Shown here one piece after another: positions 1 through 24,000 of a stretch of DNA of 24,000 nucleotides. The notes under the pieces are model-generated. The model had not been told where the DNA came from. It did no database searches and worked only from the letters and a program-made list of their open reading frames with translations. The stretch spans positions 262,035 through 286,034 of the forward strand of contig NZ_JYNO01000004.1 in the NCBI RefSeq assembly GCF_000934745.1, given 5' to 3'. Each line of letters opens with the position of its first letter. The stretch's first letter is position 1. The translations under genes and the position numbers were made by a program. The DNA is from Desulfonatronum thioautotrophicum (GTDB lineage Bacteria; Desulfobacterota; Desulfovibrionia; Desulfovibrionales; Desulfonatronaceae).

Positions 1-106
1 CTGTCCGATGAGCCGCCAAGTACTCTGATCGTTGATGCGTCGTGAGCAGTGCCCGTCGCATTGGCGGTCGCTGCATGGTCTCATCTTTGTGGGAATATGG
101 TGAACA

Positions 107-1177
107 TCAGGTTGGTTTGCGGTTCGCGGCGCGGACGTTCACCAACTCCCCGACAATGCTCAGGGCGATCTCCGCTGGGGTTTCGGCATGGATGTCCAGG
201 CCAATGGGGCAGTGGACCCTGGAGAAGTCGGTGTCTGTAAAACCCTGTCCGCGCAGGGCCTCGTATATGGCGTCGCGTTTGCGGCGGCTGCCGATCATGC
301 CGATGTAGCGGGCTTCGGTGCGCAGGGCCTGGGCCAGAATGTCCATGTCGTATTTATGGCCACGGGTGAGGATCACCACGTAGCTGTCGGGATGGATGCG
401 CGTGGGCTCAAGGGCCGTGGCCATGTCTTTGGGAACAAGAACGGCGTCGGCCTGGGGAAAACGCTGGGAATTGGCGAACTCGGTGCGGTCGTCGGAGACT
501 TCCACCCGGAAGTCCACCCGCTGGGCCAGGACCGCGACCTCCCTGGAAACATGGCCCGCGCCGAACAGGTGAATTGTGGTAAAGGCCGGTACCGGCTCGA
601 TCACGACCCGCATCGTTTCCAGGGAGAACAGTTTGGCACAGCGCCCGGCCATGGCCGTCTCCAGCAAGGGCTGCAGGAGTTCATGGTTTACGGGACGGGC
701 TGGATGAAAAACCGGCCCGTCCGTTGACCTTTCCACCAGCAGGCGTTCGGAGATCAACCGGCCCGGTTCACCGGGATCATCCCGCAACGTCGAGATCATT
801 AGCAGCTCTTTTCCGGTAGCGCGTAACCGTCCGAAGGTCCGCAGTAAGGCGATGTTCTCCGCTGTGGCGGGCAGCGGCTCCACCAGCACATCCAGCACCC
901 CGCCGCAAATCATGTCCATTTCCGAAGTGTCCGTGCCGGTCAGGGCGAAACGTCGCAATCGGCCACGGCCTGAGCGCAGCGACTCCAGCCCGGCCTGGAT
1001 CACCTCGGCCTCCAGGCGTCCCCCACCTATGGTTCCCAGGATAGTGCCGTCCGCAAGCACCACCATCCGCGTTCCCGGCGTGCGCGGCGCGGAGCCGGAC
1101 AGGCTGACGATGGTGGCCAGGGCTACGGATTGACCGGTCTCCAGCAGGGCCAGGATTTTATTTTCCAGTCGATTCAT
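107..1177 (-). CDS. XdhC/CoxI-family molybdenum-cofactor insertion/accessory protein
   Basis: 356-aa ORF. The N-terminal XdhC/CoxI-type region (ALATIVSLSGSAPR..GTRMVV..DGTILGTIGGG) and the C-terminal Rossmann-like region (HLFGAGHVSREVAVLAQ..) match the family as I know it. Stop TGA at 107-109. Confidence 0.85.
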   Translation of the reverse strand: MNRLENKILALLETGQSVALATIVSLSGSAPRTPGTRMVVLADGTILGTIGGGRLEAEVIQAGLESLRSGRGRLRRFALTGTDTSEMDMICGGVLDVLVEPLPATAENIALLRTFGRLRATGKELLMISTLRDDPGEPGRLISERLLVERSTDGPVFHPARPVNHELLQPLLETAMAGRCAKLFSLETMRVVIEPVPAFTTIHLFGAGHVSREVAVLAQRVDFRVEVSDDRTEFANSQRFPQADAVLVPKDMATALEPTRIHPDSYVVILTRGHKYDMDILAQALRTEARYIGMIGSRRKRDAIYEALRGQGFTDTDFSRVHCPIGLDIHAETPAEIALSIVGELVNVRAANRKPT

Positions 1178-1302
1178 GGTGTTGCACTTGGATGACGGAG
1201 AGCTTCAAGGAGTTGAGTACGTTCATCCTGGCCGGGAGTGATCAGAATGTACATGAACGAATGAGGAGGAACTTCACGAAAGCCAGGAGACAAAACCAAG
1301 GA

Positions 1303-1722
1303 CTACGGCTGAATACGCAGACCAACCTCGGCGCAAAATGTAACCAAAGATTTCCAGTGTTCCTCGGCGATGGACCGGATCACGTTGATGTCCAACCCCT
1401 GGTACTCATGGACCGCCACATTGCGAAATCCGGTCATGGCCACCATGGCCAAGGCCGTCTGATCCGTGATCAATTCGGCTTTGCGCAGCAATTTGAACGC
1501 GTCGGCACTGTTTTGGGGCATGCCCAGATGCTCCCTGGCGACCAAGTGCAACGCCAAGTCAATGGCTGCCTGACAGGCCCGTTCAATATTCAATGTCAAG
1601 GCGTCAATGTGGGAATAATTCGTGAGTTCCGGATCAAAGGCATACTCTTCACGCAAGCGCCGAATCGAACGCTCCATAATGGCCGCTTTGTTCAGGCAAA
1701 CGTCATCAGGCTCGATAGGCAT
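1303..1722 (-). CDS. hepT: HepT-type (DUF86) toxin, nucleotidyltransferase-substrate-binding fold
   Basis: 139 aa. Has the RX4HXY catalytic motif (RNVAVHEY). Overlaps the upstream NTase gene by 17 nt, which is typical MntA-HepT organisation. Confidence 0.85.
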   Translation of the reverse strand: MPIEPDDVCLNKAAIMERSIRRLREEYAFDPELTNYSHIDALTLNIERACQAAIDLALHLVAREHLGMPQNSADAFKLLRKAELITDQTALAMVAMTGFRNVAVHEYQGLDINVIRSIAEEHWKSLVTFCAEVGLRIQP

Positions 1723-2134
1723 TCACCACCTCACGCCGTTCCTCGTTGAACCGAAAATACATCCCAAGAAGCGTACATGCCTTTAGATCGGCCTGGAAAC
1801 GATCACGGGCAAAAATCCGCCGACCGGTAAGGATGGCCTCCTTGGCGTAGACCAGGTTGCTGGAGGAAAGCTCGCCGATATCCACCACTATCCCCAGGTC
1901 CAGCCCAAGTTCCGCGGCCAGGGCAATCCGCTCCAGAGAGGACATTTTGGCGTCCGGCATGGTCATCAGGGCCAGATCCAGGTCACTGTCCGAACGCATC
2001 CGACCGGAAGCCGCGCTACCCAGCAGATATGCGGCAAGCACCCGCTGATCCTGCTCCAGGCGACGATTGATGGCGAACAGCGCTTCCTGGTCAAGATGAT
2101 TCGAATGGCTCTGAATCCTTTGCATCATCGGCAA
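1706..2134 (-). CDS. mntA: MntA-type minimal nucleotidyltransferase antitoxin
   Basis: 142 aa. Has the GS-X(9-10)-D-X-D NTase motif (GSAASGRMRSDSDLDLAL). Lies immediately upstream of, and overlapping, hepT. Confidence 0.85.
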   Translation of the reverse strand: MPMMQRIQSHSNHLDQEALFAINRRLEQDQRVLAAYLLGSAASGRMRSDSDLDLALMTMPDAKMSSLERIALAAELGLDLGIVVDIGELSSSNLVYAKEAILTGRRIFARDRFQADLKACTLLGMYFRFNEERREVVNAYRA

Positions 2135-2201
2135 CCCTTGTTCGCAACCAGACCAGTACCAATACCTTGCACAACCCTCCCGAAAACCGCCGCGGACAAC
2201 T

Positions 2202-2639
2202 TCACCCCAGCAGGGGGGTCACCCAGCGGACGATATTTTGCGCGTCCATGGCTCCGCTTTGGCGTGCGACCTCACGCCCTCCACGGAACAGGACCATGGT
2301 GGGAATGCCACGGATGCCATATTGCGAGCCCAGGCCCTGTTCGGTTTCAGTATTGACCTTGGCCAGGCGCACACGCGGTTCCAGAATGCGCGCGGCCTGC
2401 TCGAACTGTGGTGCCATCATTTTGCAGGGCCCGCACCAGGGCGCCCAAAAGTCCACCAAAAGGGGCAGGTCGCTACGCTCCAGGTGTCGCGAGAAGGTGT
2501 CGGAGGTCAGCTCCACCGGCGATCCGTTGAACAGCGTGTGCTTGCAGCGGCCGCAATTGGGCTTCTCGTTGAGTCGGTCGGCAAGCACCCGGTTGATACT
2601 CTGACAATGGGGGCAGATGGTGTGCAGGGATGTGTTCAT
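2202..2639 (-). CDS. trxC: Thioredoxin 2 (zinc-finger thioredoxin)
   Basis: 145 aa. The N-terminus has two CXXC pairs (CPHC..CGRC). The canonical WCGPC active site is present (FWAPWCGPCKMMAP). Confidence 0.9.
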   Translation of the reverse strand: MNTSLHTICPHCQSINRVLADRLNEKPNCGRCKHTLFNGSPVELTSDTFSRHLERSDLPLLVDFWAPWCGPCKMMAPQFEQAARILEPRVRLAKVNTETEQGLGSQYGIRGIPTMVLFRGGREVARQSGAMDAQNIVRWVTPLLG

Positions 2640-2736
2640 GTTTGTTACTTGTTTTTCTCGTTGGTTGGTTGCAATGGAAAGAGGCTCACGATTCCGAACG
2701 TTGCCACCGGCACCAAGGCCGAAATACTGGGTGGGA

Positions 2737-3153
2737 TCAGATCATGAAGGGGTTGTGCAGACGCATTCCGTCAATTACCTGGTCGTGTTGCAGATCTTCC
2801 GTGAACAGGGTTTTCGCACCGCCGGACAAGGCTGCTTCAATGATCATCGCATCCCAGAACGATAAGTGCATGTATCGGCTACGGGAAATTCCTTTGAGGA
2901 TCAGCGCGGCATCGTTGGCAATCACCGGCAGGGAGGCAAGACCGTTCACAATTTCCGCGGCGGTTTGCTCATCCAATGGCCGTGCAAGTTTGCGGGTCAC
3001 GGTCACATAGAACTCCTGCATGACTTGCGCACTGACAATGGTCCTGCCAGCCAGGGTTTCCGCCTGGAACAACTCCCGGGCCAGGGTGCGTTTGGCCGGG
3101 GCATCCCTGTCGAACATATATACCAGGACATTGGTGTCAAAAAAAGAACGCAT
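2737..3153 (-). CDS. vapC: PIN-domain ribonuclease toxin VapC
   Basis: 138 aa. The N-terminus FFDTNVLVY carries the first PIN acidic residue. Later acidic residues are present (MQEF, FWDAMII, TEDL). A small upstream partner gene sits 5 nt away. Confidence 0.85.
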   Translation of the reverse strand: MRSFFDTNVLVYMFDRDAPAKRTLARELFQAETLAGRTIVSAQVMQEFYVTVTRKLARPLDEQTAAEIVNGLASLPVIANDAALILKGISRSRYMHLSFWDAMIIEAALSGGAKTLFTEDLQHDQVIDGMRLHNPFMI

Positions 3154-3158
3154 GGCCG

Positions 3159-3413
3159 CTATCGTTCCGCTTGGCGATTTCCGGGCCTTTCATGCAGCTC
3201 TTCCCGGCTCCAGGTTCGGCCGCCGCGACCGGATTCAGCCGTGTCGGATATGTCCATAATTTTTTGTACCGCGTCACGGTGAAGTTGCTCAGACCCCGCG
3301 TAACACTCCAGGTATTCCCGCAGCAGCGCGTTGACCGAAGTGTCCTGCTCCAAAGCCCGTATCCTGGCTTTCTTTAACGTATACTCGTCAACAGTAATGG
3401 TTAGATTAGCCAT
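3159..3413 (-). CDS. VapB-like antitoxin (probable ribbon-helix-helix)
   Basis: I place the start at the ATG at 3413 (MANLTITVDEYTLKKARIRALE..) because GGAGG lies 7-8 nt upstream (reverse complement of 3421-3425). The 84-aa gene ends 5 nt before vapC. The longer 111-aa form in the ORF track lacks an RBS. Confidence 0.65.
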   Translation of the reverse strand: MANLTITVDEYTLKKARIRALEQDTSVNALLREYLECYAGSEQLHRDAVQKIMDISDTAESGRGGRTWSREELHERPGNRQAER

Positions 3414-3660
3414 TGCCCGGCCTCCAGCTTGTTCTTCTGTTGTCGCGTTACCCTGAATCAGTGTAGCACGAGGGAAAGGGTGAATCAAGCACACGGGATG
3501 CTCGTATAGGGCGCAATTTCATTGTAAATTGGTAGACACTATTTCCAGCAGACGATTCATTTTGACTCTAGATGCCCTTGGACTGTTGTCTCCTCCGGGT
3601 ATCCCAATGGGATTTCGTGCCACCCAGCATTGGTGGACCATGTAGATGGAGAGAGTAAAA

Positions 3661-4389
3661 ATGATCGACCTTCTTTTTTGGCCTGTAATCCTGTTTCTGA
3701 CCATGATCGCCGGAACCATAGGTGGCGCGGTCGGTTTTGGCTCGGCGGTAATCTTGCTGCCTGTTTGTTCCTTTGTCTTTGGTCCTGAAGCGGCAGTGCC
3801 GATTCTGACACTGGCCGCGCTGATCGGCAACCTGTCACGCGCGGCTTTTTCCTGGTCCGAGATCAATTGGCCCATTGTGACGCTCTATTGTCTGGGTGCC
3901 GTGCCCATGGCGGCGCTCGGGGGGATGGTGTTTGTGGCCCTTGATCAGGAGGCGTTGCAGCGGATCCTGGGTCTGTTCATTCTCGCGATGTTGCCCTTGC
4001 GACGCTGGTCTGCACGCCATGGGATCGTGCCGAAGCAATGGCATTTTCTGCCTCTCGGCGCGGGCATGGGCTTTCTGTCGGGCGTGGTGGGGACTGTGGG
4101 GCCGATCAACGCGCCCTTTTTCCTGGCTTATGGTCTGGTGAAAGGTGCATATCTGGCCACCGAGGCACTGGGGGCCGCAGCGGTCCACTTGACAAAATCA
4201 GGAGTCTACGGGCGCTTTGCAGCGATTGACGTTACCGTGCTGACGTACGGGTTGGTTATCGGCGCAACGCTCATTTTCGGGTCATGGGCGGGTAAGCGGC
4301 TGATCGTAGGGTTGGAAACGCAACGCTTTATCGGCGTCGTCGAGGTGTTTCTGGTGGTCGCGGCATTGCTGATGATCATCGGTTTCTGA
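3661..4389 (+). CDS. TSUP-family (TauE/SafE, DUF81) anion permease
   Basis: Polytopic membrane protein with the typical G-rich TSUP helices (GTIGGAVGFGSAVILLP; GFLSGVVGTVGPI). I prefer the ATG at 3661, which is preceded by GGAGAGAG, over 3646. Confidence 0.8.
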   Translation: MIDLLFWPVILFLTMIAGTIGGAVGFGSAVILLPVCSFVFGPEAAVPILTLAALIGNLSRAAFSWSEINWPIVTLYCLGAVPMAALGGMVFVALDQEALQRILGLFILAMLPLRRWSARHGIVPKQWHFLPLGAGMGFLSGVVGTVGPINAPFFLAYGLVKGAYLATEALGAAAVHLTKSGVYGRFAAIDVTVLTYGLVIGATLIFGSWAGKRLIVGLETQRFIGVVEVFLVVAALLMIIGF

Positions 4390-4409
4390 AGAGAACGTCA
4401 AGGATGGAT

Positions 4410-4432
4410 GGGGGGATGGCCACAATCCCCCC
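4410..4432. terminator. Perfect 8-bp GC-rich hairpin between two convergent TSUP genes
   Basis: GGGGGGAT (4410-4417), loop GGCCACA, ATCCCCCC (4425-4432). It sits between the stop at 4389 (+) and the stop at 4453 (-). There is no clear U-tract on either strand. Confidence 0.4.
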
Positions 4433-4452
4433 ACGCAAAACCGTTAAAAACC

Positions 4453-5400
4453 TCAAAACAAAAAATCCAACACGTATCTCCCGCCGGTAAACACCAGGAT
4501 GAAGGCCAGCAGCCACTTGATGGCTTTGGCCGGAACAAACTTCTGCATCCGTGCGCCGGCGTACATGCCGATCATCCCGCCCACGCCCATCAGAATGCCC
4601 AGGGTCCAGTCCGGGGCCACGGCCATATGCGGGTAGAAGGGAGCGATGGCCTGGAACAAAAGGGCCGCCACGACGGACGTGATGAACGTGCCCATCAGGC
4701 AGGCTCCGGCAATGGTGTACACCGGCAACTGGAAAACGGCCACGAAAAAGGGAGCGATGATCGCTCCGCCGCCGATGCCGTACATCCCGCCGACCACGCC
4801 GACAATGGCGCTGAGGATAAATATTCCCATGGTCGGCGCGCTGATTTTTTCTCCGTAAAAGGAATAGTCGATGGACTTCAGTCCGATCTGGTCCACACTG
4901 ATCCGTGGAAGAGGCTCGTCTGTCCGGGCTTGTTTTTTACGGAAGCCGGTCACCAACTCCTGGAAGCGTTTTTCCGAGGACGCCTTGTCCGACCCGGGAA
5001 TCGGTCCCTTGATGATGGACCGGACCATCACGAACCCGATGTACAGCAGGACCAGCCCGGCAAAGACCTTGAAATGGGTTGGGTCGGGAAGGTACTGGAC
5101 CCGCAGAAATACGCCCAGCAGGACCCCGGGCACGGTCCCGGCGATGACCACCCAGGTCAGGGGCCAGACCATCCTTCCCTCGCGGATGAAACGGTAGACT
5201 CCGCTGGGGATGGCCACGATGTTGAAAAGGTGATTGGTGGCGCTGACCGCCGGAGTGACGAAACCCAGGACGCTCATCTGGAAAGGCAAAAGCAGGTTGG
5301 CCCCGGACACGCCGCCCATGGAGCAGACAAAGGCCACGGCAAATCCGGCGACAAAAGGAATCCACGGGGCGACTTCGATTCCGGATACAGGAAACAGCAT
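4453..5400 (-). CDS. TSUP-family (TauE/SafE) anion permease with long central hydrophilic loop
   Basis: Start taken at the ATG at 5400 (MLFPVSGIEVAPW..), preceded by AGGAGG (reverse complement of 5407-5412). 315 aa. Has TSUP-like G-rich helices (SMGGVSGANLLLPF; GVVGGMYGIGGGAIIAPF). Confidence 0.8.
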   Translation of the reverse strand: MLFPVSGIEVAPWIPFVAGFAVAFVCSMGGVSGANLLLPFQMSVLGFVTPAVSATNHLFNIVAIPSGVYRFIREGRMVWPLTWVVIAGTVPGVLLGVFLRVQYLPDPTHFKVFAGLVLLYIGFVMVRSIIKGPIPGSDKASSEKRFQELVTGFRKKQARTDEPLPRISVDQIGLKSIDYSFYGEKISAPTMGIFILSAIVGVVGGMYGIGGGAIIAPFFVAVFQLPVYTIAGACLMGTFITSVVAALLFQAIAPFYPHMAVAPDWTLGILMGVGGMIGMYAGARMQKFVPAKAIKWLLAFILVFTGGRYVLDFLF

Positions 5401-5482
5401 GGGAACCTCCTGGCTTGACCTGTGAAGACAACAGGCACGGCAGTGCGCCGACATCTTTGTCTCGGCTTATTCCGCTTTTGTT

Positions 5483-5508
5483 GTCACGAATATATATCAT
5501 TCCGTGTC
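5483..5508. promoter_or_regulatory. Imperfect 26-bp palindrome, candidate operator in the TSUP/mod divergent region
   Basis: GTCACGAA-TATATATCA-TTCCGTGTC. The arms match as G(T/A)CACG(G)AA around an AT-rich centre. It lies 83-108 nt upstream of the minus-strand TSUP start. Related words TTCGTGC/CGTGAC recur at 3613-3619, 6820-6826 and 6840-6846. Confidence 0.3.
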
Positions 5509-5787
5509 TATTTCTCGTGGTTATGCCGGAAGCAATTATCTGTCAAGACATGGTTTCTGGCCTGGCTTTTGGCCATACTGTCTGGATTTTTTTTTGAACC
5601 AACACGATTCCGATTTTCAAGGTAGCGCATTCCATACGCCCGTTATGAACAGTTACAGCTAAATGATTGCGACATATTTGACCGAAACATGCGCAGCTTC
5701 AAAAATGTATCTTTGAAAACTTACATAAATGTAGCAAAAAACTTGTGATAGTAAGATAATCCATTTAATATCAGATTGTTATGTTTT

Positions 5788-5803
5788 TGGCACAGTACCT
5801 GCT
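5788..5803 (+). promoter_or_regulatory. Sigma-54-type -24/-12 promoter-like element
   Basis: TGGCAC-AGTAC-CTGCT compared with the consensus TGGCAC-N5-TTGCW. The GG and GC dinucleotides have the correct spacing. It lies about 25 nt upstream of the ATG at 5829. Confidence 0.4.
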
Positions 5804-5828
5804 GTAATCTGGACAGGAGGATATTGTC

Positions 5829-6107
5829 ATGGAACTTATCATATTGATCGGCGTTGCTGTCAGTTTGATCGTGATTTGTGAAAGCGGTTTGGGGTGGTGT
5901 TCCGCGGTGCATGCGGATGGTGCGGTCGAGGGCACGAGTTGCTCTCCGGAACGAATCGCACCCCGGCAGGTATTGACAACGGTTGGACCGCTTTTTTTGC
6001 TGGGATTGGGCTTGCCGCTTGTTCTCGAGCACCTTCAGATTGGCCTTGGCTGCCTGGCAGCTGGGGTGGTGCTGACCATCCTTGGTTTCTGGAAGCAGAG
6101 AGGCTAA
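5829..6107 (+). CDS. Small hypothetical membrane protein (92 aa) heading the mod operon
   Basis: AGGAGG (5815-5820) lies 8 nt before the ATG. Three hydrophobic segments are present (ELIILIGVAVSLIVI; VGPLFLLGLGLPLVL; CLAAGVVLTILGFW). I recognise no family. Confidence 0.45.
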   Translation: MELIILIGVAVSLIVICESGLGWCSAVHADGAVEGTSCSPERIAPRQVLTTVGPLFLLGLGLPLVLEHLQIGLGCLAAGVVLTILGFWKQRG

Positions 6108-6141
6108 CCATCATCCTCAATTGATCTATGGTGATAGACGT

Positions 6142-6810
6142 ATGACAGACGCCTCGTTTTTTTTTCCCTTGCAACTCACATTGCGTGTCGCCTCCCTGGC
6201 CACGCTGTTTGCACTGGTGTTTGGAGTGCTGGCAGCCTGGTGCATTCACCGATTCAGGTTTCCAGGGCGCGATGGGCTGGACGCGATTTTGACCCTGCCC
6301 ATGGTTTTGCCGCCAACGGTGCTGGGGTACTATCTGATCGTTCTGGTGGGGAGGAATGGGGTGATCGGCCGCTGGCTGGAGTCCACCTTTGGAATCACGT
6401 TGATGTTTACCTGGCAGGGAGCGGTGATTGCCGCGACGGTGGTGGCCTTTCCGCTGGTCTTCAAGTCGGCCCGAGCCGCCCTGGAAGGCGTGGGGCAAAA
6501 GTATGAAAACGCGGCCCGTACATTGGGTTGCGGGGAGTGGCAGGTGTTTCTGCGTATTGCCCTGCCCATGGCTTGGCGAGGCATTTTGGCCGGGACCATG
6601 CTGGCCTTTGCCCGGGCCATGGGTGAGTTCGGGGCCACGTTGATGATCGCGGGAAATCTGCCAGGACGGACACAGACCATGCCTTTGGCCGTTTACAGCG
6701 CTGCCCAGGCCGGCAATGAGAGCTTGGCCAATCAGTTGGTGTTGATCCTTTCCGTGGTCTGCGTGGTCATCCTCTGGACGGCCAGCCGTCTGGCGAAGCC
6801 CAAGTGGTGA
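6142..6810 (+). CDS. modB: Molybdate ABC transporter permease ModB
   Basis: Start at the ATG at 6142 (MTDASFFFPLQLTL..). Typical ModB sequence, including the EAA-loop region ENAARTLGCGEWQVFLRIALP and GEFGATLMIAGNLPGRTQT. Confidence 0.9.
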   Translation: MTDASFFFPLQLTLRVASLATLFALVFGVLAAWCIHRFRFPGRDGLDAILTLPMVLPPTVLGYYLIVLVGRNGVIGRWLESTFGITLMFTWQGAVIAATVVAFPLVFKSARAALEGVGQKYENAARTLGCGEWQVFLRIALPMAWRGILAGTMLAFARAMGEFGATLMIAGNLPGRTQTMPLAVYSAAQAGNESLANQLVLILSVVCVVILWTASRLAKPKW

Positions 6811-6889
6811 AAGGGGATACGTGACATGTGTTTTTTTTGTTCGTGCATGATCGATATGTTGTGAAACCGAAAATCGAAGTGACAATTCA

Positions 6890-7648
6890 ATGAAAAAACT
6901 TGCTGTTTCCCTCTTCAGCTGCATGCTGTCCTGCATGTTGGTCTTGCCTGCCGCAGCCCAGGAACTGGTGGTGTCCGCAGCTGCGTCACTAACCAACGCC
7001 TTCAACGAAATGATAGTTGAGTTCGAACAGCGCCACCCGGGTGTGAGGGTAATCCCGAACTTCGCGGCTTCCGGGGCGCTGTTTCGCCAGATCCAGCAGG
7101 GTGCGCCGGTAGACGTATTTGCATCCGCCGATCTGCGGTGGATGAACGAAATGATTTCAGCTGGTTTGGTCGAAGAAAATGAGTCCGTCTTCTTTGCCCA
7201 AAACACATTGGTTCTGGCTGTTCCCACAGCGAGCCAAATTGTCATCAATGGAGTTGATGATCTTACCGGTGAGCAAGTCCGGCGCGTTGGCGTAGGGACT
7301 CCGGCCACGGTGCCCGCCGGCAATTATTCAAAGATTGCGCTTGAAATGTTGGGACTGTGGGATGTGTTGCAGCCGAAGATGATTTTTGCCGAGTCCGTGC
7401 GCCAGGTCCTGGATTATGTGCAACGCGGGGAGGTGGACGCCGGGCTGATGTACGCCACGGATGCGGCCCAGGGAGGTGAGCGGGTCACGGTTGTGACCAC
7501 TCTGCCTTTGCCCGAGCCTGTCACATATCCCATTGCACCGGTAAAGCGCAGTACGCAGCCGGAATTGGCCCAAAAGTTCATCCAATTCATTCTTTCTGAG
7601 CGGGGTCAGGAGATTCTGGGCGGATACGGCTTTAGCCGTCCGGAGTGA
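6890..7648 (+). CDS. modA: Molybdate/tungstate ABC transporter periplasmic binding protein ModA
   Basis: Signal peptide ending AAAQE, then the ModA hallmark segments VSAAASLTNAF, NFAASGALFRQIQQGAPVDVFASAD and VPAGNYS. Confidence 0.9.
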   Translation: MKKLAVSLFSCMLSCMLVLPAAAQELVVSAAASLTNAFNEMIVEFEQRHPGVRVIPNFAASGALFRQIQQGAPVDVFASADLRWMNEMISAGLVEENESVFFAQNTLVLAVPTASQIVINGVDDLTGEQVRRVGVGTPATVPAGNYSKIALEMLGLWDVLQPKMIFAESVRQVLDYVQRGEVDAGLMYATDAAQGGERVTVVTTLPLPEPVTYPIAPVKRSTQPELAQKFIQFILSERGQEILGGYGFSRPE

Positions 7649-7650
7649 GC

Positions 7651-8409
7651 ATGTTCGTGGAATGCCGCGCTGTCGCAAGCCTTTCCGGAGCCGGTACCTC
7701 TTTTAATCTGGACGTGGACTTTACCGCGGATTCTTCGTCCATTGTTCTTTTCGGTCCTTCCGGATCGGGCAAGAGTCTGACCCTCTTGGCTCTGGCAGGT
7801 CTGCTCAAGCCTGCTTCGGGAAGAATTATCATTCACGGAAAAACCTTCTTCGACCATCGAACCGGAGTCAACATCCCAGCCCAGAAACGTCGGGTGGGGT
7901 TCGTTTTTCAGGATTACGCCCTGTTCCCGCACCTGACGGTCTGGGATAACGTGGCCTTTGGTCTGAAGCGTCTCTTTCGCCCCCTGAACCGGGAGCAGCG
8001 GCAGAAAGTCAACGATCTCCTGGAACTCTTCGGTATTGGCTCCCTGGCTCACCGCAGGCCGCATCAGATTTCCGGTGGACAGCGTCAGCGCACGGCCCTG
8101 GTCCGTGCCCTGGCTCCCGATCCAAGCCTCCTGCTCCTGGACGAGCCCTTCACGGCCCTGGATCAACCCTTGCGGGCCAAGATGCGCGAGGAACTGGCCC
8201 GTATCCAGGAGCGCTTCAATGTGCCTATGGTCATGGTTAGCCATGATCTTGCCGACGTGGACGCCTTTGCCGAGACCCTAGTGGCTTTTGGCCACGGGCG
8301 GGTATTGGAGGTTCTGAATTACCGGAAGCGCCGTTCAGGAGGCGAAAGCGCCACGGACATTCTCACGCCATTGTTCGAGGCGGCCAACGGCACGAATGCC
8401 GTGGGGTGA
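7651..8409 (+). CDS. modC: Molybdate ABC transporter ATPase ModC (short form, no TOBE domain)
   Basis: Walker A GPSGSGKS, signature ISGGQRQR, Walker B LLLLDEP, H-loop SHD. The ATG at 7651 is preceded by GGAG (7642-7645). An alternative GTG at 7645 overlaps the modA stop. At 252 aa it has no C-terminal Mop/TOBE domain. Confidence 0.85.
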   Translation: MFVECRAVASLSGAGTSFNLDVDFTADSSSIVLFGPSGSGKSLTLLALAGLLKPASGRIIIHGKTFFDHRTGVNIPAQKRRVGFVFQDYALFPHLTVWDNVAFGLKRLFRPLNREQRQKVNDLLELFGIGSLAHRRPHQISGGQRQRTALVRALAPDPSLLLLDEPFTALDQPLRAKMREELARIQERFNVPMVMVSHDLADVDAFAETLVAFGHGRVLEVLNYRKRRSGGESATDILTPLFEAANGTNAVG

Positions 8410-8560
8410 GGTGAAAAGGTGCATTGCCGTAGCGAAAGCTTGGCGCAAATCATGGACTTTGTTCTTGGTTGTGCAGTGTAATTCGAACCTGAGCTGTCCT
8501 GGTTGCCTCCAGCATGATGTTGGTGAGAGGTCCCTGCACGTCTTGGCCAAAAACAAGCTG

Positions 8561-8589
8561 TTGACGAAAGGCACACGCCAAGATAATCT
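8561..8589 (+). promoter_or_regulatory. Sigma-70-like promoter for brnTA (possibly leaderless transcript)
   Basis: TTGACG (8561-8566), a 17-nt spacer, then TAATCT (8584-8589). The ATG of the toxin gene is 6 nt downstream and has no Shine-Dalgarno sequence. Confidence 0.35.
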
Positions 8590-8595
8590 CCACCT

Positions 8596-8865
8596 ATGAG
8601 CACTTTTGACTGGAGTGATGAAAAAAGCGAAGCGCTACAACGTACAAGAGGCGTGTGTTTTGAGGATGTTCTGGTTTGTATCCAAAATGGCGACGTACTG
8701 GATGTGATGCGGCACCCCAATCGTGAACGTTACCCAAACCAAAATATCATTGTTCTCAACATCAACGGCTATGTTTGGTTGGTTCCATATGTAAAAGAGA
8801 AAGGTGTCAGGTTTTTGAAGACCATCATTCCCAGTCGTAAGGCCACCCGGGAGTATTTATCATGA
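8596..8865 (+). CDS. brnT: BrnT-family (DUF497) ribonuclease toxin
   Basis: 89 aa. The N-terminus FDWSDEKSEALQRTRGVCFEDV resembles the BrnT signature (F.WD..K...N..KHG.sFeea). It overlaps the downstream antitoxin gene by 4 nt. Confidence 0.7.
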   Translation: MSTFDWSDEKSEALQRTRGVCFEDVLVCIQNGDVLDVMRHPNRERYPNQNIIVLNINGYVWLVPYVKEKGVRFLKTIIPSRKATREYLS

Positions 8866-9146
8866 AAAAAAGCAAGCTGGATTTGGACCAGGAAGAACTG
8901 CAGATCCTCAGGGACTTTGAACGTGGAGAGTTCGAGAGTATCCAAGATTTCCAAAAAGAGAAAAAAGAACTTGAAGAAGCCGCACGGAGTACGTTGCAGA
9001 AAGACAAGCGGATCAATATTCGCATTTCCTCGCGTGATTTAATTCGTCTTCAAATGCAGGCTGCCCGCGAAGGAGTTCCGTATCAGACCTATATTGCGAG
9101 TTCGCTACACAAACTTGTTTCTGGGCGATTGAAAGAAATTGGGTAA
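8862..9146 (+). CDS. brnA: BrnA-like antitoxin (C-terminal RHH/CopG-like)
   Basis: 94 aa. The segment INIRISSRDLIRLQMQAAREGVPYQTYIASSLHKLVSGRL matches the typical BrnA-family C-terminus. It is translationally coupled to brnT. Confidence 0.7.
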   Translation: MKKSKLDLDQEELQILRDFERGEFESIQDFQKEKKELEEAARSTLQKDKRINIRISSRDLIRLQMQAAREGVPYQTYIASSLHKLVSGRLKEIG

Positions 9147-9203
9147 CTATCCAGTACAATCAACATTGATCCCTGGGCATGGCGCTAAAACGCAACCCCG
9201 GAA

Positions 9204-10313
9204 ATGGTTTCCGTGGATGAGTCACTTTGCTTGATGCCACTCCTTATGACCTCCACTCCTGATGAAGACTACGCCGTTCGGCTCTCGCCCGGCGCTTCCT
9301 TTTCCATTCCATCCACAGCCAAGGTTCTCGACTCCGTCCAGCTGGCGGAATTGGAGCGGACGTTTCGGACCTGGGCAACCGAATCAGCAAGACAGGATGT
9401 TCGGGCGTCCAGACAACGCATTTTGCTGATATTCCTTCTGATTCGACATTCAGGCGCGAAGCTGAACGAGGTCTTGGAACTCAGGTTCGGGGACATTGAT
9501 CTGGAGAAGCGGGTCGTCATTTTGGCCGGCGAGGACAAGGAGAAGGGCAGGACCGTTGAAATTCCGGACGATCTGGCAGAGGAGCTTCGCACGGCCTTGA
9601 GTCAGGGCGCACATGCTCCGGATGACGCCCTGTTTCGAATCGATCCGGCCCATGTCCGGCGCAAGTTCTATGAGCAGGCCGAGGCCTGCGGCCTGCCACG
9701 GGACTTTGGCAATCCCAGTACGTTGCGCCGATCCCGCTCCGTGGAATTGTTGCGCGGCAACCTGCCTCTGCCTGTGGTCCAGCGGCTGCTGGGCCACTCC
9801 ACGCCCAATCTCACGGCCGCGCACCTGGAGGTTTCCGAGGAGGACGTTCATCATGCCGCGAGACAGTACGTGGACCGGGAAAGCAGCAGACGCACCAGCG
9901 CCCGGAACATTTTCTTCGGCAAGATCGTCGAAATGAACAAGGGTGACATCCAGTCCGAGGTGATTCTGCAGACCCTTGGTGACCTACGGATCACCTCCGT
10001 CATCACCAATACCAGCCTCAAGCGGATGCGCCTGAAGATCGGTACCTTTGCCACCGCTGAGATCAAGGCGCCCTGGGTGCTCATCGCCGGATCAGTGGAT
10101 GCGGCAGAGAACAGCGCGGAGAATCGCCTGCCTGGAGTGGTGATGGCGGTCAACGCGGGTAAGGTGAACGTGGAAGTTTTAGTGCGCCTTTCCGAAGGCA
10201 CGGAGATCTGCGCGGTGGTCACCGCTACCGGATTCCATCGTCTGAAATTGAAGGTGAATGATCCGGTTTGGACGCTTTTTGGGGCGTATTCCGTGATTCT
10301 TAATCGAGAGTGA
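9204..10313 (+). CDS. tunR: TunR-family tungstate/molybdate-responsive regulator (degenerate tyrosine-recombinase domain plus 2 x Mop/TOBE)
   Basis: The central region aligns by eye with the XerD catalytic domain (NPSTLRRSRSVELLRGNLPLPVVQRLLGHSTPNLTAAHLEV vs [41 protein letters not shown]), with Tyr replaced by His. The C-terminus has two Mop repeats beginning SARN and SAEN. It sits next to modBAC and the TSUP genes. The start codon is uncertain (9204, 9234 or 9246). Confidence 0.8.
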   Translation: MVSVDESLCLMPLLMTSTPDEDYAVRLSPGASFSIPSTAKVLDSVQLAELERTFRTWATESARQDVRASRQRILLIFLLIRHSGAKLNEVLELRFGDIDLEKRVVILAGEDKEKGRTVEIPDDLAEELRTALSQGAHAPDDALFRIDPAHVRRKFYEQAEACGLPRDFGNPSTLRRSRSVELLRGNLPLPVVQRLLGHSTPNLTAAHLEVSEEDVHHAARQYVDRESSRRTSARNIFFGKIVEMNKGDIQSEVILQTLGDLRITSVITNTSLKRMRLKIGTFATAEIKAPWVLIAGSVDAAENSAENRLPGVVMAVNAGKVNVEVLVRLSEGTEICAVVTATGFHRLKLKVNDPVWTLFGAYSVILNRE

Positions 10314-10415
10314 AGCTCATCACGGAGAGGGTGACGAGTTCTCGAGAGACGGCAGCCTCATGAATTGTCATCAAAAGTGGACTTGAAAAAGAAAAAGATT
10401 TTCAGAAAGAACCCA

Positions 10416-11963
10416 TCACGCCCGCTCCCACTCAAACCCCACAATATTGCGCTCCTCGCGCTCGAACTCCACGCCAACCAGATAGACGGCCTCGGTGTCC
10501 GCCCGGTACTTGTCCGCGTAGCCTTTTCGCCTGATCTGATCCAAGGCGCTACCCGGAGTTTGGTCCAGGTCCACCACCTTGAATTCAAAGATGTAGGCCC
10601 GGTTCTCGAAGAGCACTGTCATGTTCAGGCGACCGTGGCTGGTGGGTTCCTCCGGCCGGGTGTCCAGTCCCAAACCGGCGAAGTAGCAATAGAACACCGA
10701 GCAGTAGTAGCCTTCGTAGGCAGCCAGATTGTTCTTGCGGTACCAGTCGTGGGGAATGGCGGCGAACACGGCGTGGAACACCGCCCGCAGATCATCCACC
10801 TGGCCATGGCGCAGGGCGTTGACCAGGGTGCGCAAGGATTTCTTCATTGCCACCGGTTGCTGGGTGAAGAAGTTCAGCAGATGTTCGGTGAAGCTTTTTT
10901 TGACTTCATGGTTGGGATACCGCAGGCGGTAGAGCACTTCGCCGGGCAGAATCTCCTCCTGGCCGGTGATGGTCAGATAACCGGCCTGGAACAACAAGGT
11001 TTCGGGAAAGATGGACTCCACGTCGAAGCTGCCCAGCAGCTCAGGACCGATCTCGATTCCTTCTATGGCCGGGATGACATACCGTTGGGCCGTGAGCAGG
11101 CGGATCAGGAATTCCGGGGTTGCGGTTTCGAACCAGTAGTTCCGGAAGAGACCCTCTTGGAAGTAATTGAGCAGGCTGTAGGGATTGTAGGTCTTCTCCC
11201 CCAGCCAGGAATACCCGTTGTACCAGCGGCGGATTTCATCGAGATTCCTGCCCCGCAAGTGCTCGACAAAGGTGGCTGTCAGCTCGGATTCGGTCCAGCC
11301 GCAAATCGTGGCAAAGCGGGGGGAAAGGGTGATGTCCGTCAGGTTGTTCAGGCCGGAAAAAAGGCTCACCTTCGAAAACTTGGACACTCCGGTCAGGAAG
11401 ACGAACTTGAGATGGGCGTCGCTGTCCTTGATTACGGAGTAGAAGTTCTTCAAGCCGTTGCGTATCTGGACAGCCTGTTCCGGCTTGGTGATGTTGTCCA
11501 GAATCGGCTTGTCGTACTCGTCCACCAGGATAACCGTTGGGCTGCCGAATTTCTCAGCCGCTTGACGAATCAGATCTTCAAAGCAGTCAATAACGTTGTC
11601 AGGGTTGCGACACTGAATGCCCAATTCGTCTTGGTTGTTGCGCAAAATGGTGACGATCCGTTGATCCAATTCCTCGCGGTTGCGTAATACGCCGCTACCA
11701 AAAGAAATCCGGATCACGGGATGTCGCGTCTCCCAATTCCAACGGTCTTCCAGCCACAACCCGCGAAAGAGCTCCTGGTTGCCTTCGAAGGCCTCCTTGA
11801 GAGTGTCCACGAACAGGGATTTGCCGAAGCGCCGGGGGCGGGAGAGGAAGTAGTAGGAACCGTTTTCCACCAGTTCATGGATAAATCTGGATTTATCCAC
11901 GTAGGTGTAGTCCTCAGCTATAATTTTGCTCAGAGTCGCGATGCCAAGGGGTAGTTTCTTCAT
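10416..11963 (-). CDS. AAA-ATPase-like protein with C-terminal PD-(D/E)XK nuclease-like domain
   Basis: 515 aa. The N-terminus (LPLGIATLSKIIAEDYTYVDKSRFIHELVENGSYYFLSRPRRFGKSL) is the characteristic predicted AAA-ATPase family signature. The C-terminal region (YEGYYCSVFYCYF..FEFKVVD) resembles the associated PD-(D/E)XK module. Confidence 0.85.
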   Translation of the reverse strand: MKKLPLGIATLSKIIAEDYTYVDKSRFIHELVENGSYYFLSRPRRFGKSLFVDTLKEAFEGNQELFRGLWLEDRWNWETRHPVIRISFGSGVLRNREELDQRIVTILRNNQDELGIQCRNPDNVIDCFEDLIRQAAEKFGSPTVILVDEYDKPILDNITKPEQAVQIRNGLKNFYSVIKDSDAHLKFVFLTGVSKFSKVSLFSGLNNLTDITLSPRFATICGWTESELTATFVEHLRGRNLDEIRRWYNGYSWLGEKTYNPYSLLNYFQEGLFRNYWFETATPEFLIRLLTAQRYVIPAIEGIEIGPELLGSFDVESIFPETLLFQAGYLTITGQEEILPGEVLYRLRYPNHEVKKSFTEHLLNFFTQQPVAMKKSLRTLVNALRHGQVDDLRAVFHAVFAAIPHDWYRKNNLAAYEGYYCSVFYCYFAGLGLDTRPEEPTSHGRLNMTVLFENRAYIFEFKVVDLDQTPGSALDQIRRKGYADKYRADTEAVYLVGVEFEREERNIVGFEWERA

Positions 11964-12171
11964 GACGCGGACCTCGCGGGTATGGCAGGGATAAAGGAAT
12001 GTTCGGTCGGCGAAGTGTGATTGTGTCTATAGCGGAGCAGGGATGAAATGTCTTCCCGTGCGAGAAGGGCATGTCTTTGGGGGATGGCTTGCATGCCGGA
12101 GAGGAGCACCTTGGGGCGTTGCATGCAATGCGCATGGGCGCGATCCTCTCCTCATGCCCCTGCCAGCCGTA

Positions 12172-12747
12172 TCATGCTGCGTCAAGTCCGCGTAAGCGCT
12201 CGGCGATGTTCCAGGTCCGGCAGTGCCGGACAGTGGCCGTGGGGGTCAGGTGTTCCCAGGGCCTGCCCTGGAGCATAGCCTGGCGCACGTCAGTGCCGCT
12301 GATCCCTTTCTGCTCCGACGGAATCTCCCAGAGGACGTGAGTTCGCAGCCCCATGGCCTGGAACTGGGCGAGCTTGTGGCGGCCCCAGTCGTCGCAGATG
12401 GAGAGCAGAAAGACCGCATCCAGGGGTACGTAGTGGCGGTAAAGATCCGGATGGGTGATGGGTAGGGGGACGATGGTCACCTCCGCATGGCTGACTCCGG
12501 CTTCCAGCAGGACGTCCCGGAGAATCACCAGACGTTCGTAAAAAGTCAGGGGATTGGCCAGGGCGCTGGAACGCTTGCGGTCCGCGTCCACCTCGGCGGT
12601 CAGGCAGGGGTCCGGATTGGTGATGCCCACCACCAGATGGCGACACAGCGCCTTGCCGGCCATGAGGTAGCGTAGGTGGTCATTGTGCGGAACCTGAAAC
12701 CGCCCGTGAATCACGCCGATGTCGTACATATGCTTTCCATGCGGCAT
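12172..12747 (-). CDS. Cytidylyltransferase-fold nucleotidyltransferase (NMNAT-like)
   Basis: 191 aa. Has the HxGH-type motif in GVIHGRFQVPHNDHL. It lies 5 nt downstream of the mutase-like gene. The substrate is unknown. Confidence 0.7.
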   Translation of the reverse strand: MPHGKHMYDIGVIHGRFQVPHNDHLRYLMAGKALCRHLVVGITNPDPCLTAEVDADRKRSSALANPLTFYERLVILRDVLLEAGVSHAEVTIVPLPITHPDLYRHYVPLDAVFLLSICDDWGRHKLAQFQAMGLRTHVLWEIPSEQKGISGTDVRQAMLQGRPWEHLTPTATVRHCRTWNIAERLRGLDAA

Positions 12748-12752
12748 GAGGG

Positions 12753-14183
12753 TTAATGGGCGCGCAGGGGCTGATAGTTCCCAGGCCAGTGCAGGCAGTC
12801 ATCCGGAGTGTCCCGCGTGCCTTCCAGGCGGGCCATGTCCAGGTGATTCAAAATCAGCCGCATCAGCTCCATTCCGCGGACGCAGCCCAGACACCCCTGG
12901 GCCGCGTGAATCTCGTTGAAACGGTCCACCAGATCCCGCCGGACTCCGGCCCCGTGCATGAGCAGAGGAACCGGTTCGCCGGAGTGGATCATGTTCCCGG
13001 AACTGGGGGTGGAATGGTCCGCGGTGATCACCACCAGCAGGGCCGGATGCTGCAGCAGCGTCTGCTCCACAGTGCCCAAGGCCTGGTCCAAGGTCTCGAT
13101 CACCGCTTTCTTGAGCAACGGATCCTTGGCATGGGCCGCCTCGTCCGGAGCCTTGGTATGCAGGTGGATGAAGTCGTATCTTTCGAGATAGCCGGGCACG
13201 GCGGCCAGATCATGGGCAAAGTCGGCCCGCAGGTTTCCGGTGTCTCGCGGTGCTTGCCAATCCATTCCCAGATACCGGGCCAGGCCCCGAAATACCGCGC
13301 CCGATGCGATGCTCAGGCCTCGCAGGCCGAAACGCCGGGTAAACGGCGTGACCGAGCGCATTCTCCCGGCGCGCTGGGTGACCAGACCCGTGACCGGCGG
13401 CAGTCCGGCCTCTTCGCGACGGGCATTCAGCGGGTGTGTTTGCAGGGTATGCCAGACATGCAGGAGATAGGCCCGGAGGACTGAAGCTGTTTTTTGGGCT
13501 GTTTTTTGAGCTGCTTTTTGGGCAGCCTTCCGGGCTCTCTTTTGAGCTGTCTCTTGGGCACACGCCTCTGTACTGTCTCCGGCATCCGACCCATCTGTCC
13601 CATCCGCTTCAGGTTCCCTGGAATGATCCAAGGCCAGGGGCAAAAGATCCGGCAGGAAGCGTCCGGCGCGCATTGGTCCGGTGTCCGTGATGTCCGGCGA
13701 AACGTCCCCGGAAAGGATCAGCACGCCGAAGACGCCCTTGACCGGGACGTATCTGATCCGGATGTCTTCCTGATCCCATGTGGGCATTGCTCCAGCCAGG
13801 GCGGCGACATCCTCCTTGCTGACCTGGGGCACGTCCTGGACCAGAGCCAGGCAGCCGTCCCGCTCCTCCAGGGCCGCGAAATGGGCCAGAACCGCCACCT
13901 CCCTGGAGTCCAGATTGATTCCGGCTCCCAGGGCTTCCAGGGGGCCTCGTCCCGGAAAATCCCGTCGTTCATAGCCGAACATGGCGAAGTGCGCCGTCTC
14001 ACTGGGTAGAGCCTCGCCCAATGTTCCAGCGTGATACAACCCATTGGCCCCGTTGCGGGCCAGACTGTCCAGATGGGGGGTGTGGGCGGCCTGGAGCGGT
14101 GTCTGCCACCCCAAGGTCTGATGGGAGCGGTCTCCCAGCCCATCCAGGACAATCAGCAGGCATTTGTCAGGCATAGCGGACAT
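12753..14183 (-). CDS. ApgM-type cofactor-independent phosphoglycerate mutase / proposed homoserine kinase family (alkaline-phosphatase superfamily)
   Basis: The N-terminus LLIVLDGLGDR..TPLQAAHTPHLDSLA..SETAHFAMFGY..GRGPLEALGAGI closely parallels archaeal ApgM. The C-terminus contains ITADHSTP. A low-complexity insertion is present (..DGTDGSDAGDSTEACAQETAQKRARKAAQKAAQKTAQKTA). Confidence 0.85.
   Translation of the reverse strand: MSAMPDKCLLIVLDGLGDRSHQTLGWQTPLQAAHTPHLDSLARNGANGLYHAGTLGEALPSETAHFAMFGYERRDFPGRGPLEALGAGINLDSREVAVLAHFAALEERDGCLALVQDVPQVSKEDVAALAGAMPTWDQEDIRIRYVPVKGVFGVLILSGDVSPDITDTGPMRAGRFLPDLLPLALDHSREPEADGTDGSDAGDSTEACAQETAQKRARKAAQKAAQKTAQKTASVLRAYLLHVWHTLQTHPLNARREEAGLPPVTGLVTQRAGRMRSVTPFTRRFGLRGLSIASGAVFRGLARYLGMDWQAPRDTGNLRADFAHDLAAVPGYLERYDFIHLHTKAPDEAAHAKDPLLKKAVIETLDQALGTVEQTLLQHPALLVVITADHSTPSSGNMIHSGEPVPLLMHGAGVRRDLVDRFNEIHAAQGCLGCVRGMELMRLILNHLDMARLEGTRDTPDDCLHWPGNYQPLRAH
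13486..13557. repeat. Six tandem 12-bp units inside the mutase-like CDS
   Basis: GCTGTTTTTTGG / GCTGTTTTTTGA / GCTGCTTTTTGG / GCAGCCTTCCGG / GCTCTCTTTTGA / GCTGTCTCTTGG. On the minus strand these encode the (A-Q-K-x)n tract. Confidence 0.8.
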
Positions 14184-14201
14184 ACTCGGCTGGCGGAGTT
14201 G

Positions 14202-15152
14202 TCATCCACCATGGATTTGTTTTGCAACAGGCCCGGTCAGGGAGGACAATGAACGCGGGACAAGGGCGCGATGGGGCAAGGGGGCGATTTGATGCCCGGC
14301 TGGCCGGTCATGCCCGGTCGCGTTGGTCGCGTTGGTCGCGACAAGGGCCTGCCGGACCAGCCTTCTGGTGGCTTCGGCGTGTGCCGGGTTTTGCAGCTCG
14401 ATGGTCCACCAGGTGCATCCTGTCCACGGGAGGCTGGCGATGAGCGGCTCAAATGGGGCGATATCCTCGATGGGATGGTGGCCTTTTTCGTCTTCGCGGC
14501 CGTAGATGTGCAATCCATGAAGACGGTTTTTGAAGAGTTCCACGAAGCCCCGGGCTGAACATCGACCACTGCGCACAGCCTCCGAGCCCAGGGCGTGGCC
14601 CACATCCAGGGTGATCATCGCCTCGGCTGTCTCGGCCCAGTGCAGGATGTTCGCCGGTTCACTGGACGGTCCAAGCCGCAGATTCTCCAGACAGACCACG
14701 ATCCCAAGATCCCTGCCATGCTCCACCAGCCGGGCCAGGTTCTCCATCAGCGTCGGCTCATGCACCGGCAAAGCCGGATCAAGGCCGGTGTGCACCGTGA
14801 CCACGGGGTCACCCTGTCCGTCCATGGCCCGCAGGGTGCGCAGATGCGCCTCCAGGGATCGCCCAGCCCGAACCGGATCGGCATGGCCCAGCTCATGCTC
14901 AAAATACCTGGTATGAAACCGGACACGCAAACCAGCGCGGACAAAGGGACGAACCATTTCCGGCAGCTGGTCCAGTCGGTCCGGGTCCGGTGAGAACTCC
15001 ACCGCCTCGGCCTGCTCCGTCACCCAGTGCAATCTGGAAGCCGGGTCTGATGCGGACGCGGTGAAGGCCAATGTCGGAAAATGATTCAGGGGGCATCCAT
15101 GCATGTCGATGGCGGGGACGAGGCTTTTTTGACGGTCAATTTTAAGGCCCAT
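14202..15152 (-). CDS. Xylose-isomerase-like TIM-barrel protein (sugar-phosphate isomerase/epimerase family)
   Basis: Family-like segments are present: VTVHTG, VCLENL, ITLDVGHA, LHIYGRED..GHHP. The start is uncertain (ATG 15152, 15104 or 15257, none with a strong RBS). The C-terminal tail contains an ATNATNAT repeat. Confidence 0.7.
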   Translation of the reverse strand: MGLKIDRQKSLVPAIDMHGCPLNHFPTLAFTASASDPASRLHWVTEQAEAVEFSPDPDRLDQLPEMVRPFVRAGLRVRFHTRYFEHELGHADPVRAGRSLEAHLRTLRAMDGQGDPVVTVHTGLDPALPVHEPTLMENLARLVEHGRDLGIVVCLENLRLGPSSEPANILHWAETAEAMITLDVGHALGSEAVRSGRCSARGFVELFKNRLHGLHIYGREDEKGHHPIEDIAPFEPLIASLPWTGCTWWTIELQNPAHAEATRRLVRQALVATNATNATGHDRPAGHQIAPLPHRALVPRSLSSLTGPVAKQIHGG

Positions 15153-15277
15153 ATGGACGCAAGGTGATGTCCGGCCGAAGAGTGTATTGTGGAGAGTGGC
15201 TACAGTACCCTGAAACAGCCAAAACCAGCAAGAGATATTTTCTATTGAAAAGTGCATTATCCATTTGTTTTTTCAAT

Positions 15278-15306
15278 TTGACATTCCTGGGTGGAATCAT
15301 TCTAAA
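15278..15306 (+). promoter_or_regulatory. Sigma-70-like promoter upstream of the TusA-like gene
   Basis: TTGACA (15278-15283), a 17-nt spacer, then TCTAAA (15301-15306). It lies about 40 nt upstream of the ATG at 15344. Confidence 0.3.
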
Positions 15307-15343
15307 CAGTGGCGATAAACACGGCTTTCAACGGGGAGAGGAC

Positions 15344-15631
15344 ATGTCGCGAGAAACACCTGGAAACGCTCCCTCCGCGGGCGCTCATCCCCGGGAATGG
15401 GAATTTGACGAAGAATTCGACGGCGGAGAGGAGACATGCGGACGGGTGATCATCAACCTCTACACCTACCTGCTGCCCATGCCTCCGGGAACCAGGGTGA
15501 TGCTCATTTCCCAGGATCCGGCCGCGCCCATCGAGTTTCCGGCCTGGTGCCGCATGACCAGGAATACCCTTCTGGACATGCGCCACCCCTATTATCTCAT
15601 TGAATACAAACCCGAACAGAAAAAGGAGTGA
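15344..15631 (+). CDS. TusA/SirA-like sulfur-carrier protein (variant Cys motif)
   Basis: Start at the ATG at 15344, after GGGAGAGG. The segment FDGGEETCGRVIINLYTYLLPMPPGTRVMLISQDPAAPIEFPAWCRMT parallels E. coli TusA [45 protein letters not shown]. The motif is CGRV instead of CPxP. Confidence 0.7.
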   Translation: MSRETPGNAPSAGAHPREWEFDEEFDGGEETCGRVIINLYTYLLPMPPGTRVMLISQDPAAPIEFPAWCRMTRNTLLDMRHPYYLIEYKPEQKKE

Positions 15632-15635
15632 TTCC

Positions 15636-16001
15636 ATGGCAAACAGATTCTGCGTAACCATCAGCCACTGCCGCACCGACGGCGACAAGGCCACCCTGGG
15701 CTTCGTTGTGGCCAATGCCGCCCAAGGCAGCGAAAAGGAAACCATGATCTTTCTGAGCACGGACGGCGTGTACTGCGCGGTCAAGGGAGAGGCGGAAAAG
15801 ATCGATGAAGGCGCACCCTTTGCCCCGCTCAAGGAACTGATCACCAAGTTCGTCAATGCCGGTGGGAAAATCTATGTCTGCACACCCTGTCTGAAAAAAC
15901 GCGGCCTGTCCGAGGCCGATTTGATCGAGGGCTCGGTCCCGGCCGGCGGTGCGGCGTTGGTGGAATGGCTGTCCGCGGATCCGGCCTGCGTGGCGTATTG
16001 A
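15636..16001 (+). CDS. DsrE/DsrF-like family protein with VCTPC motif
   Basis: ATG at 15636, preceded by AAGGAG (15623-15628). 121 aa. DsrE-fold pattern (FVVANAAQG..MIFLSTDGV..GGKIYVCTPCLKKRGL). Confidence 0.7.
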   Translation: MANRFCVTISHCRTDGDKATLGFVVANAAQGSEKETMIFLSTDGVYCAVKGEAEKIDEGAPFAPLKELITKFVNAGGKIYVCTPCLKKRGLSEADLIEGSVPAGGAALVEWLSADPACVAY

Positions 16002-16014
16002 GCCGGAAGGTAGA

Positions 16015-16098
16015 GTTCAGAAGTCAGAATTCAGAATTCAGAATTCAGGAGTCAGAAGTCAGAAGACAGAATACAGGAGACTGGAGATAGGAGACAGG
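16015..16098. repeat. About twelve tandem degenerate heptanucleotide units (A-N-T/A-C-A-G-A/G)
   Basis: GTTCAGA AGTCAGA ATTCAGA ATTCAGA ATTCAGG AGTCAGA AGTCAGA AGACAGA ATACAGG AGACTGG AGATAGG AGACAGG. The array is intergenic and starts 14 nt after the DsrE-like stop. Confidence 0.9.
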
Positions 16099-16230
16099 GG
16101 ATGGAATGCGCTGGCGTTTCGTTGTCTGTGGGGGGCTGGGGGGGAGTGGGTGCGGCGCTGGGTGCTATTCCACGCGAAGCGCTCGTCCTCTCCGGCCTTT
16201 CATCAAGAATTCCATGGAGGAGTGATTTGC

Positions 16231-16998
16231 ATGTCTGCAATCGATGACCAGGTTGACCTGGCCGGGCTTCAGCCCGCGCGGATCTTTGATGGCGGCGATC
16301 TGGACTGCGGGTCCGGGTTGATTCTCCTGATCCGGGAAAACATGCTCCAGACAGGGGTTGGGGAGATTCTGGAAATGCGCAGTCGGGAGCCCACGGTCAA
16401 CGACGACCTGCCGCCCTGGTGCCGGATGGCCGGGCACGTGTATCTGGGCCGTTTGGAGGGACCGGGATATGCCCGCTATTTCCTGCGCCGGGGGGAGCCC
16501 AAGGCTGATCAGCCCACTCCTTCCGACGACCAGGCTTTGGCCGAGGACAAGAAAAAGGCCACTGAGTACGAGTGGCGGATGCGGATTCGGTCCACGGGCA
16601 ACCTGAAGAGTACGGTCTATTGTCGGAACTTTTCCTGGGACTTGGGGCAGCCGGCCAGCTTCAAGGACAAGGATGCCCACCCCTGCGCCGTGGAAGCCTT
16701 GCTGGGTGCCCTGGGTGGGGCGTTGAGCAGCGGTTTTGCCACGGATTGCGCCCGGGAGGGGCTGGAGGTGGATGATGTGGAGATCACGGTCCGCGGCAGG
16801 CTGCGCAACATTCTGGCGCACATGGGCCTGGAAGAGGGTGATCCGTCTTTCGCGGGCATTGAGGTGAAATGCTTCGCTTCGACCATGGACGACGAAGCCA
16901 AGGTTCGTGCGGTCTGGAGCCAAACCGTGGCCCGCTCGCCCATTGCGGCCACGCTGGCCAAGGCGGTAGATTTGAACATCAAATTCGCGGTGGTGTGA
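16231..16998 (+). CDS. TusA-like / OsmC-like fusion protein
   Basis: ATG at 16231, after GGAGGAG. The N-terminal module (FDGGDLDCGSGLILLIRENMLQTGVGEILEMRSREPTVNDDLPPWCRMAG) is paralogous to the gene at 15344. The C-terminal 150 aa have the OsmC/Ohr-fold pattern (HPCAVEALLGALGGALSSGF ... VARSPIAATL). Confidence 0.7.
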   Translation: MSAIDDQVDLAGLQPARIFDGGDLDCGSGLILLIRENMLQTGVGEILEMRSREPTVNDDLPPWCRMAGHVYLGRLEGPGYARYFLRRGEPKADQPTPSDDQALAEDKKKATEYEWRMRIRSTGNLKSTVYCRNFSWDLGQPASFKDKDAHPCAVEALLGALGGALSSGFATDCAREGLEVDDVEITVRGRLRNILAHMGLEEGDPSFAGIEVKCFASTMDDEAKVRAVWSQTVARSPIAATLAKAVDLNIKFAVV

Positions 16999-17000
16999 TC

Positions 17001-18188
17001 ATGTTTACGACAACCCAGGTCGGCAGCTGGCCCCGGTCCCAAACCATGCTCAAGGCCTTGCGCGACCGTCGCCTGGAGCGGATGTCCCAGGCCGAGTTCA
17101 ACGCCGTGGCCGACGAGGAGGTCCGACGTACCGTGCGCATCCAGGAGGAGGCCGGCCTGGACATTGTGGTGGACGGTGAACATCGCCGGGATAACTTCTA
17201 CTCCTTTATCACGGAAAAGGTGTCCGGAACCAGGCTGATGAGTCTGGCCGAGATGCTGGACGAGGTGGAGGACAAGTCCGGGTTCGAGGAGTTGTTGAGT
17301 ACGCTGGACGTACCGGCCTCGGCCATCCGCAACCCCACCTGCGTGGGGCGGCTGGAGCGGCGCGAGCCCCTGGCCGTGGATGATTTGCGGTTCGTGAAGC
17401 AGCTTACGGACAAGCCGGTGAAGATCACCCTGCCCGGGCCCTACCTGCTCAGCCGGTCCATGTGGGTACCCAATTATACCAAGAGCGCCTACCGCGACCA
17501 AGGCGAGCTGGGCGACGACGTTGTGCGCATCCTGAGGGACGAACTGCTGGAACTGGCCGAGGCCGGTTGTGAATTCGTGCAGTTCGACGAGCCGGTGCTC
17601 ACGGAAGTGGTCATGTCCGCGGAGTGCGGCCGGCGAACCTTCATGTGAGCGACTCTGGCCACCCGCCGGGATGTGGGTGTTGAACTGGAGTACGCCGCGG
17701 AACTGATCAATCGGGTCATCGACGGCATTGCCGCCCCGCCAAGGGGACCGCGCATCGGTCTGCATATTTGCCGGGGCAACTGGAGCACCCGGGAGGATGT
17801 CCTGCTTACCGGAGATTATACCCCCTTGCTGCCGGCCTTGACCCGGATGCGGGTGCATCAATTCGTGTTGGAATATGCCACGCCGCGGGCCGGAGAGATC
17901 GCCGTGGTCGGGGAAGCCCTGTCCGGGGCCGTTCCCGGGACGGACCGCCCGCGGGAACTGGGTCTGGGCGTGGTCAACCCCCGGACCACGGAAGCCGAAT
18001 CCCCCGAGGAGATCGTGGCCAAGGCCGAGCTGGCCCTGCGCCACTACCGCCCGGAACAAGTGTTCCTGAACACGGATTGCGGCTTCGGCTGCTTCGCCAA
18101 CCGCTGCGTGAACGTGGAGGAGGTGGCCACGGACAAGATCCGGAACATTGTTCTGGCGGCCAGGATGCTCCGGGAGCGGCATGGCTGA
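17001..18188 (+). CDS. MetE-like (cobalamin-independent methionine synthase catalytic-domain family) Zn methyltransferase with in-frame TGA at 17646-17648 (candidate Sec216; alternatively a pseudogene)
   Basis: Two same-frame ORFs (..17648 and 17673..) are separated only by the TGA and 8 sense codons. Upstream of the TGA are the motifs GSWPR, VVDGEHRR and VQFDEPVL. Downstream are Zn-site-like LHICRGN, LEYATP and NTDCGFG. The start ATG at 17001 lies 2 nt after the preceding stop. Confidence 0.6.
17652..17691 (+). promoter_or_regulatory. SECIS-like bipartite RNA hairpin immediately 3' of the in-frame UGA
   Basis: Lower stem 17652-17658 pairs with 17685-17691 (7 bp including 2 G-U). There is an asymmetric internal loop. 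Upper stem 17660-17666 pairs with 17673-17679 (7 bp including 1 G-U). The apical loop is CGGGAU. The hairpin starts 4 nt after the UGA and the loop starts 18 nt after it. Confidence 0.4.
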
Positions 18189-19377
18189 ACCGTTTCCGCG
18201 GCGGCCTGAGCTGGAGCGGACGGCACGGGAGGTCAATGCCGGATGTACCGGTTGCCGGATCTGTGTCCGCCAGTGCGCCTTTCTGAAAATGAATGCGCCT
18301 CCCGGGCGGATAGCCCAGGCCCTGCTGACCGGGGCCGGTCGAACCGACCCGTTTGCCTGCAGTCTGTGCGGCCTGTGCGGGGCGCTTTGTCCGGAAATGG
18401 TCAAACCCGGAAATATGTTCCTGGAAATGCGCCGAGAAGCGGTGGACCAAGGCCGTGTGGACTGGAAACGGTACAAGGCGATTCTGAATTATGAACGGCG
18501 CGGGCATTCCGCGCTATTCAGCTGGTATCCAACCAGGTCGAGCAAAAACGTCTTTTTCCCCGGCTGCACCCTGCCGGGGACTCGGCCGCGGATCACCTGG
18601 CAGTTTTTCGAGGCATTGCGATCCCTGTATCCGGACATGGCCATGGTCCTGGATTGCTGCCACAAGCCGTCCCATGATCTGGGGCGGCAGTCCTTTTTTC
18701 TTGAACGGTTTCAGGGCATCCAAGACCGCCTGCTGGCCCTGGGCGTAAAGCGGCTCTTCGTGGCCTGTCCCAACTGCCATAAAGTTTTCAAGCAATACGG
18801 AGGCGGGCAGGAGGTCGTCACCGTCTATGAGGCCCTGGCCCAAGGCCGGTATCACGTCCAGGGCCAGGAAGCGGTGCACCAGGATTTCGCAATCTCTCCG
18901 GATACATCCGTGCAGGTCGCCATCCATGATCCGTGCCCGTTACGGGACGAGCCGAAAACCCATGAGGCCGTTCGAGCCCTGCTCTCCACCCGCGGGTTTG
19001 CCCTTCGCGAAATGAAGAACAGCCGGACCCGCACCCTGTGCTGCGGCGAGGGAGGGTCCGTCGGCTTCCACACCCCGGCCCTGGCCACGACCTGGGCCAA
19101 AAAGCGGCGCGCCCAGAGCCAGGTCAGGGGCCAGTCCCAGGGCCATAGTCGGGATCAGTCCCAAGGCCAGAACCGTTCCCAGGCCCAGGCCGACCGGGTT
19201 GTCACCTACTGCGCCGGTTGCACCGCCTGCCTCAATCGCTTCATGCCCACCAGCCATCTGGGTGATCTGCTTTTTGATCCGAATAGCACCCTGGCCGGAA
19301 AGAACAGACCAGCCAAGGCTCCCATCACCTATCTAAACCGGTTGCTGTTCAAGCGGCGGCTGAAAAGATTTTCCTGA
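18181..19377 (+). CDS. HdrD/GlpC-like Fe-S oxidoreductase (2 x [4Fe-4S] ferredoxin motifs plus 2 x CCG domains)
   Basis: Ferredoxin-type motifs CTGCRICVRQC and CSLCGLCGALCP are present. CCG-type motifs are present (FFPGCTLPG, LDCCHKP, CPNCHKVF; IHDPCPLRD, LCCGEGGS, YCAGCTACL). The ATG at 18181 overlaps the MetE-like stop (ATGGCTGA). Contains an SQ/GQ-rich insertion. Confidence 0.85.
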   Translation: MAEPFPRRPELERTAREVNAGCTGCRICVRQCAFLKMNAPPGRIAQALLTGAGRTDPFACSLCGLCGALCPEMVKPGNMFLEMRREAVDQGRVDWKRYKAILNYERRGHSALFSWYPTRSSKNVFFPGCTLPGTRPRITWQFFEALRSLYPDMAMVLDCCHKPSHDLGRQSFFLERFQGIQDRLLALGVKRLFVACPNCHKVFKQYGGGQEVVTVYEALAQGRYHVQGQEAVHQDFAISPDTSVQVAIHDPCPLRDEPKTHEAVRALLSTRGFALREMKNSRTRTLCCGEGGSVGFHTPALATTWAKKRRAQSQVRGQSQGHSRDQSQGQNRSQAQADRVVTYCAGCTACLNRFMPTSHLGDLLFDPNSTLAGKNRPAKAPITYLNRLLFKRRLKRFS

Positions 19378-19655
19378 ACAGGCATTTCTTCTCTGCAACC
19401 CTGGGGTACCGCGGACGGAACCACCACGTTCCGCTCTCTAACAGAACAAAATACTTATCATACTCTATTTTTACCCAAAGTTTTCAGAATCAACTTATCG
19501 GTATTTTCTATTGTTTGGCGCGTAAAGAATATATCCTGCCTATTTGATTTTATTTTCTGGTTGCTGCTACTAGACCCAAACTCAAATTAACCTCAAGGCT
19601 CAACGGTTCATGGTGGACCGCCGCGGGCCAAGAGGTCCATCACAAGGAGAGCAGC

Positions 19656-20201
19656 ATGCTGAAGAATCAAGCGCAGGTACAGTTGGAAAACACGAAAAAT
19701 CCGAGCGAACAGGACCAATCCAAGGAGTCGGCCATGACCCGCGGCGATTTTCTCAAGCTTGCCGGGGCCGGGGGGTTGGGAATGGCGGCCATGATGGGCA
19801 TGAGCAGTCCGGTCATGGCCGGAGAGGGCAAGAAAGGCAAATACCTTTTCGTCGTCAGTGCCGGTTCCAAGGATCCGGACAAGGCCATGCTGGCCTTGCT
19901 GCTGGCTGACGTGGTGCAGAAGCAGGAACTGGGAGACGTGCACATCTATCTGTGGGGTGACGGGGCGGAACTCTCCAAGATCGGACGCCCGGAACGCATT
20001 ACTTCGGCCAGTTTTCACCGACTGGGCAATGCGCTTGGCATGCTGGAACGGCTGCAGCGCAACGGGGCGCAGATTGGAGTGTGTCCGCCCTGCGCGGAGT
20101 GGGTCGGGGCCGTGGACGATCAGAAGTATGAGTGGGCGAACAGAGAAGACGGTGGTGTGCTCTTGCGCAGCATGCAGGAATCCTGGACAGCCTGGCTCTA
20201 G
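19656..20201 (+). CDS. Exported DsrE-like protein with CPPC motif and degenerate Tat-like signal
   Basis: Signal region MTRGDFLKLAGAGGLGMAAMMGMSSPVMA-GE, followed by a DsrE-fold pattern (KYLFVVSAGSKDP..HIYLWGDGA..IGVCPPCAEW). Both ATG 19656 and ATG 19734 have AAGGAG-type RBSs, so the start is uncertain. Confidence 0.7.
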   Translation: MLKNQAQVQLENTKNPSEQDQSKESAMTRGDFLKLAGAGGLGMAAMMGMSSPVMAGEGKKGKYLFVVSAGSKDPDKAMLALLLADVVQKQELGDVHIYLWGDGAELSKIGRPERITSASFHRLGNALGMLERLQRNGAQIGVCPPCAEWVGAVDDQKYEWANREDGGVLLRSMQESWTAWL

Positions 20202-20270
20202 CTTTTCCGGCTGTATACGGTGATTCGTTCGTCTTGAACCGCTTTATTTCAGAAAAACATGGAGATGCAT

Positions 20271-20588
20271 ATGCGACTGATCAAATCGATTCTGCTCACA
20301 ATATTGACCCTTTTCGTTCTCTCCACGGCGCTGCCATTGGCCGCGACGGCGGAGAAGACCCCGGAGGTCAATACTCGGGGTGCCTGCCTGAACGTCAGGG
20401 AGTTTGTGGCCCTGATCCAGCATGAAAGCCGGCGCATGGAAAGCGGCAACATCCTGCGGCTGATCGCCGACATTCCCAACGAGGTCGAGGCCCGGGAAGC
20501 CATTGAGACCGTCGGTTATCCCATCATGGAAGAGACTCGGGACGATGATCGTGACTTTATAAACTTTCTGCTTGAGGTCCGGAAATGA
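20271..20588 (+). CDS. Small exported hypothetical protein (single Cys)
   Basis: The ATG at 20271 lies 6 nt after GGAG. Signal peptide MRLIKSILLTILTLFVLSTALPLAATA-EK. The stop overlaps the next start (ATGA at 20585-20588). I recognise no family. Confidence 0.55.
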   Translation: MRLIKSILLTILTLFVLSTALPLAATAEKTPEVNTRGACLNVREFVALIQHESRRMESGNILRLIADIPNEVEAREAIETVGYPIMEETRDDDRDFINFLLEVRK

Positions 20589-22312
20589 GCCGAGCATGGC
20601 AAGCGGTGCGTCCGCTGCTGTTGCCTCTTTTGGTGTTCATCGTCGTGTTCGTCGGGCATATGCTTTTCTATAAGATTGTATCCCAGAATTCTAGCCCGAT
20701 CTGGTGGCGACTGTATGTTCTGACCCAGACCTACATGATCAGCTTTTCCCTGGCCCTGGCCTTTGCTTTTGGAGCCTACGCCCTGGGCAAGGCCAGAGGT
20801 CAGTCAGGAAAGGCGGTGGCCGGCAGCGCGGGAGTCGCACTGCTGGTCTGGTTCACCAGCGCCTGTGGCGCGCCGCTGATCGCCGTGGGCCTCGGGTTGG
20901 TGGGCGTCGGTTTTGGGTCTGAGGCTCTGCCGCCCTGGGTTACAGCGGTGCTGACCATCTGCTTCATTTCCTTTGGAGTTTATTGGCTGCATCGCAAAGG
21001 GGGGGCCTGTGCCACGGCCTGCGCGGCCAAGGCTGGGGAGAATGCCGGTTTATTCCGTGAAATCGGGGTGGACCTGGACAAGTTCGGCGCGCAGCAATGC
21101 GTCACCGGCGAACTCTATGAGCGGACCTTCGCGGCCCAGCAAAATCGCCCGGCGGGCATGGCCTACTTCGATGAAATGGCCGGAGACATCTACGGTGCCC
21201 GGATGCGCGAGATTATCGCGGCCAAGAAGGAAGGCCGCGTCGTGGTGGGCAACTTTTGTGTTTTCGTCCCCGAAGAACTCACCCTGGCCGTAGACGGCAT
21301 CTCCGTGGGCCTGTGCGCGGGCTCTCAAGCTCCGGTTTCGGATGCGGAAAAGGTTCTGCCTCGAAACATCTGTCCCCTGGTCAAGTCAGCGTATGGCTAC
21401 GCCCTGACCAAGTCATCGCCCTATTTTCAGGTTGTGGATTTTGTCTGTGGTGAAACAACCTGCGACGCGAAGAAGAAGACCTGGGAGCTGATGGACCGGG
21501 AGATCCCCACCCATGTAATGGAAATTCCCCAGATGAAACGGGAGCGGGATCGTGATCTCTGGCTGGCGGAGGTCAAGGAGTTCAAGGCCAAGCTGGAACA
21601 GCAAAGCGGCAAGACCATTACACCCGAGGCTCTGTCCAAGGCCGTGGCGGTAATGGACGCCAAGCGAGGCTCCCTGCAACGCCTCAATGCCCTGCGTCAC
21701 CACCGTCCCTCCCCCATCAGCGGCCGGGACGCCTTGTTGGTGGAACAGATCGCCTTTTACGACGATCCGGTCCGGTTTACGGAAAAGGTCAACGTGCTTT
21801 GCGACGAACTGGACAAGCGGGTTCAGGACGGCGTCTTCGCCGCACCGTCCCAGTCTCGGCGGATCATGATTTCCGGTTCACCCATGGCCCTGCCCAATTG
21901 GAAGGTGCACAATATCGTGGAGGGTGCCGGGGCCGTGGTGGTCAACGAGGAGTCCTGTGTCGGCACCCGGTACTTCAGCCAGAATGTCGCCCAGAGCGAT
22001 GAGGACATGGATAGTATGTTGTTGGCTCTGACCGAGCGGTACATGCAGATAAATTGCGCCTGCTTCACGCCCAATGAGGGGCGAATCGAGCAGATCATCC
22101 GAGAGTACCGCGACTCCAGAGCGGACGGGCTGATTCATTACAGCCTGCAATTCTGTCACACCTATCTGATCGAGGCAGTGCGGATCAAGGAGGCCTGCGC
22201 CAAGGAGAGCATCCCTTTTCTGGCCGTGGAAACGGATTATTCCACCGAGGACACGGGTCAGTTGCAAACCAGGATCGAAGCGTTCCTGGAACAGATTGGA
22301 GGTCAACGATGA
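20585..22312 (+). CDS. Membrane-anchored HgdB/BcrC/BadD-family (2-hydroxyacyl-CoA dehydratase D-component / double-cubane-cluster-type) protein
   Basis: 575 aa. Residues 1-140 form four predicted TM helices: basic N-terminus, KARGQSGK loop, HRKGG after TM4. The remainder carries the HGD-D family Cys pattern (GNFCVFVPEE, GLCAGSQ, NICPLVKS, FVCGETTCDAKKK, EESCVGTR, INCACF, LQFCHTY). Confidence 0.85.
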   Translation: MSRAWQAVRPLLLPLLVFIVVFVGHMLFYKIVSQNSSPIWWRLYVLTQTYMISFSLALAFAFGAYALGKARGQSGKAVAGSAGVALLVWFTSACGAPLIAVGLGLVGVGFGSEALPPWVTAVLTICFISFGVYWLHRKGGACATACAAKAGENAGLFREIGVDLDKFGAQQCVTGELYERTFAAQQNRPAGMAYFDEMAGDIYGARMREIIAAKKEGRVVVGNFCVFVPEELTLAVDGISVGLCAGSQAPVSDAEKVLPRNICPLVKSAYGYALTKSSPYFQVVDFVCGETTCDAKKKTWELMDREIPTHVMEIPQMKRERDRDLWLAEVKEFKAKLEQQSGKTITPEALSKAVAVMDAKRGSLQRLNALRHHRPSPISGRDALLVEQIAFYDDPVRFTEKVNVLCDELDKRVQDGVFAAPSQSRRIMISGSPMALPNWKVHNIVEGAGAVVVNEESCVGTRYFSQNVAQSDEDMDSMLLALTERYMQINCACFTPNEGRIEQIIREYRDSRADGLIHYSLQFCHTYLIEAVRIKEACAKESIPFLAVETDYSTEDTGQLQTRIEAFLEQIGGQR

Positions 22313-22866
22313 AGGTGAAGCATCTTGCAATATTGGCGGCTCTGACCATGCTTTTGGGAGCCGGAGCCTCTCCGGCTTTCTCCGGCCAGAGCAACTCGCC
22401 TTTTCCGGTGGCCGACGGCTGCCTGACGGATGAGGATCTTCTTCCGGACGACAGCGTGGCCCTGGAGGGAGTTGAGATCGGCCGGATATTCTGGGACGTG
22501 ACCATCGCCGACCCCAGCCTGCTGGCCGGACGTCTCGGCGTGATTGATCAGACCTACCGGGACATGGTCCGCCAAGGAGTGACACCGGAAATGGTCCTGG
22601 CCTTTCGAGGCGGGTCAGTCCGTCTGTTGGTTGCCGACCATAGCAGGCTGCCTGAAGAAACTCGTGAAGGCGCCCAAAGCGTCCAGCAGCGGCTTGAACG
22701 GTTGATGGAACTGCCTGGAGTACGGCTGGAAGCCTGTTATATCGCCATGCGCCGTGTTCCCCTGGAACCGCAAAACCTGATGCCAGGGCTGCACACCGTG
22801 AACAATACCTTCCTCTCGGCCATGGGGTACGGCCAGAGGGGGTTCATCTCCATTCCCATTCACTAA
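22309..22866 (+). CDS. Exported DsrE-related protein (COG1416-like)
   Basis: Signal peptide MKVKHLAILAALTMLLGAGASPAFS-GQ. The mature part fits the COG1416 pattern (IFWDVT..; VRLEACYIAMRR; TFLSAMGYGQRGFISIP). Its start overlaps the upstream stop (ATGA). Confidence 0.6.
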   Translation: MKVKHLAILAALTMLLGAGASPAFSGQSNSPFPVADGCLTDEDLLPDDSVALEGVEIGRIFWDVTIADPSLLAGRLGVIDQTYRDMVRQGVTPEMVLAFRGGSVRLLVADHSRLPEETREGAQSVQQRLERLMELPGVRLEACYIAMRRVPLEPQNLMPGLHTVNNTFLSAMGYGQRGFISIPIH

Positions 22867-23024
22867 CTGTTGGGGAATATTGGCCCACCAACTCGAACAC
22901 CGTGACCACGGGGCGGTCGCCAGATAGTATGGATCGCCCCGTTTTCATGGAGATGTTTTTCAGCATTCACCCTCCATTTCTGTTCAATAACCGAGAAAAT
23001 CATGAACGAGCAAAAGGCGTCCAG

Positions 23025-23807
23025 ATGATCGCAAGCCCTGGAAATGTTGCTGGAATCGACATTGGTTCCCGGTCCATCGAGCTGGTTGTTCTGAGTCATG
23101 CCGGGAGGGTCGAGCATCAGGTCAGGGTTCCGACCACCTTTGATCCCTTGCGCCAATGCCGCGAGATCCTTGAGGGGGTGGCGGTGGAATGGGTCACGGC
23201 CACGGGATATGGCCGCAAGCTGTTCGTGGAGAGCGGTATCGCGGAGGCGTGCGGGGCGATTACCGAGATTCAGGCCTATGCCCTGGGTACGGCGGGATTG
23301 TTCCCCGAGGCGCGCACCGTCCTGGACATTGGCGGCCAGGATACCAAGGTCATTTCCCTCGGATCTGGGGGCCGGGTGCTGAAGTTCGAGATGAACGACC
23401 GCTGTGCCGCGGGAACGGGCAAATTTCTGGAGATCATGGCCACGTCGCTGCAGATCCCCATCGAGGAGTTTGGCGATTTCTCCCTGGGTTCGACGAAGCA
23501 GGTGCGCATCAGCAGCATGTGTACCGTATTTGCCGAGTCCGAGGCCACGTCCCTGATGGGCCGGGGCGAGCGACCGGAAAATATCGCCATGGGCCTGCAT
23601 TTGGCCATCGTGGAGCGCACCATGGCCATGCTCAACCGGGTCGGCCTGGAGCATCCTTTATGCTTTGCCGGAGGCGTGGCCCACAACCGTTGCGTGGTCA
23701 AGCTGCTGCAGGAGCGGATTGAGGAGACGATCATCGTTCCGGAACGACCGGACATGGTCGGCGCACTGGGTGCGGCCATGCACGGCGCACTGCGGCGGAA
23801 TACGTAA
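23025..23807 (+). CDS. HgdC/BcrAD-type ATP-dependent activase (CoA-substrate-specific enzyme activase family)
   Basis: ASKHA-fold motifs GIDIGSRSIE, ATGYGR, EIQAYALG and DIGGQDTK are present. Cluster-bridging region MNDRCAAGTGKFLE. Also SSMCTVFAESEATSL. 260 aa from the ATG at 23025. Confidence 0.9.
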   Translation: MIASPGNVAGIDIGSRSIELVVLSHAGRVEHQVRVPTTFDPLRQCREILEGVAVEWVTATGYGRKLFVESGIAEACGAITEIQAYALGTAGLFPEARTVLDIGGQDTKVISLGSGGRVLKFEMNDRCAAGTGKFLEIMATSLQIPIEEFGDFSLGSTKQVRISSMCTVFAESEATSLMGRGERPENIAMGLHLAIVERTMAMLNRVGLEHPLCFAGGVAHNRCVVKLLQERIEETIIVPERPDMVGALGAAMHGALRRNT

Positions 23808-23810
23808 AAA

Positions 23811-23834
23811 AGGCGCAATGTTGCCATTGCGCCT
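23811..23834. terminator. Bidirectional rho-independent-type terminator hairpin
   Basis: Perfect 10-bp stem AGGCGCAATG / CATTGCGCCT with loop TTGC. It is flanked by AAAAA (5') and CACATTTT (3'). It lies between convergent genes. Confidence 0.7.
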
Positions 23835-23865
23835 CACATTTTCAACGTATTGCCGGACTGTTTCC

Positions 23866-24000
23866 TAGCAGGAGCATCCGCCGCCGCAACCGCCTCCACC
23901 ACCGCCGACCTGCACCTCGGAGCTGACGGAAAATCCGTAGGGCGTCATATCAACCTTGATGGCTCCAGCTTTTTCGCTCAATTCCTTGTCCACGATGAAC
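23866..24000 (-). CDS. Partial CDS (C-terminal 44 aa): possible HesB/IscA-like protein with Gly/Cys-rich tail
   Basis: The reverse-strand translation reads ..FIVDKELSEKAGAIKVDMTPYGFSVSSEVQVGGGGGGCGGGCSC*. The layout is reminiscent of the IscA/HesB C-terminus (F.iD......g..iDy....GF.i......CGCG.SF). The gene is truncated by the window edge. Confidence 0.35.

Follow-up and report, generated by a model that had tools for sequence, protein, structure and literature searches.

A predicted selenocysteine-containing MetE-like enzyme and its conserved carrier genes in Desulfonatronum thioautotrophicum

The locus and its genes

The window is a stretch of 24,000 nucleotides from Desulfonatronum thioautotrophicum. 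It contains five consecutive genes, here called G1 to G5, all on the forward (+) strand. All five genes, their junctions and an in-frame UGA in the fourth were confirmed by reading the sequence. A preliminary description had named the products as TusA-like, DsrE-like, TusA-OsmC fusion, MetE-like and CCG proteins, and Pfam upholds these identities, with the TusA matches below threshold.

G1 (15344..15631) encodes a TusA-like two-cysteine carrier of 95 aa, recognised from its open reading frame and sequence; its Pfam TusA score is 22.8 bits, below the cut-off of 28.6. G2 (15636..16001, 121 aa) is DsrE-like with a CxxC motif (VCTPC), scoring 60.1 bits against Pfam DsrE, where the cut-off is 22.7. 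G3 (16231..16998) is a TusA-OsmC fusion, in which OsmC scores 40.1 bits (cut-off 27.5) and the TusA-like module 20.7, again below 28.6. The translation of G4 (17001..18188) is a barrel-only MetE-like zinc enzyme of 395 aa, matching Pfam Meth_synt_2 at 105.4 bits (cut-off 21). G5 (18181..19377) is an HdrD/GlpC-like CCG Fe-S protein, with 32.1 bits for Pfam CCG (cut-off 20.6). Its cysteines form two CxxCxxCxxxC ([4Fe-4S]) motifs and two sets of the CCG type; CCH stands in the first of these sets and CCG in the second. Its best NCBIfam match is NF045663, 'diclust_near_Sec', at 179 bits versus a cut-off of 530.

The gap between G1 and G2 is 4 nt, that between G3 and G4 is 2 nt, and G4 and G5 overlap by 8 nt, ATGGCTGA. 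These are the tight junctions reported earlier. The earlier report did not mention the 229-nt spacer between G2 and G3. Tandem Repeats Finder places 7-nt tandem repeats in it at 16012..16098, with about 12 units of the TCAGAAG/CAGGAGA type. Among relatives the spacer can be as short as about 6 nt or as long as 859 nt.

The TusA-like modules of G1 and G3 are paralogues, as had been proposed: they are 31% identical over 54 residues (E 4e-8), with FDGG..CG and WCRM common to both. Both are missing the canonical CPxP motif. Each carrier module bears one invariant cysteine pair. In G1 these are C32 (DGGxxxCG) and C69 (WCRM), invariant in 61 of 61 homologues aligned by tblastn. In G2 the motif is C82-T-P-C85; both cysteines are present in 64 of 64 aligned homologues, with TGA at neither position. 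The pair in the TusA-like module of G3, C26 and C64, is likewise invariant among the aligned homologues. G2 is 56-88% identical to its homologues from other phyla. The next module of the window includes an exported G2 paralogue with the same VCxPC motif.

Selenocysteine in the MetE-like enzyme

The in-frame UGA of G4 is located at 17646..17648 (+), where translation as selenocysteine gives Sec216 in the motif RRTFM-U-ATLATRRD. This UGA, which the preliminary description treated as coding in a brief remark without further conclusions, is the central feature of the locus. Among 20 full-length homologues, 19 have Cys in the same column and one has a 6-residue gap there. Across the window and 81 loci with the motif in other genomes, TGA occupies this position in 70 of 82 cases and TGC or TGT in the other 12 (TGA in 69/81 for the other genomes by themselves).

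Folding yields a SECIS-like hairpin (17660..17679, +), its first base 11 nt past the UGA. The hairpin has a 7-bp stem (CACCCGC/GUGGGUG) and a 6-nt loop, CGGGAU. Over 70 sequences, 90% of stem cells are paired, versus 32-52% if the 3' arm is slid. Synonymous sites in the hairpin are frozen only in TGA forms. For the stem codons ACC, CGC and GCG/GTG, third-position entropy is 0-0.3 bits in Sec forms versus 1.45-1.9 bits in Cys forms, while four-fold sites flanking the stem are at 1.5-1.9 bits. In addition, the newer NCBI record of a close relative (L086) has a single 395-aa CDS running through the TGA. Because of the Cys alignment, the 70 TGA codons, the conserved hairpin with its Sec-specific constraint and this CDS, the UGA is confidently predicted to encode selenocysteine.

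The idea that the UGA is a genuine stop, so that G4 is a pseudogene or two genes in a decayed operon, is already effectively refuted: gene callers do break G4 up into a 215-aa and a 171-aa product (in the window and in L087), and an older NCBI record (L090) has no protein at this place, but TGA falls exactly in the Cys216 column in 70 sequences from at least 11 phyla, both halves of G4 are under strong purifying selection (60-84% amino-acid identity), and neither the constrained hairpin nor the newer record fits a stop.

The MetE-like family is not listed in two 2026 selenoprotein compendia. One GenBank record already translates the gene through the UGA.

Residues that are invariant in the alignment of G4 homologues include S9, E60, C114, D196, H255, C257, E291 and C360. 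Set against the residue assignments for MetE (PMC539065), H255/C257/E291/C360 align with the zinc ligands His618/Cys620/Glu642/Cys704, and S9/E60/D196 align with the homocysteine-binding Ser411/Glu462/Asp577. On this alignment, G4 retains all four MetE zinc ligands, as well as the Ser, Glu and Asp residues by which homocysteine is held at its amino-acid end. Unlike MetE, it has no folate-binding N-terminal barrel, and so resembles the catalytic half only.

The AF2 model of G4 (pLDDT 88, pTM 0.90) has the C-terminal barrel of T. maritima MetE as its best Foldseek match, with a TM of 0.73; against MetE barrels in general TM is about 0.7. Loop 210-224 is modelled with a pLDDT of 60-75 and no secondary structure. 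By topology, the model places Sec216 on this flexible loop, where it leaves the DEP strand (beta4 in MetE nomenclature). That strand adjoins the one with the His-x-Cys zinc ligands.

A conserved unit of four genes

The count of conservation covers those Sec-type loci that have 1.5 kb of flank or more, 63 in all. The enzyme is accompanied by all three partners (G1, G2 and G3 types) in 59 of them; the TusA-OsmC fusion is directly upstream of G4 in 61, and a G1 homologue is found in 60. In two Sec-type loci (L052 and L068) the carriers are absent nearby. Sec-type loci span at least 11 phyla, and the cassette is found in Desulfobacterota, Acidobacteriota, Planctomycetota, Bacteroidota, Gemmatimonadota, Calditrichia, Eisenbacteria, Krumholzibacteriia, Fibrobacteraceae, Armatimonadota and Pseudomonadota. 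About 60 unrelated genomes share this order of the first four genes, which is far more than chance would give. No other neighbour family around the cassette occurs in more than 10 loci.

The proposal that the genes are functionally linked, rather than adjacent by accident, therefore holds for G1 to G4. It does not extend to the five-gene operon originally described: tblastn (E<=1e-5) found no G5 homologue in 85 loci, and G5 is kept 3' of it only in close Desulfonatronum relatives (L086 and L090). The conserved unit is thus four genes: TusA-like, DsrE-like CxxC, TusA-OsmC fusion and the Sec-type barrel-only MetE-like zinc enzyme. No reductase is encoded in this cassette itself.

G5 is a lineage-specific neighbour, outside the conserved cassette. 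Elsewhere, G5-type proteins are encoded between a double-cubane reductase and its activase, or adjoining rhodaneses, or with SelD and YedF; in locus L093 the neighbours of the homologue are SelD (360 bits) and YedF (207 bits). The analogy drawn earlier with the methyl-thiol/heterodisulfide chemistry of methanogens leans on G5, and because G5 is not co-conserved with the cassette, this analogy rests on a neighbour found only in Desulfonatronum relatives.

It is with the Sec form that the carrier-bearing version of the cassette occurs. The OsmC link is independent: a free-standing OsmC-like gene adjoins the enzyme gene of Cys-type relatives, both in Verrucomicrobiales and in a metagenome lineage further removed. 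The other partners of Cys-type relatives are an Rv1679-family ACAD and an Rv1680-family SBP-like protein. This set is quite different, and therefore the carriers are not universally required by the enzyme family. One locus (L066) has both partner sets.

The OsmC-fold domain of G3 is not a cysteine peroxidase: it has no conserved cysteines, and the aligned region of the free-standing OsmC-like partners in Cys-type relatives is devoid of cysteine. The TusA-OsmC fusion family has 1204 database matches; the 120 listed are about 245-290 aa long, and among these 120 there are no further domain fusions.

A possible cysteine-pair relay and its alternatives

The cassette suggests a selenium-dependent step in the chemistry of sulfur amino acids that has not been described before. 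Our preferred reading, which is tentative and could well be wrong, is that G4 is a homocysteine-type thiol alkyltransferase that consists of the barrel only and depends on Sec, and that a dedicated cysteine-pair relay recycles or feeds it. Homocysteine, or a close amino-acid thiol/thioether analogue, would be bound at the zinc, and G4 would perform thiol alkyl (methyl) transfer without methylfolate. The mobile selenolate would swing over the zinc site, and in each cycle form a transient Se-S, possibly Se-C, bond to substrate or partner. A nearby Cys (C364/C369 or C114) may then resolve this bond. Outward passage would follow the TusA-like and DsrE-like cysteine pairs, either through dithiol-disulfide or selenosulfide exchange or with a chalcogen atom handed from one to the next, and the Cys-poor OsmC-fold domain would serve as the subunit for docking. 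Electrons probably enter the relay from the HdrD-like G5, but in Desulfonatronum only; in other phyla a generic reductant would have to supply them. The recurrence of the G5 family next to chalcogen carriers (rhodanese; YedF with SelD) speaks for this reading. A simple scheme with Sec as a methyl relay is doubtful, as by our own chemical reasoning a neutral selenoether is a poor methyl donor.

Sulfur relay is an established role of proteins with TusA and DsrE folds. It is conceivable, though unlikely, that G1 to G3 are classical persulfide carriers that feed G4, which would methylate a carrier-bound persulfide or use the sulfur on a homocysteine-type substrate, with the CCG protein of Desulfonatronum reductively releasing the product. 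This is essentially the idea of the preliminary description. The clear DsrE score of G2, its exported paralogue and the recurrence of G5-type proteins beside rhodanese and YedF all fit. One active cysteine would suffice for such delivery, however, and every module has an invariant pair, without CPxP. The conserved homocysteine-binding trio also suggests a free amino acid at the zinc, not a protein persulfide, and G5 is not part of the conserved unit.

Somewhat less probable still is that G4 is a core methionine synthase, taking its methyl from a corrinoid protein or similar donor, with Sec/Cys216 protecting or tuning an oxidation-sensitive site and the neighbours forming a repair/antioxidant set. 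The zinc and homocysteine sites are intact, the partner domain is in the OsmC superfamily, and core enzymes with unusual partners exist, such as MesD with DUF1852 (PMC7857596). E. coli MetE is inactivated by oxidative stress, according to PMC521173. Yet G4 falls far short of the cut-off for every NCBIfam methionine-synthase equivalog (best 165 versus 406), and the OsmC-like domain has no conserved peroxidatic cysteines. Three partner proteins in strict synteny over at least 11 phyla are more than usual for a repair accessory, and corrinoid-protein genes were not recurrent in the neighbour-family survey of the loci.

As an argument against the preferred disulfide relay, chelation of a chalcogen or metalloid would suit the cysteine pairs equally well. 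As an explanation of the whole cassette this is improbable: the pairs would chelate Se (as selenotrisulfide), As or another soft element, and G4 would methylate or demethylate seleno- or metalloid-amino-acid species, for SelD salvage or detoxification. The carrier-bearing cassette is indeed found with the Sec form, the best NCBIfam relative of G5 is named for proximity to Sec, and a G5 homologue adjoins SelD and YedF in L093. Also in favour is an ArsM-like gene 3' of the cassette in an Acidobacteriota locus (L021); it stops at residue 203, and ArsM-type selenoprotein models, 345-459 positions in length, run on beyond this point. Against this reading, a selenium-specific core reaction is unlikely, because Cys-type relatives retain the active-site motif along with an OsmC-like partner. 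The neighbour-family survey found none of selD, yedE or yedF to be recurrent near the cassette, and an ArsM-like neighbour is present in 3 loci only.

The in-frame UGA of the MetE-like gene

The locus is a run of five genes on the plus strand: the TusA-like G1 (15344-15631; WP_084604577), the DsrE-like G2 (15636-16001; WP_045220123), the TusA-OsmC fusion G3 (16231-16998; WP_045220124), the MetE-like G4 (17001-18188) and G5 (18181-19377), whose CCG protein is 100% identical to a D. thioautotrophicum NCBI protein. All five are open reading frames, that of G4 with an in-frame TGA at 17646-17648. This five-gene observation of the preliminary description is confirmed overall, and the junctions it gave are exact: 4 nt between G1 and G2, 2 nt between G3 and G4, and a ATGGCTGA overlap of G4 and G5. 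The spacer between G2 and G3 measures 229 nt and contains about 12 units of a 7-nt tandem repeat (TCAGAAG/CAGGAGA; 16012-16098). Other genomes have as little as about 6 nt or as much as 859 nt between these two genes.

Rfam, applied with gathering thresholds, gave no match in the window or in five loci, and so no SAM or cobalamin riboswitch. Scans for promoters and terminators gave matches no more frequent than in shuffled sequence. No tRNA gene and no sel genes were seen within the 24,000-nt window.

If the stop codon of G4 is read as a residue, the protein aligns end to end with hundreds of proteins of 380-400 amino acids, at 55-68% identity. The UGA column holds a cysteine in 19 of 20 aligned homologues, within the motif RTFM-C-A(T/A)LA. 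Scanning one genome per species led to 80 loci. Across the window and 81 other-genome motif loci, codon 216 is TGA in 70 cases (the Sec-type) and TGC or TGT in 12 (the Cys-type), always in the same column.

A SECIS-like hairpin starts at a spacing of 11 nt downstream of the UGA (17660-17679). It has the sequence ACCCGC-CGKGAY-GCGGGU, with a 6-nt loop that contains a G, and its codons read Thr-Arg-Arg-Asp-Ala-Gly. Pairing across 70 sequences is 90%, against 32-52% in a control where one arm is slid. At the codons ACC, CGC and GCG the third-position entropy is 0-0.3 bits in the TGA forms, versus 1.45-1.9 bits in the Cys forms; at flanking four-fold sites it is 1.5-1.9 bits. There is an RNA-level constraint on the hairpin stem, and only the Sec forms show it. 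The stem hardly varies, which leaves little room for covariation. On this comparative evidence, the UGA of G4 is a selenocysteine codon.

A recent NCBI record, for D. parangueonense (GCA_054656975.1), contains a single CDS of 395 residues that runs through the TGA. In an older NCBI record, that of a related metagenome-assembled genome (MAG; L090), no protein is annotated at this position. Metagenome gene calls cut G4 into pieces of 215 and 171 amino acids. The best match of the 215-residue N-terminal fragment in a representative library is itself a fragment, of 220 residues, that ends at the Sec position. The closest full-length database homologue of G4, P0001 (JGI, 377 aa), lacks exactly RTFMCA at the Sec/Cys position. 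To judge from the alignment, a TGA seems to have been skipped in the gene model, so that the gap would be an artefact and not a real deletion.

In most public gene sets G4 is either split in two or taken for a pseudogene and left out, and it is consequently missing from the metabolic reconstructions of many sulfate reducers, Acidobacteriota and Planctomycetota. Because one NCBI record reads through the UGA, annotators may already be aware of the Sec status of G4, which is unpublished in the searchable literature.

The four-gene cassette and its partners

The proteins of the window were compared with all loci using tblastn. There are 69 Sec-type loci from other genomes, 63 of which have at least 1.5 kb of upstream sequence. 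Within these 63, the TusA-OsmC fusion lies directly upstream of G4 in 61, and G1, G2 and G3 are all present in 59. A homologue of G5 is found in 0 of 85 loci. The preliminary description had interpreted all five genes as one functional unit and had proposed neighbourhood conservation as a check. That check is positive for genes 1-4, and this part of the interpretation stands; the inclusion of G5 does not.

The usual gene order is G1-G2-G3-G4, but some Acidobacteriota and Planctomycetota have their G1-type gene downstream of G4 instead. One of these downstream genes (locus L021, 11291-11914) encodes a TusA-like module with a Cys-rich N-terminal extension of about 130 amino acids (CSGCGVAVCGHE...CRDC).

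Loci were found in Desulfobacterota, Acidobacteriota, Planctomycetota, Bacteroidota, Gemmatimonadota, Calditrichia, Eisenbacteria, Krumholzibacteriia, Fibrobacteraceae, Armatimonadota and Pseudomonadota. The carriers include cultured species, which makes experiments feasible: several Desulfonatronum species, Desulfonatronovibrio hydrogenovorans, Fundidesulfovibrio soli, Humidesulfovibrio idahonensis and Desulfopila aestuarii.

When the ORFs of 85 loci were clustered all against all, every family outside the cassette was confined to 10 loci or fewer; this clustering is crude, as its longest-ORF heuristic also took antisense ORFs in GC-rich DNA. The four genes of the cassette therefore make up a module that is complete in itself. 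The selenoprotein cassette G1-G4 is real and conserved widely, and has apparently not been described before.

An arsenite-methyltransferase-like gene follows the cassette in Acidobacteriota, at three loci in all, among them L021 (11985-12596) and L023. The ORF in L021 ends at residue 203 and matches NF041537 with 206 bits, over model positions 9-201 of 345. Models of ArsM-type selenoproteins continue past this end, which by the alignment is probably another Sec codon.

In Pfam, the DsrE, OsmC, Meth_synt_2 and CCG matches of the five proteins exceed their cut-offs, and both TusA matches (PF01206, cut-off 28.6 bits) are below, at 22.8 bits for G1 and 20.7 bits for the G3 module. Both modules carry CG(R/S), and not the active-site CPxP of the TusA/SirA sulfurtransferase. 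Going by these motifs, they are best called TusA-like, and not TusA/SirA sulfurtransferases. They are paralogues, as had been described earlier, with 31% identity and an E-value of 4e-8. G2 scores 60.1 bits against the DsrE/DsrF-like family PF02635 (cut-off 22.7), and the OsmC domain of G3 scores 40.1 bits against PF02566 (cut-off 27.5).

G1, G2 and G3 each have an invariant pair of cysteines: C32/C69, C82/C85 and C26/C64 respectively. None of these is ever TGA; for the CxxC of G2 this was seen in 0 of 64 homologues. The OsmC-fold domain of G3 is without conserved cysteines, with C152 being a serine in 48 of 72 homologues, and C173 and C214 varying. An identity of this domain as an OsmC/Ohr thiol peroxidase was rejected, since the conserved pair of peroxidatic and resolving cysteines is absent. 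Among the 120 matches listed for G3 (about 245-290 aa, TusA and OsmC only) there are no fusions to further domains.

Cys-type relatives of G4 are found in Verrucomicrobiales, in a Chloroflexota MAG and in a more distant metagenome lineage. They come with another set of partners: an acyl-CoA-dehydrogenase-like (ACAD-like) protein of the Rv1679 family (NF049984, 382 bits), an SBP-like protein of the Rv1680 family (NF049985, 219 bits) and a free-standing OsmC-like protein, which has zero cysteines in the aligned region. The Cys-type relatives with this set, plus one Sec form, are L001, L003, L005, L052, L064, L066, L067, L070, L076 and L095. The Sec form is L052, and L066 has both partner sets. 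An OsmC-like partner is present with both the Sec and the Cys types, and thus the enzyme and the OsmC-fold protein make up the constant core. Given the alternative partner sets, the TusA-like and DsrE-like proteins are thus one of two accessory sets.

The ACAD/SBP set sometimes adds a thioredoxin, a rhodanese or an AmiS/UreI channel. In one representative sequence, from L081, the Rv1680-family SBP-like protein has no obvious signal peptide. The M. tuberculosis namesakes Rv1679 and Rv1680 appear to be functionally unstudied, in that the titles or abstracts of the papers on them point to no obvious functional study.

Possible chemistry and known systems

G4 matches Meth_synt_2 (PF01717) with 105.4 bits over residues 2-387, where the cut-off is 21. 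Its zinc ligands H255, C257, E291 and C360 show no variation among 21 sequences and align to the HFC, IE and NPDC motifs of 4ztx. By motif, they are the equivalents of His618, Cys620, Glu642 and Cys704 in T. maritima MetE. Also invariant are S9 (in VGSWP), E60 (in DGE) and D196 (in FDEP), which align with MetE residues Ser411, Glu462 and Asp577 that hold homocysteine by its carboxylate and its amino group (PMC539065). With the zinc ligands and this Ser/Glu/Asp set both kept, the zinc site of G4 most likely holds homocysteine or a very similar amino acid.

The likeness to the canonical MetE of T. maritima and E. coli lies in the C-terminal barrel: the fold, the zinc site and the homocysteine residues. 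Identity is only around 20%, and G4, at 395 amino acids, is without the folate-binding barrel at the N-terminus of the two-barrel MetE, which is about 750 amino acids long. The sole Meth_synt_1 match of G4 (19.5 bits, cut-off 27) falls on the C-barrel repeat. G4 also has two insertions, at around 81-107 and 205-225, the second of which bears Sec216, and additional cysteines C114, C364 and C369. C114 is a cysteine in 84 of 85 aligned sequences.

In its AF2 model (pLDDT 88, pTM 0.90), G4 has the fold of the C-terminal barrel of T. maritima MetE (Foldseek TM 0.73, E 1.5e-21), and the model also matches the barrel-only structures 3rpd from Shewanella (TM 0.71, 20% identity) and 1ypx. Sec216 is part of an insertion that immediately follows the FDEP strand (beta4), the neighbour of the His-x-Cys strand. 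This insertion is predicted to be a flexible loop with no secondary structure (pLDDT 60-75). A second flexible and Cys-rich loop, C360-GFG-C364-FANR-C369, follows the last zinc ligand.

Sequence and model together suggest, with a confidence that stops slightly short of even, that G4 could be a barrel-only, Sec-dependent thiol alkyltransferase that works on a homocysteine-type substrate, does without methylfolate and is recycled by its carriers. The selenolate of a mobile Sec216 would visit the zinc site, and would form a transient covalent bond with the substrate or a partner. Sec216 would then be regenerated via the nearby cysteines and the Cys pairs of the carriers. The OsmC-fold domain may be a docking subunit, and G5 would supply electrons, in Desulfonatronum only. 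A scheme with Sec as a methyl relay, substituting for cobalamin, was set aside as the primary one, on the reasoning that a neutral selenoether is a poor methyl donor.

The G4 system may work like enzymes in which a thiol relay recycles a mobile Sec, such as the glycine reductase proteins GrdA and GrdB, whose motifs are described in PMC13188914. Common to them would be a flexible Sec near the substrate site, resolving cysteines adjacent to it and small redox partners of their own. The folds are unrelated however, and this likeness is a mechanism analogy only.

Carriers of the TusA-like and DsrE-like kind could also serve in classical persulfide delivery, which is unlikely here. In the sHdr-TusA-DsrE3 system of sulfur oxidation, studied by the Dahl laboratory, TusA-type and DsrE-type genes reportedly occur with a heterodisulfide-reductase-type CCG protein. 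The present locus differs from this in several respects. Its CCG protein resembles HdrD and does not share the conservation of the cassette, the carriers have Cys pairs and no CPxP, and the central enzyme is MetE-like. No HdrA, HdrB1/B2, HdrC1/C2 or lipoate-binding protein is among the window proteins scanned.

A somewhat smaller chance goes to G4 being an ordinary methionine synthase, with its neighbours as a repair set. The MetE-type active site fits this, but the family models do not: G4 scores 97 bits against TIGR01371, which has a cut-off of 930, and is below the cut-off of all NCBIfam methionine-synthase equivalogs (PRK04326, PRK06520, PRK06233, PRK09121, PRK00957 and others). All 9 of its 9 NCBIfam matches fall under their cut-offs, including the best one, NF003317, at 165 bits against 406. 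That the cassette is there for selenium or metalloid handling is improbable.

The proposed alkyltransferase can be compared with MesA-MesD, the core folate-independent methionine synthases, of which MesD needs an obligatory partner, MesX (DUF1852) (Price et al. 2021, PMC7857596). Like G4, these are barrel-only MetE homologues without the usual use of methylfolate, and the logic of MesD and MesX is also seen in G4, as family-specific partner proteins encoded adjacent to it. The partners themselves are different, being TusA-like, DsrE-like and OsmC-like, and not DUF1852 or corrinoid proteins. A Pfam scan gave no match to DUF1852 (PF08908) among the ten proteins G1-G10, the last five of which are encoded downstream of G5. 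The Sec or Cys in the catalytic loop has been reported for none of the four families, and PMC7857596 does not mention selenocysteine.

G4 and its relatives might constitute a fifth, selenium-dependent and folate-independent MetE-type family. As a joint reading this is possible but rather doubtful. It would combine a catalytic Sec, in a mobile loop of the active site, with obligatory partners, namely two-Cys TusA-like and DsrE-like proteins and a Cys-less OsmC-fold protein, in an undescribed methionine/homocysteine or organosulfur reaction. The family would span at least 11 phyla, and would have been missed by catalogues as gene callers end at residue 215.

The Sec/Cys pairing and downstream hairpin of G4 follow the usual bacterial rules for known prokaryotic selenoproteins. 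DsrE-like (UxxC) and OsmC-like (UxxT) selenoproteins are among the known families (PMC13188914 Table 1). Their folds are common to the cassette, and the CxxC of G2 matches the position pattern of UxxC. In the cassette however, Sec lies in the MetE-like enzyme instead. PF01717, or any MetE-like family, is absent from the 119 prokaryotic families in that table, part of a May 2026 review that includes the families of Haft & Tolstoy 2025. It is similarly absent from the main text of the BSepDB paper. A literature search found no paper that joins a MetE-like protein with TusA, DsrE and OsmC, or that describes a MetE-like selenoprotein.

If true, this adds a widespread selenoprotein family to the MetE barrel fold, where none has been catalogued, and TusA-like, DsrE-like and OsmC-fold proteins gain a new kind of client enzyme. 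The finding also bears on the methyl donor of barrel-only methionine synthases, and on their need for private partners.

G5 and the downstream module

By its motifs, G5 is an HdrD/GlpC-type CCG protein, with two [4Fe-4S] motifs and two CCG domains. The ferredoxin-type CxxCxxCxxxC motifs are at residues 22-32 and 60-70, and the CCG-type sets are C129/C159-C160(H)/C196/C199 and C252/C287-C288(G)/C344/C347. The Pfam CCG match is 32.1 bits, with a cut-off of 20.6. G5 also aligns to positions 310-604 of the 759 in NF045663, a 'pyridine nucleotide-disulfide oxidoreductase/dicluster-binding protein' (diclust_near_Sec), but the flavoprotein part at the N-terminus is missing from it, and its score of 179 bits stays below the cut-off of 530. 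Residues 309-336 (window 19105-19188) are a low-complexity stretch rich in Gln, Ser and Arg, AQSQVRGQSQGHSRDQSQGQNRSQAQA, located between a CCG motif and the last Cys pair. G5 is about 24 residues longer than some of its close homologues.

The five-gene order with its 8-nt overlap is found only in D. parangueonense and the closely related MAG. In D. zhilinae, about 7.8 kb of restriction-modification and toxin-antitoxin genes separate G4 from G5; the insertion, with type I restriction-modification genes, is at 834-7864 of L088. Restriction-modification, Fic and related genes come after G5 in D. parangueonense (L086 9889-17125) and in the related MAG (L090 10051-17197). The G5 region is a defence-island hot spot in Desulfonatronum.

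Outside of the cassette, homologues of G5 have other neighbours. Desulfosarcina ovata has homologues of G8, G5 and G10 side by side, with identities of 45%, 45% and 52%, in the order double-cubane reductase, CCG protein, activase. Other homologues adjoin rhodanese genes (L091, L094). In L093 (2895-6161) the homologue is divergent from SelD (TIGR00476, 360 bits) and YedF (TIGR03527, 207 bits). In many homologues the protein is joined to a VTT/DedA membrane domain. CCG proteins of the G5 family thus seem to have a general role with sulfur or selenium carriers. From these contexts, G5 is a redox partner of modular, HdrD-like type, with a tendency to occur alongside chalcogen carriers. With respect to the cassette, it is a genus-level neighbour, at the seam with a downstream double-cubane module.

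This second module, G6-G10, lies directly downstream of G5, at 19656-23807 of the window. G6 (19656-20201) is DsrE-like, with a twin-arginine-like signal and a VCPPC motif, and is a paralogue of G2 (29% identity, E 7e-9). G8 (20585-22312) is a double-cubane-cluster reductase (NF040772, 479 bits, cut-off 350) whose N-terminus has an unusual hydrophobic region, about 200 amino acids long, and G10 (22902-23807) is an activase ATPase (TIGR00241, 207 bits). G7 (20259-20588) and G9 (22309-22866) are small proteins with a signal peptide and no family match. G7 as a secreted TusA-like protein and G9 as a relative of G2 were both rejected, since similarity to G1 and G2 respectively was undetectable.

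Elsewhere in the window are an XdhC-family protein (107-1177, minus strand) and a membrane protein of the TauE/SafE sulfite-exporter family (3646-4389, plus strand). A further protein (9204-10313, plus strand) combines a phage-integrase domain with TOBE domains, and this combination is also found upstream of the cassette in L090.

Follow-up and report, generated by a model that had tools for sequence, protein, structure and literature searches.

A candidate selenoprotein family of MetE-like zinc enzymes with an in-frame TGA and a conserved hairpin

The in-frame TGA at codon 216 of a MetE-like gene of Desulfonatronum thioautotrophicum is very probably a selenocysteine (Sec) codon, with the conserved hairpin beyond it acting as a bacterial SECIS element and the open reading frames on either side encoding a single 395-residue protein that carries Sec216. 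Comparison with relatives shows that the codon replaces an otherwise invariant cysteine, that the hairpin is selected as RNA and that the half of the gene downstream of the TGA is translated; we infer that selenium is incorporated at codon 216. The gene lies in the window, the 24,000-nucleotide stretch of DNA that was analysed, and its features are listed in Table 1.

This MetE-like zinc enzyme, present in at least 118 bacterial species, is almost certainly a selenoprotein family outside the current catalogue of 119 (PMC13188914). The earlier supposition, made from the sequence alone, that no MetE-like selenoprotein family had been described is upheld by the May 2026 inventory: none of its 119 families has a MetE fold or PF01717, and neither its text nor its full Table 1 holds an entry for PF01717, methionine synthase, MetE or homocysteine (PMC13188914). 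The main text of BSepDB likewise does not mention such a family, for which NCBIfam and Rfam have no model either. No publication was found linking TusA, DsrE, OsmC and methionine synthase, nor any on Rv1679/Rv1680/Rv1681 or on a Sec-containing B12-independent methionine synthase; two preprints, on the mlp cluster and on code expansion in deltaproteobacteria, proved unrelated to it. Redox proteins of the thioredoxin fold make up most of the known selenoproteins (PMC13188914), and a Sec in a zinc alkyl-transfer barrel would broaden the chemistry tied to selenium. In at least 118 species the genes are currently called as two fragments or as pseudogenes, which a Sec-flagged family model would correct.

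As the sequence-only reading had proposed, the open reading frames flanking the TGA share one frame and, when joined, give a MetE catalytic-domain protein whose sole interruption is the TGA at codon 216; the first possible start 3' of it is the GTG at 17673, after eight sense codons (ATLATRRD). The motifs also fall where they had been placed, GSWPR (S9), DGEHRR (E60) and FDEP (D196) before the TGA and H255-I-C257, LEYATP (E291) and DCGFG (C360) after it, every zinc ligand being encoded downstream of the UGA. In an alignment of 102 sequences none of the residues S9, E60, D196, H255, C257, E291 and C360 varies. Over residues 2-387 the joined protein matches Pfam Meth_synt_2 (PF01717) (profile positions 1-322 of 324, E 4.9e-30) with 105.4 bits against a curated cut-off of 21, which places it in that family. 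It is a single domain, not a canonical two-domain MetE: the model of the N-terminal domain, Meth_synt_1, gives 19.5 bits, under its cut-off, and the canonical MetE equivalogs TIGR01371 and NF003556 give 97 bits each against cut-offs of 930 and 541. None of the NCBIfam methionine-synthase equivalogs (PRK04326, PRK09121, PRK00957, PRK01207) was reached, the best being NF003317 with 165 bits against 406, so that the protein, in contrast to MetE, lies far under every NCBIfam methionine-synthase cut-off. Homologues share 55-68% identity across 99-100% of the length; public clusters bear the generic name "methionine synthase II family protein", and the family labelled "methionine synthase II" has 142 representatives (50% clustering) at E ≤ 1e-30. 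The half downstream of the TGA has no further stops or frameshifts, and over nine pairwise comparisons dN/dS is 0.07-0.24 before the TGA (one upstream value was lost to saturated dS) and 0.08-0.20 after it, which indicates that the downstream half is translated and under purifying selection equal to that on the upstream half. Neither a terminator nor a promoter was found between the two halves.

Table 1. Positions in the window of the MetE-like gene, its predicted recoding signals and the neighbouring genes.
Feature	Position	Strand	Remarks
TusA-like protein, 95 aa, first cassette gene	15344..15631	+	Cys in E-T-C-G-R and P-A-W-C-R
DsrE-like protein, 121 aa	15636..16001	+	Pfam DsrE E 3.9e-16; conserved C-[TS]-P-C
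TusA-like/OsmC-like fusion, 255 aa	16231..16998	+	Pfam OsmC E 1e-9, TusA E 6e-4
MetE-catalytic-domain-like gene	17001..18188	+	395 sense codons, predicted Sec at codon 216, own stop TGA 18186-18188
Ser/Glu/Asp triad S9, E60, D196	17025..17588	+	aligned to the T. maritima MetE motifs GSFP, GE and DEP
Cys209, candidate selenenylsulfide partner of Sec216 (C-x6-U)	17625..17627	+	seven residues before Sec216
In-frame UGA, putatively read as Sec216	17646..17648	+	motif R-R-T-F-M-U-A-T-L-A-T-R
Extended hairpin including lower stem	17649..17698	+	MFE -25.7 kcal/mol; particular to the window, not conserved
Conserved putative SECIS core, upper stem and loop	17660..17679	+	stem 12 nt after UGA, loop 18 nt after
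Zinc ligands H255-I-C257, E291, C360	17763..17771, 17871-17873, 18078-18080	+	MetE-type, four ligands
CCG-domain/4Fe-4S dicluster protein, 398 aa	18181..19377	+	ATG overlaps MetE-like stop (ATGGCTGA)

Alignment of homologues, which had been called for to see whether codon 216 sits in a cysteine column, gave Cys in 119 of 120 full-length homologues, within the motif R-T-F-M-C-A, of which F-M-C-A is invariant; the sole exception has an 18-nt deletion there, no substitution. A motif scan taking one genome per species found TGA at codon 216 in at least 118 orthologues; the gene, which it had been allowed might prove split or decayed in relatives, is neither in these species, and in all of them a hairpin stands at an equal distance, 12 nt, beyond the UGA. 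A control scan for TAA or TAG at this codon produced 13 matches, none of them an orthologue. The possibility of a read error, also raised at the outset, fails on the identical TGA in two independent assemblies (SRR29904084 and SRR29904085).

Orthologues with the TGA come from more than 12 phyla. Those among the matches listed are from Desulfobacterota, Planctomycetota, Verrucomicrobiota, Acidobacteriota, Bacteroidota, Chloroflexota and Gemmatimonadota, as well as from Armatimonadota, Calditrichia, Eisenbacteria, Krumholzibacteriia, Latescibacterota, Myxococcota and Gammaproteobacteria; Desulfopila aestuarii DSM 18488 and Desulfobulbus alkaliphilus DSM 24258 are cultured carriers. A distant low-GC subfamily also has TGA in the column of codon 216, together with a mini-hairpin. 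In the tree the Sec and Cys forms are interleaved, with Sec/Cys orthologue pairs of up to 84% identity, and a single origin of the Sec forms is ruled out because 35 Cys forms nest within the Sec clade. A cysteine at position -7, corresponding to Cys209, is present in 72 of 118 Sec forms among the matches listed, and no Cys occurs in the 12 columns before position 216 in 120 Cys forms.

Folding of 17640-17700 reproduced the bipartite hairpin that the sequence-only reading had described (-25.7 kcal/mol), with a lower stem ACUCUGG/CUGGAGU (17652-17658 with 17685-17691), an upper stem CACCCGC/GUGGGUG (17660-17666 with 17673-17679) and an apical loop CGGGAU (17667-17672) starting 18 nt after the UGA. 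Its upper part carries over to the orthologues, but the lower stem does not: pairing is retained in 89.6% of cells in the upper stem-loop and in 59.5% in the lower stem, among the matches listed. Taken alone, the hairpin of the window is only modestly unusual (z = -2.0, with 7 of 200 shuffles folding equally well), and it is to be regarded as more than chance because of its conservation in at least 118 orthologues. Among the matches listed, 119 sequences retain six of the core pairs at rates of 86-100%, and covariation is seen at the seventh (CG 37, UA 15, UG 6, GU 5, AU 2); the observed covariation score was reached by none of 500 shuffles. True compensatory changes are few because most stem pairs are invariant; they are seen at the seventh pair, in one C-G to A-U change (locus L067) and in the Bacteroidota variant, where a different sequence forms a hairpin at the same place. 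All 119 Sec forms among the matches listed fold at -8.2 kcal/mol or better, as against -3.1 to -6.7 kcal/mol for three of four Cys forms. The pairing and covariation figures come from scoring the given structure directly on the alignment; RNAalifold, run on the 119-sequence alignment, returned a trivial consensus and not the hairpin. Rfam had no match on the window at the gathering threshold, and for 17620-17740 at E ≤ 10 only a chance DnaX match.

Codon usage bears on the hairpin as well. Third-position entropy inside the stem is 0.17 bits at Thr+5, 0.36 at Arg+6, 0.31 at Ala+9 and 0.70 at Gly+10, while outside it the values are 1.60 at Ala+1, 1.58 at Thr+2, 1.68 at Leu+3, 1.83 at Ala+4 and 1.90 at Ala+16, and the loop codon Arg+7 is exclusively CGG or CGU. 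Silent positions are thus frozen within the stem and free outside it, which indicates that selection acts on the hairpin as RNA. With genes carrying fdhF-type SECIS elements the MetE-like gene shares an in-frame UGA where homologues have Cys, a stem-loop within its coding region from 12 nt after the UGA, conservation confined to the upper stem-loop, G/U at loop positions 2-3 (CGKGAY) and a constraint of the stem on the protein, here A/V-G at residues +9/+10 in Sec forms only, where their codons make up the 3' arm, Cys forms having mostly Pro at +9. The protein family differs, and binding of SelB is predicted. The 12-nt spacing and G/U-containing loop fit an element of the SelB type such as that of fdhF; the bSECISearch model reportedly expects an apical loop at about 16-37 nt from that codon, a range that takes in the 18 nt observed. 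The core at 17660-17679 would recruit SelB with Sec-tRNA(Sec) to a ribosome that has paused on the UGA lying 12 nt upstream, SelB-dependent UGA recoding via a SECIS being an established mechanism.

The same locus could be a naturally split gene, the TGA being a true stop and two products, of 215 aa and of about 171 aa from the GTG at 17673, assembling into one barrel. Gene callers do report proteins of 215 and 171 aa, and a GTG does lie eight codons past the TGA; yet the codons in between (A-T-L-A-T-R-R-D) are among the most conserved of the family and continuous with the Cys forms, no Shine-Dalgarno-like sequence precedes that GTG at normal spacing, and the GTG corresponds to codon +9, where 92% of orthologues have Ala and 8 of 118 among the matches listed have Val, so that there is no conserved start there. 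A true stop is also hard to reconcile with the exclusive use of TGA in the orthologues, the 13 control matches yielding none with TAA or TAG, with the Cys of uninterrupted relatives in column 216 and with a frozen hairpin of SECIS geometry, and a split gene is very unlikely indeed. A nonsense mutation in a decaying gene, or a sequencing error, would be the usual cause of an in-frame stop in a single sequence, but the same TGA recurs in all those species and in both assemblies, and a downstream half that keeps its frame at dN/dS 0.08-0.20 is not that of a decaying gene, which makes this explanation extremely unlikely.

Readthrough of the UGA without selenium, whether by hairpin-stimulated near-cognate decoding (as Trp or Cys) or under a variant code, would account for a continuous protein, and one gene caller has translated the TGA of a distant member, P0146, as Trp. 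Against this, TGA terminates all five local cassette genes, the MetE-like gene included, and the hosts belong to more than 12 phyla with the ordinary code 11; 119 of 120 relatives have Cys, and never Trp, at the aligned position, and the spacing and loop suit a SelB-type element. In locus L110, moreover, a tRNA-SeC precedes the orthologous cassette by 30 nt; no tRNA-Sec was found in the window plus an 8-kb extension, nor in locus L122. Readthrough without selenium is very unlikely, and decoding of the UGA as Sec is preferred below.

The AF2 model of P0002, a Cys form 66% identical to the protein of the window, has a pLDDT of 88.9 overall and of 57-70 at residues 201-220, and its best structural match is T. 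maritima MetE (Foldseek E 3e-22, TM 0.75 on the query); no solved structure is closer than MetE, at about 22% identity. [quoted passage not shown] MesA-MesD, the folate-independent core methionine synthases (Price et al. 2021, PMC7857596), likewise consist of one MetE-like domain (300-400 aa), retain the residues that bind zinc and homocysteine, and rely on partners encoded nearby. Here those partners are either TusA-like, DsrE-like and OsmC-like ones or an Rv1679-type ACAD and an Rv1680-type SBP-like protein, with no corrinoid protein and no MesX/DUF1852, and none of the four Mes families is described as having a catalytic Cys/Sec loop, a separation that is drawn from their descriptions.

The MetE-like gene is the last of a conserved cassette (TusA-like, DsrE-like, TusA/OsmC fusion, MetE-like), found in 57 of the 66 loci with enough upstream sequence among the matches listed. 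The family names first given to the flanking genes were borne out by Pfam for DsrE, for TusA plus OsmC and for CCG/4Fe-4S, and weakly for the separate TusA-like gene (E 2.4e-4, under the cut-off), which is also called in L122. The accompanying statement that all these families have Sec-containing members stands for DsrE-like, OsmC-like and Fe-S-oxidoreductase-like proteins, which are in the inventory, but not for TusA, which is absent from it (PMC13188914). Among the matches listed, 83 Sec-form loci encode a TusA-like homologue on the same strand (median offset relative to the TGA -1922 nt) and 91 a DsrE-like one (median -1613 nt), and the TusA/OsmC fusion occurs in 104. The genes are of the same families as the TusA/DsrE sulfur-relay proteins and keep their cysteines (TusA-type Cys and DsrE C-x-x-C): P-x-W-C-R is conserved in the TusA-like proteins, and both Cys of the DsrE-like C-[TS]-P-C are present in 63 of 63 scored copies. 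Sec forms are known of DsrE-like and OsmC-like proteins, whereas the cassette proteins are always Cys forms, the Sec being, on this reading, in the MetE-like enzyme; no in-frame TGA was found at the conserved Cys positions of the cassette TusA-like and DsrE-like genes, and against the "OsmC-related (seleno)protein" model the OsmC-like domain gives no better than E 2e-4. In a second conserved type of cassette the MetE-like gene accompanies OsmC-ACAD-SBP-like genes, from families whose NCBI names refer to M. tuberculosis Rv1679 and Rv1680. All cassette types share the OsmC-like part as partner; that of the Cys-form cassette L127 matches 100 Sec-form loci among the matches listed and has no cysteine at all, which argues against a simple thiol relay through the OsmC-like protein.

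The retained His-x-Cys/Glu/Cys site and the Ser/Glu/Asp triad, which in MetE holds the amino-acid end of homocysteine, suggest that the most likely activity of the MetE-like protein is to activate, on zinc, a homocysteine-like amino acid at its thiol or selenol. Sec216 would lie in a low-confidence and probably mobile loop excursion between the D-E-P and H-x-C strands, on the catalytic face of the barrel, and barrel topology would bring it near the zinc-thiolate site, as had been supposed. Gene neighbourhood and loop position together suggest, as a hypothesis, a catalytic role: Sec216 may be a nucleophile or redox residue in exchange with the sulfur carriers encoded upstream (TusA-like, DsrE-like with its C-x-P-C, and the TusA/OsmC fusion), by way of sulfane sulfur or of a Se-S bond, and Cys209 is the candidate for resolving that bond in the majority of Sec forms. 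The Sec/Cys column would then mark a candidate catalytic residue of the large "methionine synthase II" family, and both cassette types (TusA-DsrE-OsmC and OsmC-ACAD-SBP-like) supply concrete candidates for its partners. A bolder proposal, speculative and in our judgement unlikely, is a new core MetE-like class, marked out by the invariant Cys/Sec loop, in which a protein persulfide or selenenylsulfide, loaded by TusA/DsrE/OsmC (or by ACAD/SBP-like proteins in aerobes), would serve C-S/C-Se chemistry at a zinc-bound homocysteine-like substrate; if true, sulfur/selenium amino-acid metabolism would have a route so far undescribed, and the MetE/UroD barrel fold its first selenoenzyme.

De novo clustering of neighbours yielded no additional widely conserved gene, a LysR-type gene being present in 8 loci, and no riboswitch or T-box was found in 18 orthologous loci. 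The CCG protein encoded just downstream matches Pfam CCG and Fer4_17 as well as NCBIfam NF045663 "diclust_near_Sec" (E 1.3e-52, under the cut-off). Among the matches listed, with about 118 orthologous loci, it recurs in L110 alone (38% identity), and its gene is a local addition outside the conserved cassette.

The reading frame that opens with the ATG at 17001 (+) runs for 395 sense codons to a TGA at 18186-18188, its sole interruption being the TGA at 17646-17648 (codon 216). Across the whole domain the joined product aligns to the Pfam model of the MetE catalytic domain, Meth_synt_2 (E 4.9e-30; 105 bits, cut-off 21); it falls under every cut-off of the NCBIfam methionine-synthase models and lacks a folate domain, and no corrinoid partner was found for it. 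S9, E60 and D196, whose counterparts in MetE hold the amino-acid end of homocysteine (PMC7857596), are all encoded 5' of the TGA and all four zinc ligands (H255, C257, E291 and C360) 3' of it, so neither half could be functional alone. The sequence-only reading had joined the two open reading frames into one MetE-like protein, and the single frame, the full-length domain match and the motifs split across the TGA bear it out.

A search of 5.8 billion proteins gave 4543 relatives, the best 120 of which, all full-length (356-421 aa) and 54-68% identical to the window protein, were aligned. That reading had proposed to look for Cys in the codon-216 column, and Cys is present in 119 of these best 120, within R-T-F-M-C-A-[AT]-L-A-[AT]-R, where F-M-C-A is invariant. 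The lone exception, P0001 (JGI 3300056996), lacks precisely the 18 nt that encode R-T-F-M-x-A; it is 89% identical to Acidobacteriota Sec forms (those with TGA in this column) and retains the SECIS core ACCCGCCGTGATGCGGGT despite having lost R-T-F-M-U-A. The missing catalytic residue reflects either a loss in nature or misassembly. When one genome per species, from 185,579 species, was scanned with the DNA pattern T-F-M-TGA-A-x-L-A-x-R, true orthologues with TGA at codon 216 were found in at least 118 species (118/120 among the matches listed). Those listed span more than 12 phyla, include the cultured strains Desulfopila aestuarii DSM 18488 and Desulfobulbus alkaliphilus DSM 24258, and have the sequence QFDEPVLTE...RRTFM-TGA-ATLATRRDAG.EL.YAAEL, in which the TGA follows about 220 codons and precedes about 167. 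As a control, the TAA/TAG version of the pattern was applied to a metagenome collection, different from and far larger than the one behind the TGA count, and gave 13 matches and no orthologue. Since 35 Cys forms nest inside the Sec clade of a neighbour-joining tree and Sec/Cys orthologue pairs reach 84% identity, the two forms must have replaced one another repeatedly.

Among 1.84 billion cluster representatives, the [ST]-F-M-C-[AG] motif reaches relatives about 40% identical. There is also a distant low-GC subfamily, 33-40% identical, that has TGA in the same column (N-S-F-Y-TGA-G-A-L-S), a mini-hairpin GUCA-AGGU-UGAC and, directly upstream, a gene for a 113-aa DsrE-like protein (C-G-I-C); the recorded sequence of its member P0146, translated with TGA=Trp, shows Trp at this codon.

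In the window, 17640-17700 folds at -25.7 kcal/mol (z = -2.0 against shuffles) into the predicted hairpin, which in this sequence alone is suggestive, not decisive, evidence for a SECIS. Alignment of 119 Sec-form sequences gives a core stem ACCCGC/GCGGGU, starting 12 nt after the UGA, with loop CGKGAY; its six pairs are retained in 86-100% of sequences, a seventh covaries (CG 37, UA 15, UG 6, GU 5, AU 2), and the covariation score was reached by none of 500 shuffles. Bacteroidota Sec forms place a hairpin of other sequence, CCGGUC-AGAUGCA-GAC.CGG, at the same position. Over 39 nt all 119 fold at -8.2 kcal/mol or lower (mean -14.2); three of four Cys-form genes fold at this site at -3.1 to -6.7 kcal/mol, the fourth in another register. 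The clearest signal of RNA-level selection is the freezing of silent sites within the stem: third-position entropy (in bits; +n, codons after the UGA) is 0.17 at Thr+5, 0.36 at Arg+6, 0.31 at Ala+9 and 0.70 at Gly+10, as against 1.60, 1.58, 1.68, 1.83 and 1.90 outside it, at Ala+1, Thr+2, Leu+3, Ala+4 and Ala+16. The loop codon Arg+7 is only CGG or CGU in Sec forms. The stem constrains the protein too, with A/V-G at +9/+10 in Sec forms and Pro at +9 in most Cys forms. The bipartite hairpin first described does fold in the window, but its lower stem is not conserved (59.5% of cells paired across orthologues). This fits the E. coli fdhF element, which needs no more than its upper stem-loop, placed 11 nt from the UGA.

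Decay to a pseudogene is ruled out by dN/dS, which after the TGA (0.08-0.20) is similar to that before it (0.07-0.24), and a sequencing error, which the earlier reading wished to see checked at 17646, by two independent assemblies, SRR29904084 and SRR29904085, which both contain the same 121 nt spanning the TGA. A variant code is ruled out as well, TGA being the terminator of all five consecutive genes at 15344-19377 (+): TusA-like, DsrE-like, TusA/OsmC, MetE-like and CCG. Against a split gene, the eight codons from the TGA to the next GTG are among the family's most conserved, and no terminator or promoter was found between the halves; this too is ruled out. We conclude that the MetE-like protein is very probably a bacterial selenoprotein with a standard-type SECIS. 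Comparison shows that a recoded UGA with a conserved hairpin yields one 395-residue protein; from established knowledge, SelB with Sec-tRNA(Sec) would read the hairpin after the UGA.

Coordinates of features in the window and in related loci
Feature	Location	Strand	Remark
TusA-like	15344-15631	+	first gene of same-strand cassette
DsrE-like, C-[TS]-P-C	15636-16001	+	cassette gene
TusA/OsmC fusion	16231-16998	+	precedes MetE-like gene
CCG / 4Fe-4S dicluster protein	18181-19377	+	ATG overlaps MetE-like stop (ATGGCTGA)
DsrE-like, 181 aa	19656-20201	+	
HGD-D fusion	20585-22312	+	
BcrAD/BadFG-type activase	22902-23807	+	after HGD-D fusion gene
Second HGD-D gene	L122:17819-18988		just past window
Integrase/TOBE ORF	9204-10313	+	
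XdhC/CoxI-family maturation protein	107-1177	-	
TauE/SafE sulfite-exporter family protein	3646-4389	+	
P0001	L001:7-1140		
Low-GC subfamily	L128:513-1700; L129:4001-5194; L130:2131-3324		
tRNA-SeC, anticodon TCA	L110:2933-3028		Desulfobulbus sp. JTS-AC307; 30 nt upstream of TusA-like gene of orthologous cassette

The MetE-like gene, its ATG 2 nt after the preceding stop, is the last in a conserved cassette found in 57 of the 66 orthologous loci with at least 2.5 kb upstream. The junctions of the last three of the five genes are 2 nt or overlapping, which suggests that 15344-19377 forms a single translationally coupled operon. Against NCBIfam NF045663, 'diclust_near_Sec', the CCG protein aligns to the C-terminal portion of the model and scores below cut-off (E 1.3e-52); its gene, common only to the window and the Desulfobulbus locus L110 (38% identity), is not a conserved cassette member. 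L110, where the tRNA-SeC ahead of the cassette lends further support to the selenoprotein reading, also encodes a CCG Fe-S protein, a rhodanese and a MauE/DoxX protein upstream on the opposite strand and a LysR regulator downstream. A second cassette (L124, L125, L127, L144, L145), in the order OsmC-like, Rv1679-family acyl-CoA dehydrogenase, Rv1680-family SBP-like protein, MetE-like, holds most of the Cys forms from Verrucomicrobiota, Chloroflexota and other lineages; the SBP-like protein also resembles the TIGR04553 binding protein ('putative selenate ABC transporter'), and no literature on Rv1679-Rv1681 was found. Both gene sets occur in L071 and L119, L035 has the TusA set plus the SBP-like gene, and the Cys form P0002 lies in a DsrE + TusA/OsmC cassette, the OsmC-like protein being the partner common to all cassette types.

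Because the zinc ligands and the triad that binds homocysteine are all retained, the enzyme most likely activates, at its zinc, a homocysteine-like thiol or selenol. In an AF2 model of a Cys form (pLDDT 88.9, pTM 0.91), residue 216 lies in an excursion that follows the D-E-P strand (192-196) and precedes the H-x-C strand (253-257), with confidence falling to 57-70 over residues 201-220; judging from barrels of this kind, its loop would be on the catalytic face, adjoining the zinc-ligand strand. Of 118 Sec forms, 72 have a Cys seven residues before Sec216, whereas none of 120 Cys forms does, which suggests that Cys209 and Sec216 form a selenenylsulfide couple. A proposal less likely than not to hold is that Sec216 would serve as a mobile nucleophile or redox residue that passes sulfane sulfur, or a Se-S bond, to and from the sulfur-carrier relay encoded upstream; the OsmC-like partner in L127, which has no cysteines, counts against it.

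The MetE-like fold is unusual for a selenoprotein. The May 2026 inventory of prokaryotic selenoproteins, with 119 families, some known from GenBank annotation alone, names PF01717, MetE, methionine synthase or homocysteine in none of its entries (PMC13188914), the main text of the BSepDB paper mentions no such family, NCBIfam release 20 contains no corresponding model, and targeted literature searches found no description. Public names for the family are generic. The suggestion that it might be new thus holds within these sources, and a description elsewhere seems improbable.

Downstream of the cassette, the DsrE-like protein of 181 aa (Pfam E 8.8e-5) starts with a stretch resembling an export signal (GDFLKLAGAGGLGMAAMMGMSSPVMA) and has no counterpart in orthologous loci. 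Beyond it, the HGD-D fusion protein carries its 2-hydroxyacyl-CoA dehydratase D-component domain (E 2e-120) after a seemingly membrane-spanning N-terminal region of about 220 aa. The XdhC/CoxI and TauE/SafE proteins may have a bearing on sulfur or molybdenum metabolism; their genes show no link to the cassette in other genomes. In an unusual ORF, a phage-integrase domain (E 4.8e-13) is followed at the C-terminus by two TOBE domains (E 1.4e-24).

Follow-up and report, generated by a model that had tools for sequence, protein, structure and literature searches.

A double-cubane reductase fused to a four-helix membrane domain and encoded among predicted exported thiol proteins in Desulfonatronum thioautotrophicum: a candidate system for thiophilic elements

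A five-gene cluster built around a membrane-fused reductase

The locus described here lies at positions 19656 to 23807 of a 24,000-nucleotide (nt) stretch of the genome of the soda-lake sulfate reducer Desulfonatronum thioautotrophicum, referred to as the window. Five open reading frames, all on the plus strand and at the coordinates first annotated, encode in order a CPPC-containing DsrE-like protein, a single-Cys TusA/ExtJ-like protein, a fusion of a four-transmembrane (4-TM) domain to a double-cubane cluster protein (DCCP), a divergent DsrE-like protein, and an HgdC-type activase (Table 1). Direct reading of the sequence bears out the translational coupling proposed on both sides of the fusion gene, which is flanked by ATGA stop/start overlaps at 20585 and 22309; the first is formed with the stop of the 105-amino-acid (aa) frame, which opens at 20259. 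Because the promoter scan of the 278-bp gap region gave no match to the sigma-70 consensus, the promoter upstream of 19656 is placed by the gap and its base composition only. The candidate terminator beyond the activase was found by pattern match, and terminator-type hairpin patterns in the region do not exceed the number expected from shuffled sequence.

Table 1. Features of the gene cluster and its surroundings in the window
Feature	Position	Strand	Basis or remark
TusA-like protein, 95 aa	15344-15631	+	Upstream cytoplasmic companion operon (15344-19377); Pfam/NCBIfam
DsrE-like protein, CxxC, 121 aa (DsrE121)	15636-16001	+	Companion operon; Pfam/NCBIfam
TusA-OsmC fusion	16231-16998	+	Companion operon; Pfam/NCBIfam
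MetE-like gene with in-frame TGA	17001-18188	+	Companion operon; Pfam/NCBIfam
HdrD-like Fer4/CCG protein	18181-19377	+	Companion operon; Pfam/NCBIfam
AT-rich intergenic region, 278 bp	19378-19655		Presumed promoter region of the five-gene cluster
DsrE-like protein, 181 aa, CPPC, predicted exported (DsrE181)	19656-20201	+	Pfam DsrE; signal and CPPC conserved in 13-sequence alignment
TusA/ExtJ-like protein, 105 aa, predicted exported	20271-20588	+	Weak TusA and ExtJ matches; Sec signal peptide
4-TM domain of fusion, residues 1-151	20585-21037	+	Hydropathy, charge bias, AlphaFold2 model, conservation
Double-cubane [8Fe-9S] reductase domain, residues 152-575, predicted cytoplasmic	21038-22312	+	NF040772, 6ENO alignment, AlphaFold2
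Divergent DsrE-like (COG1416-type) protein, 185 aa, predicted exported	22309-22866	+	Relatives weakly match PF02635; synteny
ATP-dependent activase of the HgdC/BcrAD type (260 aa), which presumably donates electrons to the DCCP domain	23025-23807	+	TIGR00241, PF01869
GC-rich hairpin and T-run immediately 3' of the activase stop, likely bidirectional terminator	23810-23835	-	Pattern match only

The catalytic domain and its activase

Double-cubane proteins, a discovery of 2018, are nitrogenase-like reductases driven by ATP and, to our knowledge, have yet to be assigned a physiological substrate. Within the 575-aa fusion protein (20585-22312), residues 207 to 571 score 478.9 bits against the NF040772 double_cubane model (cut-off, 350), the Pfam HGD-D match has an E value of 2e-120, and residues 152 to 571 match the solved DCCP 6ENO end to end (E=1e-134). 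Every cluster-position Cys of 6ENO has a counterpart (C225, C244, C263, C293, C458, C491, and C524), and these seven residues are invariant in 19 homologues. Judged by these matches, the catalytic domain is a bona fide double-cubane reductase, and AlphaFold2 (AF2) models it with a pLDDT mostly of 80 to 98. Scores against models of CoA-ester dehydratases and benzoyl-CoA reductases (HadC, 99.5 versus 700; BzdN, 85.9 versus 453.8; BcrC, 83.8 versus 421) led us to reject those families, and the adjacent open reading frames include no second HGD-D (partner) subunit.

The gene at 23025-23807 (RefSeq WP_045220475.1), initially proposed to be the activase, is of the HgdC type by its TIGR00241 score (208.1 bits; cut-off, 125.4) and matches PF01869 at E=4e-46; an activase gene adjoins the DCCP gene in all loci with downstream DNA. 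The pair thus shares with DCCP/DCCP-R of Carboxydothermus hydrogenoformans (6ENO, 7YYL; NF040772) the full-length catalytic domain, the same Cys residues, and an adjacent HgdC-type ATPase. The DCCPs known so far are soluble and about 420 aa long, whereas the fusion adds an N-terminal 4-TM domain of 150 residues with a conserved Cys, and its gene, unlike theirs, sits between genes for predicted exported thiol proteins. A second, soluble DCCP is encoded 7.8 kb downstream, so the membrane-fused enzyme may act on a cytoplasmic pool.

A membrane domain with an invariant Cys at a broken helix

The initial annotation described the HGD-D domain as fused to an N-terminal four-TM domain, and hydropathy, charge bias, and structure prediction all agree with this. 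Residues 1 to 140 (nt 20585-21004) contain four hydrophobic segments. Lys and Arg number 9 on the predicted cytoplasmic side versus 2 on the opposite side; by this bias the DCCP domain is cytoplasmic, as are the N terminus and the loop joining TM2 to TM3. A first full-length structure model was unusable in the TM part (pLDDT, 31 to 63); a second, based on a deeper alignment of 51 sequences, was adequate and contains four TM helices (mean pLDDT, 79.5), with TM3 broken at residues 93 and 94. Cys94 (20864-20866) lies at this break in midmembrane, where model confidence is lowest (pLDDT, 53 to 56), and a cytoplasmic pair, C142/C146 (21008-21022), follows directly after TM4, 6 to 10 residues ahead of the DCCP domain. 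Cys94, C146, and an SACGAP motif are invariant. With only one membrane Cys in the fused clade, a thiol relay through this domain would need a dimer or the thiols of partner proteins.

Pfam and NCBIfam scans at E<=5 returned nothing usable for the 4-TM domain, and neither a PDB profile search nor Foldseek against the PDB found a solved relative. Membership in the DsbD/CcdA family was rejected: those transporters have two TM Cys residues in a pseudo-symmetric core of 6 to 8 TM helices, compared with four helices and a single TM Cys here, and the domain has no Pfam hit. A misjoined gene is ruled out by full-length fusions of 568 to 581 aa, which recur in about 26 independent protein clusters (67 to 90% identity) from independent assemblies.

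The DCCP domain is 60 to 65% identical to soluble DCCPs that function without a membrane part, the closest being those of Desulfocapsa sulfexigens and Desulfurivibrionaceae. This identity, like the absence of a recognizable transporter fold from the TM domain, would suit a role as nothing more than an anchor or scaffold, keeping an otherwise ordinary DCCP close to a transporter or the respiratory chain, with the exported proteins as functionally independent neighbors. We consider such an arrangement very unlikely: a passive anchor would not be expected to retain an invariant midmembrane Cys (or selenocysteine; see below) and a cytoplasmic Cys pair, both the gene order and the ATGA coupling to the exported genes persist across phyla, and the membrane and exported proteins co-occur even where the DCCP is absent.

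Predicted exported partners and their cytoplasmic paralogues

The 181-aa protein, DsrE181 (RefSeq WP_045220128.1, named "DsrE family protein"), had been proposed as an exported DsrE-like CPPC protein preceding the coupled genes. This assignment holds, with export as a prediction: the match to Pfam DsrE is marginal (23.1 bits; cut-off, 22.7), the CPPC (codons 20082-20093) is invariant, and the protein begins with a single-Arg, Tat-like signal (TRGDFLK...VMA|G) that scores below the TIGR01409 cut-off. The second Arg is missing in all 13 homologues, and the signal peptide and CPPC are conserved across the 13-sequence alignment; M27 at 19734 is an alternative start.

The 105-aa protein also matches its initial description as a single-Cys signal-peptide protein, which we refine to TusA/ExtJ-like. 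A Sec signal peptide is followed by a single Cys (codon 20385-20387) within the invariant motif NTRGAC(39)L. Its likeness to TusA and ExtJ is subthreshold throughout: the best Pfam score for TusA (PF01206) belongs to the orthologue from locus L006 (17.4 bits; cut-off, 28.6); hhalign pairs 32 columns with Escherichia coli TusA at a probability of 62.7%, the Cys residues lying three positions apart; and 7 of 13 family members weakly match ExtJ.

The 185-aa protein, proposed as a COG1416/DsrE-like exported partner, has a signal peptide and an invariant Cys143. Sixteen of the 25 members of its family weakly match DsrE (PF02635; best E=6.8e-5), and the window protein itself has no Pfam hit. The family is concentrated in haloalkaliphilic sulfur bacteria, and the gene is confined to the window's closest clade and to the stand-alone membrane module described below, so its conservation with the fusion extends to that nearest clade alone. 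As a paralogue of DsrE181 it was rejected (probability, 0.2%), as was the idea that DsrE181 and the TusA-like protein are a split YedF (hhalign probabilities, 0.3% and 0.8%). DsrE121 of the companion operon is a paralogue of DsrE181 (hhalign probability, 94.6%).

Recurrence of the fusion and arsenic genes in a sister clade

Hosts of the fusion belong to Desulfobacterota and Nitrospirota and include disproportionators. Wherever upstream DNA is retained, DsrE-like and TusA-like genes precede the fusion, and their stop and start codons often overlap. The TM-HGD-D architecture recurs together with the 181-aa and 105-aa partners, and the 185-aa gene is the one exported neighbor that is kept with it in the nearest clade only.

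In the sister clade, the position of the 185-aa gene is occupied by a gene for an ArsS-ArsM fusion. This gene lies between the reductase and activase genes (L006, L031, and L032) or within 8 kb (L004, L010, L020, and L021) in 7 of the 8 evaluable sister-clade loci. At 365.9 bits, the ArsS half exceeds its cut-off of 300; the other half is ArsM-like, below NCBIfam cut-offs. YedF itself is encoded a few kilobases away in sister-clade loci, and L031 also carries an MIP channel, MerC, YedF, and rhodaneses. No ars genes were found within 10 kb of the window locus. Within the range first suggested for the cargo (sulfur, polysulfide, selenium, or another chalcogen or metalloid species), the ArsS-ArsM context makes arsenic or selenium more likely and plain sulfur or polysulfide less so.

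These data bear on a YTD-like relay of dissimilatory sulfur metabolism that would import sulfane sulfur or polysulfide from the periplasm for cytoplasmic processing during thiosulfate, sulfite, or sulfur disproportionation, with the arsenic and selenium neighbors incidental. Its parts list of membrane, TusA-like, DsrE-like, and hypothetical proteins mirrors that of the YTD cluster (YedE-TusA-DsrE-CHP), a proposed disproportionation marker (PMC12998232). The taxonomy of the hosts and of the nearest soluble DCCPs would suit such a relay, as would the distribution of the 185-aa family in a habitat where polysulfide is stable and the rhodaneses and SQR-like gene nearby. We nevertheless judge it improbable. 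There is no YedE homologue, the membrane domain is unrelated, the reduction of S(0) to HS- does not need ATP-energized electrons, the wider membrane family resides in metal resistance islands instead of sulfur operons, and ArsS-ArsM is inserted within the operon in three loci.

A wider membrane family and candidate selenoproteins

The 4-TM domain belongs to an unannotated family of at least 1,042 clusters. Its wider motif, GCCGSPML, contains a MerT-like midmembrane CC, at which the window protein has AC, and its members have a Cys-rich cytoplasmic tail. Gene neighbors encode ArsR, exported CGxxxC proteins, P1B-ATPases, ArsD/ArsA, a low-molecular-weight-phosphatase (LMWP) ArsC-like protein, and RND pumps, and other members are fused to MtrA plus pterin-binding or to OsmC domains. 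The family appears to be a general docking and import module for metal(loid)-transforming enzymes.

Two loci from soda-lake relatives, L012 and L013, encode the membrane protein on its own, without a DCCP, and keep all three predicted exported partners. Both genes have an in-frame TGA exactly at the Cys94 column, followed by about 54 conserved codons, and database fragments are cut at the TGA site. A conserved GGCC-GUG-GGCC hairpin lies 13 to 14 nt after the TGA; its folding energy is no better than that of shuffled sequences, and a search for a SECIS element gave no Rfam hit. From the alignment, the TGA probably encodes selenocysteine, which would bring to light two new selenoproteins. At L013, the stand-alone module is adjoined by the same companion-operon genes as in the window, among them cytoplasmic paralogues of the TusA-like and DsrE-like carriers.

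Electrons might instead flow outward, as in DsbD/CcdA: the DCCP and activase would reduce C142/C146, and reducing equivalents would cross via Cys94 (possibly an intersubunit disulfide in a DCCP dimer) to the CPPC DsrE-like and TusA-like proteins and on to a periplasmic substrate such as polysulfide, Se(0), or thio-arsenate. The CPPC resembles a redox dithiol, Cys residues lie on both membrane faces, and DCCP is a homodimer in 6ENO and 7YYL. Outward transfer nonetheless seems unlikely to us. Thiol-disulfide exchange at about -250 mV would be served by thioredoxin, making an ATP-driven [8Fe-9S] reductase excessive, and members of the TusA and DsrE families are known as carriers of atoms rather than as reductants of disulfides. 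Moreover, the DCCP-less proteins retain the periplasmic partners and adjoin cytoplasmic TusA/DsrE paralogues, and other family members are fused to MtrA methyltransferase-type domains, which are not electron suppliers. A further point in favor of the outward relay is the UxxC selenoprotein form of DsrE-like proteins listed in a 2026 selenoproteome review.

A possible capture, import, and reduction pathway

We propose, with about an even chance of being right, that the locus encodes a system, integrated in the membrane, that would capture, import, and reduce a thiophilic element; in function it would be analogous to MerP-MerT-MerA, though built from different parts. Predicted periplasmic thiol carriers (the TusA/ExtJ-like and CPPC DsrE-like proteins and, here, also the second DsrE-like protein) would bind the cargo on Cys sulfur and pass it to Cys94 at the TM3 break, the column occupied by a probable selenocysteine in the stand-alone relatives and by CC in the wider family. 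The cargo would then move to C142/C146, just before the fused double-cubane domain, where the [8Fe-9S] cluster may reduce it with very low-potential electrons from the adjacent ATP-hydrolyzing activase. For the likely cargo, a metalloid or chalcogen, our order of preference is arsenic [As(III) or thio-arsenic], then selenium, then sulfane sulfur, with arsenic or selenium more likely than sulfur. The sequence data establish the domain architecture, the conserved gene order, the Cys94/TGA equivalence, and the metal(loid) and ArsS-ArsM contexts; where the carriers reside, in which direction and order transfer runs, what the cargo is, and which reaction takes place are inferences.

This proposal draws on the genuine DCCP and activase and the cytoplasm-facing fusion to a conserved 4-TM domain, on the recurring upstream DsrE-like and TusA-like genes, and on the invariant Cys94 with its TGA counterpart in stand-alone relatives that have the same three partners. 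It is also consistent with the MerT-like CC motif, metal(loid) resistance neighborhoods, and MtrA/OsmC fusions of the wider family, with ArsS-ArsM in the sister clade, and with the cytoplasmic TusA/DsrE-like paralogues next door. Counted against it are the predicted nature of export, with a Tat-like signal that lacks the second Arg, the close soluble DCCPs, the lack of an ars gene within 10 kb of the locus, the scores of the ArsM halves below NCBIfam cut-offs, and the subthreshold likeness to TusA, ExtJ, and MerT, as well as the single membrane Cys, the low pLDDT at Cys94, the second soluble DCCP, and the 185-aa protein that is not conserved with the fusion. The original suggestion that carriers exchange a chalcogen or metalloid with a low-potential reductase at the membrane is strengthened, short of demonstration, by the Cys94/TGA equivalence, the partners kept by the stand-alone protein, and the metal(loid) neighborhoods of the wider family.

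The shared logic with Mer is that of a periplasmic Cys protein, a midmembrane Cys with a cytoplasmic Cys pair, and a cytoplasmic reductase. In hhalign, TM3-TM4 of the wider family aligned with TM1-TM2 of a MerT sequence, with the CC motifs superposed (probability, 32%), which is at most suggestive of homology. No Pfam or NCBIfam hit to MerT (PF02411), MerP, or MerA was obtained at E<=5. The 4-TM domain has four helices versus three in MerT, AC in the window protein versus CC, and its own C142/C146; the carriers are TusA/DsrE-like versus the HMA fold of MerP, and the reductase is an ATP-driven Fe-S protein versus the NADPH flavoenzyme MerA.

The initial annotation found no described system to match the arrangement, and neither did we: searches of the accessible literature on membrane-bound DCCPs, on any tie of DCCPs to arsenic or selenium, and on ArsS together with YedF or DedA gave only Haft and Gwadz (bioRxiv 10.1101/2022.07.06.499078) as relevant. 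Those authors reported that the occurrence of NF040772 DCCPs follows that of SelD nearly perfectly and that these DCCPs cluster with the selenocysteine-assisted organometallic (SAO) transport system, which lends weight to capture, import, and reduction; the link of DCCPs to selenium and organometals was thus already proposed, and the chemical theme here is not wholly new. Shared with SAO are thiophilic import via Cys/selenocysteine-lined proteins and a CxxC DsrE-like protein, coupling to NF040772 DCCPs, and the selenium association. SAO differs in relying on an ABC transporter together with a MerB-like lyase and an ArsP-like exporter, and its DCCP is not fused to the transporter. No Sao HMM (SaoA/B/P/L/E/C/T/D) is among the NCBIfam hits of any cluster protein, and membership was rejected. 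YTD and the YedE/YedF selenium/thiosulfate uptake systems likewise combine a Cys-bearing membrane protein with TusA-like and DsrE-like proteins. Membership in these was also rejected, since the TM domain does not match YedE (PF04143) and the carriers bear signal peptides; DsrE181 is unlike YedF, and neither YTD nor YedEF has a fused reductase.

A bolder version, "MerA for metalloids," we regard as a tentative possibility. Here, As(III) or selenium held on Cys or selenocysteine would be threaded via the MerT-like domain onto the [8Fe-9S] cluster for ATP-energized reduction to products beyond the reach of ordinary cellular reductants: arsine or As(0), selenide, or a reduced methyl-arsenic substrate for the co-operonic ArsM-ArsS. 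If true, this would be the first DCCP with an identifiable physiological job and a new ATP-dependent branch of the anaerobic arsenic/selenium cycle. With arsenic or selenium as cargo, the enzyme could be a missing catalyst in anaerobic metalloid cycling, at steps of very low potential such as formation of arsine or selenide or the reduction of methylated or thiolated arsenic. A DCCP wired to a Cys/selenocysteine-lined membrane domain and exported thiol carriers narrows the substrate search to a few thiophilic elements, and ArsS-ArsM inside the sister-clade operon narrows it further. D. thioautotrophicum ASO4-1 offers a concrete, testable system in a cultured organism.

A predicted membrane-coupled double-cubane reductase in a five-gene cluster

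Five plus-strand genes fill positions 19656-23807, with a 278-bp AT-rich gap 5' of the first and a hairpin and T-run directly 3' of the last, the activase gene. The ATGA overlaps that the initial annotation placed on both sides of the fusion gene can be read in the sequence for both neighbors. By exact-match look-ups, RefSeq names the 575-aa protein "double-cubane-cluster-containing anaerobic reductase" (WP_208599010.1); the other names in the cluster are "DsrE family protein," "hypothetical protein," and "acyl-CoA dehydratase activase."

Coordinates of features in the window and in compared loci (L001, extended stretch around the window; L012 and L013, soda-lake contigs)
Feature	Source	Position	Strand	Remark
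DsrE-like protein, 181 aa	Window	19656-20201	+	
One-Arg Tat-like signal	Window	19656-19830		
Small exported (predicted) protein, 105 aa	Window	20271-20588	+	ORF opens at 20259
4-TM/DCCP fusion, 575 aa	Window	20585-22312	+	
Second DsrE-like protein, 185 aa	Window	22309-22866	+	
Activase, 260 aa	Window	23025-23807	+	
TusA-OsmC fusion	Window	16231-16998	+	
Meth_synt_2 gene	Window	17001-18188	+	In-frame TGA, 17646-17648
Recurring gene set	Window	12172-15152	-	
Molybdenum-related region	Window	107-1177	-	
Molybdenum-related region	Window	6082-8409	+	
Molybdenum-related region	Window	9204-10313	+	
Soluble DCCP, 389 aa	L001	17819-18988		
165-171-aa protein	L001	19008-19523		
165-171-aa protein	L006	14453-14953		
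165-171-aa protein	L003 (Desulfocapsa)	10235-10732		
Stand-alone TM relative	L012	1926-2372		In-frame TGA
Stand-alone TM relative	L013	9962-10408		In-frame TGA

Judged by their sequences, the catalytic domain and the activase are a genuine pair of double-cubane cluster protein (DCCP) and activase (DCCP-R). Residues 207-571 of the fusion score 478.9 bits against the NCBIfam DCCP model NF040772 (cut-off 350), and residues 152-571 cover the whole length of the solved Carboxydothermus hydrogenoformans DCCP (6ENO/7YYL; E=1e-134). All cysteines at the cluster positions of that structure are kept in the fusion and are invariant across 19 homologs, and profile matches mark the activase as a full-length BcrAD/HgdC ATPase. 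The NCBIfam equivalog models for CoA-ester dehydratases and benzoyl-CoA reductases score the fusion far under their cut-offs; these low scores and the DCCP-level match rule out a dehydratase identity.

A second, soluble DCCP (NF040772, 491 bits) is encoded outside the window, 7.8 kb downstream of the fusion gene and 3' of a sugar-type ABC transporter. Since no activase gene accompanies it, the cluster's activase may serve both enzymes. An unannotated protein of ~165-171 aa also recurs beside DCCP/activase gene pairs, those of soluble DCCPs included (see table; also loci L011, L020, L021, L031, and L032). It has only weak RelE/ParE-like matches and may be an unrecognized third component of DCCP systems.

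The N-terminal four-TM domain claimed for this HGD-D protein was borne out by four hydrophobic segments within residues 1-140 and by four modeled TM helices. The positive-inside rule (9 K/R versus 2) predicts that the N terminus, the TM2-TM3 loop, and the DCCP domain lie on the cytoplasmic side. A first AlphaFold2 run with 19 sequences modeled the DCCP part well and the TM part poorly; a second, with 51 diverse family members, reached a pLDDT of 79.5 and gave the four helices, a short periplasmic amphipathic helix, and a TM3 broken at A93-C94. The domain is strongly conserved inside the fusion clade, for example in KIVSQNSSPIWW and VWFTSAC(94)GAP, as is a cytoplasmic C142-x3-C146-AAK motif that ends six residues ahead of the DCCP homology. 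It has no match in Pfam, NCBIfam, PDB sequences, or PDB folds.

Recurrence of the fusion and its partner genes

The full-length fusion occurs in ~26 clusters of 568-581 aa that share 67-90% identity from end to end, which disposes of the possibility that the N-terminal region is a separate, mis-joined gene. The next-best matches are soluble DCCPs of ~430 aa (60-65% identity; Nitrospirota, Desulfobulbaceae, and Desulfocapsa). When 185,579 species genomes were scanned for the TM domain, 8 loci emerged, hosted by MAGs of Nitrospirota/Nitrospiraceae, Desulfobacteraceae, Desulfobulbaceae, and Desulfonatronovibrio and by one "Bacteroidetes" contig that is probably mis-binned; a metagenome scan found 13 loci.

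Partner genes were mapped by tblastn across all loci. The exported neighbors had been proposed to belong with the fusion, and this held for the DsrE-like and 105-aa genes, which lie directly 5' of it in every locus retaining upstream DNA, with the activase gene 3'. It did not hold for the 185-aa gene, which sits between the DCCP and activase genes in the nearest clade (≥76% identity; L007, L018/L019, and L033) and is absent from a sister clade (67-71% identity). The sister clade instead has a protein joining an ArsS half to an ArsM-like half, found inside or near the operon in 7 of the 8 loci with enough flank to judge: in the DCCP/activase interval in L006, L031, and L032 and less than 8 kb away in L004, L010, L020, and L021. 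In L031 the ArsS half scores 365.9 bits against TIGR04167 (cut-off 300), with the ArsM-like half under its cut-off; this locus also has a MIP channel and a MerC-family protein. Further sister-clade neighbors are YedF (202 bits; cut-off 110), rhodaneses, YdjY, a GT2 glycosyltransferase, and a DedA(VTT)-HdrD-like fusion. There are no ars genes within 10 kb in the window's own neighborhood.

A further recurring gene set accompanies the system or the 185-aa protein in L006, L028 (Desulfurivibrio alkaliphilus), L031, and the window. Its members are an apgM-like phosphomutase, PHP or AP-endonuclease-2 phosphoesterases, a rhodanese, a DedA(VTT)-Fer4-CCG fusion, YdjY, GT2, and phosphate- or phosphonate-type ABC transporters, and it may represent an anaerobic organoarsenical (arsenosugar/arsenolipid-like) pathway.

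All three small proteins are predicted to be exported. In the 181-aa family the signal is Tat-like with one Arg in every member (S-R-[GNSAK]-D-F-L-K ... A-x-A), and G[VA]CPPC is invariant; hhalign (94.6%) makes the family paralogous to a cytoplasmic 121-aa CxxC DsrE-like protein whose gene lies 4 kb upstream. The one-Arg signal, with xFLK, a Gly/Ala-rich h-region, and AxA, is present in the window and in 12 homologs, and as aligned is an unusual, conserved departure from the twin-arginine rule. The 105-aa family has a Sec-type signal, an invariant NT[RL]GAC-L, and a conserved-residue pattern that reads as TusA-like, with weak formal matches (Pfam TusA, 17.4 bits; hhalign, 62.7%); weak matches to ExtJ, a small protein from the Geobacter cluster for selenite/tellurite reduction, occur in 7 of 13 members. 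The 185-aa family, whose named members come from haloalkaliphiles (Desulfurivibrio, Geoalkalibacter, and Thioalkalivibrio), has a signal peptide and a single Cys that never varies (EAC143YIAMRR); 16 of its 25 members match DsrE weakly.

A wider membrane family with candidate selenoproteins

A profile search of 1.84 billion representatives yielded 74 TM-family clusters, and a 90%-identity database holds at least 1042, all unnamed. The consensus has a TM3 motif, GCFLxGCCGSPML, and a Cys-rich tail after TM4; hhalign pairs TM3-TM4 with TM1-TM2 of a MerT sequence, CC motifs superposed, at a probability of only 32%. The sampled neighborhoods are of a metal(loid)-handling type. One (L034) encodes ArsR, an exported CGxxxC protein, the TM protein, an HMA P1B-ATPase, ArsD, and ArsA; another (L036) encodes an LMWP ArsC-like protein, ArsR, MtrA-PterinBD, an exported Cys protein, the TM protein, and an RND pump. 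On Pelobacter plasmid pPRO1 the setting is a Tn3-borne island adjoining a heavy-metal P-type ATPase, and archaeal-looking L026 has DsrC and a TusA-MtrA fusion. In further members the TM domain is fused to MtrA with pterin-binding DUF4346 or to OsmC. A TusA-OsmC fusion is encoded just upstream in the window, and OsmC is fused directly to the TM family elsewhere (entry P0177), which hints at OsmC-type thiol enzymes as alternative cytoplasmic clients of the membrane module.

In L012 and L013, the TM protein stands alone (148 codons) among the same three exported genes. In both, exactly the Cys94 column is occupied by an in-frame TGA (VWFASA-TGA-G[IL]PLL), and the conserved frame runs ~54 codons past it to a GGCAAK tail. 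Database entries for these relatives end at the TGA or begin just after it (fragments P0124, P0145, and P0152). A small conserved GC hairpin lies 3' of the TGA; neither folding energy nor Rfam supports it as a SECIS. These proteins are a candidate new family of membrane selenoproteins. Interchange of Cys and Sec at one position is the mark of a chemically active residue and speaks against the domain being a passive anchor.

A proposed relay and its cargo

The enzyme is a DCCP family member; the operon in its proposed working resembles Mer, SAO, and YedEF/YTD and, by profile searches, belongs to none of them. A Mer-like relay, with localization and transport predicted, most likely accounts for the observed facts. 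It would run from the exported thiol carriers to the mid-membrane Cys/Sec, then to the cytoplasmic Cys pair, and on to the fused reductase energized by the ATPase. The relay is weakened by the single TM Cys per protein in the fused clade, by model confidence that is lowest around Cys94, by the absence of ars genes within 10 kb in the window's neighborhood, and by the second, soluble DCCP, which the activase may serve as well; DCCPs clearly also handle cytoplasmic substrates.

The same parts could pass electrons outward. We prefer inward transfer of an atom because the TusA and DsrE families are atom carriers; because both carriers have cytoplasmic paralogs encoded in adjacent genes, the sole cytoplasmic partners in DCCP-less loci; and because the other TM-family fusions are methyl-transfer, not electron-donating, modules.

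Points in favor of selenium as cargo are YedF, the likeness to ExtJ, the probable use of Sec, and the published finding that NF040772 and SelD co-occur almost perfectly (Haft and Gwadz, bioRxiv 10.1101/2022.07.06.499078). For sulfane sulfur they are the families of the carriers, the host organisms, and the likeness to the YTD cluster (PMC12998232). Arsenic is favored by the ArsS-ArsM, MIP, and ArsR/ArsD/ArsA contexts. By textbook potentials, the Se(0)/HSe- and As(III)/AsH3 couples are far more demanding than S(0)/HS-; as an argument only, this would account for an ATP-driven reductase being needed.

The initial annotation could match this arrangement to no described system. The sole related work found in the searchable literature, the Haft and Gwadz preprint (bioRxiv 10.1101/2022.07.06.499078), connects soluble DCCPs with selenium and organometallic transport and mentions neither a membrane fusion nor the TM family. 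The reductase/activase pair is already known; what is new is an undescribed membrane-coupled architecture with an unannotated membrane family. Through the fusion operon, the physiological chemistry of double-cubane enzymes can be approached directly.

Other observations in the window

The Meth_synt_2 (cobalamin-independent methionine-synthase-like) gene has one in-frame TGA (RRTFM-TGA-ATLATRRD), with a hairpin 14 nt downstream, and is divided by gene callers into 215-aa and 171-aa products. The TGA is shared with the Desulfonatronovibrio contig L013, both halves being ~82% identical. A 2026 selenoproteome review has no methionine-synthase entry, and the product is probably an unrecognized selenoprotein.

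The molybdenum genes of the window comprise one for an aldehyde-oxidoreductase maturation factor of the XdhC family (388.8 bits), modA/B/C for a molybdate ABC transporter, and one for a protein joining a tyrosine-recombinase-like region to two Mop/ModE molybdate-binding domains. Save for this odd recombinase-Mop fusion, they are ordinary housekeeping genes.
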